A stretch of 64,000 bases of DNA. Source: a bacterium (GTDB lineage: Bacteria; Patescibacteriota; Patescibacteriia; Patescibacteriales; UBA12465). Below are positions 1 through 64,000 of the stretch, piece after piece. A program made the position numbers and the translations under genes. Position 1 is the first letter of the stretch, and each line of letters begins with the position of its first letter. The notes under the pieces were generated by a model that ran no database searches, was not told the origin of the DNA, and saw only the letters and a list, made by a program, of their open reading frames with translations. The stretch spans positions 10,754-74,753 of the forward strand of contig JAJZRB010000001.1 of assembly GCA_021806615.1 (NCBI GenBank). The letters run 5' to 3'.

Positions 1-165
1 TCTGGCTAAACCATGTATCCAGGCAAACGATGAAAGCCACCAGAACCAAGGGGCGGCCGGCGCTTCCTGGATGATCCAGTCCGGTCGAAGCTTTAGGACT
101 TTCAAACTATGCGAAAATGCCAATTTATGGACAGGACTGGTTATTGGATTAAAATTATCCTTCAT
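1..165 (-). CDS. hypothetical protein, 5' end only (gene continues left of the window)
   Basis: Too short for the ORF track. A reverse-strand ATG at 165-163 opens a frame that stays open to position 1 (MKDNFNPITSPVHKLAFSHSLKVLKLRPDWIIQEAPAAPWFWWLSSFAWIHGLAR...). It lies 9 nt downstream of the stop of the preceding co-directional gene. No recognisable motif. Confidence 0.3.
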   Translation of the reverse strand, partial: MKDNFNPITSPVHKLAFSHSLKVLKLRPDWIIQEAPAAPWFWWLSSFAWIHGLAR

Positions 166-174
166 AAATACTGT

Positions 175-1683
175 CTAGAGGACTAAAACTACGCCATGGT
201 TAGCGTTGACTTCCACCTGGCAACCGTCGCACAAGACCTTGGTCCCGACCTGAGTGCCGATGATGCAGGGGATCTTCAGCTCGCGGGAGACGATGGCGGC
301 ATGCGAAGTTATTCCGCCTTCATCCGTGACGACAGCGGCGGCCAGCTTCATCAGTGGCAGATAGTCCGGCCGGGTCATGGTCGTCACCAAGATTTTCCCT
401 TTGGCCATCTTGCCGAACTCACTCTTCTTGTTGATGACCACCACTTCTCCTTTGACCTTGCCGGGACAGGCGATGAGTCCTCTTACTTCCGTCATCTGGG
501 TAGAGAAAGTCGCCTCCAGAGCCGGCACGAATCTCCGGCTGGTCGCCGGATCGACATGGCGGACCGAGCGGCCGTCCCAGTACATCAGCTTGTTATTCTT
601 CAAGAGCTTGGCGCGACGGACCAGATCCTGGGATCTGACCGGGATGGCCTTGACGCTTAAAGGATCATAAATCTTGAGCCTATCCCAGTCTAAGCCGCTG
701 CGCCGGGCGATTTCCGTACCGACAAGCTGCAGATAGTAATTTAGCTGCTGCATCTGCGCTTTGCGTTGATCGCGCCAAAGCGTCATCAGGGAAAACATCT
801 CGAACATCCGGGCCAGCCAACCGGACAGTTTATGCCTTTTTATCAGGGCGCTTTTCCGCTGCCGCAGGGTGGCCTGATATTTTGCCAATTGCTGGATCTC
901 GCCACTAATATCCCGGGAGCCGGAAATGATCTGCTTGACCTGATTGACCACATCAAAAACGCCGATAACCGAGGTATGGGCCCAGCTATTCCGGATCCAG
1001 TGATATTTCTGGACGTAAGCCTCGACGCTGAGCAATAAGCGGGGATGCAGTTTCAGGCGATGAATATTATCGGCGGTTTGGATCTGATTCAGAAGATGCT
1101 GACAATCAGGATCATTCTTTACCAGGCGGGCGATCTTAAGCAGCTCCAGCTCCTGCTCCTGATGGACGAGCGGCTGGCTAGGCATAGTCAGGACATTCTT
1201 CTCGTCCGCGGTCAGGTTCACCTGTTTCTTGATCAGCTCCTGTTCGATCAGGCTTTCCGCGTCGATGTCAAAAATATCCATAAAAAAATGGAGCCACATG
1301 ACATAGGACTGCCAGCCGAGGGAATGGTTGAAGCTCAGTAATCTCTCGTCACTGATCCGACTGATATCAGCTTTGCCTATCTTCTCGAACAGGCGCTGGT
1401 CTTTGGACTGGATGTCTTTCAGCCATCGTGCCTGGAGGCGCCGGGAAAAATTCGGCCGGCGCTTCTCTGTCGCCAGATGCTTCTCGGCTAAAGCCCGGAT
1501 GTGATTCTGCTCCAGATAAGCCCGGTCTTCCTCCGGATCGCAATACCAGAGTATCTTGTCGCGGCTCTTGAAATAGGTGACGCAGCCGCGGCAAGCCAGA
1601 TAGATGAAATATGGCGTAGCCTCCGTCTGTTGGCGGTACCATTTGCTGGCGCTGATCGATTTTAAGCTTAGTGGCGCGGACAT
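175..1683 (-). CDS. PEP-utilising-enzyme swivel (phosphohistidine) domain protein, paralogue 1; no ATP-grasp or TIM-barrel domain
   Basis: 502-aa ORF with ATG at 1683-1681 and TAG at 177-175. The C-terminus reads MTRPDYLPLMKLAAAVVTDEGGITSHAAIVSRELKIPCIIGT (PF00391-type swivel domain), with the His codon at 301-303. The N-terminal ~400 aa shares only short ordered motifs with the other five paralogues (KYHWIRNSW, LWRDQRK). Confidence 0.85.
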   Translation of the reverse strand: MSAPLSLKSISASKWYRQQTEATPYFIYLACRGCVTYFKSRDKILWYCDPEEDRAYLEQNHIRALAEKHLATEKRRPNFSRRLQARWLKDIQSKDQRLFEKIGKADISRISDERLLSFNHSLGWQSYVMWLHFFMDIFDIDAESLIEQELIKKQVNLTADEKNVLTMPSQPLVHQEQELELLKIARLVKNDPDCQHLLNQIQTADNIHRLKLHPRLLLSVEAYVQKYHWIRNSWAHTSVIGVFDVVNQVKQIISGSRDISGEIQQLAKYQATLRQRKSALIKRHKLSGWLARMFEMFSLMTLWRDQRKAQMQQLNYYLQLVGTEIARRSGLDWDRLKIYDPLSVKAIPVRSQDLVRRAKLLKNNKLMYWDGRSVRHVDPATSRRFVPALEATFSTQMTEVRGLIACPGKVKGEVVVINKKSEFGKMAKGKILVTTMTRPDYLPLMKLAAAVVTDEGGITSHAAIVSRELKIPCIIGTQVGTKVLCDGCQVEVNANHGVVLVL

Positions 1684-1687
1684 ATTT

Positions 1688-3133
1688 TTATTTATTATTC
1701 TTTAAAAGCTTGATAACGCCGTGATTGGCATTGACCTCCACTAGATCGCCGGTCTGGAGCGCCTTCGTCGCGATCCTCGTGCCGATGATGCAGGGTAGGC
1801 CCAATTCCCGGGAAACGATGGCGGCGTGGCAGGTGATGCCGCCTTCGTCAGTGATGAGGGCAGCGGCTTTCTTGATTCCGGACAGATATTCCGGACGAGT
1901 CATGGAGGTGACTAACACATCTCCGGGCCGGACATTAATCAAATCCTTGATCGATTTGCAGACCACGACCGGACCGACTACCCGGCCGCTGTTAGCCGTC
2001 GTTCCTTCGATAGAGAGCGGTACGGAGTCGACGCGCGATCGGATCGAATGATAATTTTTTTCTAATTTCCTGAACAACATTCCGGCAGCGATGATCTCCC
2101 GGCCGACGCCCATCCATTGGAAGCAGCCGCGCCGGCGGGCGGCCAAATCGATCCGCAATTTGGTAAAATTTTTAATCCGAGTAAAATCCAGGATCTCTTT
2201 GACGGCCAGGTAGCGTAGATCCGCGACCGGAATCTTGGTCCGGCGGCTGAATTCCCGGATCATGATTTCGGCGTGATAGATCGCCTTGAAGATATTCACT
2301 TTCCTCTCATCCTGCCAAGCGGCGGTCAGGCTGATCATCTTGATGATAGCCGCGATTTCCCGGTCTTTCGCCAGCCAGGCCAGCTCGGCTTTTCCGGCCG
2401 GGGCAGCAGTTTTCTTCGCCGCCGTCAGGTTTTTCAGGCGCCTTAAGAAATACTGGCTATCGGCTGGCCCGGAACCGGTATAATTAGTATTGAACCAGTA
2501 ATATTTTTCAAGATGGCGGGCCAGGAGGTGCGAGCGGGCGCTGGACCGCGCCAATTTTATCTTAAATAGTTCCTTTTCCTCTAAATTGATAAAGGATGGC
2601 TGATAAATATTGGAAAGAGAGGCCAATATTTTATTGATTTTTACCGCCTGATATCTTTCCGCCAACCGCCTTTTAAGATCAGCTTCCAGGCCGACGCTGA
2701 TGATTTCGATGATATGGGCTAGATTCATGGAGTCTACCAGGCAGCGGCCAGCCTCCTGCAGGTTCTTATGCAGCCAGGCATCTGACTGGCTGGCTGGCTG
2801 AGCATCCTTAATGCGCTGGAACCACGAATCATAGTGGCTGAATACGGCGTCGTATCTGGCTCGGATCTTATCTAGATATTGCTTATCGCGCCTGATCCTG
2901 GATCGGATGATCCGCCATAGCTTAGCAAAATCAGCCGCGTCGTAACTGCCTTCGGCGTAATTATCCTTATAATAAAAAAGGAAAGGAGAATAATTAAATC
3001 CTAGATATTTCTTCAGGCGATGGCCGCTCTCCGCCGCCGTGCTTAAATAAAGCGGAACGCCGTTCAATCCCTGGGTCAGCCAGGATCGCTTGAATTGCCG
3101 CTGAAAAAATTTATCTTTCTGCTTATCGGACAT
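1688..3133 (-). CDS. PEP-utilising-enzyme swivel-domain protein, paralogue 2
   Basis: 481-aa ORF starting at ATG, 4 nt upstream of paralogue 1. The C-terminus reads MTRPEYLSGIKKAAALITDEGGITCHAAIVSRELGLPCIIGT, with the His codon at 1826-1828. N-terminal motifs are KYYWFNTNY and AWQDERK. Confidence 0.85.
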   Translation of the reverse strand: MSDKQKDKFFQRQFKRSWLTQGLNGVPLYLSTAAESGHRLKKYLGFNYSPFLFYYKDNYAEGSYDAADFAKLWRIIRSRIRRDKQYLDKIRARYDAVFSHYDSWFQRIKDAQPASQSDAWLHKNLQEAGRCLVDSMNLAHIIEIISVGLEADLKRRLAERYQAVKINKILASLSNIYQPSFINLEEKELFKIKLARSSARSHLLARHLEKYYWFNTNYTGSGPADSQYFLRRLKNLTAAKKTAAPAGKAELAWLAKDREIAAIIKMISLTAAWQDERKVNIFKAIYHAEIMIREFSRRTKIPVADLRYLAVKEILDFTRIKNFTKLRIDLAARRRGCFQWMGVGREIIAAGMLFRKLEKNYHSIRSRVDSVPLSIEGTTANSGRVVGPVVVCKSIKDLINVRPGDVLVTSMTRPEYLSGIKKAAALITDEGGITCHAAIVSRELGLPCIIGTRIATKALQTGDLVEVNANHGVIKLLKNNK

Positions 3134-3170
3134 ATTTTTAATTTAACCGCAATTCCCCGTTCGCGCCAGG

Positions 3171-4208
3171 TTATTTGCTCCCTTCATACTTCTTAGCCCA
3201 ATTAGCCTTCAGCCCTTCCAGGCAGGACATAAGCTCCCCTTCCTGGCTCTTGTCTTTCTGCCAAGCTTGGAGCTTCGCTTGATAAACTTCGTATTCATCG
3301 GATAGTTCCTTGACCCGGTCCAGATCCAGGAAGCATTGCTCCCCGGCAAAGCGGGCCGGATCCTCAAATTCGATCGGGAGTCGCGCTGATGTTTCCTGGC
3401 CGGCTTTTTCTACGATGTCAAAAGATTCGCCCGGCTTGAACATGCCGCCCAGGGCCGCCTCTAATTCCGGATTCCCCTTGGCGTCAGTAAAAGTATCGAA
3501 ACCGATTTTCTCTTCGCCTTGAGCGTTGACCCGGACCATAGTCTTCTTCAGGAGATTTTCCAAGAACCCGCCGTGCGTGCCTTCCATCATGACCAGATCC
3601 TTGGTCAGATTCTCGCCTTCTCCGGCCGCCGCTTTCTTCTCCCGGTAATCAGTATAACGGCCGGCGATCTGCATCATATCGCTTAGCTCATGGGCGGCGC
3701 CCATGGAAAAGACGTGGGATAATTCCTGGTCATCGACGATCATCTTCTTGACGCCGATCGGCTGATACTCCTTCCTGATCTTGCCCCACTTCGGGTCGCT
3801 GGATTTCGGGTCGAAATCCGGATAATCCCGTTTGACCGCTTCATTGATCATCTTGGAATACCCGTCGATCCGCGGCATAAGCGGCCCGGCCAGATCATAA
3901 AACAAACCGGGACGGCGGCGGGTCTCATAGGCCTGTCCAGAAAGCGGAGACTTGACTCCAGAAGATCCGCTGATAGTATCTACGGTCTTAAAAGCCCGAT
4001 CGCTCTTCTCTTGGCTGGCATAGCCTTTGATCACTTCGGCATGCTCCTGTAAACCGCGCCCTTTCAGCTGAGCATCTTTGACGCCATCCTCGGTCAGTTC
4101 GCCGGTATTCGTCCTTTCTGCGTGGCGGATAATCTTATATCTGATGGAGGCTCTCTCTTTTTCGCTCTTTTGTCCGGAGAATAAATTATTGATTTTTTCT
4201 AACATCAT
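3171..4208 (-). CDS. histidine phosphatase superfamily (PGM/SixA-like branch) protein with a large insertion
   Basis: 345-aa ORF. Three family motifs occur in the expected order: IIRHAERT (RHG-type catalytic His), SDRAFKT (S..RA.[QK]T) and EGTHGGFLENLL (second catalytic His). About 150 aa lie between motifs 2 and 3. Motif recognition only. Confidence 0.55.
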   Translation of the reverse strand: MMLEKINNLFSGQKSEKERASIRYKIIRHAERTNTGELTEDGVKDAQLKGRGLQEHAEVIKGYASQEKSDRAFKTVDTISGSSGVKSPLSGQAYETRRRPGLFYDLAGPLMPRIDGYSKMINEAVKRDYPDFDPKSSDPKWGKIRKEYQPIGVKKMIVDDQELSHVFSMGAAHELSDMMQIAGRYTDYREKKAAAGEGENLTKDLVMMEGTHGGFLENLLKKTMVRVNAQGEEKIGFDTFTDAKGNPELEAALGGMFKPGESFDIVEKAGQETSARLPIEFEDPARFAGEQCFLDLDRVKELSDEYEVYQAKLQAWQKDKSQEGELMSCLEGLKANWAKKYEGSK

Positions 4209-4213
4209 ATTTT

Positions 4214-4825
4214 TTAAATTATATTAATTTTTTGAAATTCGGATTTAATGTTTTCTAATCCTTTATAGATTATGATCTTAATCCCGAGACGAGACGCTTC
4301 TCCGGTCATCTCCTCGCGGTCATCAACATAGACGGCTTCCTCCGGTCTGGCGCCAGCCATTTTCAAAGCTTCTTCAAATATGGCTTTATCCGGTTTCCTG
4401 ACGCCTAAATATCCAGACACGGCGGTAACCTTGAAGATCTTATTCAATTCGTTCTGTTTATAGAAATAATCGAACCATTCGCGGGGATTATTGGAAATTA
4501 TTCCGAGGATATAGCGGTCGGATAAAGGTTTTAGATAATCAATCAATTCTGTATTAGGCAATAGCCCGGAGAGAATTAATTCTTTTAATTCGGCCGAGTC
4601 TAAATCCCCGGAAAAATTGTCCCTGACCGACTGGAAATATTCTTCTTCGCTTATCCGGCCGAAAGAAAAATCTTTCCAGTAGCTGTGGTCGTGAATGGCG
4701 GCATAAAGATGGCCGGAGGGAACGCCGTGGAGATATTCATATTGCCGTATTCCTAAAGTGAAGCTTTCCACAGCCAACACATCGGCCACATCAAAGAAGA
4801 TAGCTTTGATCTGATTATTTCCCAT
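4214..4825 (-). CDS. HAD-superfamily hydrolase (subfamily IA-like phosphatase)
   Basis: 203-aa ORF. Motif I is IFFDVADVL (nucleophile Asp present, second Asp position not canonical). Motif II is IISNN, motif III is RKPDKAIFEEAL and motif IV is VYVDDREEM. The start overlaps the stop of the upstream gene by 11 nt. Confidence 0.7.
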   Translation of the reverse strand: MGNNQIKAIFFDVADVLAVESFTLGIRQYEYLHGVPSGHLYAAIHDHSYWKDFSFGRISEEEYFQSVRDNFSGDLDSAELKELILSGLLPNTELIDYLKPLSDRYILGIISNNPREWFDYFYKQNELNKIFKVTAVSGYLGVRKPDKAIFEEALKMAGARPEEAVYVDDREEMTGEASRLGIKIIIYKGLENIKSEFQKINII

Positions 4826-6311
4826 ACCTCTTCAAGACCTTGACAAGTCCGGTCTTCGCATTAACTTCTATCAGATCATTATCCTTAATCACCCGGGTGG
4901 CATTCTTAGTATCGATTACGCAAGGAACCCCCAATTCGCGCGAAACGATGGCCGCATGCGAGGAAACACCGCCTTGGTCGGCGATGATCGCCGCCGCTTT
5001 CTCCATGGCCGGGACGAAATCCGGCGTCGTGAACTGAGCGACGAGAATATCGCCCTTCTTTACCTTGCCGATTTCTTTCTTATCCAGGCAGATTTTAGCC
5101 TTTCCTCTGATAACTCCCCCGAGACAGGCGACGCGGCCGGTTATCTCCTCTACCGGTATAGCATCAACGAAATATTTTTTTTCTAGCTTCTTTATCTCCG
5201 CGGGATCGGAAATCAGCCTGGTCTTAGAATTTCTCACGACCATGGCATAATTATTGAGCCGTCTCTTCATTTCCGCCTGATTCGGCAATTTTTTGCCGGT
5301 CAAGACGCCGAACATTTCTTGATCCGTCACTTCCATGATCCAATCAGGGTTGAAATGCCCGCGCCGAGCGATTTCCGCATACATGAAGCTTGCTCCGTAA
5401 TCAGCCTTAAAGAAAGCCTCAACACGGCGATTGCGCATGTAAGAGTGCTGTCGGGCTTTAGCGATTATCGCCTTGAAGTTTTTATCCGGTTTGATCCTCT
5501 TAAGGGCGGACCGGTAGTCATCCTTTATCTTTTTTTCGGAAGCATTATAAATCATGCTCCTGATAGACTGCCCTTCCTGCACTAATTTTTTCATTTCCTT
5601 CAGGCGATTGACGATATCCTGGAAATTATACGGCTTGCTGGTAGCCAGTCCTCTATTAATATAAGCGTAGCTATCCAAGTGCCTATTAATCTCTTCTTTG
5701 GCGGATAAGGACAGCCGGGCCAGATTTTCTTTCCGGGCGATAAACTTGCCGAGCAGCTTGGTGAGGTTCAAGCGTTCCTGGCTGACTTCTGTCGCCGCCA
5801 TCGGATCCGTAAAAATAAGAACGTAATTGCGGAGATCGGGGCTGGTTGAAGGAAGGTAATCCGTAAGTTTATTCTCAATGGTCTTCTCGAAATATTCATC
5901 TAAAGGGTACTGCGCGTACCAAGGAGAACAGGCATCGCGGTATTCGGACAATAAATCACGTAAGATAACGCCGATTTCCTGGTCGCTTTTCTTCCGCCAA
6001 TCGATCTTTTTGAGCTTGATGCCTTGCTGATAAAGATGCTCAGCCTTCTTAAGCTCCCGGCGGTAGTATTCCTCAAACCATTTATCATGCTTCTTCAAAT
6101 GGCCGATTATCTCCGCTTCGAACTTATTATACTCTGCGGCCTTCCAATACATCATATGGTTGACATAGGTCCTATTCTTCAAAACCGTCCTGATCTTGGC
6201 TTTTTTCGCCGTCTCGGCAGTAAAGGAAGAATTGATCATGAAGCGGAGGAAGATTGGGAGCTGGCCAGACGGCTTGATGCGCCACTGGCCGGAATGAGCT
6301 ACTGCTGACAT
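4815..6311 (-). CDS. PEP-utilising-enzyme swivel-domain protein, paralogue 3
   Basis: 498-aa ORF starting at ATG. The C-terminus reads FTTPDFVPAMEKAAAIIADQGGVSSHAAIVSRELGVPCVIDT, with the His codon at 4956-4958. Confidence 0.85.
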   Translation of the reverse strand: MSAVAHSGQWRIKPSGQLPIFLRFMINSSFTAETAKKAKIRTVLKNRTYVNHMMYWKAAEYNKFEAEIIGHLKKHDKWFEEYYRRELKKAEHLYQQGIKLKKIDWRKKSDQEIGVILRDLLSEYRDACSPWYAQYPLDEYFEKTIENKLTDYLPSTSPDLRNYVLIFTDPMAATEVSQERLNLTKLLGKFIARKENLARLSLSAKEEINRHLDSYAYINRGLATSKPYNFQDIVNRLKEMKKLVQEGQSIRSMIYNASEKKIKDDYRSALKRIKPDKNFKAIIAKARQHSYMRNRRVEAFFKADYGASFMYAEIARRGHFNPDWIMEVTDQEMFGVLTGKKLPNQAEMKRRLNNYAMVVRNSKTRLISDPAEIKKLEKKYFVDAIPVEEITGRVACLGGVIRGKAKICLDKKEIGKVKKGDILVAQFTTPDFVPAMEKAAAIIADQGGVSSHAAIVSRELGVPCVIDTKNATRVIKDNDLIEVNAKTGLVKVLKRYGK

Positions 6312-6322
6312 AAATTTATTGA

Positions 6323-6997
6323 TTAATGATTATTTATTATTTTCTTTTCATTATCTAATAAGTCGTACAGGGTGCCGACCGAGAAATACCCGCGCCTCGT
6401 TCGGCAACCGGAAGCATCATTCAAGATATGGTATAAACGGACGGCCAACCCGGGCAGAGATTGCCGATTTTCTGCCACGGCGCGCCTGAAGCTTCTTAGA
6501 TTATCGAGCCGATCGTCGACATAGACGATGGATCTATATCCGGATAAGAATTTTCCCTTTAAAAAATCGGCGAGCATCTTTTCTGTCTTGACATTAGTCT
6601 CCCCATAGTCAAAAGTGGAATTTATCTTTTGGAAATATTTCTTCAGATCAAACCCGTACTTCTTGCCCAAATATTCCGCCCGCCAACCAATCTGTTGCGG
6701 CACTCCGGTCGTGAAAACCTCATTGTGCTTGGTCCAGGATAGAACCTCCTTGAAACCGGGCTGTAAATCTAAATTGAAATGCCAGCCGGAGCGATATGGA
6801 ATCCTGTGTCCCATCTCATACTCCCGTGGCTTAATCTGATTTAACTTTTTATCAAGCTTCCGCACCAGCCAATCGCCATAAGTCGGGGCGCCGGTTTTTC
6901 CGCTATCCCAATCTTCGCGGAAAAGCGTCTGAGCTAAATCCCAGACATATAGCGTATCCTGGCGGAATATCTTGTTTTTCGGCTGTGGCTTGGCCAT
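6323..6997 (-). CDS. HAD-like hydrolase (divergent)
   Basis: 224-aa ORF. Candidate motif I is YVWDLAQTLF, motif II is VFTTG and motif IV is VYVDDRLDNL. The match is weaker than for 4214-4825. Confidence 0.4.
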   Translation of the reverse strand: MAKPQPKNKIFRQDTLYVWDLAQTLFREDWDSGKTGAPTYGDWLVRKLDKKLNQIKPREYEMGHRIPYRSGWHFNLDLQPGFKEVLSWTKHNEVFTTGVPQQIGWRAEYLGKKYGFDLKKYFQKINSTFDYGETNVKTEKMLADFLKGKFLSGYRSIVYVDDRLDNLRSFRRAVAENRQSLPGLAVRLYHILNDASGCRTRRGYFSVGTLYDLLDNEKKIINNH

Positions 6998-7001
6998 GTT
7001 T

Positions 7002-8528
7002 TTACTTTACTTTACGCACCCAGCCATGATTAGCATTGACTTCCACTAAATCCCCGTCTTTGAGGATTTTAGTCCCTATCTTCGTGCCTATGATGCAAGG
7101 AATGCCTAATTCACGGCTAATAATAGCGGCGTGGCAGGTTATTCCTCCTTCGTCAGTGACAATAGCGGCCGCTTTCTTGATCCCGATAATATAGTCCGGC
7201 CGAGTCATGACGGCGACCAGAATATCGCCTGTTTTAATCTTATCAATTTCTTTGACGCTCGTCACGATTCTTGCCAAACCGCGCGCCTTGCCCGTCGAGG
7301 CGGTCAGACCACGGAAATCTTGGATATGCGATTGATCCTGATGCTTAAATATCTTATCAATAACCGTATCGGCCTTAGCGCCGGACAAGATTTCATAATA
7401 GCTCCCTTTCTGATAAACTATCATCTTCTTCGCTCTTCGCCTGAGTTCTTGATGATCAAATTTTCGCCCTGCTAATAGTTCCAGGACTTCAGCTCGCGCC
7501 AAATATTTCATCTCATCTAGGGTATACCCGTAATGCCGGCCGATTTTTTCTAACAATACGGAGGCATAATGAGTAAACAGGAAAGTCCGCTTCTTGCGTT
7601 CATCCTGCCAATAGGTAAAGTCTTCCGAAATTTTCAAAAGATTTTTCAAATAAGCGCTTAATCTTAATCTTTTAATCAGTTTTTGCTTCGCTTGGCGGTT
7701 ATGAAGCGGCGTGCCGGCTATCCGTCTGATCTCCTGCTTTAAATCCACTGATGAAGATAATAGCGTTTTTATTTCTGACAAGAAATCTCGAGAGCTTAAG
7801 ACATAATTATCATGATAATTATTCTTGATCCAAAAATAGCGGCTAGCGTGCCGTTCTAACGAACGCTTAATCGCCGGCTGTCTCAAAGCTAGAGCCGGAT
7901 TCTTCGATGACTTGATACGCCGGGCTAGGCGCAGGAGAGAAATTTCCGCTTCATTAATGAACGATTGGTGGACTGGGGCCGTTAAGATAGAAAATATTTT
8001 CCCCTTCTTCCTGTCTACCCCCTTGTTTTCCAATAAGCTATTGATCTCATTCTGGATAATCTCATCGCTACCTAAAGCAAAGCCGTCTATTAGAGAGGAT
8101 GAGGTGATGGTCCGATCATAGACATAGGTAAAATTCCGATAAAGTCCAGCCAAGCGGCGTTCGGTAATCTTATCTAAGTCCGTACTGTCCAGCTCAGCGA
8201 TCAATTTGAAAAATCTACCATTATCAATCTGCCATTTCTGGATCAAACGGCCGCTTAAGTCGTGCGTAGCTTTGGCTTTCTGTAAAAAAATATTAGTCAC
8301 ACGCCTGATATCGGCCATATCAATATACCAATCGCCCCGATGATTCTCAAAAATACAAATATGGGAGCTAAAGTTGCCGCCCTTCATTTTTCGCGGTTCT
8401 GCTTTGATCTCCGCCTCAGAGATCATCCAGATAAGATTCAGGCAGCCATCAAAGCGTTGGTTATACCACTTCTTATCTTCTAATAACCCTATGTTTTCGG
8501 CGATGAGTCCGACTTTATATTTAGCCAT
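7002..8528 (-). CDS. PEP-utilising-enzyme swivel-domain protein, paralogue 4
   Basis: 508-aa ORF starting at ATG. The C-terminus reads MTRPDYIIGIKKAAAIVTDEGGITCHAAIISRELGIPCIIGT, with the His codon at 7131-7133. N-terminal motifs are RYFWIKNNY and YWQDERKK. Confidence 0.85.
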   Translation of the reverse strand: MAKYKVGLIAENIGLLEDKKWYNQRFDGCLNLIWMISEAEIKAEPRKMKGGNFSSHICIFENHRGDWYIDMADIRRVTNIFLQKAKATHDLSGRLIQKWQIDNGRFFKLIAELDSTDLDKITERRLAGLYRNFTYVYDRTITSSSLIDGFALGSDEIIQNEINSLLENKGVDRKKGKIFSILTAPVHQSFINEAEISLLRLARRIKSSKNPALALRQPAIKRSLERHASRYFWIKNNYHDNYVLSSRDFLSEIKTLLSSSVDLKQEIRRIAGTPLHNRQAKQKLIKRLRLSAYLKNLLKISEDFTYWQDERKKRTFLFTHYASVLLEKIGRHYGYTLDEMKYLARAEVLELLAGRKFDHQELRRRAKKMIVYQKGSYYEILSGAKADTVIDKIFKHQDQSHIQDFRGLTASTGKARGLARIVTSVKEIDKIKTGDILVAVMTRPDYIIGIKKAAAIVTDEGGITCHAAIISRELGIPCIIGTKIGTKILKDGDLVEVNANHGWVRKVK

Positions 8529-8532
8529 ATGT

Positions 8533-9975
8533 TTATTTGATGATTTTTACTAGGCCTTCATTGGCGTCCACTTCCACTTCCTGCCCATCATATAGGTTCG
8601 CTAAGAGATGCGGGATGCCGACGATACAGGGGACCTTAAGCTCACGGGAAACAATGGCCGCGTGGGAGGTCAGGCCGCCAGTTTCTGTCAGAATAGCGCT
8701 GGCCTTGCCCATGATCGGAAGGTAGTTGACATTAGTGAATGGCGCGACCAGGATGCTGCCCGGCACGAATTTGCTGATCTGAGAAATATTCAAGACGACA
8801 TTGACGCGCCCCCGCACTACGCCCGGAGAAGCCGACCTGCCTTGCAAGGTTTTCCCCGGTGATAGGACGGCCCCTTTTATCAGGGCCGAATAAGAATCGG
8901 GCCCGTTATCAATGCGGCCGCTTTTGATAAGATAGATGAATTTCTTCCGCCGGAGATAATCCGATAGAGGCCGCTGCGAAGAAAAAATCTTCTCGAGATC
9001 CTGGGGGCGGCGCTGGTATAGCTCTCGCAATCGGGAAAAGACGAGACCCGGGAATCGCGCTTCAAACAGATGGCGCAAATAAATATTCACCTGGTTGAGA
9101 ATCAGTTTTTTCCTCTCGTTATAGATCCATAAGAAACTATGGACCGTATCTATTTCCCGCCGGGCGCGCGGCGGCAGAAGCTTTTCCAGCTCTTTGATAG
9201 CCCCGATCCTGGCCCGAGCCTGGCGCAAGTCTTTATTGATCTGCTTCTTGCTTAATTGTTTGATTTTGGCCGCTAGATATTTCTCATCGATAATATCGCC
9301 GATATAATCATGGACGAGCCAGTTCCAGCGCCGGGCCGCGGCCGCCAGGGATCTTTGGGATTTAATCCGGACTAAATCGCGCAAGAAATTCTCATAGTTG
9401 GTGTAACCGGGAGAAGTCAATAATAAATCTAATTTTTCATCGGTCGCTAAGGCGGCTTGATCCGATTGATAAAGCTGTTTTGCTATTCTTTCTTTAAAAT
9501 AATCAACGGCGTAAACCTGGAACAAGAATCCTGGAACGTCAGTTACATAACCATATTGGAAATATAGGTCTAGGATTCTATTGAATCTCTCTATGCCAAG
9601 CGTAGTCGCCCGCCCTTTATCAACCAAGTCGGAAACCGGAGTTTTTATAGCTTTTAGGAGCTCTTGCGATAATATTTTTTCTTTAGCTAATATTTGATTA
9701 AAAATCGCCTTGTTAGAAATCAATTTATCTATATATTCGATAGCGATAGGCTTTAAAGTGCGCGGGAAAAACCAATTAACTCCATCCGGGGTGATAACTA
9801 CGGCTAGAGTCTGCGGCTCATTGTCCAAAGAAAAAATATCAGAAAATTTTCGGCTATAGTTCCGGCCGACCTGGCAGATTGGAAAAAAGGGGGTGATAGA
9901 AGTCTTATAGACCAGCTCGAGATTTTCTAATTCTTTTCTTATCATCTCTTTATTTTTAAAACGCCGCGTTTTCAT
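8533..9975 (-). CDS. PEP-utilising-enzyme swivel-domain protein, paralogue 5 (most divergent)
   Basis: 480-aa ORF starting at ATG. The C-terminus reads FTNVNYLPIMGKASAILTETGGLTSHAAIVSRELKVPCIVG, with the His codon at 8662-8664. Confidence 0.8.
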   Translation of the reverse strand: MKTRRFKNKEMIRKELENLELVYKTSITPFFPICQVGRNYSRKFSDIFSLDNEPQTLAVVITPDGVNWFFPRTLKPIAIEYIDKLISNKAIFNQILAKEKILSQELLKAIKTPVSDLVDKGRATTLGIERFNRILDLYFQYGYVTDVPGFLFQVYAVDYFKERIAKQLYQSDQAALATDEKLDLLLTSPGYTNYENFLRDLVRIKSQRSLAAAARRWNWLVHDYIGDIIDEKYLAAKIKQLSKKQINKDLRQARARIGAIKELEKLLPPRARREIDTVHSFLWIYNERKKLILNQVNIYLRHLFEARFPGLVFSRLRELYQRRPQDLEKIFSSQRPLSDYLRRKKFIYLIKSGRIDNGPDSYSALIKGAVLSPGKTLQGRSASPGVVRGRVNVVLNISQISKFVPGSILVAPFTNVNYLPIMGKASAILTETGGLTSHAAIVSRELKVPCIVGIPHLLANLYDGQEVEVDANEGLVKIIK

Positions 9976-9976
9976 A

Positions 9977-11407
9977 TTATCTTAAGATTTTTATTGTCCC
10001 TCGACCCGCGTCCATTTCTACCTTATCCCCGTCTTTGAGGACCTGGGTCGCGTTCTTCGTCCCGACGATGCAGGGGATCTTCAATTCTCGGGCGATGATG
10101 GCCGCATGGCAAGTTATGCCGCCTTCGTCAGTTATAAGCGCCCCGGCTTTTTTCATAGCCGGGACATACTCGGGCGTAGTCATCGGACAGACCAGGATAT
10201 CGCCGGATTTAATCTTAGAAATGGCTTCTTTAAAACCGGCGCAAACCTTCACGCGGCCGCGAAATGACTTATTGATCACCCCGATGCCTTTCAATTCGGA
10301 CCCGAGATTCTTTCCGTCTTTAACATGCTGGCGGCGCAAATTTATGGCCTCCTGCCCGCTCCAGTTCCGGAATGTATGGAAGCAAACCAGGGCGGCCACC
10401 CCTCGGCGGCGATTCTCTACTTCCGGCGAATTTAATGGTTTGCCGCTTAAGAGTCCCCGGACCTCGCTGTGCCACAGCCAGACCAGATCTTCCGAACGCA
10501 GTCCGCGGCGACGCGCCACCTCCTGGAGCAAAAGATAAAAAGAATAGGCGGTCTTCGCCTGGACCTCCTTGCGCCGATCATGATAAAAGATATATTGGTC
10601 GCAGACTCCCAGCCAATATTTAGTATCCGCGCTTAATTTATACCTGTTAAAATATTTTTTACGCGCGGCACGATTAGTAGCGATAAAATTAAGCGCTTGA
10701 GATAGCTCTTGGCGCAGATTACCCCGCTCAGCTTGCCGCTTAACCCGATTGCGGAAATAACTTATGCTATGCGGCTTCATGTTTTCCCAACCCATATTGG
10801 TCCACCAAAAACGGGCGTAAATCCGCTTTATGGCTTCATCGGAATAATCACGCTGTAAAGCGGCCTTGATGATCATTATATCCTGCTTATTGATATAAGT
10901 GCGGCAGACCGGCTTCACTAGCTCCGCATAGACCTGGCCGGCTTCGGCCGGCGGCAGACCGGCAAGTTCAGATTCTATCTTGCCTCGGAGATAACCCTCT
11001 AAATAAAGGTCCACGATGTCAATTTCGCTATTCATCGTGAAATGAGCCGGCGTTATATCTTTTTCTAAATTTTCAAAGACGGATAATAACTCTTTATCGG
11101 ATAATTTCTTCAGGTTAGCCCCTTTCACTCGCGCGGCGGCACGCAGAGCTTTGATGATATTCTGATCTAATTTCTTGAAATACTGTTCTGTCCGATAAGG
11201 CGATTTCAAGATAACCAATAATCGGCGCCACATTTTCTTTAAATCATCTTCTTCCCACGCCCAGTATAATTTTTCGCCTTCGTTTATATAAAAAGTCCGA
11301 GGATGCTTGATACCGATAGGGTGGAATTCATGCTTAACGATGCCGGCGAAAGGTACGTCGGCTAAATAAGGCAGGATCGTTCCCCGTTTATAGAATAGCC
11401 AGGACAT
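9977..11407 (-). CDS. PEP-utilising-enzyme swivel-domain protein, paralogue 6
   Basis: 476-aa ORF starting at ATG, with its stop 1 nt before the start of paralogue 5. The C-terminus reads MTTPEYVPAMKKAGALITDEGGITCHAAIIARELKIPCIVGT, with the His codon at 10106-10108. Confidence 0.85.
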   Translation of the reverse strand: MSWLFYKRGTILPYLADVPFAGIVKHEFHPIGIKHPRTFYINEGEKLYWAWEEDDLKKMWRRLLVILKSPYRTEQYFKKLDQNIIKALRAAARVKGANLKKLSDKELLSVFENLEKDITPAHFTMNSEIDIVDLYLEGYLRGKIESELAGLPPAEAGQVYAELVKPVCRTYINKQDIMIIKAALQRDYSDEAIKRIYARFWWTNMGWENMKPHSISYFRNRVKRQAERGNLRQELSQALNFIATNRAARKKYFNRYKLSADTKYWLGVCDQYIFYHDRRKEVQAKTAYSFYLLLQEVARRRGLRSEDLVWLWHSEVRGLLSGKPLNSPEVENRRRGVAALVCFHTFRNWSGQEAINLRRQHVKDGKNLGSELKGIGVINKSFRGRVKVCAGFKEAISKIKSGDILVCPMTTPEYVPAMKKAGALITDEGGITCHAAIIARELKIPCIVGTKNATQVLKDGDKVEMDAGRGTIKILR

Positions 11408-11410
11408 AAA

Positions 11411-11848
11411 TTAATTTTTTAGCCTCCTTAAGCTGGACTTATATTTCTCCGGATGATAGGGTTTTAGTTTCACAACTTTACAAAAAAGGCGAAATTTTAC
11501 AATTTCGCTCTTTAATTGCGTCAAATTAACCTGTTGATCATAACCGAGAGCAATGACCTCCGGCCGATATTTCTTAATGACGAGCCAGCGGTTCTTCAAG
11601 CCCCCGAGGATCGCCCGTCCGACATGATGATTATCTTTTAAGAAGCGCCTGATGGCCCTGACTCGTTGTCTTTCATTCTCCTGCGGCAGCCGCCCTTTGA
11701 TTCTCAGGACATTTAAATCGCGCGCCACGACCACGATCAATTCCTCGCCGAAACGCCGGGCCTGGCGGAAATAATCCAGATGGCCCGGATGTAGATTATC
11801 AAAAGTTCCGAAAACCATGACACGACACATACGCGCATAAATTATCAT
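11411..11848 (-). CDS. cytidylyltransferase-like nucleotidyltransferase (RibL / archaeal-PPAT-like family)
   Basis: The motif VFGTFDNLHPGHLDYF (G-x-F-D-x-x-H-x-G-H) lies near the N-terminus of a ~140-aa protein. The ORF-track start at 11851 is TTG and the first ATG is at 11848. The internal ATGs (MCRV..., MVFG...) are also possible starts. Confidence 0.7.
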   Translation of the reverse strand: MIIYARMCRVMVFGTFDNLHPGHLDYFRQARRFGEELIVVVARDLNVLRIKGRLPQENERQRVRAIRRFLKDNHHVGRAILGGLKNRWLVIKKYRPEVIALGYDQQVNLTQLKSEIVKFRLFCKVVKLKPYHPEKYKSSLRRLKN

Positions 11849-11859
11849 CAAAGCTTAGA

Positions 11860-13011
11860 CTATCTGACCGCTTTTTTCAAGGCCGCTACCTTATCGGTCT
11901 TTTCCCAGGCAAAACCGTCGCGGCCAAAATGGCCGTAAGCCGCCGTGCGCAGGAACACCGGCTTCTTGAGCCCTAACTGGTCAATGATCGCTTTAGGACG
12001 AAAATCAAAGACTTTTTCTATAGCCCGCAATATCTTCTCTTCAGAGAATTTAGCGGTACCGAAAGTATCAATATAAATTCCGACCGGCTTGGCTACGCCG
12101 ATAGCATAGGCGACTTGCAATTCGCATTTGCCGGCTAAACCGGCGGCCACCACGTTCTTAGCGACATAACGGGCCATATAGGCGCCGCTCCGATCGACTT
12201 TAGACGCATCCTTGCCCGAGAAGCAGCCGCCGCCGTGCCGGGCTACGCCGCCATAAGTATCGACGATTATCTTGCGCCCGGTAAGCCCGGTGTCAGCGGC
12301 CGGACCGCCGAAAGTGAAAGCGCCGGTAGAATTGATGAATATTTTAGTCTTACTGTCTAATAATTTTCCCAATACCGGCTTGATGACTTTCTCTTTGATA
12401 TCGCGGCGGACTTTCTCTAATTTTACCTTATTGCTATGGCAAGCGGCGATAACCACGGTTTCTACCCGCTTCGCTTTGCCATCGTGGTACTCTACCGTGA
12501 CTTGGCTCTTGCCGTCCGGCTTTAAGTATGGCATGACTTTCTTCCTCCGGACCTCCGCGAGGCGGGCAGTGAGCTTGTGCGCCAACATAATGGGTAAAGG
12601 CATTAATTCCTTGGTTTCATTGGTCGCATAACCGTACATGAGGCCCTGATCGCCGGCTCCCTGCTCTTTATAATCGCCTTGTCCTTCATCGACGCCCTGG
12701 GAGATTTCCGCGCTCTGCGCATGGAGGGCGGAAACGATGCCCACGCTGTCGCAGTCAAAGCCGGATTCGGCCCCGTTATAGCCGATATTCTTCAGGACCC
12801 TCCGGACAAGATTATCAATCTGGATATATTCTTTGGTTCGGACCTCGCCGCCGACGACGACAAGCCCGTTAGTCACGAAACACTCCACCGCGGAATGGCT
12901 ATCTGGATCGTTTTTCAGCATCTCATCCAAGATCCCGTCGCTTAACTGATCGCAGACCTTATCTGGATGGCCTTCGGTCACCGACTCGGAAGTGATTAAT
13001 TTGATGTCCAT
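11860..13011 (-). CDS. metK: S-adenosylmethionine synthetase
   Basis: 383-aa ORF with [30 protein letters not shown] and DTYGG motifs over the full length. Confidence 0.97.
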
Positions 13012-13099
13012 ATTATTGGTTCCGCTCTGGTTGCGGAAATTAATTAGTATCGTTATTTATAAGATTTAAATAGCTGATTCTGGCATCCGTTTAAACCGG

Positions 13100-14353
13100 C
13101 TAAGTCCCTAATTCCCAAGAGGCGAGATACGCCGCCTGTTCTTTGCTTAATCTGTCTATACTCAGGCCCAGCGACTTCAGCTTCAAGGTGGCTACTTTCT
13201 TTTCAATGCTCTCCGGTACATTATGGACTGCGACCGCCAGCCGGCCGGCCTGCTTAACCACATATTGAGCGGCAAGCGCCTGGGTGGCGAAACTCATGTC
13301 CATGACGCTGGACGGATGCCCCTCGGCAGCCGCCAAATTGATTAATCGTCCTTCCGCCAAGACGTAGACGCGCTTACGGCCGACTAAATATTCATCCACC
13401 TGCGCGCTGACCCGCGTCACGCGGCTAGCGAGTTTCTTCAAAGCCGGAATATTTATTTCTACGTCAAAATGGCCGGAATTACAGACCATTGCGCCGTCTT
13501 TCATCAATTTGAAATGCTCTTTATCTATTACTTTCAAATCGCCGGTAATCGTGCAGAAAACATCGCCGATCTTGGCCGCTTCCTTCATAGGCATGACGTT
13601 AAAGCCGTCCATAGCCGCTTCCAAGGCTTTGATCTCATCTACTTCCGTTACGATGACTTTCGCCCCTAGGCCGCGGGCGCGCATAGCGAAGCCTCTTCCG
13701 CACCAGCCATAGCCGGCGACGACGATATTCTTGCCCGCCACTAATATGCCGGTCGCCCTGATGATGCCGTCTAAGGTGGATTGCCCCGTACCATAGCGGT
13801 TATCAAATAAGTTCTTAGTCTTAGCGTCGTTGACCGCGATGACCGGCAATAATAATTTTTTAGCCGCGGCCAAAGACCGGAGACGGATAACGCCTGTCGT
13901 CGTTTCTTCCATGCTGCCGAGGATATCTTTCGCCTGCGCCTTATATTTATTATGCAAAAGCGAAATCAAATCCGCGCCGTCGTCCATGGTTATCTGCGGT
14001 TTATTTTTCAGGGCCTGGTTCAAATGGCTATAATAAGTCTTGTGGTCTTCTCCGCGTATGGCCATGACTTTCAGCCCGTGGTTCTTAACGAGCGCCGCCG
14101 CGATATCGTCTTGGGTGGATAATGGATTAGAAGCGACTAGAGTAATGTCCGCGCCGCCCTCTTTGAGAGTCAGCATGAGGTTGGCTGTTTCGGCAGTAAC
14201 GTGCATACAGGCGGAAATCCGCTTATTCTTAAAAGGTTTGATTCTTTTAAATTCGCCTTTGATAATATCCAAAACCGGCATATCGCGGCCGGCCCACTCC
14301 AGGCGTTTCTCGCCGCTCGCGGCTAAATTTAAATCTTTAACATGATGCGTCAT
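13100..14353 (-). CDS. ahcY: adenosylhomocysteinase (short, archaeal-type length)
   Basis: 417-aa ORF. It carries the N-terminal [21 protein letters not shown], the NAD-binding AGYGWCGRG and HFDVEI motifs. Confidence 0.95.
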
Positions 14354-14401
14354 ATCTTTTACGAAATTATTATCACTATAAGCCAGTCGCCTGGCCTTAA
14401 A

Positions 14402-15361
14402 TTAAATTGCTAATTTTTCTTGAAAATTATCTTGGTATCTTTTTCTGAATTCAGACAGAGTGAACCGGTGCGTCTGGGTGCCGAATCTTTCGACCGTATA
14501 AACCGCCGCGAGCGCGCCTAACTGGCCGCAAGTCTTTAGATTATAGCCCTTAATCAGGCCTTTTATCAAGCCGGCGCGATAAGCGTCGCCGGCGCCGGTC
14601 GGATCGCTTACGTTCTTGGGCTTAGCGGCTTTGATGCTTATCTTCTCCGCCCCGCGATAAAGATCCGACCCCTCGCTTCCCTTGGTAATGGCTAGGATTT
14701 CCACCATCATGACGAGCTTAGACAAACTGAGGCCGAGCTTATCAATGATCAGCTTGATCTCATAATCATTCCCGATAAGGATTCGGGCGCCGTAAATAGC
14801 CTGGCGCAATTCTGCCAGTGAAAAAGCGATGAGGGCTTGCCCGGGATCAAAGATATAAGGAATATGGTTTTTTTTATAAACGGCGATATAATCTAGCATC
14901 CGCTTTTTATCGTCTGGAGCGACAATAGCTAGCTCTATATTCTTCAAGCTCTCGGCAGCTCGCCTAGCGTAGCGCGGCGGCAAAGGACCGGGATAAAAAG
15001 CCGCTATCTGATTGTCGGCTTTATCCGTAATTATATAGGCGGCGGCAGTCCGGTCGGTAGCGACATTCGCTATTTTACGAGAATCGATCTTTTTCAGGTC
15101 CAGCCACTTCTTATAATCTAAAAAATCCGAACCGGCTACCCCGAGGATAGTCGGCCGTTCTTGTAATAAGCTTAGGTTGTAGGCGATATTGCCGGCGGTG
15201 CCGCCGAAACTCTGTCTGCTGCCTGAGAGAAAGAAACTGAGATTTAAATTATGTATTTGATCGGGCAGGATGTGATCAGAGAATTTTCCCGGGAAATCCA
15301 TAATCTGATCGTAAGCTAAGGAACCGGAAACAGCAATACGAGCCAGGCTATTTTCTAACAT
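14402..15361 (-). CDS. PfkB-family carbohydrate/nucleoside kinase (adenosine-kinase-like)
   Basis: 319-aa ORF with an N-terminal GGTAGNIAYNL motif and the C-terminal PfkB signature DPTGAGDAYRAGLIKG. The adenosine-kinase assignment is inferred from adjacency to ahcY and metK. Confidence 0.75.
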   Translation of the reverse strand: MLENSLARIAVSGSLAYDQIMDFPGKFSDHILPDQIHNLNLSFFLSGSRQSFGGTAGNIAYNLSLLQERPTILGVAGSDFLDYKKWLDLKKIDSRKIANVATDRTAAAYIITDKADNQIAAFYPGPLPPRYARRAAESLKNIELAIVAPDDKKRMLDYIAVYKKNHIPYIFDPGQALIAFSLAELRQAIYGARILIGNDYEIKLIIDKLGLSLSKLVMMVEILAITKGSEGSDLYRGAEKISIKAAKPKNVSDPTGAGDAYRAGLIKGLIKGYNLKTCGQLGALAAVYTVERFGTQTHRFTLSEFRKRYQDNFQEKLAI

Positions 15362-16343
15362 TGGTTTTCTGCTGAGCTTTTTTAAGTTCTAAGACTTTCA
15401 ACCGGCTGATTTCCTGGCTGATCGCCTTATGCTCCAAGCTGGAAGAAGGATAATTATCCAGGGCCCGCTCTAATTCGGCTATAGGGCTGAGCGGCGCGGC
15501 CGGGGCCGGAGAAGCTGGCCGGGCGGCAGCCGGAGCGGCGGAAACGGCCGGAGCGGCCGGAACAGCTATCGGGCCGCCGGTGATTAACGCGGCCTGCTTA
15601 TAGGCTTGAGCGATATCTGCTCCGATCTTTTCAGGCTGTCCCTCCCTGATTATCTGCAGTTCTCCGTCTGGCAAAATCGCGCCGAAATCTTCCTCATAGG
15701 TCGGAAATTCCACGGATGAGATCTTTAAATTCTCAAAAAAACTGAAGATCTTCTTTAATTGGATTTTCTTCTCTTCAGATAAGGCCTTGATATTGCTGCT
15801 ATTTATCAGATATTCGTTTACCTTCAAGGGATCGGCTTTTTCTATGCCGACCTTCATATAATAATCTTTAAGCCAGTTGGCGATGGTCGCTTCCTGGTTC
15901 AAGCCGCTTATATTTATCTTGCTGGGGCCGAAAGTCGCCTGGCATTTAAGCAGGGCGTCCCGTAGATTTTTCTTAAAAATATCGCGCTGCTCCAGATCCA
16001 AGATATTTGTTATCTTGTATCTTACTTTGCGCTCTAAGTCGTAATTCGGATGTTCCAGGACGAATTTGAATTCATCATGGAGAAGCTGGACAATCTCCTT
16101 TTCTTCCAGCTCATATAAAATGACATATTCGGCCGCGACCAAATATCCATGATAAATCGAAAAGGCTGACGGGGATATTTTTTTCAGGTCAGGAAGGGCG
16201 GCAAAAATCTCCGCTAAGACCGTCAGGAATCTCTTGGCTTCCCCGATATCGTCGGCGGAGACGATATAATCGCAAGTCTGGTCGAGCTGGCGGACCAACT
16301 CGGGGCTGTCTAGATATAATTGTGCTGATTTTGTTTGGTTCAT
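15348..16343 (-). CDS. hypothetical protein with an Ala/Pro-rich linker
   Basis: 331-aa ORF starting at ATG, with its stop overlapping the kinase start by 14 nt. It contains the low-complexity stretch VPAAPAVSAAPAAARPASPAPAAP. No recognisable domain. Confidence 0.6.
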   Translation of the reverse strand: MNQTKSAQLYLDSPELVRQLDQTCDYIVSADDIGEAKRFLTVLAEIFAALPDLKKISPSAFSIYHGYLVAAEYVILYELEEKEIVQLLHDEFKFVLEHPNYDLERKVRYKITNILDLEQRDIFKKNLRDALLKCQATFGPSKINISGLNQEATIANWLKDYYMKVGIEKADPLKVNEYLINSSNIKALSEEKKIQLKKIFSFFENLKISSVEFPTYEEDFGAILPDGELQIIREGQPEKIGADIAQAYKQAALITGGPIAVPAAPAVSAAPAAARPASPAPAAPLSPIAELERALDNYPSSSLEHKAISQEISRLKVLELKKAQQKTNVRK

Positions 16344-16361
16344 AAAAACCTAGTGATCTTC

Positions 16362-19001
16362 TTAACCTTGTTCTCGCAAATGCAGGCCGGTAGCCTTGAT
16401 ATTGGCGTAAGCATTTCCGGCTAAGATATTGCCGCTCGGGCTGCCGCCGACCGTATGCATTAATTTGATATTAACCTCGCCTTTTTCCGGCTGATCCGCC
16501 ATCACGCGCTTAAGCAGTTGTTCGTTATTTCCGGAAATCAGATTAGCCGCGGTATTGCCGAGGATTCTTCCGGAATTCTTCTCATAAGCGCCGGCCGAAG
16601 CTAAGAATTTGAAAATCATGAGCCCTAAATTAGAAATTTCAAACTGTCCGGCGCCGTTTTCGCCGCCCATAGCCAGGCGGTTCATGCTGTTCACGATCTT
16701 CTGCGGATCGAACTTGATGACTTCGGCATAAGCGTGTATGGCGTGCTGGCTATCATCATACATTGTCCTTCCATTCTTATCCTTCATGATCTTGCCGTTC
16801 GCATCCCGCATTTCCTTGATATAGCTTTCCAGTTCTCCTTTGGCGTTGACACCGGCCATTTTCGCCATTTCCCAGTGGCCGACCCGTTCTTCGGACTCGC
16901 CCAAATCGTTTTCAATCTTCGTCCTCTCTTTTGCGCTGAATTTCCCTTTCAAGCCGTTATTCACTCCGAAGTAATTAGGCAGATCGTGGGCATAAGCATG
17001 CAGGCCCTTAGCGTTAGAATCATAGCCTCGGGCTCTTAATAATTCGTTAAGATTGGCGTCGCCGCTCATCTTTTCGCCGATGGCGATCATATCGTACTTA
17101 TCGCCCCTCTGCTCCGCATCGTCATAAGCCTTCTGCAATTCGTCGGAATTGGTAATGCTCTTATATTTAGATTTAGCTTCTTCCACCGATTTGCGGTAAG
17201 CGGAACGCGCTTCAAACGCGACCGGCGTCTGGACTTTTATCATCTGCTGTTTGAGGTTCTCCAGGCTCTGCTCATTGATCTTGATCTTCAAGTCAAGGTC
17301 CTGGAAATGCGGATCGGCGGCGAAAATTTCGGCCGTCGCTTCCTTCCTCACCTTGTCTTCTATTCTTTTAGCTCGGCCTTCTCTGGTCTGCAGTGTATCC
17401 AACTCTTCCTTTTCTTCTTTAGTCAGGACGTCTTGCTCATTGAATCTGGTTATTTTATCTTTTTCCTCATCAGATAATTTATCATACTTGCCATTCTTAG
17501 CCAATTCATCCAGCTTTTGGTTGGTCCGCTCCTCTATTTCCGGCTTCTTGCTCTGCTCTAGATTGAATTTATCTTCTTGATGCTTCTTAGTATCAGCTTC
17601 ATTGGCATCGATCTGCTCGCGTAATTCCCGGCGCTTGCTCTGGCTGCTGAAAACCTCTTTACGCGCCCGATTTATTCCCTTAACCCCTAAGAAACCGTCG
17701 GCATAACGGTGGAAATAATCTTCACCGACACCCATGCCCATAGCCACTGATCTCAATCCGCCATGTTCAAAATGCTCTTGAGCCTTGTCTCTGATTTCTT
17801 GCTCATCTTTCTTCTTGCTGGTTTCAGCAAAAGCTTTCAAAGATTCCTTTATCTTCACCGGACGGAAATCCCAGCCGATGGCCTTAGCGGTCTTCCGAGC
17901 CAGATAATTATCCCCCATGGCGATTTTCTTGGCTCCTTTGAGGGCTAATCCCTGACCTTTCTGTATAGCCGACATTCCTTTCCCCGCCATGCTGCCGGCC
18001 GCTCCGCCTATTTGCTGGGTGACCATCAAGCCGCCGACGAGCATGCCGATGGCGACGATGAATTGGATAAGGGAGCCTGGCGTGGAAGCTTCGGAACCGG
18101 CAACGGCTCCATTTATAGATCCAGAACCGACGGCCGACCCCTCTTTCGCGGCCTGATTATTAGCGTTCTGCAGATTCGCGCTATCAATGGTAGCGGTAAA
18201 ATTATTACCGTTAGATAGAGCCGCGAGAGACAGCCAGATGAAGAAAGCCAGGACCGGTCCGACGATCAAATTCTTGATGAATTCGCTCCACCACTGCGAA
18301 GCGTATTTCTGCCCGCCCGGAAAAGCGGACATCAGATAGGCGGCCGGGGATAGGACGACATAGATCCAGATCATGACGAGCCGCATAGCCAGCATCATGG
18401 CCATCGTCACGATGACGATAATGGCCACGATCAGGTAAATCATGCCTAAGACATAGGCTCCGACGACCGTGCTGACATCGCCGGCGCTGCCTGAGATCTG
18501 GACTATCTTGGTTATGCCTAGCATCTCCGTCAGATTGGCTCCGCCGATATCTTTGAAGGCATTGACGAAAGTAAGCATGACGACCTGGGTAATATCGATC
18601 AAAAGCCCGCAGATAGTCTTAGAAAAATTTATCAAAACGGCCATTAAGATCAGTTTAGGCAGCCACTTCTTATAATTATAGTCTTCCAGATGCAAGATAG
18701 TGCCGAAAGCGATGATCATCAGGATGACCACGAAGAACATATTGCAGATATCACGCACTATTACCCAGCCCAAGATGACGGCCTGGGAATCGATGAAATG
18801 CTGATAGGAGGCGATTAGGACCAAGCCCTTGATGACCAAGACCAGGATAAGCCCCAGCGCCCAGATGAAGATGCTAAGGATGCCCGATAAGATATCCACC
18901 GCCCAATCGGCATGAGCGTTGTAGCCGATCAAAAAGATGCCGAAAATCAAAAAGAGCGGCGTTAAACGGACGAGATATTTTTTGTCGGCGCTTAATTTCA
19001 T
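16362..19001 (-). CDS. polytopic (~8 TM) membrane protein with a Lys/Glu-rich coiled-coil and a C-terminal globular region; possibly TrbL/VirB6-like
   Basis: 879-aa ORF. The N-terminal ~340 aa is a series of long hydrophobic segments (e.g. YVLGMIYLIVAIIVIVTMAMMLAMRLVMIWIYVVL, then QWWSEFIKNLIVGPVLAFFIWL). A ~250-aa charged, heptad-like region follows. The VirB6/TrbL resemblance rests on architecture only. Confidence 0.8.
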   Translation of the reverse strand: MKLSADKKYLVRLTPLFLIFGIFLIGYNAHADWAVDILSGILSIFIWALGLILVLVIKGLVLIASYQHFIDSQAVILGWVIVRDICNMFFVVILMIIAFGTILHLEDYNYKKWLPKLILMAVLINFSKTICGLLIDITQVVMLTFVNAFKDIGGANLTEMLGITKIVQISGSAGDVSTVVGAYVLGMIYLIVAIIVIVTMAMMLAMRLVMIWIYVVLSPAAYLMSAFPGGQKYASQWWSEFIKNLIVGPVLAFFIWLSLAALSNGNNFTATIDSANLQNANNQAAKEGSAVGSGSINGAVAGSEASTPGSLIQFIVAIGMLVGGLMVTQQIGGAAGSMAGKGMSAIQKGQGLALKGAKKIAMGDNYLARKTAKAIGWDFRPVKIKESLKAFAETSKKKDEQEIRDKAQEHFEHGGLRSVAMGMGVGEDYFHRYADGFLGVKGINRARKEVFSSQSKRRELREQIDANEADTKKHQEDKFNLEQSKKPEIEERTNQKLDELAKNGKYDKLSDEEKDKITRFNEQDVLTKEEKEELDTLQTREGRAKRIEDKVRKEATAEIFAADPHFQDLDLKIKINEQSLENLKQQMIKVQTPVAFEARSAYRKSVEEAKSKYKSITNSDELQKAYDDAEQRGDKYDMIAIGEKMSGDANLNELLRARGYDSNAKGLHAYAHDLPNYFGVNNGLKGKFSAKERTKIENDLGESEERVGHWEMAKMAGVNAKGELESYIKEMRDANGKIMKDKNGRTMYDDSQHAIHAYAEVIKFDPQKIVNSMNRLAMGGENGAGQFEISNLGLMIFKFLASAGAYEKNSGRILGNTAANLISGNNEQLLKRVMADQPEKGEVNIKLMHTVGGSPSGNILAGNAYANIKATGLHLREQG

Positions 19002-19052
19002 ATTTTATTCTAAAAACTTCCTTACTGTAAGTTTATTACAAAACGCATTTTA

Positions 19053-19661
19053 TTACGAGGATGGCGGACTGGATTTCCAAAAATTCCCGGTAATGACTTT
19101 CAAGACTTCATAGAGAGCCCGCAGCGGATTCTCTATCGCTCCGGCGATCATAGCAATCAAAGCCACGATGGCGATAATAAGGAACAAGCACCCTAGATTA
19201 CAGCCGACTAGCACCATCGGCTCTACTGTCCCTAACGGCTTCCCCTGGCTTTTGGCGTATTCATTCTCCGCGGCAACGATATTATTATCCATCCATTCCT
19301 GTCCTAATTTGCAGAAAAAATTATGGCCGACGATAGAACCGAGCCAAACGTGTATATCTATCCATAGCAGGGTCAATCCCCAGCTATCCGCTAAGTTGAG
19401 CCAGGCTTGCTGCAATAATTTTGAAGTACTTTTACGAATCGGCGAAGCGGCGGCAGAAGCGATTTTACCCGTTTCTTCTTCTTTAGCCAGGACGGCCGCC
19501 TCTTCTCTTTTTTTTTGAATAACCGCTTCTCGGACACTCCGGGGTTCATCGGTTTCCTCCCCTCCGGCTAATTCGCTCCGCTGCGCCTCCCGCAAATCGC
19601 TAACACGATCGGCTGATTCCTCTTCTTTATTCTTATTTAATAACTGATCGTCAATGCTCAT
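19053..19661 (-). CDS. small membrane protein (acidic N-terminus, 2-3 TM)
   Basis: 202-aa ORF starting at ATG, 15 nt downstream of the giant gene. Hydrophobic segments include GLTLLWIDIHVWLGSIV and CLFLIIAIVALIAMIAGAI. Confidence 0.6.
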   Translation of the reverse strand: MSIDDQLLNKNKEEESADRVSDLREAQRSELAGGEETDEPRSVREAVIQKKREEAAVLAKEEETGKIASAAASPIRKSTSKLLQQAWLNLADSWGLTLLWIDIHVWLGSIVGHNFFCKLGQEWMDNNIVAAENEYAKSQGKPLGTVEPMVLVGCNLGCLFLIIAIVALIAMIAGAIENPLRALYEVLKVITGNFWKSSPPSS

Positions 19662-19676
19662 AAGCTAGGGCAATGA

Positions 19677-22600
19677 CTAATTATTAACATAGAAATCCCA
19701 ATTATCAGTGATAGTTATGATAATATTTTTCGGACCGATCTGGCCATAATAATGATAGAAGACATGCGGGTCGCCGGAATTAGGATGATCATCTTGATTG
19801 GTCACTATCTGTTCATAGCCGTCGCCCCACTTAATGGAAATCTGTTTCAAAGGCTCTTGCTCGGGGTCTACTTTGCTGGTGAATTCTAGACGGTAGATGC
19901 CCTTTTGCTTGACGTCATAAGTGTTATTAGAGGTCAAAGTCGTCTTACTGTCATTATAATATAGGTTAATATTGTCCAGCTTGGGAAATATGGCGCAGAA
20001 ACTGGGTTCAGGGTTCTTAGTAAAATCGGTCGCAGGGCGGACGCCGCCTGGACAAGGGTGCGGGAGGGCGCCAGATAAACCATTGAGAGTAAAATCAAAA
20101 GGGATATTTTGATTAACATAGGTCTGACTGGATCCTTTAACGAGATAACCGGTCGCCTTCAAGAAAATATTCTTCAAGACATTCGCGTAATCAGTGATGT
20201 TCGTTGTCGTCGCCACCCAGAGAGGCTGGCAAGGGCCGCTCGTCCCGCAAGTTTTGGCGGAAATATTAACAGAGCTTGAAGTGGCTAAGCAATAAGTATT
20301 CGGAGCGCCGCTGCAGCTGCCTATCAAACTACAATTTTTAGCTGTACCACCATTGATGCAGCCGTAAGGGCGGCCGGCATAAGGCAAATCTGTTTTCGCC
20401 ATGTCCTTCAAGGTTAGAAGGCTATCTCCGGCGACAATATTAGCTATGGAATTAGCGGCCCCGAAAGGCGGTTTTTCCATGCTCTGAGTATAATTCTGAG
20501 CGAAGAAAGGCGAGCTGGAAGCGAGCGAAAACGATGAACCAGGCGCGACTCTATTAACCCAAGCGGCATTAACGCCATTATTATTAACAGTTTGGACTAG
20601 CTGGCTGCAAGCAATATGGAAATAAGCACCGCTCGTTGTCGCGATTGAAGATGTCCCCGGTATAAGTTTGAGACTATCTGTGGTGACGACATTATTACGA
20701 TCAGCAATTTTTAAATTTGGATTCGGATCAAGATCTTGCGCAATAACGTCCGCTTCATGGCCGGCGAAACCATTGAATTTAGCATATCCTGTCTTATAGG
20801 TATCTCCGGAATTCTGACAAAGTTCCCAATTGCCGCCATTTACTGAATCTCCGTAATTAGCATTAGGATTATCGATCAATTCCAAACGGTCAGCTTTCGG
20901 AATGCACATGAAGTTATAATGATCCTGGCAAGATCCTCCATTACATTCTTTTGAAGAAATCCACATATCATAGTCGGCCGGGCAGGCAAGAGCGCCGTGG
21001 CTACTGCTGATAACTGCGGCCGCAAATCGCCCCGTTGTATTGAATTTAAAGCAACCGTAACAATCTGCGCTGAAACCATTACAACCGGTGCCTACAGGAT
21101 CCCCTAAATCTTTAATAAAATCGCCATTTTCATTATAAACATAGAGGGCATCATCATCAAAACCATTAAGACGATAGGCTCGTCGCTTCTCCATCAAGTC
21201 AAAATTACCGCTGACTGCCGTACAATAGTTTACCGGGAAATCCCCGCTATAACCCATCGTGGACATGGAAGGAAGCGGGATATTATCCATCGGGTACCAG
21301 AGCAAGCAGACATTCTTATTAAGCGGGTCATGTTCCAAACAATAACCGTATAATCCCTCAGAAACTACGTTCTTATTCTTGCTAAGGCAGGTCAAGCTAT
21401 CGCTCGTCGGATAAAGGCGACACTCGGGAGCGGCATAATTATCGCTAGAAATCTTTAAAACCGGCTCAATATTAATGTCGTCAAAGTAGACTGATCCGGT
21501 ACTCGGCGCGGTCGGATCGGCGCCAAGCGTTATCTTTATCTTTCTTTGTCCGACACTCAGATTAAATCGCTGAATTTTCCGTTCCCAGCCGGTAGGCGAC
21601 TGCGATAATAATTTGATAAGCGTCCCTTTATCATCAGTAATAGTGATCATGGCGCTTCCGCCGCCGGCGTTCTTAGTATTTACTAAGTAATTAATAAAGA
21701 ATTGATCGCTCGGCGTCGCCTTAACGGAAATATTCTGCGCGATATCGCAAGTGCCGTTATCAGGAACCTTGAGATAACCCTTGCCATCCGCCGGATAATC
21801 GGTTTCGTTTTTCGCTGCTTCTGGATTATCAATAAGCGTGGCCGTAGAAGAGTTAAGGCAGCCGGTATTGCCATTATCAAAGCTGCCGTCGATAGTGATC
21901 GTCTGCCCGACAAGCCCCATAGCGCTTAAGCTATACTTATCTACCAGAGAATACCCGGTCGCGTTCTGATTGACTTTAGGATTGAAGTAATAAGTCGGCG
22001 AAGATTGATTGACGAAATCGGCGCATTCTCCCTTATTGTCCAGGCGATCGCACTGGGCGAAGGAATAACAGGTTTTTTTCTTAGTGACCGGGTCCAGGAC
22101 ATAGCTCGTGCAATCCAGCCACTGGGCGCAAACGCGATCCGGCCGGACTTTGACTAATTTATTGGCCGTGCATGATCCGGTCGCGCTGCACAAGACCGGC
22201 GTCTTGCCGTCTTCAGTCGCGTAAGCATCCCAATTCAGATTGGCCGGCCCGGAAGCCCCGTTTATGGATCGCTCATTGAATAGGATACAGCCGTTATCAT
22301 ATTTAGTCTGGCCGTTACAAGTATCTTCTAAATTCTTCTGCAATTGATAGCTGACGATGGAAGTTTTAACGCTTATGGTCCGGTCATTCTTCCCGCCGCT
22401 TACCAAAGCGACCGTATTGCCGGAACTATAGAATAGGAGAGGATTATCATTATTCACTTCTAAATGCTTGGCGGGATTAGCCAGGACATTATTATCCAGC
22501 CGTAGAACATCAGCCAAAAAGTCTAAACCGACCGGCGTATTGGCTGAACCGCTATAATCAACCTGGAGGCTATAGAGCGTATAGGGTTGTAGTTTTATGA

Positions 22601-25600
22601 CCTGCTGATCGGAAGCTGGCGTAACATTCTGCCATTTTTCCGGAGAAGCGCCTCCCCAGCCGTCGCAACCGCTAGCCGCGCATTGATAATTCGGATTAGC
22701 TACCAGATTAGGGGAGAAGCGGCTGACTGGATCAATATATTCGCTGCAGGTTGAGGCGCCCGCGTCGCAGAGGCCGGCATTATCTTGCGGGGTCGGGATC
22801 TGGACATCAGCACCGCCGGATCCGATAGTCTTCAGATACGAAACCGGGCATTCATAATCATTATTATCGATCAAGCATTTCTGGGCGCCGCAATCAGCGT
22901 CGGCATTACAGGCCTTGCCGATTCCTTCCGAGATATCTATTGATCCATTGCCGTTAAGATCGCAGCGCTTGACCGGGATCTTATACCAACGCTTTCCGGG
23001 CAGGCCGGAATTATTGCTCACCCGATAGATGCAAGTCGCGGTTCCGGGGTCTTTAAAATAGCTCAAGCTGGCGTCCTCGGCGCTCTTCCAAGCCTCGCAG
23101 CCGACATTATCCCGGCTGCACAAAGCGGTACTATATTGATCGGGATTATTATTCTTGAAAACATCCGACCAGCCAGTGAAATTCGCGCCGCCCTGCCCTT
23201 CTCCTAAACGGCTGCAGCCCTGGCTGGCCGCGCCGCAAAGCTTGCTGTTGTCATAAACGGCGTAGAAAGCGCTGTCGCCATCAACCTTGACGCAATTCGG
23301 ATCGCTTCCCACCGGACAGCTGGAGGTGGCGACGCCATTTTCCCAGAAACCGGCGCCATAAGGCAAGTAATTCTTAGTATCGATCATCTGCTCGCAGCCG
23401 ACCGCTGAATCGGAACATAGTTGCGTAAAATTATGGAGATTGTGCTTCAAGCCGCCGCGATCCGTATATTGCGCGCAGCCCAGATTATAATCAGCACCTT
23501 GATAGTGGTTGAAGTTATCATAATAGCAGACATCCGGTATCTGGCTGGAACCTTTAATAAGGTAATAGCGGTCAATGACTTCCGACAAGACAAAATCATC
23601 CAGATAGAAATCGCTGGTTCCGCTGACGGCCAGGATTTCTCCGCTTTGCGCCGTCGTCGCTAAAGCGACCGCGTGATCTAAGTCGGATAGGTTCGCTTGA
23701 TAAATATTCCAATCATTACCCCCCCTCACTTTGACCGCACTGAAGGAAGTGCTGGCTCCGGTAGCCGGATTGACGAAAGATATGGTCAAATTAGAATCGC
23801 TGGCCGCCCGGGCTAAGAATTTAAGGGTATAAGCCGAGCCTTGGCTCACGATATTCCCGACTGCGAGCTGGGCCGATACGCCGGCCGCCACCCGTAGAGA
23901 ATGCCCGTTATTGCTGTTAGCAACGGAGCTAATACTGATTCCTCCCGCTGTCGGAGACGTCCAATCGCCTAGGCCGTTTTCAAAATCATAATAAGCGGCG
24001 AGACGAACGTTATTGCCGTTATTGCCATTATATTCGCGACAGCCCTTCTCATTCGCCTGGCAGGTCTGTCCTTCGCCCGGAATCGCCTGATAAATACAAG
24101 CGCCGGCCGTCAAGTCCCAAGTTCCGCCATTTAGGCAGACAACGCAATTATTATTAGTATTATCCCAATGCTTGTCGCTTCCTTGGCAACCGGCTTGCGT
24201 CGCGATAGTCCGGTCAATATTCTTTTCGCTCATCCGATAAGCGTGGCAGTTGTCAGAACAGGTTATCGTTCGGGAATTGAGGTGGTAGCTGACCTCGCCG
24301 GCGACATTATAAAATTCGCGGCAATCAGGATTATAGCCGGGATCATAAACAGATAAATGATAAATAGCCGCGTTACAGAGCTGAGAATCATCGGCGGTGA
24401 CCGCCGGTAAGGAAGCGGCTGTCTTTTCCAAGCTATACGCCTTCAGCTGATAGCCGTTAGCTGTTCCTTCCCAAGAATAAAAATTAGCGCAACTCGCCTG
24501 GCTCGGTTTGATGCACTGCTTGAGCTGCGTGTAATATTCCTTCTGTTCGCCGCCTTGGTTCAAGGCGTCAAGATTAGTGAATTCGTTACAACCGACAGCC
24601 GTAGCGCTGCAAGTCGTCGCCTTATCTGGAATCAGATTATCCGCTGACGGCGAGTTAAAATAGCTTGCTTTAGAGATATAGACATCATAGCCAAGGCAAT
24701 CCGCCGCGCAATAATCGGCGCTCGTGACCTTCGCTCCGACGGCGAACTTGTCCTTGACGGCGGTATATAATTCGCAGCCGACTTCGCTCTGATTGCACTT
24801 GCGGGCATAGTTGGAACAGACGGCCGGCGCGCCGGTTTTCAGGTTATAATTCTTGGTTGCGCTCGTCGCATCGACATAGCAGGTCTTTTCCAAATAAGGC
24901 GGGAGTATCTTTTCATAGAACTTGGAAGCGCCGTAAGAGCTATAGCCGGTATCCCAATCGCTCATTTCAAATTTCAGGTTTTTTAAATAAAAAGTAATCT
25001 TAGCGCCGACGGCCGCGCTGGCCGGATTGCCGGTGACGCTGAATTTCGCTTCATTATAGCTGGCGCTTCCCGCCCGGGTAACGCTTAAATGCTGCCAGCT
25101 ATTCTTTTCGCCGGTAGACTGGGTAAATCCGTCGCTGGCCGGTCCGATAGCCAGGCTGACATCGCCGCCTTCCATGATATAGATGTCCGCGCTCAAGGTA
25201 TAAGCCTGGCCGGGCATAGCCTGGAAATTATTGGGAAGAAGCGAATAATTATTATCGGAATAAATCCCGGCCGGTCCGTCTGTTTCAGTCAGCTTAAGCG
25301 CTTTGCCGCTCGCTCCGCCCGGCTCTGAACTGGCGTCAACGATAGAAGCTTTTCCAGCGATAGGCCAATCATTAAGCTTTGCTCCGGCTGACGAATCGCC
25401 GATCTGGTCATTCGTAAAATCAGCATCCATTATTAAATTAGCGCCCCAAGTCGGCTTGACGCGTAGCAAGGACGTGCATCCGTCGTCGCCTCCGGTACAA
25501 GACGATAAATTCTTATTCAAATATCTTATTTGGTTAGGGCTCCAGGATACGGTCCCGGTAGAAGTGGCGTAGGCTCCGAAAAGAGAATATTGGCGGCAAC

Positions 25601-27569
25601 CGGAATTCTCTGGATTGCAATTACCATAATTCAAAGTATTTTTTAGATAAGAGACTTTCCGGCCGCTAGGATCGCTGAAAGACTGGCAGGTATTATTTAT
25701 AGACTGGCAGGCATCAGTACCAAAATTCCAGGTCCGTTTCTCTTCGTTGCAATAGCCGTAAGATTCACAGCTGCCGTCGCTCTTTTCTACGATACAAGTC
25801 TGATTATCGGCGCAATAATTATCAGCGCGGGTGATGTTCACCGTGCTGGAAGCCGCCGTCGCCCCCGGCACTATCATAGTATTCAGGATCTGGGCGCCGA
25901 CGCCTTCTTTCGCACAATAGTTAAGAGGAGATTTCAAGACCCAATTCGGATCGACCAAGCCTTCGCACCAGCTGCGATCGGGTTGGAAATCGGTGCTGAA
26001 AGTATTATATTGATCGTTCTTATCAAAACAAGAAACCAGATCCCTAAGAGTCGCCTTGCGGGGCGGATCGTTTTCCACGAGTTTCTTGGCGGCCTCTTCC
26101 CAACCGGCCGGTACGATGCGATGTGCGCGCAAAATCATGATATTGCGCAAAGAATAGCTGCTATTATAGCTGGATCCGGAGCTATCGGCAGTAATCGGCC
26201 AATCTTCATGCAAATATCCTTCTTGGATAGCCTCGGCCACCGTCTTCTTTTCCGCTATAGCCTGCATGAACTTATCATCAATGACGCAATTATCCGGCCC
26301 GGGATTCTTCGGATCAGGGCAGATAGCCAAAGACGATAAGATATCATAATCGGTTCTGACGCCGAATTTCGGCTGTAAGAGAGAGCTGGTTACTTCCTTG
26401 ACGGCTGATTCCCCGTAAGTCACGTTGGGATCGCTCTCATAATTGCTGCTGGCGTAGCTGCTTCCGCTACTACCGCTTTTCTTGGCTAGATTCTGTAAGA
26501 GATTATTAAAGGCGGAAACGTATAATTGATTCAGGAAAATATTAGCTGAATCTATTAAAATATCGCCGGTCGTCTTGCCCAGCGCGTCCTGCCGGGCTTT
26601 AGCCGCGGCATCCGCTTCCCTTTGCGCCTCGCCAGGTACGCCCTGGATAGCGCCGGAAATATCGCGCACATCCAGGAACCCTCCTTTGGTTATAAAATCG
26701 CTTTTCGTCACTTCCGTGTGGATATTGGCCTGGCTGGAAAGGTCGGATCTGGCGGTCACGTAAATGCCGAGGTCATTAGAACGTGGATCGAAGATGCTCG
26801 TAAATTCGTCCAAATAATTTGGATCGCGCAAATCAGCCAATTTTTTATTGATATCGTCCCCCCAGCTCTTAATCATCTGGGAAGCCGTACAATTCGGGCC
26901 TTGCGGCCGGTTCTGGTCCACTAGCCCTAAGCCGATCTTTATCTTAGCCTCTAGCGAGGACGGGCTGCAGACGTTGAAAGAAGGAGTAACATTGCCGACA
27001 TTGCTGGAATTAGCGGTTTTAGAAGCACAAGCCGTAGCCACTTCATCCGCGCTCTGGATACAATAACGATAGCTAGAAGCGTCATTAGAAAATTCGGTGG
27101 CGCAATCTTTCACGGCCGCGTCATATTGATCCTGACAGGCCATATTTCTATCCGGCGTGTTCAGATTATTAACGAAGCTCTCTATAAAAGTCCCGGCCGC
27201 CTCATCGCCGGCCTGTTTCAAATAATCTCCCAAGCTCTGGGTAACGAATAGCGGTTTCTGCCCCTTACCGCCTGAACCGAGATAATTGGCGGAATCATAA
27301 GCTATCTTATTAAGCGCGGAAGCTAGGGTCCTCTGGAAAGCGATAGAGCCGGCCTTCTGAATAGCCGTTTTAGCGACATCCCAAGCCCGAGTCAGGAATT
27401 GTCCGATGACCTGCGGGATTGATAAAGTTTCTTCAGTCGGGATAGCCAGAGCCGGACGGACAGAAATGAATAAAGAGGAAAACAGCATGGCGATAACCAA
27501 CAAAAAAACCGCCAACTTCTTACCGGGTTGATTAGATTTTGTCTTTTTTGACGCTAGGAAAGAAGACAT
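19677..27569 (-). CDS. giant secreted/cell-surface protein (2630 aa), Cys-rich, with CBM-like beta-sandwich modules and a C-terminal PKD-like domain
   Basis: An uninterrupted 7.9-kb ORF. The N-terminal signal/anchor is KKLAVFLLVIAMLFSSLFISVRPALA. I counted roughly 90 Cys by hand. Carbohydrate-binding-module-like segments lie at about aa 708-869, 1189-1332 and 1888-2037 (e.g. YYDFENGLGDWT...FYLDDFVLSE). The C-terminus ISIKWGDGYEQ...HVFYHYYGQIGPKNIIITITD resembles a PKD domain. Confidence 0.9.
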   Translation of the reverse strand: MSSFLASKKTKSNQPGKKLAVFLLVIAMLFSSLFISVRPALAIPTEETLSIPQVIGQFLTRAWDVAKTAIQKAGSIAFQRTLASALNKIAYDSANYLGSGGKGQKPLFVTQSLGDYLKQAGDEAAGTFIESFVNNLNTPDRNMACQDQYDAAVKDCATEFSNDASSYRYCIQSADEVATACASKTANSSNVGNVTPSFNVCSPSSLEAKIKIGLGLVDQNRPQGPNCTASQMIKSWGDDINKKLADLRDPNYLDEFTSIFDPRSNDLGIYVTARSDLSSQANIHTEVTKSDFITKGGFLDVRDISGAIQGVPGEAQREADAAAKARQDALGKTTGDILIDSANIFLNQLYVSAFNNLLQNLAKKSGSSGSSYASSNYESDPNVTYGESAVKEVTSSLLQPKFGVRTDYDILSSLAICPDPKNPGPDNCVIDDKFMQAIAEKKTVAEAIQEGYLHEDWPITADSSGSSYNSSYSLRNIMILRAHRIVPAGWEEAAKKLVENDPPRKATLRDLVSCFDKNDQYNTFSTDFQPDRSWCEGLVDPNWVLKSPLNYCAKEGVGAQILNTMIVPGATAASSTVNITRADNYCADNQTCIVEKSDGSCESYGYCNEEKRTWNFGTDACQSINNTCQSFSDPSGRKVSYLKNTLNYGNCNPENSGCRQYSLFGAYATSTGTVSWSPNQIRYLNKNLSSCTGGDDGCTSLLRVKPTWGANLIMDADFTNDQIGDSSAGAKLNDWPIAGKASIVDASSEPGGASGKALKLTETDGPAGIYSDNNYSLLPNNFQAMPGQAYTLSADIYIMEGGDVSLAIGPASDGFTQSTGEKNSWQHLSVTRAGSASYNEAKFSVTGNPASAAVGAKITFYLKNLKFEMSDWDTGYSSYGASKFYEKILPPYLEKTCYVDATSATKNYNLKTGAPAVCSNYARKCNQSEVGCELYTAVKDKFAVGAKVTSADYCAADCLGYDVYISKASYFNSPSADNLIPDKATTCSATAVGCNEFTNLDALNQGGEQKEYYTQLKQCIKPSQASCANFYSWEGTANGYQLKAYSLEKTAASLPAVTADDSQLCNAAIYHLSVYDPGYNPDCREFYNVAGEVSYHLNSRTITCSDNCHAYRMSEKNIDRTIATQAGCQGSDKHWDNTNNNCVVCLNGGTWDLTAGACIYQAIPGEGQTCQANEKGCREYNGNNGNNVRLAAYYDFENGLGDWTSPTAGGISISSVANSNNGHSLRVAAGVSAQLAVGNIVSQGSAYTLKFLARAASDSNLTISFVNPATGASTSFSAVKVRGGNDWNIYQANLSDLDHAVALATTAQSGEILAVSGTSDFYLDDFVLSEVIDRYYLIKGSSQIPDVCYYDNFNHYQGADYNLGCAQYTDRGGLKHNLHNFTQLCSDSAVGCEQMIDTKNYLPYGAGFWENGVATSSCPVGSDPNCVKVDGDSAFYAVYDNSKLCGAASQGCSRLGEGQGGANFTGWSDVFKNNNPDQYSTALCSRDNVGCEAWKSAEDASLSYFKDPGTATCIYRVSNNSGLPGKRWYKIPVKRCDLNGNGSIDISEGIGKACNADADCGAQKCLIDNNDYECPVSYLKTIGSGGADVQIPTPQDNAGLCDAGASTCSEYIDPVSRFSPNLVANPNYQCAASGCDGWGGASPEKWQNVTPASDQQVIKLQPYTLYSLQVDYSGSANTPVGLDFLADVLRLDNNVLANPAKHLEVNNDNPLLFYSSGNTVALVSGGKNDRTISVKTSIVSYQLQKNLEDTCNGQTKYDNGCILFNERSINGASGPANLNWDAYATEDGKTPVLCSATGSCTANKLVKVRPDRVCAQWLDCTSYVLDPVTKKKTCYSFAQCDRLDNKGECADFVNQSSPTYYFNPKVNQNATGYSLVDKYSLSAMGLVGQTITIDGSFDNGNTGCLNSSTATLIDNPEAAKNETDYPADGKGYLKVPDNGTCDIAQNISVKATPSDQFFINYLVNTKNAGGGSAMITITDDKGTLIKLLSQSPTGWERKIQRFNLSVGQRKIKITLGADPTAPSTGSVYFDDINIEPVLKISSDNYAAPECRLYPTSDSLTCLSKNKNVVSEGLYGYCLEHDPLNKNVCLLWYPMDNIPLPSMSTMGYSGDFPVNYCTAVSGNFDLMEKRRAYRLNGFDDDALYVYNENGDFIKDLGDPVGTGCNGFSADCYGCFKFNTTGRFAAAVISSSHGALACPADYDMWISSKECNGGSCQDHYNFMCIPKADRLELIDNPNANYGDSVNGGNWELCQNSGDTYKTGYAKFNGFAGHEADVIAQDLDPNPNLKIADRNNVVTTDSLKLIPGTSSIATTSGAYFHIACSQLVQTVNNNGVNAAWVNRVAPGSSFSLASSSPFFAQNYTQSMEKPPFGAANSIANIVAGDSLLTLKDMAKTDLPYAGRPYGCINGGTAKNCSLIGSCSGAPNTYCLATSSSVNISAKTCGTSGPCQPLWVATTTNITDYANVLKNIFLKATGYLVKGSSQTYVNQNIPFDFTLNGLSGALPHPCPGGVRPATDFTKNPEPSFCAIFPKLDNINLYYNDSKTTLTSNNTYDVKQKGIYRLEFTSKVDPEQEPLKQISIKWGDGYEQIVTNQDDHPNSGDPHVFYHYYGQIGPKNIIITITDNWDFYVNN

Positions 27570-27573
27570 TTGT

Positions 27574-28194
27574 TTATTGAGTTTGATTCTGCTTATTTAA
27601 AGTTTCCTGATAGCTTTTCATCAAATCAACATCGCTTATCTTTTCCAATTCAGCTTTGTTAGCGCCGCTGGCGATTAAGAGCTGGCGCAGGGTCGCGGCG
27701 TCAATCTTGCCGCTAAGCGCATTCTGAAGGGCTGTTGAATCGGTCCCGGAAGCATTAAGGTTCTCAGGTGTCGTTGAAGCGGACTCAAGCGGAGCTAGAG
27801 TCGCGGGAGTGCCAGTGGCCACTGGAGCGAGAGCATTGCAATTCTGGCCCTGCGGACAATTAGGATCAGTTCCCTGGTCTATTTCTTTCTTATCCGGAAT
27901 GCCATCGCTATCCGTATCCTCTAAATAAGGAGAGGTATGATAAACGTAAATCTCATCATAATCTGACAATCCGTCGCCGTCCGTATCCCGGCTCTTTAAA
28001 ACGGCGGCTATATCGGTAGAGCTGGCGCTCTGGCTGACATTGGCATTAAGCGGATATGAGAAAGGATGGTTGATCTGGGCTTTCATCTGCCAAACCCAGA
28101 AGATGACGATTAAAACGGCCAAGACAGCTAAAATGCTGACGGCGATCTTTTGCGGCTGCGGCAAGCGGCCAGAATTTGAGCTTAATTCGTTCAT
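27574..28194 (-). CDS. membrane-anchored protein with thrombospondin type-3-like calcium-binding repeats
   Basis: The ORF-track start at 28197 is GTG and the ATG is at 28194. It has one TM segment (IAVSILAVLAVLIVIFWVW). Two DxDxDGxxDxxE repeats follow (DTDGDGLSDYDE and DTDSDGIPDKKE), then DQGTDPNCP. Confidence 0.7.
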   Translation of the reverse strand: MNELSSNSGRLPQPQKIAVSILAVLAVLIVIFWVWQMKAQINHPFSYPLNANVSQSASSTDIAAVLKSRDTDGDGLSDYDEIYVYHTSPYLEDTDSDGIPDKKEIDQGTDPNCPQGQNCNALAPVATGTPATLAPLESASTTPENLNASGTDSTALQNALSGKIDAATLRQLLIASGANKAELEKISDVDLMKSYQETLNKQNQTQ

Positions 28195-28220
28195 CACTTA
28201 TATAGTTTTAGTCAATTTTA

Positions 28221-29117
28221 TTATAACATAAACGGCTCTAAAGCCGCAAATAATTTTTGCCAATCTTGGAGAGATAAAGCTTCGGCCCGCGCTTGGGGGT
28301 CCAGGCCCTGTCCATTAAGCTCCCGAGACAGCGCGCTGGGCTCTAATTTCAAGCCGGCGGCGAGGTTATTTTTCAACATCTTCCGCTTAGAACTGAAACC
28401 GATGCGGAGCAATTGAAAAAATCTTTTATCCCGGGCGATAAGATCGAAGCCGTCATCAATATCGGGTTTCATTTTGACCTTTATCCTGATGATGGCGCTG
28501 TCTACTTGGGGTTCCGGCCAAAAATTTCCGGCTTTGACCGTCCTGATGATTTCCGGCTCGCCATAATATTGGACCGAAACCGCTAAAAGGCTCATGTCTG
28601 GCGGAGACGCCACGATTCTTTCGGCCACTTCTTGCTGCAACATCAATATCAGTTCTTTCGGTTGGAAATCTTTGCGGCCCAAAAAACGGCGTAAAAAGAT
28701 GGAACTGATATTATACGGCAGATTAGCTACAATCTTATAGAGACCGTTAGTGCCGGCGCAGGCGCCGGTAGCTCCGAAATCGTCTGAATAAGCGGCCGGA
28801 TTGAATCGCAAGATGTCTTCATTGACTACGGTCACGTTATTTATATCCTGCGAATCTATGCCAGTTTGCAAATAGTCAGCCAACCGATCATCCAACTCTA
28901 CGGCGATCACTCTTTTCGCCCGATGGGCCAACTTAGCAGTCAAAAATCCTAAACCCGGCCCGACTTCTAAGACAATGTCATCTGCCTGCAGATCAGCCGC
29001 CCTTATAATATCATCGTAAATACGCTCATTTATTAAAAAATTCTGCCCTTTGGAGCGGGACGGCTTTATTTCAAATAGACGGCAAATTTCTCTAGTTTTA
29101 GATAATAAATCTGACAT
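28221..29117 (-). CDS. rsmA: 16S rRNA (adenine1518/1519-N6)-dimethyltransferase
   Basis: 298-aa ORF with KGQNFLINE and the SAM-binding VLEVGPGLGFLT motif typical of KsgA/RsmA. Confidence 0.9.
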   Translation of the reverse strand: MSDLLSKTREICRLFEIKPSRSKGQNFLINERIYDDIIRAADLQADDIVLEVGPGLGFLTAKLAHRAKRVIAVELDDRLADYLQTGIDSQDINNVTVVNEDILRFNPAAYSDDFGATGACAGTNGLYKIVANLPYNISSIFLRRFLGRKDFQPKELILMLQQEVAERIVASPPDMSLLAVSVQYYGEPEIIRTVKAGNFWPEPQVDSAIIRIKVKMKPDIDDGFDLIARDKRFFQLLRIGFSSKRKMLKNNLAAGLKLEPSALSRELNGQGLDPQARAEALSLQDWQKLFAALEPFML

Positions 29118-29139
29118 TTTAGAATATTGGATTAGTTGG

Positions 29140-31554
29140 CTATTTAACGACGATATTAAGAAGTCTTTTCGCCACGAAAATTTTCTTGACTACAGTCTTT
29201 CCGTCCAGCCATTTTTTAATGGTTTCATTATCCTGGACCAATTCCCAGGCCTCTGTTTCAGATATGTCAGCCGAAACTTCCAGAGTCGCCCTTAGTTTAC
29301 CGTTTATTTGGATAACTAGATTTACCATTTCATCGCTGATTAGCGCGGCGTCATATTGGGGCCAAGATGATTGGAAAATACTTTCTGAATGTCCTGAACT
29401 CTCCCAAAGTTCTTCGCTCAAATGCGGAGCGAAGGGGGCGAGGATCTGCAGAAGCAAACTGCCTTCGGTTTTATCTACTCTGAACTTCCCTAATTCATTG
29501 ACCAAGATCATCAAAGCGGAAATAGCCGTATTGAAACGGAAATTTTCAATATCTTCGCCGACTTTTTTGATCGTCTTGTGAAGCAATGACAAGGTTTTTT
29601 TATCAATCGCGCTATTAGCATGGTCGCCAGCGATAAGCTGTTCTACTTTTTCCAAGAATTTCCGCGTACCGATGAGGCCATTCGTGCTCCAGCTGGTCGC
29701 GGCCTCAAAAGGACCCATGAACATTTCGTAAACGCGAGTCGCGTCCGCTCCGAATTTTTTTACCATTTCATCCGGATTGATGACATTCCCCCAGCGCTTG
29801 CTCATTTTCCGCCCATCCTCGCCCATGATAAGCCCGACGTGCTTTAATCTGATGAAAGGTTCGCCATAGCTGACCGCGCCGATATCGAATAAGAACTTAT
29901 GCCAGAAACGGGCGTAAATCAGGTGACGGGTAGCGTGTTCGGCGCCGCCGACATAAAAATCTACCGGCGACCAATAAGCTTCCTTCTTCTTGTCTACCAG
30001 GGCCTTATCATTATGCGGATCAATATAGCGCAAATAATACCAGCAGGAGCCTCCCCATTGCGGCATAGTATTGGTCTCGCGCTTTCCCGCTCCGCCGCAT
30101 TTCGGGCATTTGACATTGACCCAATCAGCCATAGCAGCGAGCGGCGACTCGCCGGTCCCTGTCGGCTCATAGCTTTTTACTTCTGGCAAAACCACGGGCA
30201 AATCAGCCTCCGGCACGGGAACGACGCCGCAGGCCGCGCAATGGATAAGAGGAATCGGCTCACCCCAGTATCTCTGACGCGAGAATACCCAGTCTTTTAT
30301 CTTATAATTTACCTTTCTCGCGCCGAATTTATTTCTTTCCAGCCAGCGCGTCATTTTCTCTCTCGCTGTCTCAGAGCTCAAGCCGGAAAATTCTCCGGAA
30401 TTTATCAGATAGCCGTCTTCCGTATAGCAAGCCCCCGCCGAAGCTTTGCCGTAGCTGGCGTCGGAAGAAACTGACGACCGGATAGGACAATCATGATTTT
30501 TCGCGAAATCCCAGTCTCTTTCATCATGAGCCGGTACGGCCATGACAGCGCCGGTACCGTAGGAATTCAGGACATAGTCGGCGGCAAAGACAGCCACTTC
30601 TTCTTGATTGAATGGATTAAGGGCTTTTATTCCCTCCAGAACGATGCCGGTTTTCTCTTTATTCAAATCGGTTCTCTGTAAATCAGTTTTATTTTTCACA
30701 GATTCCAGATATTTTTCTACGGCTGTCCAATTTTTTATTTTCCCGCACAATCTGGGAATAAGATCATTCTCCGGAGCTAAGACGACATAGGTGCAGCCGA
30801 AAATAGTGTCTACGCGGGTCGTAAAAACTTTTATATTCTCTTCCGTTCCCAAGACAGGAAAGATGATTTCCGCTCCTTCGCTCCGGCCGATCCAATTTTT
30901 CTGCATTTCCTTGATAGATTCTTCCCAGTCCGGCAATTTATCTAAATCCTGTAATAGCCGTTCAGCATAATCAGTAATCTTGATCACCCATTGGCGCATC
31001 GGCTTCAATTCTACTTCGCTGCCGCAGCGCTCGCAGCGCCCGTCTTCTAAATCTTCATTGGCTAAGCCCGTCTTGCAAGACGGGCACCAATTGATAGGCT
31101 CATTGGATTCATAGACCAAGCCTTTCTCAAACATCTTTAAAAAAGCCCATTGCGTCCATTTATAATAGGCGGGGTCCGTCGTATTCACTTCCCTTTCCCA
31201 ATCATAAGAAAAGCCTAAAAGTTCCAATTGTTTCTTATAGGTCGCGATATTTTCCTCGGTAGCCACGCGCGGATGGATTTTATTCTGGATAGCATAATTT
31301 TCTGTCGGCAGGCCGAAAGCATCCCAGCCCATCGGGTGCAGGACATTATAACCCTGCATCAAGCGCAAACGGGCTAAAACGTCGGTGGCGATATAGCCTT
31401 TCGGATGTCCGACATGCAGGCCGACGCCAGACGGATAAGGAAACATGTCTAAGATATAATATTTCGGCTTCTTCCGGTCTTCGGACGTTTTATATAGCCC
31501 GCTCGCCTGCCAACGCTTACGCCATTTTTTTTCCAGTGCTTGATGATCGTACAT
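29140..31554 (-). CDS. leuS: leucyl-tRNA synthetase
   Basis: 804-aa ORF with the HVGH (HIGH) motif in PYPSGVGLHVGHPKGY and KMSKR (KMSKS). The N-terminus (KWRKRW...YKT) is typical of LeuS. Confidence 0.97.
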   Translation of the reverse strand: MYDHQALEKKWRKRWQASGLYKTSEDRKKPKYYILDMFPYPSGVGLHVGHPKGYIATDVLARLRLMQGYNVLHPMGWDAFGLPTENYAIQNKIHPRVATEENIATYKKQLELLGFSYDWEREVNTTDPAYYKWTQWAFLKMFEKGLVYESNEPINWCPSCKTGLANEDLEDGRCERCGSEVELKPMRQWVIKITDYAERLLQDLDKLPDWEESIKEMQKNWIGRSEGAEIIFPVLGTEENIKVFTTRVDTIFGCTYVVLAPENDLIPRLCGKIKNWTAVEKYLESVKNKTDLQRTDLNKEKTGIVLEGIKALNPFNQEEVAVFAADYVLNSYGTGAVMAVPAHDERDWDFAKNHDCPIRSSVSSDASYGKASAGACYTEDGYLINSGEFSGLSSETAREKMTRWLERNKFGARKVNYKIKDWVFSRQRYWGEPIPLIHCAACGVVPVPEADLPVVLPEVKSYEPTGTGESPLAAMADWVNVKCPKCGGAGKRETNTMPQWGGSCWYYLRYIDPHNDKALVDKKKEAYWSPVDFYVGGAEHATRHLIYARFWHKFLFDIGAVSYGEPFIRLKHVGLIMGEDGRKMSKRWGNVINPDEMVKKFGADATRVYEMFMGPFEAATSWSTNGLIGTRKFLEKVEQLIAGDHANSAIDKKTLSLLHKTIKKVGEDIENFRFNTAISALMILVNELGKFRVDKTEGSLLLQILAPFAPHLSEELWESSGHSESIFQSSWPQYDAALISDEMVNLVIQINGKLRATLEVSADISETEAWELVQDNETIKKWLDGKTVVKKIFVAKRLLNIVVK

Positions 31555-31558
31555 ATAT

Positions 31559-32323
31559 TTATAGCTCCAACCCGACAGGGGCGTGATCAGAGCCGGTTAT
31601 TTTATCTAAAATATAAGCCTTTTTTACCATTTTCTCCAGTTTAGCGGAGACGCAGAAATAGTCAATCCGCCAACCGACATTGCGTCGCCGAGCGCCGGCC
31701 CGGAAACTCCACCAAGAATATTGGATCTGACGGCCGTTCTTAAGCCGAAAAGTATCGATGAATCCGGATCGCAGGAAGTCGCTCATCCAGGCCCGTTCCT
31801 CTATAGTAAACCCGGCATTGCCCTCATTTTCTTTCGGACGCGCTAAATCTATCTCTTCATGGGCGACATTAAAATCGCCGGTAACAATGACCGGCTTATT
31901 TTTTTCTAATTTCCGGATATATTTTAATAAGGCGGCATTAAATTCTAATTTATACGGGAGGCGCGTCAATTCATGGTTGGCGTTCGGAAAATAAACGTTT
32001 AATAGATAGAATCTGTCTGTTTCCAGGGTCTGGACTCGCCCTTCAGTATCAAATTTCTTGACGCCGAAACCATTCTTGACCGTTTTTATCCCCTTGGCTC
32101 CCCGACGGACTAAGATAGCGGTGCCGCTATAGCCCGGACGCTCGGCTGAATTCCAATATTCGCCATAACCGGCGAAATCAAACTCTAAAGTCGATTTGGC
32201 CGCGGCGGAAATCTTGATTTCTTGCAGGCATAGAATATCCGCCTGAGTAGCGATCAGAAACTTATCAAAGCCTTTTTTCGCGACCGCCCGGATACCATTT
32301 ATATTCCAAGAGATTATTTTCAT
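31559..32323 (-). CDS. xth: exodeoxyribonuclease III
   Basis: 254-aa ORF with MKIISWNINGIRA, DILCLQEIK and a C-terminal SDHAPV motif. Confidence 0.93.
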   Translation of the reverse strand: MKIISWNINGIRAVAKKGFDKFLIATQADILCLQEIKISAAAKSTLEFDFAGYGEYWNSAERPGYSGTAILVRRGAKGIKTVKNGFGVKKFDTEGRVQTLETDRFYLLNVYFPNANHELTRLPYKLEFNAALLKYIRKLEKNKPVIVTGDFNVAHEEIDLARPKENEGNAGFTIEERAWMSDFLRSGFIDTFRLKNGRQIQYSWWSFRAGARRRNVGWRIDYFCVSAKLEKMVKKAYILDKITGSDHAPVGLEL

Positions 32324-32329
32324 ATCTTA

Positions 32330-32338
32330 TGATATAAT
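32330..32338 (+). promoter_or_regulatory. candidate extended -10 promoter for the dsbA-like/por block
   Basis: The plus strand reads TGATATAAT (a TG-n-TATAAT extended -10), 37 nt upstream of the ATG at 32376. I saw no good -35 element. Confidence 0.4.
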
Positions 32339-32342
32339 ATAA

Positions 32343-32371
32343 AGTATAGTTTAAATTAAGCAATATTTCAA
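32343..32371 (-). promoter_or_regulatory. candidate sigma70-type promoter for xth and the downstream minus-strand block
   Basis: The reverse complement of 32343-32371 reads TTGAAA-N17-TATACT (spacer tattgcttaatttaaac). The -10 hexamer ends 19 nt upstream of the xth ATG, implying a very short leader. Confidence 0.45.
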
Positions 32372-32375
32372 TCAT

Positions 32376-33134
32376 ATGAATCCGGACGCCAGGCTCACTG
32401 AACGGCTGAAATACGCCGCCATGAAAGCGCGCCATAAGAATATCCTGCAACCTTGGTACAAGAGGTGGTGGGGCATCATCATCTTGATAATTTTATCCCT
32501 GATACTGATCCTCTTTATTTATTCTAGCCTCTATGTCATAAGCAAGACTCAGGAAATTATTTCCGGCAAGAACCAAGCGATGACTGAGGCTGAACGCCAG
32601 GCTTATTTAGGAAGCGTCTATGGCGACGGGACGAATTACTATCTGGGCAGCCGTACGCCGCAAGCCACAATCGTAGAATTCGGCGATTTTGCCTGCCCTT
32701 ATTCCAGAGAATCAGCTCCGATCATCAAGAAATTGGCCGAAGAATACCAGGGTAAGCTAAAAGTAGTCTGGCGCGATTATCTGCGTAATAGCGACTCTAT
32801 CGATTTGGCTATGGCGGCGCGTTGCGCCGGCGAGCAGGGAAAATTCTGGGAGATGCACGACCTCCTTTTTGCTAATCAGGATAATCTGACGACGAATGAC
32901 AGTTCCCGGCCCGGGAAATTAACGGCTTTAGCCGGCAGCCTGCAATTAGATACGGCTAAATTCGACTCGTGCTTAAGCTCGCAAAAATATTTGGAAGAAA
33001 TAAAAAAAGATTATAACGACGGCAACGCCCTGCAAATAATCGGGACACCTAGCTGGTTTGTCAATAATTATCCGATGTCCGGAGCTCTTTCGGAACAGAA
33101 ATTCCGAGAGCTGATCATGGGCATTATCAAATGA
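32376..33134 (+). CDS. membrane-anchored DsbA-family thioredoxin-fold protein with a CPYS (monothiol) active-site motif
   Basis: 252-aa ORF with an N-terminal TM segment (WWGIIILIILSLILILFIY). It has a DsbA-like core (EFGDFACPYSRES...GKFWEMHDLLF...IGTPSWFVNN). The active site reads Cys107-Pro-Tyr-Ser110 (TGC CCT TAT TCC at 32694-32705) rather than CxxC. Confidence 0.8.
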   Translation: MNPDARLTERLKYAAMKARHKNILQPWYKRWWGIIILIILSLILILFIYSSLYVISKTQEIISGKNQAMTEAERQAYLGSVYGDGTNYYLGSRTPQATIVEFGDFACPYSRESAPIIKKLAEEYQGKLKVVWRDYLRNSDSIDLAMAARCAGEQGKFWEMHDLLFANQDNLTTNDSSRPGKLTALAGSLQLDTAKFDSCLSSQKYLEEIKKDYNDGNALQIIGTPSWFVNNYPMSGALSEQKFRELIMGIIK

Positions 33135-33135
33135 G

Positions 33136-33684
33136 ATGGAAAATATCCGCATCCACGGCCGCGGCGGCCAAGGCGTCGTCACAGCCGCTGAACTAATAGC
33201 TATCGCCGCTTTCTACGAAGGCTGGGAAGCGCAGGCCTTCCCTAATTTCGGGGTGGAAAGGACCGGCGCGCCCATCCAATCTTTCGTCCGCGTTGATGAT
33301 AAGCCGATAATCACCCGGGAACAGATTTACCGCCCCACGATCTTGATCATCCAAGACGCAACCCTTATCGGTGCGGTAGACGTCTTCGCCGGCGCGACTC
33401 AGAAAACGACCGTCATAATCAACGCCGCCAGAAATATCTGGCCGGAACTGAAAAATAAATTTCCCCGCCTTTACCTTACCCCCGCCACGGAAATCGCCTT
33501 GGAAATATTTGGAAAAAATATAGTCAACACCGTCATCCTGGGCGCCTTAGCGAAAAATACGAAGATAGTCTCTTTGGATTCGTTAAAAAAGGCGATACGC
33601 GAAAAATTCGCCGCCAAAGGCGAGGCGGTAATTGCTAAGAATATATTGGCCATCACTAAAGATTATGAAAAGATCAAAAATTAA
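33136..33684 (+). CDS. porC: pyruvate/2-oxoacid:ferredoxin oxidoreductase, gamma subunit
   Basis: 182-aa ORF with the N-terminus MENIRIHGRGGQGVVTAAELIA typical of POR gamma. Confidence 0.9.
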   Translation: MENIRIHGRGGQGVVTAAELIAIAAFYEGWEAQAFPNFGVERTGAPIQSFVRVDDKPIITREQIYRPTILIIQDATLIGAVDVFAGATQKTTVIINAARNIWPELKNKFPRLYLTPATEIALEIFGKNIVNTVILGALAKNTKIVSLDSLKKAIREKFAAKGEAVIAKNILAITKDYEKIKN

Positions 33685-33946
33685 ATTAGAAACCAAAGCT
33701 AATAGCAGCTTAAATAACAAAACCGGTCCCTGGCGTACGCATAAACCAATAACAGATTATGCAGCGTGCATCGGCTGTTCGCTCTGCGCCAAGATCTGCC
33801 CTGAGTCTTGCATCGCCATGGAAATCCGGACTGATTCGCCTAGATTAAAACCGGTGACTGACTATGATTATTGCAAAGGCTGCGCCCTATGCGCACGCGA
33901 ATGTCCGGTCAAAGCCATCAGGATGGAAGAAGATATCGCCGCCTAG
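33665..33946 (+). CDS. porD: pyruvate:ferredoxin oxidoreductase, delta subunit (2x[4Fe-4S] ferredoxin)
   Basis: Two Cys clusters are present (CIGCSLCAKICP and CKGCALCARECP). I place the start at the internal ATG 33665 (MKRSKIK...), which overlaps the porC end by 20 nt. The ORF-track start at 33632 is less likely. Confidence 0.85.
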   Translation: MKRSKIKLETKANSSLNNKTGPWRTHKPITDYAACIGCSLCAKICPESCIAMEIRTDSPRLKPVTDYDYCKGCALCARECPVKAIRMEEDIAA

Positions 33947-33962
33947 CGGCCATCTATCGATT

Positions 33963-35183
33963 ATGCCAAAAAACGAAAAACAAATCTTAGAAGGTTCGCG
34001 AGCGATAGCGCTGACGATAAAAAATATCGGACCAGCGGTCGTTTCCGCCTATCCGATAACTCCGCAAACGCATATCGTCGAAGACTTGGCGGAATTCAAA
34101 GCCGACGGCCGATCTGGTTTTGAGTATGTCCGTGCCGAAAGCGAGTTTGCCGCCGCTTCTATCATATTGGGCGCTTCGGCAACCGGCGTCCGGGTTTATA
34201 GCGCGACGAGCTCGCAAGGGCTATTATTGATGACCGAGGTCGTCCATAATATCGCGGGTTTGCGCCTTCCAGTCGTCATGACCTGCGCCAACCGGGCGAT
34301 TTCTTCGCCAATAAACATCTGGAATGACCACAGCGATGTCATAACCGTCCGCGACGCCGGCTGGATCCAGTTGTTCGCCGCCAATCACCAAGAGGCGGTC
34401 AATCAGCATGTCTTAGCCTATAAGCTGGCGGAAAAGCTGAGACTGCCGGTCATGATCAATGTGGACGGTTTTATCCTGACACACTCCTATGAACCGGTCG
34501 TCATCCCTGGCCGCGAAAAGATAAGGAAATATCTGCCCGCTTACCGGCCGAGCGCCGGATCATATTTGGACCCTAAGAATCCGGTTACGCTCGGGGCTTT
34601 TTTCACGCCGCAGGATTACATGGAAACGCGGGAACAGCTCCATCATGATCTCGTAGCCAGCTTGCCCATGATAAAGAATGAATATCAGGCTTGGAAAAAG
34701 ATCTTCCATCCATCCGATGACGAGGCATCCGGCCCGAAAACTCCCGGCCGGATGAATATTGATAACGGCTTAATCAGCTACTATGGCCCGCAAAAACCAG
34801 ATACGGTCGTCATCGCTCTCGGCTCGGTCATCGGCACTATCCGTTCCGCCTTGAGAGATAATCCGAGGATAGGAGTCCTAAAAATAAAAGTCTATCGCCC
34901 TTTCCCGGCGGCGGAAATCGCCACCTGCCTCCAAAACGCCAAGAATGTAGCGATCATAGAAAAAGCCGTCAGCCTCGGCCAGGCCGGACCACTATATACG
35001 GACATTGCCGCCGGATTGACGGAAGTGGAAACTGGCAGCCTTTCTAAATACAATAAAAGATTGAATTTAAAGAATTATATCGTCGGATTAGGGGGACGGG
35101 ATGTGACCGAAAAGATGATTATAGAAATCGCCAAAGATGTGCCGAAGAAAAACCATTATTTAAAATTTATCGGCCAAATATGA
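33963..35183 (+). CDS. porA: pyruvate:ferredoxin oxidoreductase, alpha subunit
   Basis: The start is taken at ATG 33963 (MPKNEKQILEGSRAIALT...VSAYPITPQTHIVE), 14 nt after the porD stop. The ORF-track extension back to 33864 overlaps porD. The stop TGA is at 35181-35183. Confidence 0.9.
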   Translation: MPKNEKQILEGSRAIALTIKNIGPAVVSAYPITPQTHIVEDLAEFKADGRSGFEYVRAESEFAAASIILGASATGVRVYSATSSQGLLLMTEVVHNIAGLRLPVVMTCANRAISSPINIWNDHSDVITVRDAGWIQLFAANHQEAVNQHVLAYKLAEKLRLPVMINVDGFILTHSYEPVVIPGREKIRKYLPAYRPSAGSYLDPKNPVTLGAFFTPQDYMETREQLHHDLVASLPMIKNEYQAWKKIFHPSDDEASGPKTPGRMNIDNGLISYYGPQKPDTVVIALGSVIGTIRSALRDNPRIGVLKIKVYRPFPAAEIATCLQNAKNVAIIEKAVSLGQAGPLYTDIAAGLTEVETGSLSKYNKRLNLKNYIVGLGGRDVTEKMIIEIAKDVPKKNHYLKFIGQI

Positions 35184-36313
35184 AAACAATAAAAATCTTG
35201 AAAGTCGCCTTCGTCATCGCTTTCACTCTGCAAATCGGGGCTACAGTAGCCTTAGTAAGTTCGCCGCAGAAAGCTTGGGCAGCCGACCCGACTCCATTAG
35301 AATTCACCCCGCAAGTCAAGCTGCCATTAACCGGCCTTAACCAGGATACGGTCAAGGTCGGAAGTTACAATACTAAATCCGGCATGATGACTAGCGACCT
35401 CTTAGCTAAATATATCCAGGGCTTTTATAATTACGGCATGATGGCGGCCAGCATCCTAGCGGCCATCGTCCTGATGGGCGGCGGCGTCTTATGGCTCACT
35501 TCCGCCGGCAGTGATTCCCGGATAACGCAAGCCAAGGAACTTATCGCCGGGAGCATTACCGGGCTTGTCATCCTCTTCAGTTCCTGGATAATCTTACATA
35601 CTATCAACCCGGATTTATTAAAATTAAAAGTATTGGAGACTAAACTCATCGATAATAAGGCTTTGCAATCGCGGCTAGACTGCCAATACCGTTGTATAGA
35701 CTCGGGGAGCAAATGTGAAGGCGGCGGCGGACATGATACTATAGATGCGACTAGTCCTTGGAAAAGCACGAGCATGGATATCTGCAAAGTCGTAGTCGGA
35801 GACGTGCCGACCAGCTCTTGCCCGACTGCCAAATTCTATGACTGTTGCTGCCAGAATAAATATAATGCCACGCCGGAGGAAGGGCCTAAGATAATGGCTT
35901 GCCTGACCGGCGCCGGAAAAGCGATGCCGGACGGCAGCAGCTGCTATATAAAAGAAACAGGCATACACGGCTATTGCCAGACGATTAAGGACAGCCGGGG
36001 CGGAGCCAATAAGACGGAATGCATGACCTGCCGAAAAACCGGAGACCTGTGCTATAATAACGTCTCTAATGACTATGAGTGCGCTAATAGCCAAGGGTTG
36101 TGCGGAACCGGCGTTCCTGGCGGCAGCAATAATTCAAAATATACCGGCGGCGATTGCAATGCTTCGCCGACAAACGGCAGTTTCTCAGCGCAAGCTCTCG
36201 CTTCTATTGAAGCGACGGCAGTCACCTGCAATAAAGTCAATCATTTCGGGCCATGGCTGTTCTCTTGGCTCACCGGAGATTTAGAGACTTATGTGGAATG
36301 CAAGTGCAAATAA
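35180..36313 (+). CDS. secreted/membrane protein: signal peptide + TrbC/VirB2-like (T4SS-pilin-like) two-helix hairpin + C-terminal Cys-rich domain
   Basis: 377-aa ORF. ATG 35180-35182 overlaps the porA TGA (an ATGA overlap). The signal peptide ends in ...SPQKAWA. The hairpin at aa 83-150 is ILAAIVLMGGGVLWLTSAGSDSRITQAKELIAGSITGLVILFSSWIILHTINPDL. The last ~215 aa hold 20 Cys, including a CCC triplet. The pilin-like call (cf. Pfam PF18895) is from memory of that family's pattern. Confidence 0.75.
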   Translation: MKTIKILKVAFVIAFTLQIGATVALVSSPQKAWAADPTPLEFTPQVKLPLTGLNQDTVKVGSYNTKSGMMTSDLLAKYIQGFYNYGMMAASILAAIVLMGGGVLWLTSAGSDSRITQAKELIAGSITGLVILFSSWIILHTINPDLLKLKVLETKLIDNKALQSRLDCQYRCIDSGSKCEGGGGHDTIDATSPWKSTSMDICKVVVGDVPTSSCPTAKFYDCCCQNKYNATPEEGPKIMACLTGAGKAMPDGSSCYIKETGIHGYCQTIKDSRGGANKTECMTCRKTGDLCYNNVSNDYECANSQGLCGTGVPGGSNNSKYTGGDCNASPTNGSFSAQALASIEATAVTCNKVNHFGPWLFSWLTGDLETYVECKCK

Positions 36314-36342
36314 CCCAGTTTTACTAAACTTTTAGTTTATCT

Positions 36343-37215
36343 ATGAATAGACCCCCTAAAAAATTCTTATCTCCCGGACATAACGCCTGCGCCGGCTGCG
36401 GCCAGCTCGTTGCCGTCCAGGCGGTCATGCGCGGCCTGGACGAAGATACGATTATCGCCAACGCGACCGGCTGTTTGGAGGTAACGACGACCGCTTATCC
36501 GCAAAGCGCCTGGGGCCTGCCTTGGATACATTCCCTATTTGAAAATGCCGCCAGCGTCGCCTCCGGAATCAAAGCCGCCCTGAAACAGAAGAAGGACGGA
36601 AAGACAAAAGTCTTGGTCCAAGGCGGAGACGGCGGAACTTATGATATCGGCCTCGGACTAATCAGCGGTATGTGGGAACGAGGCGAAAACATACTTTATG
36701 TCTGCTACGATACTGAAGCCTATTCTAATACCGGCATCCAGGCCTCAGGGGCGACGCCCTATGGCGCCAGTACGACGACGACTCCCAAAGGATCTGAATC
36801 TATCGGCTCAACGCAGGCTAAAAAAGATATGTTAGCCATCGCTTTGGCGCACGGCTTGAAATACGCCGCCCAAAGCACGGCCGGATACCCGGACGATATT
36901 ACGAACAAAGTGAAGAGGGCTCTAGACGTAGACGGACCTTCTTATCTCCAGATCCTGTCACCCTGTATCCCGGGCTGGCAAATAAATAATGATGAGGCCG
37001 TTTTCATGGGCAAGCTGGCGGTAGAGACCGCTCTTTACCCGCTTTTAGAATACAAGGACGGGATTTTGAATGCCTCGAGCATTACGGGCAGCTTCCGGGC
37101 GAAGCCAGTCGCGGAATATTTAAAAAAACAAGGGCGTTTCAAAAATTTATCGGAAGAAGATCTCAAGCACATCCAAAGCTTAGCTGATGCTAATCTTAAA
37201 CGTTACCGCTTATGA
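36343..37215 (+). CDS. porB: pyruvate:ferredoxin oxidoreductase, beta subunit (TPP-binding)
   Basis: 290-aa ORF with SPGHNACAGCGQ near the N-terminus and the TPP motif GGDGGTYDIG. Confidence 0.9.
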   Translation: MNRPPKKFLSPGHNACAGCGQLVAVQAVMRGLDEDTIIANATGCLEVTTTAYPQSAWGLPWIHSLFENAASVASGIKAALKQKKDGKTKVLVQGGDGGTYDIGLGLISGMWERGENILYVCYDTEAYSNTGIQASGATPYGASTTTTPKGSESIGSTQAKKDMLAIALAHGLKYAAQSTAGYPDDITNKVKRALDVDGPSYLQILSPCIPGWQINNDEAVFMGKLAVETALYPLLEYKDGILNASSITGSFRAKPVAEYLKKQGRFKNLSEEDLKHIQSLADANLKRYRL

Positions 37216-38669
37216 AAAAAACGACATTCATCAAGTTAGCCGGATCCTTTCTTTTCTTCCTGCTCCTGCCTCTTGCGGCGAGCGCCAATTGCATGTGGTC
37301 TTTGAATAACAAATGCGAAGATATCGGCACGACCAATAATTGGATCCTGGCGACCAAGGAAACTTTTTGCAGCGGAACCAAGCCGAATGGCCAGACCGCC
37401 AAGTGCTGCTGCGCTAACGGCGATATTCCTGGCTGTTGTGAAAAAAAAGATACGAACGGCGTCATCACTACCGCCAATATGACAGGCGAAAATTGCCAAG
37501 CTATTACTTCGGTATCTACTACTTTCTATCAAGATAAGGAAGCGGATAATAACACGTGCGTCAAGAAAGGTTCGGTCGGCTGCGCCTGGAACAGGGTGGT
37601 CACTAACGGGCAAACTACGGCTACGGAGTGTAGCGGCGATAAGAAGCTGTCCGGAGACGATAGGTGCCCCGCCCCTAAGCCGGCGGATACGACGAACGCT
37701 CACTCTTCCTGCTGCTGCCCGGCGCCGGTAGATAAGCCCGGACCGGCAGCCACGCCGCCTAAATTTATAATGCCGGAATTACAGATCCCTATCCCCGGAT
37801 TATCTTTAACCAAAACGAGCGCTATCAAATATACGGCGAATGAAGACGGCAGCTATCAAGTACAGATCCCTTGGCTCTCGGAATATATTTTAGCCATTTA
37901 TAAATACGGGCTGAGTATCGCCGGCATTCTAGCCGCCCTTATACTCATGGCCGGCGGCGCCCTTTGGCTTGTCTCTGGCGGCGACGCTTCTAGGGTCACC
38001 CAGGCGAAGGAACTGATCGCCGGCAGCGTTACCGGCCTCATTATCTTATTTTCTTCTTACATCATTCTCATCCAGATCAATCCTGATTTAGTCCAGCTGA
38101 AACCGATAACTATCGGGACCATACAAGGGGTAGACCTGGTCAGCGACGGAAGCGACAGCCAAAGCAACCTGAGCTCAACGGCCAGCTGCTTATCGGATGC
38201 GGATCTAGTCAATATTACCGGCATCGTTAACACGAGCAACGTCAGCGATCCGCGCCTGTCTAAGAATGCTTACGAGGGCCTGAAAAAAGCTATCGCCGAA
38301 GCCAAGAAACAGGGCGTCGAATTGACGGTGACGAGCGCCAATCGCTCTTACGCCAAGCAAAAATCGCTCTGGGATGCGGAACTTAAGAAATTTAACGGCG
38401 ATACCGCCAAAACCCGGAAATATGTCGCCGACCCCGCCAACTGTACCGGCAATAAATGCTATAGCCACTGCGCCGGAGTAGCTATAGATGTCTGCATCAA
38501 AGGCAGCAAATCCTGCGGCATGCTGAGCTCAGCTTATGCCAGCAATAACAGCGATCCTGATATCATCAAGCTGCAGAGTATCATGAAGGCGGCGGGTTGG
38601 CTCAGATATTGCGGCGAATGGTGGCATTTCCAATACGGCCTGGCTCCGGGCAAATCATGTTCGCCTTAA
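37212..38669 (+). CDS. secreted/membrane fusion protein: signal peptide + Cys-rich domain + T4SS-pilin-like hairpin + C-terminal M15 (VanY-like) D,D-peptidase domain
   Basis: 485-aa ORF. ATG 37212-37214 overlaps the porB TGA (an ATGA overlap). The first ~170 aa hold 16 Cys (KCCCANG, GCCEKK, SCCCPAP). The hairpin at aa 230-297 is 47/68 identical to that of 35180-36313. The C-terminus carries LTVTSANRSYAKQKSLW, SHCAGVAIDV and GEWWHFQY (H-x-x-G-x-A-x-D and E-x-W-H zinc-peptidase motifs). Confidence 0.8.
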   Translation: MKKTTFIKLAGSFLFFLLLPLAASANCMWSLNNKCEDIGTTNNWILATKETFCSGTKPNGQTAKCCCANGDIPGCCEKKDTNGVITTANMTGENCQAITSVSTTFYQDKEADNNTCVKKGSVGCAWNRVVTNGQTTATECSGDKKLSGDDRCPAPKPADTTNAHSSCCCPAPVDKPGPAATPPKFIMPELQIPIPGLSLTKTSAIKYTANEDGSYQVQIPWLSEYILAIYKYGLSIAGILAALILMAGGALWLVSGGDASRVTQAKELIAGSVTGLIILFSSYIILIQINPDLVQLKPITIGTIQGVDLVSDGSDSQSNLSSTASCLSDADLVNITGIVNTSNVSDPRLSKNAYEGLKKAIAEAKKQGVELTVTSANRSYAKQKSLWDAELKKFNGDTAKTRKYVADPANCTGNKCYSHCAGVAIDVCIKGSKSCGMLSSAYASNNSDPDIIKLQSIMKAAGWLRYCGEWWHFQYGLAPGKSCSP

Positions 38670-38675
38670 ACAGAT

Positions 38676-38705
38676 AAAAAAACCGCCGATCGGCGGTTTT
38701 TTATT
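38676..38705. terminator. bidirectional rho-independent terminator between convergent genes
   Basis: The sequence aaaaaaaCCGCCGATCGGCGGtttttt holds a perfect 14-nt GC-rich palindrome (38683-38696). An A-run lies on its left and a T-run on its right. It sits between the stops at 38669 (+) and 38720 (-). Confidence 0.85.
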
Positions 38706-38719
38706 TTATCGGCTATTCC

Positions 38720-39124
38720 TTATCGAGTGGCGCCATCCATGGCTTCGTTAGCTAGGCTATCCGCTCGTTCATTCCGCTCCCGCGGGATATGCGTATACCT
38801 AATCTTCTTAAATTTCAAGGACAGATTATGCAAGCTTAAGAACAAGGGCGCTAAATCCTTATTCTTTACCTTATATTCATGCTTCAACTGCTTGACTACC
38901 AATTCGCTGTCTAAGAAGAAATCCAATTCGTCGGCTCCTAATTCCAGCGCTTTCTCGGTCGCGGCGATAACCGCCCGATATTCAGCTTGGTTATTAGTAG
39001 CCACTCCTAAAAATCTGGATATTTCAGCGGCCACGCGGCCCTTCTCGTCATAAATAACCGCGCCTATTCCGGCCGGACCGGGATTGCCTCGCGCTCCGCC
39101 ATCAGTATAAATTATCAGCTTCAT
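38720..39124 (-). CDS. rnhA: ribonuclease HI
   Basis: 134-aa ORF with MKLIIYTDGGARGNPGPAGIGAVI, NNQAEYRA and a C-terminal ERNERADSLAN, which together give the DEDD catalytic pattern. Confidence 0.85.
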   Translation of the reverse strand: MKLIIYTDGGARGNPGPAGIGAVIYDEKGRVAAEISRFLGVATNNQAEYRAVIAATEKALELGADELDFFLDSELVVKQLKHEYKVKNKDLAPLFLSLHNLSLKFKKIRYTHIPRERNERADSLANEAMDGATR

Positions 39125-39128
39125 ATTA

Positions 39129-40922
39129 TTAAGCCTTATCTTTTAATTTTATATCGACTATCTTTAACTGCGGTTCGCGGCGTCCGTTAAATTCATTGAC
39201 TTCCAAATAATAGGCCAGATCTATACGGTCGCCGATCTGTAAGTTCTGATATTCCTGGGTGCCGCCGAAAGCGAGGGCCCAGATGGCGCCGCTACGGCTC
39301 TTAGCCGCTTCAAGCGGATCAGCCGGACTGAGGCGCAATTTGATATGCTGCCTGTCGAAACCCATGGTCACGATATCGTCAATGCGCAGATCATAGCTCG
39401 CTAGGCGCGGCTGCGGATTATTCTGGCCATAGGGTGCGAATAAATCCAGCTTTTCCGCCAGCTCTAAATTGAGCATTGAGAAATCTAAAGTGGCTTCTAT
39501 CTTTAATTTTGGCACCAGGGAAACTGATTTCAAGCTGACCGCCGCTAATTCCAAGAGCTTGTCCTGGAAATGCCGCAGATTCTCTTCCCCAATCAAGGAG
39601 AAGCCGCAGGCCATAGGGTGGCCGCCGTATTTATCTAGATAAGGCGCCCCTTCTTCGACAGCGGCGATAAGATTGAATTCTTCTATGGAGCGTCCTGAGC
39701 CTTTGAAAGATATCTTTTTAGGGACTAATTTCTTCGTAACTGGATCAAACTCCGCCTCCTCTATCAAACGAGTGATGATCAAAGTCGGTCGATAATATTT
39801 TTCAGCTATCCGGCCGGCCACTAGGCCGATGACGCCTTCATTCCAGATCTGCTCTGGTCCGGCGACACCGAAAATAACGAGCGGCAGGTTATCAGGATCG
39901 ATCTGCTCTTCTACTTGAGCGCTGATTTCTTCGGTGATCTCCTGACGGCTTATATTGCGGTTGTTAAGTTCAACGGCCAGCTCCTTGGCTTCGTCCGCGT
40001 CCTTGGTAGTCAAAAGCGCGAAAGCGCTATTAGCGTGAGCTAAGCGGCTGGCGGCGTTAAGCCGCGGCCCGATTTGCCAACCGATATTCCAGGCTTGGAG
40101 CGGACGATCGCCGTTGATCTTAGCGATCTTTATCAATTCGCTCAGCCCTAAACGTTTATTCTGATTCAAAACTTTCAAGCCATCCTTGACTAATTGGCGA
40201 TTTTCGCCCAATAGGCTCACCATATCGGCTACAGTACCGACAGCCACTAGATCCAAACACCTCTCGCTGATAAGATTTCTTTGCTTATCACTTAAATTCG
40301 CTTTAGCCAGGAGAGCGCTGACTAATTTGAAAGATACGCCCACGCCGGCCAGATATTTCCAGGGGTAATTATCATGGCGGTCGGAAGGATTTATATAAAG
40401 GCAGGGCGGCAGATCCGTTTCTTGTTCCGGCAAGACATGGTGATCGGTCACGATAATGTCTAGGCCTAATTTTTGAGCGTACTGGACCTCTTCTTTATTC
40501 CTGATACCGTTATCTACCGTAATTATAAGCTTAAAGCCCTGTTCGGCAATCTGATTGATGGCCGCCTTATTCAAGCCATACCCTTCGGAGACACGATCCG
40601 GCAGATAAACTTCGGCCCGGCCGTGCAGGATATTCAAAGTTTCCAGGAGAATGACGGAAGAGGTCACTCCGTCAGCATCATAATCGCCATAAACGACGAT
40701 CTTATCGTTCTGCTTGATGTGACTAATGATGAGATCGACGGCGGCAGCCATATTCTTGAATAAAAAGGGATCATAATAGGGCGCCACGCTGAAAAAAGAG
40801 CGGATAGACGCTTCATCTTCCAGCCCGCGATTATAAAGCAATTGCAGTATGAACGGATCTATATCCGGATGCCTAGCGACAAGATCCGAGCTGATCTTAG
40901 GTTTGATTTGCCATTCTTTCAT
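39129..40922 (-). CDS. recJ: single-stranded-DNA-specific exonuclease RecJ
   Basis: 597-aa ORF with DHH-family motifs VVYGDYDADGVTS, ITVDNG, IVTDHH and GGHPMACG. Confidence 0.9.
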   Translation of the reverse strand: MKEWQIKPKISSDLVARHPDIDPFILQLLYNRGLEDEASIRSFFSVAPYYDPFLFKNMAAAVDLIISHIKQNDKIVVYGDYDADGVTSSVILLETLNILHGRAEVYLPDRVSEGYGLNKAAINQIAEQGFKLIITVDNGIRNKEEVQYAQKLGLDIIVTDHHVLPEQETDLPPCLYINPSDRHDNYPWKYLAGVGVSFKLVSALLAKANLSDKQRNLISERCLDLVAVGTVADMVSLLGENRQLVKDGLKVLNQNKRLGLSELIKIAKINGDRPLQAWNIGWQIGPRLNAASRLAHANSAFALLTTKDADEAKELAVELNNRNISRQEITEEISAQVEEQIDPDNLPLVIFGVAGPEQIWNEGVIGLVAGRIAEKYYRPTLIITRLIEEAEFDPVTKKLVPKKISFKGSGRSIEEFNLIAAVEEGAPYLDKYGGHPMACGFSLIGEENLRHFQDKLLELAAVSLKSVSLVPKLKIEATLDFSMLNLELAEKLDLFAPYGQNNPQPRLASYDLRIDDIVTMGFDRQHIKLRLSPADPLEAAKSRSGAIWALAFGGTQEYQNLQIGDRIDLAYYLEVNEFNGRREPQLKIVDIKLKDKA

Positions 40923-40934
40923 TTAAGCTGGCAG

Positions 40935-41036
40935 TTATTGGATAAAACCAACCATCGCTGTCCAGGCGACCATGGAAATAACGACTAAAAACGAGAGGAT
41001 TATCCATAGGGTCTTGATTACTTTTCTCCTTTTCAT
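40935..41036 (-). CDS. possible small membrane protein (33 aa)
   Basis: Below the ORF-track cutoff. It reads ATG 41036-41034 through TAA 40937-40935 and translates as MKRRKVIKTLWIILSFLVVISMVAWTAMVGFIQ. That gives a basic N-terminus plus one hydrophobic helix. AAGGA lies 5 nt upstream of the ATG. The ORF fills the otherwise empty lepA-recJ gap. Confidence 0.35.
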   Translation of the reverse strand: MKRRKVIKTLWIILSFLVVISMVAWTAMVGFIQ

Positions 41037-41047
41037 AAATTCCTTAT

Positions 41048-42883
41048 TTATCTTTTTAAAATCTTAACAAAAGTATCCGGCGGGATATCGACGCTGCCCT
41101 TGCCGGCCGCCATCATCTTCTTCTTGCCTTTTTTCTGCTTCTCTAACAGCTTGCGCTTCCGGCTCACATCTCCTCCGTAGAGTTTGGCCGTGACGTCTTT
41201 ACGCATCGCCGATAATTTTTCGGCCGCGATAACCTTGCCATAAACAGCCGCCTGGATCTTAACGGCGAACATCTGTTTAGGCAGGTTATCTTTCAGGATG
41301 TCGACTATTTCCCGCCCCTGGCGGTAAGCATCGTCGCGATAAACGATGGTCGCGAGGGATTCCACGATATCTTCCGCTACCAAAATATCCATTTTGACGA
41401 CATCGGCCGGACGATAATCCAGATAGTCATAGTTAATAGAGGCGTAACCGGCCGAGACGCTTTTTATCTTATCATAAAAATCAGTTAAAATCGCCGAGAG
41501 CGGCATCTCGTAATGGAGCAGGACCCGGCTGTCATCGGTCGCCGCTGATAAGTATTCGGTATTCTTATAAAGGCCGCGCTTCTCCTGGGCTAAATTGATG
41601 ATATTGCCTAAATAATTCTTAGGGGTGACGATGTCCAATCTGACCCACGGTTCTTCAATGATAGAAATTTGGGTCGGGTCCGGTAAACGTTGCGGCGTCC
41701 GGATGATTATCTCCTCGCCATTAGACTTCTTCACTTTATAAGCGACGCTCGGCACGGTGACGATGAGATCCAGGTCATATTCCCGACGCAGTCTTTCCTG
41801 GAAAACTTCCAAGTGCAACAGTCCCAGGAATCCGCAACGGAAACCGAAACCTAGGGCATCGGATCGCTCTGGCTCATAAGCTAAGGCGGCATCATTCAAT
41901 TTTAATTTTTCCATCGCTTCGCGCAGCTCCTTGAAATCATTGCCTTCGCGCGGGAAAATGCCGGCGAACACCATGGGACGGACTTCTTTATAACCGGGCA
42001 GAGGCTCTAAGACGTCGGCCCGAGCTACGCCTTGGTTGGCGGTCAATGTGTCTCCGACCCGGCAATCCGCCACGGCTCGAAATCCCGTAATAACATAACC
42101 GATAGCTCCGGTTTTTAATTCTCCGGTGGAAAAATAATCCGGCCGGAATATGCCGCAGTCCAGGATCTCGCTTTCTATGCCGGTGGATAATAGCTTGATC
42201 TTATCGCCTTTTTTCAAGATTCCGTCGAAAACCCGGACGTAAGCGACAACGCCGCGATAAATATCGTATTTAGAATCAAAGATTAAAGCGCGCGGATAGG
42301 CCGCCGCGGCCAAGGACTTATTTTCCCAGGCCGGAGCAAGAGGCGCTCCGCCATGCCTGATGACAGCCTCTAGGATCTCCGCGACGCCGACCCCGGTCTT
42401 TCCGGAAGAAGCGATTATTTCTTCTTCCCGGCAGCCCAAGAGGTCGGCGATTTCCTTCTTCGTCTTTAAAACATCGGCGGCCGGCAAATCGATCTTATTG
42501 ACTACGGGGATGATCGTCAAATTCTGTTCCATAGCCAGATATAAGTTAGCCAGGGTCTGGGCTTGTATGCCTTGGGTGGAATCAACTAAAAGCACGGCGG
42601 TCTCTACCGCCGCTAAAGAACGGGAAACTTCATAAGAAAAATCTACGTGGCCGGGAGTATCTATGAGATTCAGCTGATATCCATGATAATCCATGGTTAC
42701 CGGCTGTAATTTGATGGTAATGCCTCGTTCCCTTTCAATATCCATACCGTCTAAAAGCTGCTCTTTCATCTTGCGCTTCTCTACGGTATTGGTAATTTCC
42801 AGCATCCGATCGGCCAAAGTTGATTTGCCGTGATCAATGTGGGCGATAATGCAGAAATTTCTGATTTTATTTAAGTCGGACAT
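41048..42883 (-). CDS. lepA: elongation factor 4 (LepA)
   Basis: 611-aa ORF with IRNFCIIAHIDHGKSTLADR and DTPGHVDF G-domain motifs, plus a LepA-type C-terminus. Confidence 0.96.
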   Translation of the reverse strand: MSDLNKIRNFCIIAHIDHGKSTLADRMLEITNTVEKRKMKEQLLDGMDIERERGITIKLQPVTMDYHGYQLNLIDTPGHVDFSYEVSRSLAAVETAVLLVDSTQGIQAQTLANLYLAMEQNLTIIPVVNKIDLPAADVLKTKKEIADLLGCREEEIIASSGKTGVGVAEILEAVIRHGGAPLAPAWENKSLAAAAYPRALIFDSKYDIYRGVVAYVRVFDGILKKGDKIKLLSTGIESEILDCGIFRPDYFSTGELKTGAIGYVITGFRAVADCRVGDTLTANQGVARADVLEPLPGYKEVRPMVFAGIFPREGNDFKELREAMEKLKLNDAALAYEPERSDALGFGFRCGFLGLLHLEVFQERLRREYDLDLIVTVPSVAYKVKKSNGEEIIIRTPQRLPDPTQISIIEEPWVRLDIVTPKNYLGNIINLAQEKRGLYKNTEYLSAATDDSRVLLHYEMPLSAILTDFYDKIKSVSAGYASINYDYLDYRPADVVKMDILVAEDIVESLATIVYRDDAYRQGREIVDILKDNLPKQMFAVKIQAAVYGKVIAAEKLSAMRKDVTAKLYGGDVSRKRKLLEKQKKGKKKMMAAGKGSVDIPPDTFVKILKR

Positions 42884-42930
42884 AAATATAATTGGCAGGA
42901 TTATCTATTCTAGCAGAATCCTTAATTTTA

Positions 42931-44592
42931 TCAAACCCCCCGCGCTTCTCCCTGATCGTCTGTCTGGACCTTTTTAAACGGGTGGCGCCAGCCCAGAACA
43001 GCTACGAAGCCGAAAAATTCTTCGCTCTTCAGCAAATAGCAAAATAAAGCATAAACCAGAATGCCGGCAGCCGACCCGGCTAAAAGCTGGATGAAGACGC
43101 CGCTGAATTTAGTCATGTCAATATAAGGCCAGACCAGGACTTTCATGATCTGCGCCGCGCCGCCCGCGGCTAAAGCGGCTAATAAGAACTTAGCAACCGA
43201 CCTAGTAATGCGGCCCAGATCCAAATTGCCGATTTTCAAAGATAGCCAGATCCAAAGCAATAGGAAATTCAAGACATTATCGATAGAAAAAGCCAGGGCG
43301 AGGCCGGTTACTCCCATCCGAGGAGCCAGCCATAAAGCTAAGGCCGTATTGACCGCGACTGTGAATAGCCCGATATAAAAAGGGGTCGCGGAATTATGCC
43401 GGGCATAGAATACGCGGACTAGAAGAGGGATAGTAGCCTGGGCGAAAAGGCTGAGAGCGAAGAAGCCCAGAGTGTTCATAGTCAAAATAGTGTCTTGCCA
43501 GTCGAATCTTCCCGTCCCTAAGACTACCCGGATAATCTGCGCACGAAGCGCGACGATAAGGACTGTCGCGGGAATGATAAAAAACAGAATCTGCCTGAAA
43601 CTCTGGGAAAAATTAGCCGTTAATTTTTCTTTATCGAAAGCCGCGGCCGAAAGCGACGGGAAAGCGGCAATAGCGAAAGATATTCCAAAAATGCCGATAG
43701 GAAAAGATTGCAAATTATTGGCAAAGTTGAAGATAGCCAGCGATCCGCCGGCCAGGCCGGAAGCCAAGGCGGTCACTACGACCAGATTGATCTGGGAAAT
43801 AGCCAGGCTTAAGGTCCGCGGGACCATCATCTGGCCGATCTTCCTGGTCTGCGGATCACGGCGGCGTATCCTGAATTGATATTTAAAGCCTAAACGGCTG
43901 ACCATCGGAATCTGGACGGCCATATGCATGAAAGCTCCTAAAACCACGCCCCAGGCTAGACCATAGACTCCCCACCAATTCACGAAGAATAAAGCGCCAA
44001 TAATTATCCCTAAATTATAAAAGACCGGGGCAAGAGAATAAACGACAAAACGCTTGAAAGATTGGAGTACCCCCCCCAGGATTCCGGAAATACCTAAAAA
44101 AATAGGCGATAAAAACATTATCCGGGTCAAAGCGGCGGTCGCCGCTTGTTCGGACGGCCCGAAACCGGGCGTAATCAGGCGCGTCAGAGCGGGCGCAAAG
44201 ATAATGCCGAGAAGGGATAAAAGCCCTAAACCTATAAATAGATAATTCAGAACATTGCTGGCCAAGCTCCATGCTTCTTTATTCTGCAAAGCAGGATCGC
44301 ATCCTTGCCCTCTTTCACAGGCGAAATCTTTAATCAAAGAAGTAAAAATCGGGATAAAACCAGAAGACAGGGCCCCCAGGACGATAAGATTATAGACTAA
44401 ATCCGGTACTCTGAAAGCCGCATAATAGACGTCTAGGGTCGTGCCGGCGCCAAAGCTTCCGGCCAAGATCCTGTCCCGCACTACGCCTAAGAATCGTGAA
44501 GCGAGGGATGATAAGGCTACCAGAGCGGCGGCGGCGGTAATGCTGTTTATCTGCCTTTTTAAAATGTCTTTAAATTTCGCCAACATAATCAT
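42931..44592 (-). CDS. murJ: lipid II flippase MurJ/MviN family
   Basis: 553-aa polytopic ORF with the N-terminal pattern LSRFLGVVRDRILAGSFGAG...DVYYAAFRVPDLVYNL typical of MurJ. The start overlaps the upstream stop (TAATG). Confidence 0.85.
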   Translation of the reverse strand: MIMLAKFKDILKRQINSITAAAALVALSSLASRFLGVVRDRILAGSFGAGTTLDVYYAAFRVPDLVYNLIVLGALSSGFIPIFTSLIKDFACERGQGCDPALQNKEAWSLASNVLNYLFIGLGLLSLLGIIFAPALTRLITPGFGPSEQAATAALTRIMFLSPIFLGISGILGGVLQSFKRFVVYSLAPVFYNLGIIIGALFFVNWWGVYGLAWGVVLGAFMHMAVQIPMVSRLGFKYQFRIRRRDPQTRKIGQMMVPRTLSLAISQINLVVVTALASGLAGGSLAIFNFANNLQSFPIGIFGISFAIAAFPSLSAAAFDKEKLTANFSQSFRQILFFIIPATVLIVALRAQIIRVVLGTGRFDWQDTILTMNTLGFFALSLFAQATIPLLVRVFYARHNSATPFYIGLFTVAVNTALALWLAPRMGVTGLALAFSIDNVLNFLLLWIWLSLKIGNLDLGRITRSVAKFLLAALAAGGAAQIMKVLVWPYIDMTKFSGVFIQLLAGSAAGILVYALFCYLLKSEEFFGFVAVLGWRHPFKKVQTDDQGEARGV

Positions 44593-46163
44593 TATAATTT
44601 TTTTAAGAGAGTCAGCCGATCATAGGCCTCTTGATAAAGCGGATTGACGCGCAGCGTCTCCAGCCAGAACTGGGCGGCTTCAGAGTATTTCTTCTCCCGA
44701 TAGAATAAATCGCCCAAATTGAACAGGGCCTTATCATAACGCGGATTCAACGATAACTCATTACGGAATTCCTGTTCGGCTTGACGATAGTCTCCCTGGG
44801 CTAGATAAATGACGCCTAGATTATTATGGACCATGGCCTCTTGCGCATTCAAGGCCAAAGCGTTCTGATAATAAATTTCGGCCTCAGAAAAATTACCGTC
44901 TAGATAATACATGGTGCCCAGATTCTTCTCTACGAGAGGAGAATGGGGCGAACTGCTAGCGGCTGCTTGCCAGAAAACCAGGCGGTTCCGGAAATCAGCG
45001 CTATGCCGCCAAGCTAGAAGCGCCAGGAAGATCAAAAGGGCGGCGGTTATTATCTTAACATTTTTCCGCTTAAAGTCTAAATCCTTGATCCAATCGATTT
45101 CCGCTAAAAAGAGCAAGAAACCGATGAAAGATAAATACAAGCGATGTTCTAAAAAATCCGGCAAGCCATTTATCCTGATAAACGAGGGGGCAAGGAACAG
45201 GAAAAACCAGAATAGGCTGAAAATTATATATTTATTACGCTTGGTGCGAGAAAAAACCCAAGCCAGGATAAATAAGGGGAGAGCGAATAAGCCATAGATC
45301 AGTCGGGAGTCAGCCAAAATCGGAAAAACCGACAAATTAAAAGGAAATAATAACTTTCCTAAATAAACTAAAAAGGCCGGTGAATTATGGATGATCTGCT
45401 CTAAAGCGGCGTTAGCTTGAGTCGTTTCTCCGCCAAGAGCGAAATGCCGCATCAAGAACCAAAAAAATCCGACCAAAACAGAACCGGCTACTATAAGCCA
45501 GCGGTCGGAAACCAGGACTTTCCGCGGCTCTAGGACAAGAAAATAAAAAAATATCATGAGCGGGAAGAAAATCGCCGTTTCTTTAGTCAGAAGAGCCAAG
45601 AATAGAAAAAACAAGTAAGCGATATACGACCGCAGGCGCGGCTGATCAGTAAAAGTCAAAAAAGATAGGAAGGACGCAAGAATAAAAACCGCTAGAAGCG
45701 AGTCATTCCGCCCCGGTATCCAGGCAACGGCCTGGGACAGGACAGGGTGGACCAAAAATAATAAAGAAAAAGAAAAGGCGAGAGGACGCGACGGCTGCCA
45801 CCGTGAAAATAAAGAAAAAACCAAGCCAGCCGCTAAGATATGGAGCAGGATATTAGTAAGATGAAAAATAACGGGCAGAGATCCGGCGATAGCCGCGTCG
45901 CTCATGAAAGATAAATTCAAAATAGGCCGATAATAGAATTTATCCGGAGAGAAAAAAACATCATTCTTAAAGAGAGCCCCCACGTTCTGGAGGTTGCTGA
46001 TGATTGGATAATTATCCAGGATTAGAGCATTATCATCTAAATAAGTAAAATTGAAAAAAAGAGTCTGGCTGTAAAGCAGAAATCCCAGGGCAAAAATAAT
46101 AAAATAAGGCCGCCAGCCGCGGAGAAACTCCAGATTATTTGCTTCTTTCCTTAGATCATTCAT
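44592..46163 (-). CDS. GT-C-fold membrane glycosyltransferase with C-terminal TPR repeats (PMT/TMTC-like)
   Basis: 523-aa ORF with about 10 hydrophobic segments. An acidic first-loop motif FNFTYLDDNALILDN is present. The C-terminal ~130 aa are TPR-like (AEIYYQNALALN..., AEQEFRNELSLNP..., AAQFWLETLRVNP...). Confidence 0.7.
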   Translation of the reverse strand: MNDLRKEANNLEFLRGWRPYFIIFALGFLLYSQTLFFNFTYLDDNALILDNYPIISNLQNVGALFKNDVFFSPDKFYYRPILNLSFMSDAAIAGSLPVIFHLTNILLHILAAGLVFSLFSRWQPSRPLAFSFSLLFLVHPVLSQAVAWIPGRNDSLLAVFILASFLSFLTFTDQPRLRSYIAYLFFLFLALLTKETAIFFPLMIFFYFLVLEPRKVLVSDRWLIVAGSVLVGFFWFLMRHFALGGETTQANAALEQIIHNSPAFLVYLGKLLFPFNLSVFPILADSRLIYGLFALPLFILAWVFSRTKRNKYIIFSLFWFFLFLAPSFIRINGLPDFLEHRLYLSFIGFLLFLAEIDWIKDLDFKRKNVKIITAALLIFLALLAWRHSADFRNRLVFWQAAASSSPHSPLVEKNLGTMYYLDGNFSEAEIYYQNALALNAQEAMVHNNLGVIYLAQGDYRQAEQEFRNELSLNPRYDKALFNLGDLFYREKKYSEAAQFWLETLRVNPLYQEAYDRLTLLKKL

Positions 46164-46187
46164 ATCATGTCAAAATATGATTCTTTC

Positions 46188-46901
46188 CTATTTCCGAACG
46201 CCGAATAAATATTTCAAAGCGGTCATGAGCGTTCCCCAACCATAGCGCCAGCTCCGCCAAAAATTGATTGATGAAGCCTCTTTGAAATAACGGACCGGCG
46301 CCGGAATCTCGCCGATCCGATAATGGCGGGCGACGATCTGGAATAGGACTTGGCTGTCAAAAACGAAGTCATCGGAATTGGCTTGCCAATCGATGCTCTC
46401 CAAGACTTCCCTCTTATAGGCGCGCATGCCGGTATGCCACTCTGACAAATTTTGTCCGCTCACCAGATTTTCCAGGATAGATAAGGCCCGATTAGCTAGA
46501 TATTTATAAAGCGGCATGCCGCCGGCTAAAGCTTCACGGCGGCTGCGTATCCGCGTGCCGAGCATCACGTCGAAATAATCATCAGCGATGAATTCGGCGA
46601 AATACTTCACCAGCTTCGGATCGTATTGATAATCAGGGTGGATCATGACGATGATATCGGCTCCGTGTTCCAAGGCGAGGCGGTAGCAAGTCTTCTGATT
46701 GGCGCCATAACCGCCGTTCCTGTCGCGCGCAAAGACGAATAATCCTAGGCGGCGAGCTAAAGCGACCGTTTCGTCATCGCTCTTATCGTCGACGAGGATT
46801 ATTTCGTCCACTGTATCCGGCAAGTCATCAACCGTCCGCTCTAAAGTCTGGACGGCATTATAAGCCGGTAAAACGACGATTATTTTTTGTCCATTATACA
46901 T
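46188..46901 (-). CDS. family 2 glycosyltransferase (polyprenol-phosphate sugar synthase-like)
   Basis: 237-aa ORF with IIVVLPAYNAVQTLERTV and EIILVDDKSDDET (the GT2 DxD region). Confidence 0.85.
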   Translation of the reverse strand: MYNGQKIIVVLPAYNAVQTLERTVDDLPDTVDEIILVDDKSDDETVALARRLGLFVFARDRNGGYGANQKTCYRLALEHGADIIVMIHPDYQYDPKLVKYFAEFIADDYFDVMLGTRIRSRREALAGGMPLYKYLANRALSILENLVSGQNLSEWHTGMRAYKREVLESIDWQANSDDFVFDSQVLFQIVARHYRIGEIPAPVRYFKEASSINFWRSWRYGWGTLMTALKYLFGVRK

Positions 46902-46907
46902 AAATAT

Positions 46908-48893
46908 CTAGAGGATGATGCGCACGTCTCCGGCCGCCACTCCTTTTTCAAAGACAAATAAAGGGTTGATGTCCAGCTCGGAAATCTCCGGGTGTTCATT
47001 GGCTAATCTCGCCAGATTGGTAAGTGCCCGCGCTAAAGCTTTGAGATCGAATCTTTTCTGCTGGCGGGCGCCGTTTAAAATAGGATAAATATTCAAACGG
47101 GCGATGAGACGAGAGGCTTCGGCCAGATTCAGATCGCTGACAGCCAGCTGGAAATCCTTGAAGACCTCCGTATAAATGCCTCCCTGGCCGACCATGAGGA
47201 TCGGCCCGAAACTGGCATCGCGCTTAAATCCCAGGATGATCTCCTGGAAATGGGAGGCTTGTTCCTGGACTACTAGATAATTTTCCTTCCGCCTGAAAGC
47301 TCTGCGGTTCTTCCGGCGGAGGCGCTCGGCGGCGGCGCGCAATTCCAGGGCGTTATGCAAATTTATGACTACGCCGCCGGTATCCGTCTTATGCAAGAAA
47401 TCAGGCCCGACCGTCTTTAAGACAGCGGGATATCTATAAGCCTTGAGGCGCGCTTCGTCATAACGGGAAATCTTGGCCACCGGAATCTTATACTGCTGCA
47501 AAAGGCGGAAAGATGACAGATAATCTTCGTCGGCCTTCTTGGTTTTGATCTTAGTCCGCGGCGCCGTGTAGGGCCTGATGGAAACCAGGGTTTTCTTATA
47601 CGCGATAAGCTTCTTGAAGCTTCGCACCGCTTCTTCCGGATAATCAAAGGACGGGATATTGTTCTGAGCGAAAAGCGCACGGGCCGACCCGACTTCTTTG
47701 CCTCCGACAAAGCTCGCCATGATCAATTTATGCGGATATCTTTTAGCCGCGGCGACGACGGCTCTCGCGGTAGCCAGCGGCTCAGTGGAGGTCTGGGGCG
47801 TCAATAGGACTAGCAGATTATTGACTTTCTTATCGGCTAAAGTCTTGGCGAGGGCGGCCTGATAGCGAGCCGCGTCAGCATCGCCTAAAAGATCCTGGCT
47901 ATTGCCTAGGGGCAATTTTTGGCGGCAGATCTCATCCACCGTCAAAACCGCCACGCCGCCGGCATTAGTCATGACATATAATTCCTGCGGACCGGGGTTA
48001 TGCCAAGATTCTTTTTTAAACAGCAAGATCAAATTAAAAAGGTCCTCTAAATTATCCAACCAGATCGCTCCAGCCCTTTCTATGCCGACTCTGACTGCCG
48101 CGGATGATCCGGCTAAAGATCCGGTGTGCGATTTAGCCAGGGCGCCTCCGGCGACGCTCGTGCCGGCTTTCAAGACCGCCACCGGCTTATGCTTGACGAG
48201 ACGGGAGACTATCTCCATGAATCGCCGGCCGTCTTTTATCTCCTCTAAATAAGCGACGACGACATCAATTCTCTTATCTTGAGCCAAATACGATAAGATC
48301 TGATTCTCATCTATGACGGCCTTGTTGCCTAAACTGATAAAATAGCCGAAGTTGAAATCCTTGACTTTAAGCCAATCCAGAGCCGCCGAACCGATAGCTC
48401 CCGACTGCGATAAGAGAGCGCTGTTTCCCGTTTCCTTATCAGCAGCCGCAAAAGTCGCGTTCATCTTATGCCAGGTGTTGATAAGCCCGAGACAATTCGG
48501 CCCTAAAATATGCAGATGATGTCGAGCGGCCAGGCGCGAGATCTCCTCTTCTATTTTTATCCCTTCACCGCCATTTTCTTTAAAGCCGGCGGTAATGATG
48601 ATGATATTCTTTATCCCTAGAGCGCCGCATTTCTTGATTTCCGCCAAGACAAAAGGCGCCGGAATGGCAATGATGGCCAAGAGGCCGGCGCGGCTTGACC
48701 GCGGCAGGCTATCTAAGCTGGAATAAGCTGGCAAGCCGGCGACTTTTTTCTCTTTTAAGTTGACGGGGTAGACCGGACCGGCGAAACCGCCCGCCAGTAC
48801 ATTATCCAGGATCTGCCGGCCTAATTTCTTGGGGTTGCGTGAGGCGCCGACGACGGCAATCGCGCGTGGATTGAAAAAATATTGTAAAGACAT
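46908..48893 (-). CDS. acetate--CoA ligase (ADP-forming), fused alpha/beta
   Basis: 661-aa ORF with the CoA-binding N-terminus FFNPRAIAVVGASRNPKKLG, the phosphohistidine loop KSHTGSLAGS and a C-terminal ATP-grasp-like part. Confidence 0.88.
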   Translation of the reverse strand: MSLQYFFNPRAIAVVGASRNPKKLGRQILDNVLAGGFAGPVYPVNLKEKKVAGLPAYSSLDSLPRSSRAGLLAIIAIPAPFVLAEIKKCGALGIKNIIIITAGFKENGGEGIKIEEEISRLAARHHLHILGPNCLGLINTWHKMNATFAAADKETGNSALLSQSGAIGSAALDWLKVKDFNFGYFISLGNKAVIDENQILSYLAQDKRIDVVVAYLEEIKDGRRFMEIVSRLVKHKPVAVLKAGTSVAGGALAKSHTGSLAGSSAAVRVGIERAGAIWLDNLEDLFNLILLFKKESWHNPGPQELYVMTNAGGVAVLTVDEICRQKLPLGNSQDLLGDADAARYQAALAKTLADKKVNNLLVLLTPQTSTEPLATARAVVAAAKRYPHKLIMASFVGGKEVGSARALFAQNNIPSFDYPEEAVRSFKKLIAYKKTLVSIRPYTAPRTKIKTKKADEDYLSSFRLLQQYKIPVAKISRYDEARLKAYRYPAVLKTVGPDFLHKTDTGGVVINLHNALELRAAAERLRRKNRRAFRRKENYLVVQEQASHFQEIILGFKRDASFGPILMVGQGGIYTEVFKDFQLAVSDLNLAEASRLIARLNIYPILNGARQQKRFDLKALARALTNLARLANEHPEISELDINPLFVFEKGVAAGDVRIIL

Positions 48894-48918
48894 AGTATTG
48901 ACGCCGTAGCGTTGTAAA

Positions 48919-49137
48919 TTATTTTTTAATGAATAGGCTCAAGCCCGATATCAGCCAGAGGGTGAAAAGCCAGTTCAGATTGAAATAAGCCAGAATAATA
49001 TTAGGCCAGATTATTTCCAAAATGATAGCTAGCCCGGCCAGGACGGAAATAAAATAAAATATTTCTCTTGTGACTATCTGCTTTGTGGTCATAGATTTTC
49101 CATCATAGCCAAAGGCATAATGCTCGGCTATTTCCAT
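48919..49137 (-). CDS. small membrane protein (2 TM)
   Basis: 72-aa ORF starting at ATG. Hydrophobic segments are IFYFISVLAGLAIILEIIW and WLFTLWLISGLSLF. Confidence 0.5.
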   Translation of the reverse strand: MEIAEHYAFGYDGKSMTTKQIVTREIFYFISVLAGLAIILEIIWPNIILAYFNLNWLFTLWLISGLSLFIKK

Positions 49138-49146
49138 TCTTTTATA

Positions 49147-50640
49147 TCATAATCCTCGGAAAAGGGAGACTATCTTCTGCCCTAAAGTCCGTCCGCTTAG
49201 AGCGATCCGGATTTCTTTGATTTCCACATAATCAGCTGTCTGGGAATCGCCGTCCAGTCCTGGCACAGACAATAAAAAAGTATATTTGCCATCATCGCGG
49301 CTGGCGCCGACGAGCGGGAATCGCGCGGTAGCAGTTTTCCAGCCATTATCTGCGAGCGGCCTCGCATAGTCAGCGACAATATACTTCGTCTCGCCGGATA
49401 ATAATGAAAAATAACGGTCGACCCTCTTGAAGCTCGGATCGAATAGACTGTTGCGGGCAAAGGCAAACACGCCGTTATTCTCTAGGACCAAATCGTCTTT
49501 AGGAAGGCTGATCATCTTTGTCCCGATACCGGCCGGAAAGGTAAAGCGCTTGCCGGTCTTAGCGATAGGAAAGATCCGGCCGCCGAAATTTATCTCTCCC
49601 AAGCTGGCCGGATTCATGGTCTCGACCGATAGGTAGGTCGCGTCGGTAAAGAGATCCAAGCTCCCAGCTCCGGATACTGGCCATACCCTGCTTATAAAAG
49701 ATAGCTTGTCAGAAGAGCTGACGATCTTAGCGATCACCACATCCGGACTGATCCTGACATCGACTTTGTAAACACCGGCTGAAGGAGCCGGCCCATTTAA
49801 GACCAGCTGCTTATCTTCGGCCCGGCCGCTGTCTGGCTCGGGGTTATTATCGGTTAAAGTCCGGCTGGCGATAATGCCCTCTGGAGACGAGACGCTCACC
49901 GTGATCGGGTCCTGGCCCTTGTCCTGATTGAGATCTACGAAGTTAAAGCTCAAACGCCAATCTTCGTGCGGCAGATAGAGATAAAACTGATGTGGTCCGC
50001 GTAGCGGCTGAGTTATAGTGGTCGGCGCGATAGGCGCATAGTCCGGCAGACGGTATTTCGGACTCAACTGGTAATTATAAACGGCGACGCAGGACGTCGG
50101 CCCATTCGGACAATCGCGCAAATGACCGGCGGCAAGATCAGAAAAAAATTCCTCGCTGGAAGTATAGGTCTTATCCGCTTGTAAGACAAGGCGCGAAGCG
50201 GTGTCTTCCAGGCGCGGCCAGCGGAAGCGTAAGGCGTCCACTATATTATTCTGCAAAGGACGCAAGTCGTAAGCGTCCGTCAGTTTATCCTTCAAGACGC
50301 CGATTTCAAATATCGGCGTAGACGCGCTCAGGCGGTCGCGATAAACGACGGTCACCATCGCTTGATCAAAAGCGCGGGGAGTAAATAGGGAAAAATAAAG
50401 CGGATCGGCGATAATCTTTAAGAATCGACTATTTACATCTATCCTTTCCCCCGGTTTAAAATCATATATGAAGCCTTTGCCCGACTTTAACCCGGACGGC
50501 CAAGCCCGGCTATAAGTTATTTCTCCTCCCGGCACTATCTTAAGAAATAAAAAAACAATCACGAATAAGCCAGCCAGCACTGCTAAAAATAGGCGTAATT
50601 TAAACAAAAATGACCATTCTGTCAAAAACGGTTTAACCAT
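49147..50640 (-). CDS. membrane-anchored hypothetical protein
   Basis: 497-aa ORF starting at ATG, with an N-terminal TM segment (LFLAVLAGLFVIVFLFL). I recognise no domain in the remainder. Confidence 0.65.
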   Translation of the reverse strand: MVKPFLTEWSFLFKLRLFLAVLAGLFVIVFLFLKIVPGGEITYSRAWPSGLKSGKGFIYDFKPGERIDVNSRFLKIIADPLYFSLFTPRAFDQAMVTVVYRDRLSASTPIFEIGVLKDKLTDAYDLRPLQNNIVDALRFRWPRLEDTASRLVLQADKTYTSSEEFFSDLAAGHLRDCPNGPTSCVAVYNYQLSPKYRLPDYAPIAPTTITQPLRGPHQFYLYLPHEDWRLSFNFVDLNQDKGQDPITVSVSSPEGIIASRTLTDNNPEPDSGRAEDKQLVLNGPAPSAGVYKVDVRISPDVVIAKIVSSSDKLSFISRVWPVSGAGSLDLFTDATYLSVETMNPASLGEINFGGRIFPIAKTGKRFTFPAGIGTKMISLPKDDLVLENNGVFAFARNSLFDPSFKRVDRYFSLLSGETKYIVADYARPLADNGWKTATARFPLVGASRDDGKYTFLLSVPGLDGDSQTADYVEIKEIRIALSGRTLGQKIVSLFRGL

Positions 50641-50672
50641 AAATATATTTACATTTTACCGTATTTTGACAA

Positions 50673-50713
50673 ATAAAAAAAGGCTCTGATTTTTAAAAAT
50701 CAAAGAGCCTTTC
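50673..50713 (-). terminator. rho-independent terminator downstream of rpoC
   Basis: The minus strand reads AAAGGCTCTTTGATTTTTAAAAATCAGAGCCTTTTTTTATTT. This is a long stem (GGCTCT.../...AGAGCC with a 2-nt bulge) followed by a T-run, starting 30 nt after the rpoC stop. Confidence 0.75.
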
Positions 50714-50742
50714 TTATCTATTAAAATAGTCCGCTAGCCGGC

Positions 50743-53700
50743 TTATTTACCGTAATTCATCCGCTTCTTCTTCCCTTTATAGCCGGTTCCGGCCGGGATT
50801 AAACAGCCGATGATGACATTCTCTTTCAATCCCTCCAAATAATCGATCTTGCCGTTCACGGCGGCGTCGATCAAAACCCGCGATGTTTCTTGGAATGAGG
50901 CGGCGGACAGGAAACTATCCGTAGTCAAGGAAGCTTTGGTAATACCGAGTAAAAGGCGCTCGGCTTCGGCCGGTTTCTTCAGGCCTTGGTTGGCCGTTTC
51001 CAGGACCTCCTCTTCTACCGTTTCTCCCGGCAATAAGCCGGCATCGCCAGCTTCTCTGATAAAATAGCGGGAAAACATCTGGCGAGCTATTATCTCTACG
51101 TGCTTATCATTAAGCGGCTGCCCCTGGGAAGAATAGACGTATTGGATTTCTTTGATGATGTATTTCTGGGTTTCTAGCCGTCCCTTCAGCTTGAAGAGCT
51201 CGCGCAGATCTAAACTGCCTTCGGTCAACTGGGTGCCGCGCTCAATGACATCGCCATCTTTGACCAGGAGCATCGTGCCTTTCAGAATAGGAAATTCCTT
51301 CACCTTTTCTACCTCCTTGGCGATGCTAATATATTTGCCGGTAACCGTAACCGCTCCGCCTGACTTGGCGCGGACGACTTCCCCGCCGACTTTGAACAAT
51401 TCGGCATTTTTGGCAACTTCGGCGCCGTCTTTGACCAAGACTTTGAGCTCCAGCTTCTTCGTATCTTTAGCGGTCAATCCTCCCGCTAGCTTCAATTCAT
51501 TTATCTTCTCTGAAAAATAATATTTATCATGATCCTTGCCTTTATAATAGATGCTCAGGATCTTAGTCTGCGGATTATCGACGCTTATTTCCTTGCCGTC
51601 CTTATCCTTGATGATTTTCTGGGCGAACTCTATTTTCACCCGCCCGGCGACATCGGAAATCAAGGCTTTCTTCTTCGGGCTGCGTGCTTCGAAAATTTCT
51701 TCGACGCGAGGCAGACCCTGAGTGATATCGTCCTGGCCGGCAACGCCGCCCGTATGGAAAGTACGCATCGTGAGCTGCGTGCCCGGTTCGCCGATAGACT
51801 GCGCGGCGATAATGCCCACGGTCGCTCCCATCTTGACGGCTTTATTATAAGCTAAGTCCCAGCCGTAACATTTGGCGCAAACTCCCTTATGCAAACGGCA
51901 ATTCAAAACCGAACGGATGCAGACATCCGCCACCTCTTTCGTTTTTAATAGTTTTAGATTCTCTTCGTTCAATAATTCTCCGGCGGATAGGATCACCTTG
52001 CCTTTCTTATCTTTGGCATCTTTAGCCAGATAACGCCCGACTAAGCGCTTGAAAAAATCTTCGCCGCTATTCTCCAATTCCTCCCGGTTCAGATCCAAGC
52101 CTTCCTTGTCGCCGCAATCCTCTTCAGAAATAATGACATCTTGCGAAACATCGACCAGGCGGCGAGTCAGATAGCCGGCGTTAGCCGTCCTGAGAGCCGT
52201 ATCCGATAAACCTTTACGGACGCCATGCGTGGAAATGAAATATTCCAAGACGCCGAAACCTTCCTTGAAATTACCTTTGACCGGCAACTCGAAAATGGTT
52301 CCGGAGGGAGAAGTCACCAACCCTTTCATCCCCAAGATCTGGACCGGCTGCGCCCAAGAACCGCGGGCGCCGGAATCAATCATGGAAAAAACCGGCAGGA
52401 TATTGGCTAAGCCTTTCTTGCAGACATCGGCTATCTTATCTTTGGTGCTGGTCCATTCCTCGATGACTTTGGCATAACGTTCGCTTTCCGTTAACAAGCC
52501 GTCTTCATATTGCCCCTTGATGATTTCTACTTTCTGATTAGCCGCTTCAATCAGCTTATCTTTCTCCGGCAGATCGGGCAGATCGCCAAAACCCCAGGAC
52601 AAGCCGGACTTGGTGATAAAGGCGAAACTGCGATTCTTCAAGCCGTCAATGAATTTTACCGTTTCCTCTTCGCCATAAATACGCAAGCATTCCCGGATAA
52701 GATCTTTCAGCTTGCCTTTGCCGACCACATCGTTAATATAGCGTAATTTTTCCGGCAAGAGCGAATTAAAGATCAGGCGGCCGATAGTGGTCTTCAGGCG
52801 CTCCCCTTCGTATTGGACGTGAATCGCCTCATGGAGATCGATGCCGCCGCTCTGATAAGCTAAAAGCGCTTCGTCAAAATTATAAAAATGATGCAAGTCT
52901 TCTGCCTGCTTCGCCTGGTATTCCGCTTCCACGAGAGTCATATAATACGTCCCCCAAACGATATCCTGGGCCGGAGCGACTATCGGGTCGCCGGTAGCCG
53001 GCTTCAAGAGATTGTGCGATGAAAGCATCAAGGTTTCAGCTTCATGCTTGGCTTCTTTAGTAAGCGGTACATGGACGGCCATCTGGTCGCCGTCAAAATC
53101 GGCGTTGAAAGCCGTACAGACGAGCGGATGTATCTGGATGGCTTTGCCTTCTATCAAGATCGGGCGGAAAGCTTGGATGCCTAAGCGGTGCAGGGTTGGC
53201 GCACGGTTCAACAGCACGAAGGATTCCTTGATTATCTCTTCTAAAATATCCCAGACTTCATCGTGGCCCGCTTCTATATAGCGGGAAGCGCTGCGGACAT
53301 TATGGACTATCTCCCTTTTAATCAGCTGGGAAATTATGAAAGGCTTGAACAGTTCTAGGGCCATTGTCTTCGGTAAACCGCACTGGTCCAGATTCAAACG
53401 CGGATTGACCACGATAACCGAACGGCCGGAATAATCTACGCGCTTACCCAGCAAGTTCTGGCGGAAACGACCCTGCTTGCCTTTTAAAGTATCGGCCAAT
53501 GATTTTAATTGCCGTTTCTGGCCGGTGGAGGCGGTAACGGTCTTCGTGTGCCGGGCGCTATTGTCGATGAGAGCGTCAACCGCTTCCTGCAACATTCTCT
53601 TTTCATTACGACAGATAACTTCCGGCGCGTTAAGTTCAATAAGTTGTTTCAAACGGTTGTTGCGATTGATGATACGGCGGTAAAGATCATTCAGATCGGA

Positions 53701-54675
53701 CGCGGCGAAGCGGCCGCCGTCTAAAGCGACCATCGGCCGCAGATCCGGCGGTACGACAGGCATCACGGTCATGATCATCCATTCTGGACGGATATCGTTA
53801 TTGCGGAAGCTCTTCAGGAGTTTCAGGCGCTTGACTAATTTCTCTTTCTTGGAATCAATCGCGTTCGTTAATTTTTCTTCCAGGGTATCAATGCTCTTAT
53901 TCAAATCGATTTTAGCTAATAGCTTACGGATAGCTTCGGCGCCGATAGAGGCTTCGAAAATATGGCCGAATTTCTTACTGAGCTCCTGATATTGCTGCTC
54001 GGATAAGATAAGGAGCGGTTTCAATTCTTTCAATTCCTTCTGGACTACGCCGAAATCCTCTTCCAAGCGCGCCAAACGTTCCGCTTTCAGCTTAGCGGCC
54101 TCCTTAAATTCCGGGCTGTTTTCTCCTGTCTGGCCGGACTGTTCTTTCAATTTCTTAACGGTGACATTATACTCGTTATCGATATTTTTCAGCTTTGACT
54201 TGTACTCAGCCTTAACCTGTTCCAGCGTGGAATTCTTCAGGTTCTCATCCACTTCCGTCACGATAAAGCTAGCGTAATAGATGACTTTCTCCAAGGATTG
54301 GATGCCGAGATTAAGCAACAGGCCTATTTTGGAAGACAAGCCGCGCAGGAACCAGATATGCGAAACCGGCACTTGCAGGCTGATGTGCCCGAGGCGTTCC
54401 CGACGGACGATGCTGCGCGTCACTTCCACGCCGCACTTATCGCAGACGATCCCCTTATAACGGATCTTCTTATACTTGCCGCAGGCGCATTCCCAATCTT
54501 TCGTCGGGCCGAAGATGCGTTCGCAGAACAGACCATCCTTTTCCGGTTTTTGCGTGCGGTAATTGATCGTTTCCGGCCGAGTTACTTCGCCGTGCGACCA
54601 GACGAGAATTTCATCCGGACTGGCCAGACGCAAGCGGATAGCATCAAAATCGCTAGTTTTTATCGGATTTAACAT
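50743..54675 (-). CDS. rpoC: DNA-directed RNA polymerase subunit beta'
   Basis: 1310-aa ORF with the zinc motif CACGKYKKIRYKGIVCDKCGVEV and the catalytic NADFDGDQMAVH. Confidence 0.98.
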   Translation of the reverse strand: MLNPIKTSDFDAIRLRLASPDEILVWSHGEVTRPETINYRTQKPEKDGLFCERIFGPTKDWECACGKYKKIRYKGIVCDKCGVEVTRSIVRRERLGHISLQVPVSHIWFLRGLSSKIGLLLNLGIQSLEKVIYYASFIVTEVDENLKNSTLEQVKAEYKSKLKNIDNEYNVTVKKLKEQSGQTGENSPEFKEAAKLKAERLARLEEDFGVVQKELKELKPLLILSEQQYQELSKKFGHIFEASIGAEAIRKLLAKIDLNKSIDTLEEKLTNAIDSKKEKLVKRLKLLKSFRNNDIRPEWMIMTVMPVVPPDLRPMVALDGGRFAASDLNDLYRRIINRNNRLKQLIELNAPEVICRNEKRMLQEAVDALIDNSARHTKTVTASTGQKRQLKSLADTLKGKQGRFRQNLLGKRVDYSGRSVIVVNPRLNLDQCGLPKTMALELFKPFIISQLIKREIVHNVRSASRYIEAGHDEVWDILEEIIKESFVLLNRAPTLHRLGIQAFRPILIEGKAIQIHPLVCTAFNADFDGDQMAVHVPLTKEAKHEAETLMLSSHNLLKPATGDPIVAPAQDIVWGTYYMTLVEAEYQAKQAEDLHHFYNFDEALLAYQSGGIDLHEAIHVQYEGERLKTTIGRLIFNSLLPEKLRYINDVVGKGKLKDLIRECLRIYGEEETVKFIDGLKNRSFAFITKSGLSWGFGDLPDLPEKDKLIEAANQKVEIIKGQYEDGLLTESERYAKVIEEWTSTKDKIADVCKKGLANILPVFSMIDSGARGSWAQPVQILGMKGLVTSPSGTIFELPVKGNFKEGFGVLEYFISTHGVRKGLSDTALRTANAGYLTRRLVDVSQDVIISEEDCGDKEGLDLNREELENSGEDFFKRLVGRYLAKDAKDKKGKVILSAGELLNEENLKLLKTKEVADVCIRSVLNCRLHKGVCAKCYGWDLAYNKAVKMGATVGIIAAQSIGEPGTQLTMRTFHTGGVAGQDDITQGLPRVEEIFEARSPKKKALISDVAGRVKIEFAQKIIKDKDGKEISVDNPQTKILSIYYKGKDHDKYYFSEKINELKLAGGLTAKDTKKLELKVLVKDGAEVAKNAELFKVGGEVVRAKSGGAVTVTGKYISIAKEVEKVKEFPILKGTMLLVKDGDVIERGTQLTEGSLDLRELFKLKGRLETQKYIIKEIQYVYSSQGQPLNDKHVEIIARQMFSRYFIREAGDAGLLPGETVEEEVLETANQGLKKPAEAERLLLGITKASLTTDSFLSAASFQETSRVLIDAAVNGKIDYLEGLKENVIIGCLIPAGTGYKGKKKRMNYGK

Positions 54676-54703
54676 ATATTATGGGTTAAAATATTTATAG
54701 TGA

Positions 54704-57700
54704 TTAATCCTCATCCTTAGCGTTCTCATCTAAAGCGGCTACTATCTCCGGCTTGTCATAGGAGAGTTTTTCGTCGTTAGAGATCTCTTCATCTATTTCC
54801 GTCACTACTTCCGAAGCGGGACGGCCGCCGGCGGCGTCTAAGAGCTCGACATTAAGGCCTAAGCCTTTAAGTTCCCGGATGAGAACATTAAAAGATTCCG
54901 GCACGTTCAATTTCTCAATCTCTTCGCCCTTGATAATCGCCTCATAGGCCTTGCTGCGGCCCGGGACATCATCCGATTTGATAGTTAGCATCTCTTGCAA
55001 GGTGTGCGCCGCGCCGTAGCCTTCCAAAGCCCAGACTTCCATTTCTCCGAATCTCTGGCCGCCGAACTGCGCCTTGCCGCCTAAAGGCTGCTGGGTGATA
55101 AGCGAGTAAGGGCCGATAGATCTCTGGTGGATCTTATCTTCCACCATATGGTTCAATTTCAAAACATATTTATAGCCGACCGTGATCTTATGGTCGTAAG
55201 CCTCGCCGGTCTTGCCGTCATACAGGGTCACTTTACCGTCTTCCGGCAAACCAGCTTCACGCAATTCTCCCCTGATCTGCTCTTCCGTAATGCCGTTGAG
55301 GGCCGGAGTAACGACGCGTCGCCCTAGTTTTTTGGCGGCGAAACCCATGTGCGTCTCCAAAAGCTGCCCGAGGTTCATACGGGAGATAATGCCGAGCGGA
55401 GACAAGATAACGTCAATCGAAGTTCCGTCGGCCATATACGGCATATCTTCAATCGGTACGACCTGGGAAATGACGCCTTTATTGCCGTGCCGGCCGGACA
55501 TCTTATCGCCGACTTGGACTTTACGCAGATTAGCCACGGAGACCTGGATGGATTTCAAAACGCCGGCGGCTAATTTATCGCCCTGCTCGCGAGAAAAGAT
55601 TTTGATATCCACGACTTTGCCGTGTTCGCCGTGCTCTAGATATAAGGAGGAGTCGCGGACATCTTTAGCCTTTTCTCCGAAAATGGCTCGCAATAGCTTT
55701 TCCTCGGCGGAGAGGGTCGTCTCGCCTTTCGGAGTTATCTTACCGACGAGGATGTCGCCCGAAGAGACTTCCGCGCCGATAGAAATGATGCCCTCTTCAT
55801 CCAGATTCTTCAATTTTTCTTCGCTGATATTCGGAATATCATTGGTGATGACTTCCGAGCCGAGCTTCGTATCGCGGACATCTATCGTGTAATTCTCAAT
55901 ATGTATGGACGAATAAATATCTTCTTTCACTAAGCGGTCGGAAATAATGACCGCGTCTTCATAATTGAAGCCCTCCCAAGTCATGAAAGCGACTAAGACG
56001 TTGCGGCCCAAAGACAACTCCCCATTATCAATCGCGGGGCCGTCCGAGAGCACTTCGCCTTTCTTGATTTTCCGCCCGACATCGACGACAGGATGCTGAT
56101 TGATACAGGTGGAAGAGTTGGAACGTAAAAATTTATTTAAATGGTAAGTGATTACCTGGCCTTTCTTATCAGTCTGTTCGATCATCGTGGCGTCGGCCTT
56201 GGTAACCACTCCGTCTTCTTTGGCAATGACCACATGGCCGCTATCGCGCGCCGCCTTTTCCTCCACGCCGGTACCGACTATCGGAGCCTCACTCTTAATG
56301 AGCGGCACGGCCTGACGTTGCATGTTCGTACCCATGAGCGACCGCTGACCGTCATTGTGTTCCATGAAAGGGATGAGCGAGGTGGCGATAGAAATAATCT
56401 GATTAGCGGCCAGACCGACGAAATTTATCTTGGCGACTTCTTCCATCCCCGGTTGGCCGTTCTTTCTCACTTCATATTTAGCAACTAGGATATAGCCGGC
56501 CTTGTCTGTCGGTATCGTCGCGTCGGCCGTTACATATTTTTCTTCTTCAAAAGCGTCTAAGTAGACGATATCGTCGGTAACCCGGCTGCCTTTCTTATCA
56601 TGGATGACTTTACGGTAAGGCGTTTCCAAGAAGCCGTAGCTATTAAGATGGGCGTAGCTGGCTAGGTGGCCGACGAGACCGATATTCGGCCCTTCCGGCG
56701 TCGCGATAGGACAGATGCGGCCGTAGTGGGTGGTATGCACGTCGCGGACATCGAAGCCGGCGCGTTCCCTGGTCAGGCCGCCCGGGCCCATGGCTGACAA
56801 ACGGCGCTTGTGCTCTAATTCGGCCAGCGGATTGGTCTGATCCATGAACTGCGATAATTGGGACGACATGAAAAATTCACGTACGACGCCGATGACCGGA
56901 CGAGCATTAACGAGTTTTGACGGCGTTAAAGAAGCGATGTCCGAAGTAGACATCCTGTCTTTGATGATACGTTCCATGCGCGCCAGGCCGACGCGGAAAC
57001 GGTTCTGAATCAAGCCGCCGACGGCCCGGATACGGCGATTCCCTAAATGATCAATATCATCTTCTAATTCTTTAGTTATATTCAAACGGATGACTTCTTT
57101 CACAATGAGGACTAAATCTTCTTTACGTAAGATCCGATTTTCTTTCTTGTTAGCCGGGAGATCCAAATTGAATCGGCGGTTGAGCTTATAGCGGCCGACG
57201 CGGCCAAAATCATAGCGGTCAAAGCGGAAAAACATGGAATGGATGAGCTGGCGGGCATTATCCACCGAAGCTAAATCGCCTGGACGGATGCGGCGATAGA
57301 CCTCCTGCAAGCCTTCCGCTTCATTTTTTGCCGCATCTTTTTCTATAGTCGCTTCAATGAAGGATTTTTCATCCTTGCTCTTGACTAAATCGACATCGGC
57401 GAATAATTTCAACAGCTCTTCATCGCTGGTATAGCCAAAAGCGCGCAAGAGCGAAGTAACCGCCACTTTACGCTTACGATCAATGCGTACCCAGAGAACT
57501 TTATTGGCATCAGTCTCAATCTCTAGCCAAGCGCCGCGATTCGGGATGATCTTAGCGCCATAACATTTGCGGCCTTTGATAAATTCCGCCGTGAACATGA
57601 CGCCGGCGGAACGGATAAGCTGGGAGACGACGACTCTCTCGATGCCGTTGACAATAAAAGTTCCTTTTTCCGTCATGAGCGGGAAATCACCCAAAAAGAC

Positions 57701-58003
57701 CTCCTGGTTCAGGGCTCGTCCGGTTTTCTTATTGACTAGCCGGACCTTGACCCGGAGAGGCGCTTCATAAGTAATATTCTTCTCCCGGCTTTCTATCTCT
57801 GAGAATTTCGGTTCATCTAAATAATAGTCTTCAAAATATAATTCTAAATCGCGGCCGATAAAATCAGTAACCGGGTTAATTTCATCAAAAAGTTCGGCCA
57901 GGCCTTCGCGCAAGAACCATTTATAGCTTTCCGTCTGGATTTCAATTAAATCCGGTATGGGCATAATCTCATTCAACTCCGAAAACGATTTGCGTGTTAA
58001 CAT
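54704..58003 (-). CDS. rpoB: DNA-directed RNA polymerase subunit beta
   Basis: 1099-aa ORF with N-terminal PDLIEIQTESYKWFL and conserved blocks (GPNIGLV, SRMNLGQLLETH, GGQRFGEMEVWALEGYGAA). Confidence 0.98.
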   Translation of the reverse strand: MLTRKSFSELNEIMPIPDLIEIQTESYKWFLREGLAELFDEINPVTDFIGRDLELYFEDYYLDEPKFSEIESREKNITYEAPLRVKVRLVNKKTGRALNQEVFLGDFPLMTEKGTFIVNGIERVVVSQLIRSAGVMFTAEFIKGRKCYGAKIIPNRGAWLEIETDANKVLWVRIDRKRKVAVTSLLRAFGYTSDEELLKLFADVDLVKSKDEKSFIEATIEKDAAKNEAEGLQEVYRRIRPGDLASVDNARQLIHSMFFRFDRYDFGRVGRYKLNRRFNLDLPANKKENRILRKEDLVLIVKEVIRLNITKELEDDIDHLGNRRIRAVGGLIQNRFRVGLARMERIIKDRMSTSDIASLTPSKLVNARPVIGVVREFFMSSQLSQFMDQTNPLAELEHKRRLSAMGPGGLTRERAGFDVRDVHTTHYGRICPIATPEGPNIGLVGHLASYAHLNSYGFLETPYRKVIHDKKGSRVTDDIVYLDAFEEEKYVTADATIPTDKAGYILVAKYEVRKNGQPGMEEVAKINFVGLAANQIISIATSLIPFMEHNDGQRSLMGTNMQRQAVPLIKSEAPIVGTGVEEKAARDSGHVVIAKEDGVVTKADATMIEQTDKKGQVITYHLNKFLRSNSSTCINQHPVVDVGRKIKKGEVLSDGPAIDNGELSLGRNVLVAFMTWEGFNYEDAVIISDRLVKEDIYSSIHIENYTIDVRDTKLGSEVITNDIPNISEEKLKNLDEEGIISIGAEVSSGDILVGKITPKGETTLSAEEKLLRAIFGEKAKDVRDSSLYLEHGEHGKVVDIKIFSREQGDKLAAGVLKSIQVSVANLRKVQVGDKMSGRHGNKGVISQVVPIEDMPYMADGTSIDVILSPLGIISRMNLGQLLETHMGFAAKKLGRRVVTPALNGITEEQIRGELREAGLPEDGKVTLYDGKTGEAYDHKITVGYKYVLKLNHMVEDKIHQRSIGPYSLITQQPLGGKAQFGGQRFGEMEVWALEGYGAAHTLQEMLTIKSDDVPGRSKAYEAIIKGEEIEKLNVPESFNVLIRELKGLGLNVELLDAAGGRPASEVVTEIDEEISNDEKLSYDKPEIVAALDENAKDED

Positions 58004-58121
58004 AAGTAAATGGATATTGCCGCATTCCTATTTATTCCCCGTCCGACCCAGCGAAGGGCGGAAAGATCCTCCAACCGGAGAAACCGGCGGTCGAATTAGG
58101 AAGGCGGAAATCTAAATTATA
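58004..58121 (-). promoter_or_regulatory. putative long GC-rich structured 5' leader of rpoB, with a possible -10 box
   Basis: A perfect TATAAT lies on the minus strand at 58121-58116, with no convincing -35. Below it is ~110 nt of GC-rich sequence unlike the AT-rich flank. This includes a hairpin at 58042-58062 (TCCGACCC-agcgaa-GGGCGGA on the plus strand) and a CCGG-agaaa-CCGG element at 58073-58085. Confidence 0.3.
58053..58110. repeat. direct repeat GAAGG(G)CGGAAA x2 in the rpoB upstream region
   Basis: GAAGGGCGGAAA at 58053-58064 and GAAGGCGGAAA at 58100-58110 (plus-strand reading). The two copies are identical apart from one extra G and start 47 nt apart. Confidence 0.6.
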
Positions 58122-58192
58122 TTTAAGAGGAGAAATCTATAGTTTAGGCTATAAATTTGTCTGTATATTCACGATGTAATAGCTAATTTAAC

Positions 58193-58216
58193 AAAAAAAC
58201 CCCAATCCCAAATTGG
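58193..58216 (-). terminator. candidate intrinsic terminator after the Mur-ligase gene
   Basis: The minus strand reads CCAAT-TTGGG-ATTGG followed by GGTTTTTTTG. The stem is short (5 bp). A second AU-rich 9-bp hairpin (CACTTTTTT-GTTT-AAAAAAGTG) lies at 58261-58282. Confidence 0.4.
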
Positions 58217-58313
58217 TTTGAGTTTCAATAACTATTAAATTAATTTATTTTTTGATAAATCACTTTTTTAAACAAAAAAGTGTTAAGATATTCTGAGTAT
58301 ATTATACCTGGCG

Positions 58314-59753
58314 TTATTTGTCAACAGCCATCAGTTCGACTAGCTCCTCCCGGACAACGTCCCGTTCATCCCAGGGAATTCTCTTTCCTTGAGCTAAACA
58401 GATAGATTGCTCGGCCCCCTTGCCTGTGAATAAGACTAAATCATCTTTTTTAGCTAATGATAGCGCTTTTCTTATTGCTTCTTGGCGATCTAAGATTTTG
58501 AATAAATCCGTATTGATCGTCTTCCCGGCCATTTCCGCGCCAGAAGCAACCTGGTTGATAATAGTAGCGGGGTCCTCATCATAAGGATCCTCATTCGTAA
58601 CGATTACAAAATCAGCCTTTTCCGCGGCTAAACGGCCTAAGATCGGACGCCTGGACTTGTCCCGGCCGCCGCCGGTTGAACCTAAAAGATGGATTATCCT
58701 CTGATGCGGTATCAGTTCTAAAATCTCATATAGCTTCTCCAGAGCTTTGGGTTCAAAAGAATAATCAACGATAACCGTAAAATCTTGTCCGGCTTCAATC
58801 TTTTCTAATTTCCCGGCTAGTCCCCTGACATCCTCCAATCCGGTTTTGATATCAGCTAAGCTAATACCTTGGTTCAGGCCTACCGCGGCGGCCAATAAAG
58901 CATTGGTGGCGTTAAACCCGCCTAATAAACTTAAGCTTATCCGCTGGCCGTTGATAACTACTCGCGTTCCATCGGCCGACGCTTCTACTCCGGATCCTCT
59001 CACCAGAGTAAAGTCCCTGACTATCGTTTCACTATTCAGTTTTTTTAAAAATATTTCCGGCGTGATATCCGGCCTGAAAGAACAGGCTATCTTGGCCTCG
59101 CTCCAAAAATTTAAAAAATAATCGGCGCTGTCGTCGTCGCCATTGACGATTATGGTCTTAGCGACGCGAGTCAAATCCAATTTCTTAAGCTCGCTCAGAG
59201 GGCGCACTACTTGATGATCGCTATCCATGTATTTGACCCGGCCTCTTTTCAGGCGGGCGAATAGCCGTCCCTTGGTCTCTTTGTAACGATCGAAGGAGCC
59301 GTGCGCCTCAATGTGCTCCGGATAAAGGCTGGTAAAAACAAGGATGTCATAAGAGATAAAACGGTGGCGGAACTGCTTGATTCCTTCGGATGTCGTTTCC
59401 ACGATAGCATAGCGGCAATTATTCTTGACCATTTGCCGCAAAAGACGGGCGATGAAAAAACGCCCCGGCATAGTCATCTTCTTATCGTTCAGCCATTCCC
59501 GCTGGCCATCGGAAAAAACAGCCGTAGAGGTAAAGCCGGTCTTATAGCCGGCTTCCGTAAGCAGGCGGGCGATCAAATAGACGACCGAGGTCTTGCCGGC
59601 TGTTCCAGTGACGCCGATGACTACTAATTTCCGGCTGGGAAAACGATAAATCAGGGCGGCCAACCAGCTCAAAATAAAATGGTAAGGCGGCTGTAGGGCG
59701 CCGAAGATACGCCGCGGAATCATTTTTTTCACTTTATCTAGCATATCCGTCAT
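58314..59753 (-). CDS. Mur ligase family protein (MurE-like UDP-N-acetylmuramoyl-peptide ligase)
   Basis: 479-aa ORF with the P-loop VIGVTGTAGKTSV. Central and C-terminal Mur ligase blocks are present (NATNALLAAAV, GGGRD). The substrate cannot be assigned from sequence alone. Confidence 0.8.
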   Translation of the reverse strand: MTDMLDKVKKMIPRRIFGALQPPYHFILSWLAALIYRFPSRKLVVIGVTGTAGKTSVVYLIARLLTEAGYKTGFTSTAVFSDGQREWLNDKKMTMPGRFFIARLLRQMVKNNCRYAIVETTSEGIKQFRHRFISYDILVFTSLYPEHIEAHGSFDRYKETKGRLFARLKRGRVKYMDSDHQVVRPLSELKKLDLTRVAKTIIVNGDDDSADYFLNFWSEAKIACSFRPDITPEIFLKKLNSETIVRDFTLVRGSGVEASADGTRVVINGQRISLSLLGGFNATNALLAAAVGLNQGISLADIKTGLEDVRGLAGKLEKIEAGQDFTVIVDYSFEPKALEKLYEILELIPHQRIIHLLGSTGGGRDKSRRPILGRLAAEKADFVIVTNEDPYDEDPATIINQVASGAEMAGKTINTDLFKILDRQEAIRKALSLAKKDDLVLFTGKGAEQSICLAQGKRIPWDERDVVREELVELMAVDK

Positions 59754-59771
59754 TATAGCAGAGACCGGCGG

Positions 59772-59797
59772 ATAAAAAAACTCCCGAAAATCGGAAG
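59772..59797 (-). terminator. rho-independent terminator after the anti-sigma-like gene
   Basis: The minus strand reads ACTTCCG-ATTTT-CGGGAGT (a 7-bp stem with one G-U pair) followed by TTTTTTTA. It begins about 60 nt after the stop at 59857. Confidence 0.65.
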
Positions 59798-59856
59798 TTT
59801 CTTAAACAGGGTGTAAACTGAGTCTGAGCGGCGCTAAAAATCACTAGAACTTTATA

Positions 59857-61059
59857 TCAATAGACGATACGATAGTCCGTCACTTCATAAACTTTCCCGG
59901 AGAAAGCGTCAATAACGACAGTCTGGCCGTTAAATTCCGATAAACGGTTAGACACCGTCCAGACATAATTGTTAATATTGCCATAATACCAATGTAAGCT
60001 GGTCTGCCATTCCTTTATTCCTTTAGCCAAACCGGCTTGAGCGGCGATTTTTATAGCCTCTGATTCGACGATGACAGCCGGGAGTTGATGAGTATTATCA
60101 GGCGGCGCGATATCCTCTCCTTTCTGTGTGTCGCCGGCGCTGAGCTCTGTTTTCCTCGGCTCCGATTCAGTTTCAGTTTCTGACCCTTCATCGCTCGAAC
60201 GGTCTCTTTCGTCCTCTTCCGGAGCGGACATAGAATTATTCCCAGGCATAACCACCGTTCCGCTCTTAATACCAGTAACAGGTCGGCTGCTTACGGTGCT
60301 TACAGCTTCCGGACCTTCTATCCCTTCGGCTTGCTCCGGAGCGGAAACCGCTATCTGGCCTTCGGCTTGAAAATCAGGAATAATAGATTTCACCCTCTCT
60401 AAAGAAGTATTAGTTTTATTCAAGGCTAAAACCTGATTTTCAGCTATCGCCGTCCGATAATCAAGGGGGGCCTGCGCTTTAATATCATTTAAAACGGCCT
60501 GCTGGGTGGAAACTGCTTGCGCCAGGCTGCTGGCCGCGGCAGCTATTTGCGGGACGACGTGCGCATTATCGATGTCCGCCATATACTCTTGGGCTTGCTG
60601 TAAATTATCTTGATATCTTTTCAAGGTTTCGTCGACGATGGCTTTAGTCGCCATCCCCTCTTTCTGCATGGCCTGGATCTCCTGCAGCCGTTTTCCGGCC
60701 GAAGCTGTCTGGAGCTCGACTTTCTGCAAATTATCAAGGGCGGCAATGGTGCGCACATTTTCTACCAGAAGTTTCACGGGATAAAGCGCGCTCGTCGGCA
60801 GGCTGTTCTGAGAAGCGGTCACGATCCCCCCGCCTGCTACTAGGCTCACGATGATGGACACAATGGCTATCGGCATAGGTTTTAATATTAGTTTATTAAA
60901 AGATACCCACTGCCTATTTTGACGTTCGGCTACAGAATTTCTTACCGGATTATGCCTGATAAAGTCCTGTAAATCTTTCCGGCCTTTGACCAGCCAAGCT
61001 TCATCAGCCGATAGAGCGTGAAGGTTCCTAATATATTGGATGATTTTATTTTTTTTCAT
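59857..61059 (-). CDS. membrane-anchored anti-sigma-like protein (DUF5667-like region, acidic linker, C-terminal PepSY-like domain)
   Basis: The ORF-track start at 61068 is TTG and the first ATG is at 61059 (MKKNKIIQ...). It has one TM segment (PIAIVSIIVSLVAGGGIV). LPTSALYPVKLLVENVR follows (the DUF5667 signature as I recall it). The C-terminus WTVSNRLSEFNGQTVVIDAFSGKVYEV looks PepSY-like. It lies directly downstream of the sigma gene. Confidence 0.6.
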   Translation of the reverse strand: MKKNKIIQYIRNLHALSADEAWLVKGRKDLQDFIRHNPVRNSVAERQNRQWVSFNKLILKPMPIAIVSIIVSLVAGGGIVTASQNSLPTSALYPVKLLVENVRTIAALDNLQKVELQTASAGKRLQEIQAMQKEGMATKAIVDETLKRYQDNLQQAQEYMADIDNAHVVPQIAAAASSLAQAVSTQQAVLNDIKAQAPLDYRTAIAENQVLALNKTNTSLERVKSIIPDFQAEGQIAVSAPEQAEGIEGPEAVSTVSSRPVTGIKSGTVVMPGNNSMSAPEEDERDRSSDEGSETETESEPRKTELSAGDTQKGEDIAPPDNTHQLPAVIVESEAIKIAAQAGLAKGIKEWQTSLHWYYGNINNYVWTVSNRLSEFNGQTVVIDAFSGKVYEVTDYRIVY

Positions 61060-61064
61060 ATGAG

Positions 61065-61619
61065 TCAAGCTAAAAGCTTTTTGAGATCCTTAAGCGCCCG
61101 ATGAAGCCCGACATATACGGCATTAGAAGATTTACCGCTTACTTCGGCTATTTCCGAGATTGATAAATCATCAAAATAACGCCAGATGATTAATTTCTGC
61201 TGATCTTCCGTGAGCCGCGCTAATGATTTCTTGACCTGGCTGACAGCCGAGCCTTGATCTATCTCCTCAGAGTAAGACGGTTCAATGGCCAATTTCCTTT
61301 CTAGATCATGGCTCGGATCATCATCCAGGGAAATATTCTTCCGCTCTGATTTACGATAATAATCAGACAGCAGATTATCGGCTATCCGATATAAAAAAGC
61401 ATTGAGGTTATCGATCTTATTCTCTCCGCCCATGAGATACTGCCAGACTTTATAAAAAACCTGCTGGGTCATATCTTCGGCCGTTTCGCGGGAATTGAGG
61501 CGATAAGAAAGATGGCGCAATAATTGAATGGCGTAAAAATCATACATCTGCAAGAATGCTTTCTCGTCGCCCCTATTAATCTGCACCAAAAATTCTGATT
61601 TTTTGAAATAATCCTTCAT
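61065..61619 (-). CDS. RNA polymerase sigma factor, sigma-70 family (ECF-like, regions 2 and 4 only)
   Basis: 184-aa ORF. The region-2-like segment is AEDMTQQVFYKVWQYL. The region-4 helix-turn-helix is LSISEIAEVSGKSSNAVYVGLHRALKDLKKLL. Confidence 0.85.
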   Translation of the reverse strand: MKDYFKKSEFLVQINRGDEKAFLQMYDFYAIQLLRHLSYRLNSRETAEDMTQQVFYKVWQYLMGGENKIDNLNAFLYRIADNLLSDYYRKSERKNISLDDDPSHDLERKLAIEPSYSEEIDQGSAVSQVKKSLARLTEDQQKLIIWRYFDDLSISEIAEVSGKSSNAVYVGLHRALKDLKKLLA

Positions 61620-61653
61620 TTTATATATGACGTCTTAAACAATTAAATCTTAC

Positions 61654-61684
61654 AGAAAAGTCCTCCGCGTTAGCGGAGGACTTC
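61654..61684 (-). terminator. rho-independent terminator after ftsK
   Basis: A perfect 10-bp stem AGTCCTCCGC-gtta-GCGGAGGACT lies at 61659-61682. On the minus strand it is followed by TTTTCTGT. It begins 13 nt after the ftsK stop. Confidence 0.8.
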
Positions 61685-61694
61685 TGAAATAAGA

Positions 61695-64000
61695 TTATTT
61701 CGAGAAAAACATCTCGTCATCATCCTCCAGGGGATTATGCTTCCCCGGCGGATTATCACGCTTAGCGGGCGAGGCCTCGGACGACCGGGCCGGCTCTGAA
61801 TCGGGCGCTTGCCCATTATTATTTTCTTCTCTGATTTCTTCTAAGATCTCATCCTCGTCTTCAATCGCTTCTTCCTCTTCGTCCGGAGTCAACGTCAATT
61901 CTTCCTTTATTTCCTCTTCTTCCGCCGAGCTCATCCCTGCCGCCTCATTGGCGGGGATATCAATCGCCTCATCTTCCCCGGTAAAGACCAAGGTGCCGTC
62001 GTTTCCTTCTTCGCCATCCTCTTCATTATCATCGCCTAAATAGGCATCGGGGGCATTCGCTTCGCGGCGGTTATGCAAAGGCATGGCGCTCAGAGGACTC
62101 GCGCCCATAGCTTCATATTGCTCCAGGCTGATTAGAACTTCACGCGGCTTGGCTCCGTTAGACGGGCCGATAATGCCGGCTTCTTCTAGCATGTCTAGAA
62201 TTTTAGCGGCGCGGCCATAGCCGATAGACAGGCGGCGTTGGAGCATGGAAGTGGAAGCCTTTCCGGCCTTTACAATAATCGCCTTAGCCTCTTCAAACAA
62301 TTCATCTTCATCGCCGTGATTCCCGTCCAAACCGACGCCGGCGTTCCCGCCGACTTTCTGGCGATCGGTCACGCCTTCCAAGTACTCCGCCGGACCGCTC
62401 TTGTCTTTAATATAATTGACGACATCGTTAATTTCGCTGTCGCTCAAATAAGCGCCTTGGATCCTTTTCGGTTTGGAAAATTCCGCGCACATGAACAGCA
62501 TGTCGCCCTGGCCTAATAATTTTTCCGCGCCGGAAGAATCCAGGATCGTTTTCGAGTCCACTAAAGAGGCGACCGAAAAAGCGATGCGTGTCGGCACATT
62601 GGCTTTGATTAGTCCGGTGATGACATCTACGCTCGGACGCTGGGTAGCCAAGATGAGATGAATGCCGATGGCGCGCGACATCTGCGCCAGACGAATGATG
62701 GCTGCCTCCATATCCTTGCCGGAAGTCATCATGAAATCAGCTAATTCATCGATTATAAAGACGATATAGGGCAGCTTCTCCTTACTGACGGCATTATAAG
62801 ACTGGATATTGCGCTTTCCGGATTTATTGAGGATATCGTAACGGCGCTCCATTTCGTTCAAACACCATTTCAAGGCGTTGATCGTCTTATTGACATCGGT
62901 TATTACCGGCGTCAAAAGATGGGGGATGCCATTATAAGTCGGGAGTTCCACCCGTTTCGGGTCGACCATGATAAAACGCAAATCATCCGGATTATTTTGA
63001 TAAAGCAGGCTGACAATAATAGCGTTCAGGCAAACTGATTTGCCGGAATTAGTGGCGCCGGCCACCAGGAGATGAGGCATCTTCGTCAGATCATAGAGCC
63101 AGGCCGTACCGGCGACATCCTTGCCCAAGGCCACATAAAGATTGTTCTTACGGCTCTTGAAAACGCTATCTTCTAAGATCTCGCGCAAACCGACGATCGC
63201 TTTAGCCCGATTTGGCACTTCTACGCCGACGAGGGATTTCCCTGGTATCGGCGCTTCAATCCGGATAGGGTGGGCCGCTAAAGCCAGGGAGAGGTCATTG
63301 TTCAGAGTAGTGATACGGGACAGCTTAACGCCTTCAGCCGGGCGGAAAGTATACTGGGTAACAGTCGGACCGACTTTAGTTTCTCCCATTTCCACATCAA
63401 TGCCAAACTTTTCTAAAGTTTTCTGGATTTTCTGCGCGTTCAGTTCGGTGTCTCCGCCGATAGCTTTGCCTGATTTATTATTCAAGAGCTCGAGAGGCAT
63501 GTCTAATTTTATGGACCGTTTCGGCCAGGCGATTTTCTCTTGAATTTTCGGCTTATCTTTTTTAACCGCTGCTAGATTAGGGATTTCATCCTCATCTTCT
63601 TCTACTATTTCCAAACGGGCCGGAAGTTCTTTCTCCTGCCAAGCGTTAAGAATCTCTTCCCGAGCTTCACTCACATATTTCTGGCCTTCATTTTCAGTCT
63701 CTCCCTCTCCAGAGTCGGAGAATAAGCCCCGGAAAAACCAAGAAAAAGGTCGGGCCAATTTAGCAAAAAGGCTTTCCTGGCCTATCAGACGTGATAAAGA
63801 GGTATTGAATACTAAAACCAAAGCTATGAGCAGGCAAGCGGCCAGCACCAGAACCCCTCCCCAGAAGCCAAAGACATAAAAAAATAAACGGCTTAAATAC
63901 CATCCGACATAGCCGCCGCCGACCCCGACCGCCGCCGATCTTTCCCAGTCAAGAGGGGATATAAAAAAATGAAAAAGCGTCTGATAAGAAATAAACAAGA
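61695..64000 (-). CDS. ftsK: DNA translocase FtsK (N-terminus truncated by the window edge), with a long acidic C-terminal tail
   Basis: Walker A LLVAGATNSGKS and the RecA-like motor are present, as is the gamma winged-helix SMLQRRLSIGYGRAAKILDMLEEAGIIGP. The frame is still open at 63998 (non-ATG codon), so the true start is beyond the window. Confidence 0.9.
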   Translation of the reverse strand, partial: LFISYQTLFHFFISPLDWERSAAVGVGGGYVGWYLSRLFFYVFGFWGGVLVLAACLLIALVLVFNTSLSRLIGQESLFAKLARPFSWFFRGLFSDSGEGETENEGQKYVSEAREEILNAWQEKELPARLEIVEEDEDEIPNLAAVKKDKPKIQEKIAWPKRSIKLDMPLELLNNKSGKAIGGDTELNAQKIQKTLEKFGIDVEMGETKVGPTVTQYTFRPAEGVKLSRITTLNNDLSLALAAHPIRIEAPIPGKSLVGVEVPNRAKAIVGLREILEDSVFKSRKNNLYVALGKDVAGTAWLYDLTKMPHLLVAGATNSGKSVCLNAIIVSLLYQNNPDDLRFIMVDPKRVELPTYNGIPHLLTPVITDVNKTINALKWCLNEMERRYDILNKSGKRNIQSYNAVSKEKLPYIVFIIDELADFMMTSGKDMEAAIIRLAQMSRAIGIHLILATQRPSVDVITGLIKANVPTRIAFSVASLVDSKTILDSSGAEKLLGQGDMLFMCAEFSKPKRIQGAYLSDSEINDVVNYIKDKSGPAEYLEGVTDRQKVGGNAGVGLDGNHGDEDELFEEAKAIIVKAGKASTSMLQRRLSIGYGRAAKILDMLEEAGIIGPSNGAKPREVLISLEQYEAMGASPLSAMPLHNRREANAPDAYLGDDNEEDGEEGNDGTLVFTGEDEAIDIPANEAAGMSSAEEEEIKEELTLTPDEEEEAIEDEDEILEEIREENNNGQAPDSEPARSSEASPAKRDNPPGKHNPLEDDDEMFFSK

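Follow-up and report, generated by a model that had tools for sequence, protein, structure and literature searches.

A four-subunit pyruvate/2-oxoacid:ferredoxin oxidoreductase (POR) is encoded in archaea, and in bacteria such as Thermotoga and Helicobacter, by a canonical porCDAB (= porGDAB) operon. In the 64,000-nt stretch of Patescibacteria DNA analysed here (the window), the same four subunit genes occur in the same order, gamma, delta, alpha and beta, with their domains intact and their cluster and TPP motifs invariant, but a 1.1-kb membrane-protein gene separates alpha from beta, a second membrane-protein gene appears coupled to beta, and a DsbA-like gene stands first in the operon. The locus raises the question of how envelope-protein genes came to lie within an operon of central metabolism, and whether their expression is tied to that of the enzyme.

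The seven-gene block

Seven genes make up the block, all on the + strand: a DsbA-like thioredoxin gene, porC, porD, porA, the gene for a 377-aa protein (pil1), porB and that for a 485-aa protein (pil2) (Table 1). The gene order, coordinates and domains given in an earlier note on this DNA were all matched by ORF calls and domain searches; the reported split of porA and porB by a surface-protein gene is real, and both ATGA overlaps that the note claimed are present in the sequence. The block begins one gene upstream of the start given there, at the DsbA-like gene, which ends 1 nt before porC. The closing terminator, previously placed at 38676-38705, was located as the palindrome listed in Table 1; it is the sole strong terminator within 31500-39500 and faces a convergent RNase H gene, and equivalent hairpins follow the last gene at loci L019, L028, L029 and L043.

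Table 1. Genes, junctions and putative signals of the por block
Feature	Position	Strand	Evidence or remark
Candidate operon promoter, extended -10 TGATATAAT	32330-32338	+	38-46 nt upstream of DsbA-like start; putative function
DsbA-like thioredoxin, membrane-anchored, first gene of block	32376-33134	+	Thioredoxin_4 85.6 bits; DSBA 59.7 bits
porC, gamma	33136-33684	+	PF01558 E=2e-38; PorC/KorC TIGR02175 186 bits (cut-off 81)
porD, delta	33665-33946	+	ATG start; Fer4_21; TIGR02179 89.9 bits (cut-off 60)
porA, alpha	33963-35183	+	POR_N E=5e-69; PFOR_II E=2e-19; best NCBIfam PorA_Arch, 405 bits
ATGA overlap, porA stop TGA/pil1 start ATG	35180-35183	+	CAAATATGAAAA, read directly
pil1, inserted gene, 377 aa	35180-36313	+	PF18895 T4SS_pilin E=1.1e-5, residues 75-140
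Possible internal promoter, perfect extended -10 TGCTATAAT	36050-36058	+	within pil1, 285 nt upstream of porB
pil1-porB spacer, 29 nt	36314-36342	+	no Shine-Dalgarno; weak AT-rich 6-bp hairpin TAAACT-TTT-AGTTTA
porB, beta, TPP-binding	36343-37215	+	TPP_enzyme_C E=1e-19; best NCBIfam PorB, 355 bits
ATGA overlap, porB stop TGA/pil2 start ATG	37212-37215	+	GCTTATGAAAA, read directly
pil2, appended gene, 485 aa	37212-38669	+	PF18895 E=1.4e-4, residues 222-285; VanY/M15, residues 348-476
Bidirectional intrinsic terminator	38677-38702	both	perfect 13+13-nt palindrome AAAAAACCGCCGA/TCGGCGGTTTTTT, flanked by A and T runs

The POR subunits are apparently intact despite the split, and the enzyme appears functional. 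The porD product has two [4Fe-4S] ferredoxin motifs, and its gene overlaps porC by 20 nt, with the identical overlap in L006 and L011. For porA, the ATG at 33963 is favoured by homology, though the longest ORF opens at 33864. porB is apparently intact as well, the cluster cysteines C16, C19, C44 and C208 and the GDG...N motif being invariant relative to bacterial and archaeal PorB. The DsbA-like protein has a single TM segment (residues 34-52), and a motif comparison gives its active site as CPYS here versus CxxC in most relatives. An ADP-forming acetyl-CoA synthetase is encoded at 46908-48893 in the same window, which shows that POR feeds an ATP-yielding step.

Distribution and origin of the interrupted operon

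The arrangement was surveyed in the best 80 of at least 594 PorA matches, taken from species representatives. In this sample, a pilin-like gene directly follows porA at 28 of the 32 informative Patescibacteria por loci and at none of the 49 loci from other phyla, in agreement with a lineage-specific, stably fixed insertion as the earlier note had envisaged. Among the 28 (from the same best 80 matches), the gene lies between porA and porB at 21 and is followed by the contig end at 7; the remaining loci comprise three with adjacent porA and porB and one with porA apart from porB. At L030, no porB was found in the 7 kb retrieved downstream of porA. The 49 outgroup loci, which represent the canonical porCDAB type within the best 80 matches, contain neither a pilin-like nor a DsbA-like gene, and porA and porB are adjacent wherever both are visible, porB then beginning 30-250 nt past porA. 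A DsbA-like gene upstream of porC, found at none of these outgroup loci, is present at nearly all Patescibacteria loci of the sample. In a neighbour-joining PorA tree, all Patescibacteria form one clade and porA-porB adjacency is confined to one small subclade, so a single origin of the insertion is supported by the sequences.

The por locus described here is the normal form across a wide clade of Patescibacteria (CPR), the members of which go under the labels Falkowbacteria, Parcubacteria or Patescibacteria. The pairing of energy metabolism with surface proteins, previously called unusual, is less singular than was thought, being the norm in the lineage. According to a study of operon organization (Cell Rep 2016, PMC4742563), genes are ordered as their complex assembles, so that neighbours code for subunits that interact. 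The non-Patescibacteria por loci sampled among the best 80 matches conform to this rule, with alpha and beta adjacent, whereas the Patescibacteria clade breaks it consistently, with an enzyme that appears to be functional.

The comparison of composition proposed in the earlier note gave a clear result: GC, GC3 and codon usage (RSCU) of the inserted genes match those of their neighbours, so that their composition is native, with no foreign signal. The proposed search for scars found neither insertion scars nor flanking repeats at the locus, and a domain search found no mobile-element genes.

The inserted and appended surface proteins

In the pil1 product, a signal peptide is accompanied by a conserved F-x-P-Q-V-x-I-P motif and by a VirB2-like hairpin of two helices at residues ~88-142; its C-terminal head contains 20 cysteines. 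In its alignments (A2 and A4) the core is conserved and the head variable, with 8 cysteines invariant and 6 nearly so (>=90%). In pil2 the signal peptide is followed by an N-terminal head containing 16 cysteines and then by the hairpin (~226-294), and the C-terminal part is a VanY/M15 zinc peptidase, which scores 35.5 bits for VanY (cut-off 25) and 33.1 bits for Peptidase_M15 (cut-off 27). The zinc-ligand motifs S-H-C-A-G-V-A-I-D and E-W-W-H are kept, and this cell-wall peptidase is intact. In the PDB it weakly matches B. subtilis YodJ (4ox3), an LD-carboxypeptidase of the VanY/LdcB type; unlike that enzyme, it forms a fusion in which a Cys-rich head and a VirB2-like hairpin precede it, and in orthologues it is exchanged for a 3D, NlpC/P60 or other head.

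Both proteins score just under the PF18895 gathering cut-off of 26.6 bits (pil1, 25.8; pil2, 22.3), and matches at E<0.01 are found in 26 of 27 pil1 and 15 of 15 pil2 orthologues. The description of these proteins as T4SS-pilin-like surface components thus holds for the two-helix anchor, which resembles VirB2. It does not extend further: the proteins are 3-5 times the size of a pilin, carry Cys-rich or peptidoglycan-hydrolase heads, and no T4SS gene was found in the window. Because no such machinery lies nearby, "pilin" is a domain-level label only. In Patescibacteria, VirB2-like/PF18895 pilin genes include arrays near virB4, according to the available text of a published study (Microb Genom 2025, doi 10.1099/mgen.0.001409; preprint 10.1101/2025.01.22.634366), in which por is not mentioned. 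The VirB2-like/PF18895 pilins share with pil1 and pil2 the signal peptide, the hydrophobic two-helix hairpin, the short charged loop, the PF18895 match and paralogue variability; in contrast to them, pil1 and pil2 are not pilin-sized, bear Cys-rich or hydrolase heads, and are neither arrayed nor near virB4, being embedded in a central-metabolism operon.

Coupling of expression and competing explanations

The locus is probably best explained as an ancient, fixed insertion within one operon whose genes are linked by termination-reinitiation coupling, co-expression being inferred from sequence features. Early in the clade's history, porA and porB would have been separated by insertion of a gene whose product is a disulfide-rich surface protein anchored in the membrane, the DsbA-like gene already lying upstream of porC; in most members a second hairpin gene, with a peptidoglycan-hydrolase head, follows porB. 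A single mRNA for all seven genes would run from the extended -10 near 32330-32338 to the closing terminator. Because the organism has almost no Shine-Dalgarno sites (an SD-like motif precedes only 6 of 41 window genes), ribosomes ending porA and porB would restart on the overlapping ATGA, and each surface protein would be made in step with one POR subunit.

Overlapping stop and start codons mediate translational coupling in E. coli trpE/trpD and trpB/trpA. The same ATGA-type overlap of 4 nt, with the downstream start within the upstream stop, is seen here; however, the trp genes encode subunits or enzymes of one pathway, whereas here functionally unrelated envelope genes are joined to cytoplasmic-enzyme subunits, and the interacting pair, alpha and beta, is the one separated. 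Only 3 of 38 same-strand junctions in the window have 4-nt overlaps, these two among them. Among the best 80 PorA matches (of at least 594), 12 of 26 porA/pil1 junctions have the ATGA and another 4 overlap by 8 or 11 nt; for porB/pil2, the ATGA is present at 8 of 14 junctions, a further 5 being spaced by 0 to +5 nt. Three relatives, whose inserted proteins are 50-55% identical, keep the order and both 4-nt overlaps. Retention of the overlaps in evolution is supported by these comparisons. In the tight subclade, orthologous pil1-porB spacers do not exceed 54 nt, and several loci have just a few nt there. A looser subclade (L014, L015, L017, L018, L020, L022, L034 and L035) has junction gaps of 34-290 nt, and unrelated small genes (23S-rRNA-IVP-like, GIY-YIG, PD-(D/E)XK) occupy por gaps; tight coupling is therefore not obligatory.

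The candidate operon promoter lies in a 52-nt divergent spacer shared with an exonuclease III-like gene. Of 17 related loci, 15 have TGnTATAAT 40-70 nt ahead of the orthologous dsbA start and 2 have it before porB, and internal terminator-like hairpins were absent from 14 of 16 operons. Since the conserved extended -10 is found only before dsbA, and internal terminators are scarce, spacers short and Shine-Dalgarno sites few, the "hard-wired" co-expression suggested earlier is plausible.

Drift in small populations of rarely recombining symbionts might instead have fixed the insertion by accident, with regional synteny preserving it and the overlaps arising as a by-product of compaction with no regulatory meaning; we regard this as possible, if rather doubtful. 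Most loci share the flanking genes leuS-xth and rnhA-recJ-lepA on either side of the block, so that conservation of the insertion may partly reflect genome stasis rather than selection. Same-strand gaps are tiny throughout the window (median ~5 nt), small genes have also landed in the por gaps of one subclade, porA and porB are fully separated at L030, and the three genomes lacking the insertion among the best 80 matches show no visible consequence. However, the exact 4-nt overlap persists at two junctions while the proteins are only 30-55% identical. At L031, where an inversion has put dsbA-porC-porD on the other strand, porA-pil1-porB-pil2 are still together with the porA/pil1 ATGA, and the slot after porB always holds a hairpin-anchored protein even as its head is swapped.

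It is unlikely that surface proteins and POR are regulated separately, with promoters inside pil1, and perhaps porB, driving the downstream genes. The perfect extended -10 TGCTATAAT might serve porB as an additional promoter; L008, L011 and L031 likewise have a perfect TGnTATAAT in the 3' portion of pil1, the pil1 gene of the window contains two more sigma-70-like matches, and the gap before porB reaches 170-1000 nt in some relatives. Yet TGCTATAAT encodes a Cys-Tyr-Asn motif of pil1, is absent from the closest relatives (L002, L004 and L006), and has no terminator ahead of it. The window holds four TGnTATAAT motifs, against ~2.6 expected by chance, and an internal promoter would supplement read-through transcription, not replace it.

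A direct functional partnership, in which the hairpin proteins would anchor or organise POR at the membrane or pass its electrons to the cell surface, is very improbable: persistent linkage and the Cys-rich heads are all that speaks for it, whereas the only part predicted to be cytoplasmic is a loop of ~15 residues conserved across the whole PF18895 family, por-linked or not. All cysteines (20 in pil1, 24 in pil2) lie in domains predicted from hydropathy and Cys positions to be outside the membrane; heads are hypervariable, those of the second slot being cell-wall hydrolases, and profile searches of the hairpin proteins and their orthologues found no haem or Fe-S family match. A chimeric assembly or recent mobile insertion can be dismissed, being refuted by recurrence of the locus in independent Logan (identical), JGI, ENA and NCBI assemblies and in >25 species; composition is uniform, repeats and mobile-element genes are lacking, and nothing at the locus was found to support such an event.

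With an ancient, co-expressed insertion as the preferred reading, our best guess is that a core fermentative operon with strong expression carries envelope and host-interaction proteins along, and that the co-encoded DsbA-like protein may serve the extracellular cysteines of the surface proteins. A literature search found no earlier description of this por/surface-gene order, which is apparently both old and undescribed. In a large group of ultra-small Patescibacteria (CPR), the POR genes are regularly interrupted, and trailed, by genes for Cys-rich, membrane-anchored surface proteins.

The por gene block and its enzyme

The six open reading frames that the earlier note had read as a pyruvate:ferredoxin oxidoreductase (POR) operon split between alpha and beta are all present where it had placed them, and their domains were assigned by Pfam and NCBIfam (see table). 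A seventh gene, absent from that note and ending 1 nt before porC, encodes a membrane-anchored DsbA-like thioredoxin, and the block including this gene has minus-strand genes on both flanks. The porA and porB genes are separated by 1159 nt holding the 377-aa gene pil1, and gamma-delta-alpha-beta is not contiguous; a contiguous order is typical of the operon and no requirement of the enzyme. The two ATGA overlaps that had been reported were read directly, the downstream ATG overlapping the TGA of the por gene in each case, and the strong terminator said to close the block was borne out as the only strong one in 31500-39500. No structured RNA was matched by Rfam in the window.

Features of the por block, of its surroundings in the window and of por loci from other genomes in the survey (L-numbers)
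Sequence	Feature	Position	Strand	Assignment or remark
Window	Six tandem paralogues, 476-508 aa	175-11407	-	each with terminal PEP-utilizers mobile domain (PF00391)
Window	2630-aa protein	19677-27569	-	CBM_4_9, the only match
Window	207-aa protein, gene adjoining that of the 2630-aa protein	27574-28197	-	bacterial TSP3 repeats
Window	Extended -10	32330-32338		TGnTATAAT
Window	DsbA-like thioredoxin	32376-33134	+	Thioredoxin_4/DSBA fold
Window	porC (gamma)	33136-33684	+	PF01558
Window	porD (delta)	33665-33946	+	two 4Fe-4S motifs
Window	porA (alpha)	33963-35183	+	POR_N, PFOR_II
Window	porA/pil1 overlap	35180-35183		ATGA
Window	pil1, 377 aa	35180-36313	+	PF18895 T4SS_pilin, residues 75-140, E=1.1e-5 (sole Pfam/NCBIfam match)
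Window	Extended -10 inside pil1	36050-36058		TGCTATAAT, perfect, 285 nt before porB
Window	porB (beta)	36343-37215	+	TPP_enzyme_C
Window	porB/pil2 overlap	37212-37215		ATGA
Window	pil2, 485 aa	37212-38669	+	PF18895, residues 222-285; VanY/Peptidase_M15, residues 348-476
Window	Terminator	38677-38702		perfect 13+13-nt palindrome between A and T runs
Window	ADP-forming acetyl-CoA synthetase	46908-48893	-	CoA_binding_2, Succ_CoA_lig, ATP-grasp_5
L006	porB as two ORFs in different frames	9140-10017		break near 9571-9583
L030	porA, then glycogen synthase, GH57, kinase and PHP-domain gene	7001-13754
L051	porB match in two pieces	8175-10757		Omnitrophota
L015	Small gene in por gap	1450-1848
L017	Small gene in por gap	3043-3432
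L017	Small gene in por gap	4500-4877
L020	Small gene in por gap	3455-3799
L023	Small gene in por gap	6590-6970
L033	Small gene in por gap	6282-6638

By domains and motifs, this is a four-subunit 2-oxoacid:ferredoxin oxidoreductase of the ordinary type. The four subunits are separate and carry the domains expected in gamma, delta (two [4Fe-4S] motifs), alpha and beta, and scores for the subfamily models TIGR02175 and TIGR02179 exceed the cut-offs. In alignment A5, which includes bacterial and archaeal PorB, C16, C19, C44, C208, G95-D96-G97 and N129 are invariant; these residues comprise the four cysteines that ligate the proximal cluster and the TPP/Mg motif GDG...N. On whether pyruvate, 2-ketoisovalerate or some other 2-oxoacid is the substrate, the best NCBIfam matches are Por equivalogs, all below their trusted cut-offs (among them PorA_Arch, 405 versus 550 bits, and PorB, 355 versus 405 bits). 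An ADP-forming acetyl-CoA synthetase, the expected partner of POR in substrate-level ATP synthesis, is encoded 8 kb away and would therefore place POR in an ATP-yielding route from pyruvate to acetate. Homologue names put the window in the Patescibacteria (CPR).

Elsewhere in the window, a HAD hydrolase and two ORFs without assignment are interspersed among the six PF00391 paralogues, in which no other domain was recognisable. The gene pair for the 2630-aa and 207-aa proteins is kept beside the por locus in L002, L004, and L006.

Architecture of the two inserted proteins

By hydropathy, both extra proteins consist of an N-terminal signal peptide followed by two hydrophobic helices with a short charged loop, which matches the VirB2/TrbC plan of a signal peptide and a two-helix hairpin; an AlphaFold model of the 377-aa protein places the helices at residues 74-107 and 112-142. 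The PF18895 scores of the window proteins (25.8 and 22.3 bits) are below the gathering cut-off of 26.6. The homology of the hairpin to this family is nevertheless credible, because the orthologues match it: 26 of 27 first-slot genes (those after porA) and all 15 second-slot genes (those after porB) do so at E<0.01, the best at E=9e-10. Against the PDB, the hairpin gave a non-significant match to the archaeal conjugation pilin 8dfu (E=6.5), the sole structural pointer to polymerisation into a pilus.

The description of these proteins as T4SS-pilin-like can be kept in part. The two-helix hairpin credibly belongs with PF18895, but at 377 and 485 aa the proteins are not pilin-sized, they carry additional Cys-rich and VanY/M15 domains, and Pfam scans of essentially all genes in the 64-kb window found no T4SS machinery (VirB4, VirB6, or coupling protein). 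Because of the last point, "pilin-like" is warranted for the membrane hairpin alone. VirB2-like PF18895 genes are common and variable in Patescibacteria and often form arrays near virB4, according to an earlier study (doi 10.1099/mgen.0.001409); compared with the genes described there, the por-linked ones differ in size, added domains, and genomic context.

All 20 cysteines of the 377-aa protein lie C-terminal of the hairpin, and the 485-aa protein has 16 between signal peptide and hairpin and 8 after the hairpin. Given the topology of VirB2, all these Cys-bearing segments are predicted to be outside the membrane, which fits the co-encoded DsbA-like protein. This protein scores above both cut-offs for its fold (85.6 and 59.7 bits). 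Its active site is CPYS rather than CxxC, as it also is at L002, L006, L016, and L035; CxxC is present at the remaining 26 of the related loci compared, and the CPYS state is scattered over several non-adjacent lineages. The CPYS protein may act as an isomerase or holdase instead of an oxidase.

The 485-aa protein exceeds the cut-offs for VanY (35.5 versus 25 bits) and M15 (33.1 versus 27 bits) and keeps the zinc and catalytic motifs H-x6-D and E-x-x-H of M15 as S-H-C-A-G-V-A-I-D and E-W-W-H; in addition, its C-terminal domain has a weak PDB match, to the LD-carboxypeptidase YodJ. For the Cys-rich head, an AlphaFold2 model from a 25-sequence alignment reached pLDDT 69.7 and pTM 0.38, Foldseek returned no PDB match at E<1, and a profile search of PDB sequences with alignment A2 returned nothing.

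Among relatives, the first slot conserves the signal peptide, an F-x-P-Q-V-x-I-P motif, and the hairpin. Its Cys-rich head is alignable among closer relatives only, with 8 cysteines invariant in that group and a further 6 conserved at 90% or more. The second slot keeps its N-terminal Cys-rich region and hairpin, and its enzymatic head varies by lineage: VanY/M15 in the window and L043; a 3D domain in L011 and L019, with one further Pfam match among L029 and the second gene of L025, both of which align with this group; NlpC/P60 in L031; and an H...D...H-type domain without family assignment in L002, L004, L006, L012, L013, L016, and L025. With such different heads on a common hairpin plan, the slot is conserved and the catalytic module is exchanged.

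Distribution and age of the insertion

The locus is present in identical form in an independent assembly. For comparison with other genomes, one genome per species (GTDB representatives) was scanned with a PorA alignment, and the loci of the best 80 of at least 594 PorA matches were analyzed by tblastn and ORF analysis. Among the Patescibacteria loci of this set, the window included, a pilin-like gene lies between porA and porB in 21; in 7 more it follows porA and the contig ends before porB. Three have adjacent porA and porB (L032, L033, and L036), one (L030) has glycogen-metabolism genes after porA and no porB within 7 kb, and two are uninformative, the contig ending at porA. At the 49 loci of other phyla and archaea, neither a pilin-like nor a DsbA-like gene was found, and wherever porB can be seen, its start is 30-250 nt beyond porA. 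The insertion, which the earlier note had proposed to look for in related genomes, is thus both widespread and lineage-specific.

Protein identity to the nearest relatives is about 60%, a level at which synonymous sites would be saturated. Three relatives in which the inserted protein is only 50-55% identical have the same order (DsbA-like, porC, porD, porA, pilin-like, porB, pilin-like) and both 4-nt overlaps. In a neighbour-joining tree of PorA, the Patescibacteria sequences all fall in one clade, and adjacent porA and porB occur only in one small subclade; this tree fits an early single insertion with later loss, or an insertion just after the adjacent-state subclade branched off. A surface gene adjoining por in the unsplit genomes was looked for and rejected, as uvrA comes after porB in L032 and L036 (Pfam) and a gene of the same size does so in L033.

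Recent insertion or horizontal transfer can be dismissed, since the two extra genes match the por genes and other neighbours in GC, GC3, and codon usage (RSCU). The search for scars, also proposed earlier, gave only short chance repeats, none of them meaningful beside either inserted gene; the members of a 16-nt TTTAAAATTTATCGGC repeat family are found within coding sequence, and their positions are unrelated. The neighbours leuS-xth and rnhA-recJ-lepA are syntenic over most of the clade, so that part of the conservation reflects general genome stasis. Overall, the compared loci indicate that the insertion is ancient, fixed, and clade-wide. Of the earlier interpretation, the fixed lineage-specific insertion has held up, whereas the link to T4SS is weak, with no such machinery in the window.

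Some loci show further rearrangements. At L030, either alpha and beta would be fully separable or beta would have been lost. At L051 the porB match is divided, with about 1.6 kb between the part covering query residues 1-125 and the part covering 99-290, which suggests an insertion within porB, and the broken porB of L006 reflects a frameshift or an assembly error of the metagenome contig. In a looser subclade the junction gaps are 34-290 nt, and por gaps there hold small, unrelated, selfish-looking genes (23S_rRNA_IVP or bAvd-like four-helix proteins, GIY-YIG nuclease, and PD-(D/E)XK nuclease); for that subclade, the por operon is a possible hot spot of insertion.

Expression and meaning of the split operon

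Coupling through ATGA overlaps is textbook knowledge; here, unusually, it would join unrelated envelope genes to subunits of a cytoplasmic enzyme, and the pair that is split, alpha and beta, is an interacting one. Only 3 of the 38 same-strand junctions in the window have 4-nt overlaps, two of which are porA/pil1 and porB/pil2. Across 26 loci, the porA/pilin junction is a 4-nt overlap in 12, an 8- or 11-nt overlap in 4, a gap of 2-4 nt in 2, and a larger gap in 8; the porB/pilin junction (14 loci) is a 4-nt overlap in 8, a gap of 0-5 nt in 5, and 15 nt in 1. Shine-Dalgarno-like motifs precede only 6 of 41 window genes, and this scarcity makes restart after termination plausible for starting pil1 and pil2. 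In many relatives, a conserved TTTTTCAAT(T/C)(T/A)T motif immediately precedes the DsbA-like start, and it may be an SD-independent initiation signal.

In 15 of 17 loci, the DsbA-like start is preceded at 40-70 nt by an extended -10 (TGnTATAAT); within 90 nt upstream of porB, such an element is present in only 2 of 17. Our own scan found no terminator-like hairpins within 14 of 16 operons, and at the window locus and at L019, L028, L029, and L043 a hairpin comes directly after the final operon gene. Several loci have terminator matches some 115 nt beyond that gene; these fall within the coding sequence of the conserved, convergent rnhA and were not counted. At L031, an inversion has put dsbA-porC-porD on the opposite strand and left porA-pilin-porB-pilin intact, with ATGA at the porA/pilin junction. 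L031 and L027, both with this inverted arrangement, have an exonuclease III-like gene directly upstream of porA, the operon being broken between porD and porA. Taken together, the inserted genes are very probably expressed with the por genes. The extended -10 inside pil1 may be an auxiliary promoter for porB. A perfect TGnTATAAT is also present towards the 3' end of the inserted gene in L008, L011, and L031 but is missing in the three closest relatives, and about 2.6 such motifs are expected by chance per window.

Beyond co-expression, one could imagine the POR operon as a dedicated expression chassis for host-facing envelope proteins, in which synthesis of a variable, disulfide-rich surface protein and a cell-wall hydrolase would be mechanically locked to that of POR alpha and beta via termination-reinitiation. 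We consider this improbable; if it were true, attachment and wall-remodelling capacity would scale with fermentative flux, and in the strongest form the hairpin proteins would physically organise POR at the membrane.

Operon genes for mutually binding subunits are normally adjacent, and adjacency is thought to aid assembly. Gene order in operons is reported to tend to follow complex assembly (PMC4742563), and the split alpha/beta pair runs counter to this tendency. Full-text literature searches turned up no account of pilin-like genes interspersed among those for POR. In a whole lineage, a membrane-protein gene stands between the genes for alpha and beta of a core enzyme that looks intact. Ideas about operon order, co-translational assembly, and translational coupling can be tested against this clean natural counter-example. 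Its practical use is modest, namely a recognisable synteny marker for the clade and a warning that "pilin" in annotations here means a membrane anchor and not a pilus.

Finally, these organisms are believed to be host-attached. The arrangement points to two surface proteins that are "abundant-by-design", one with a fast-evolving Cys-rich head and the other with an exchangeable cell-wall hydrolase head, and both are therefore candidates for host interaction.
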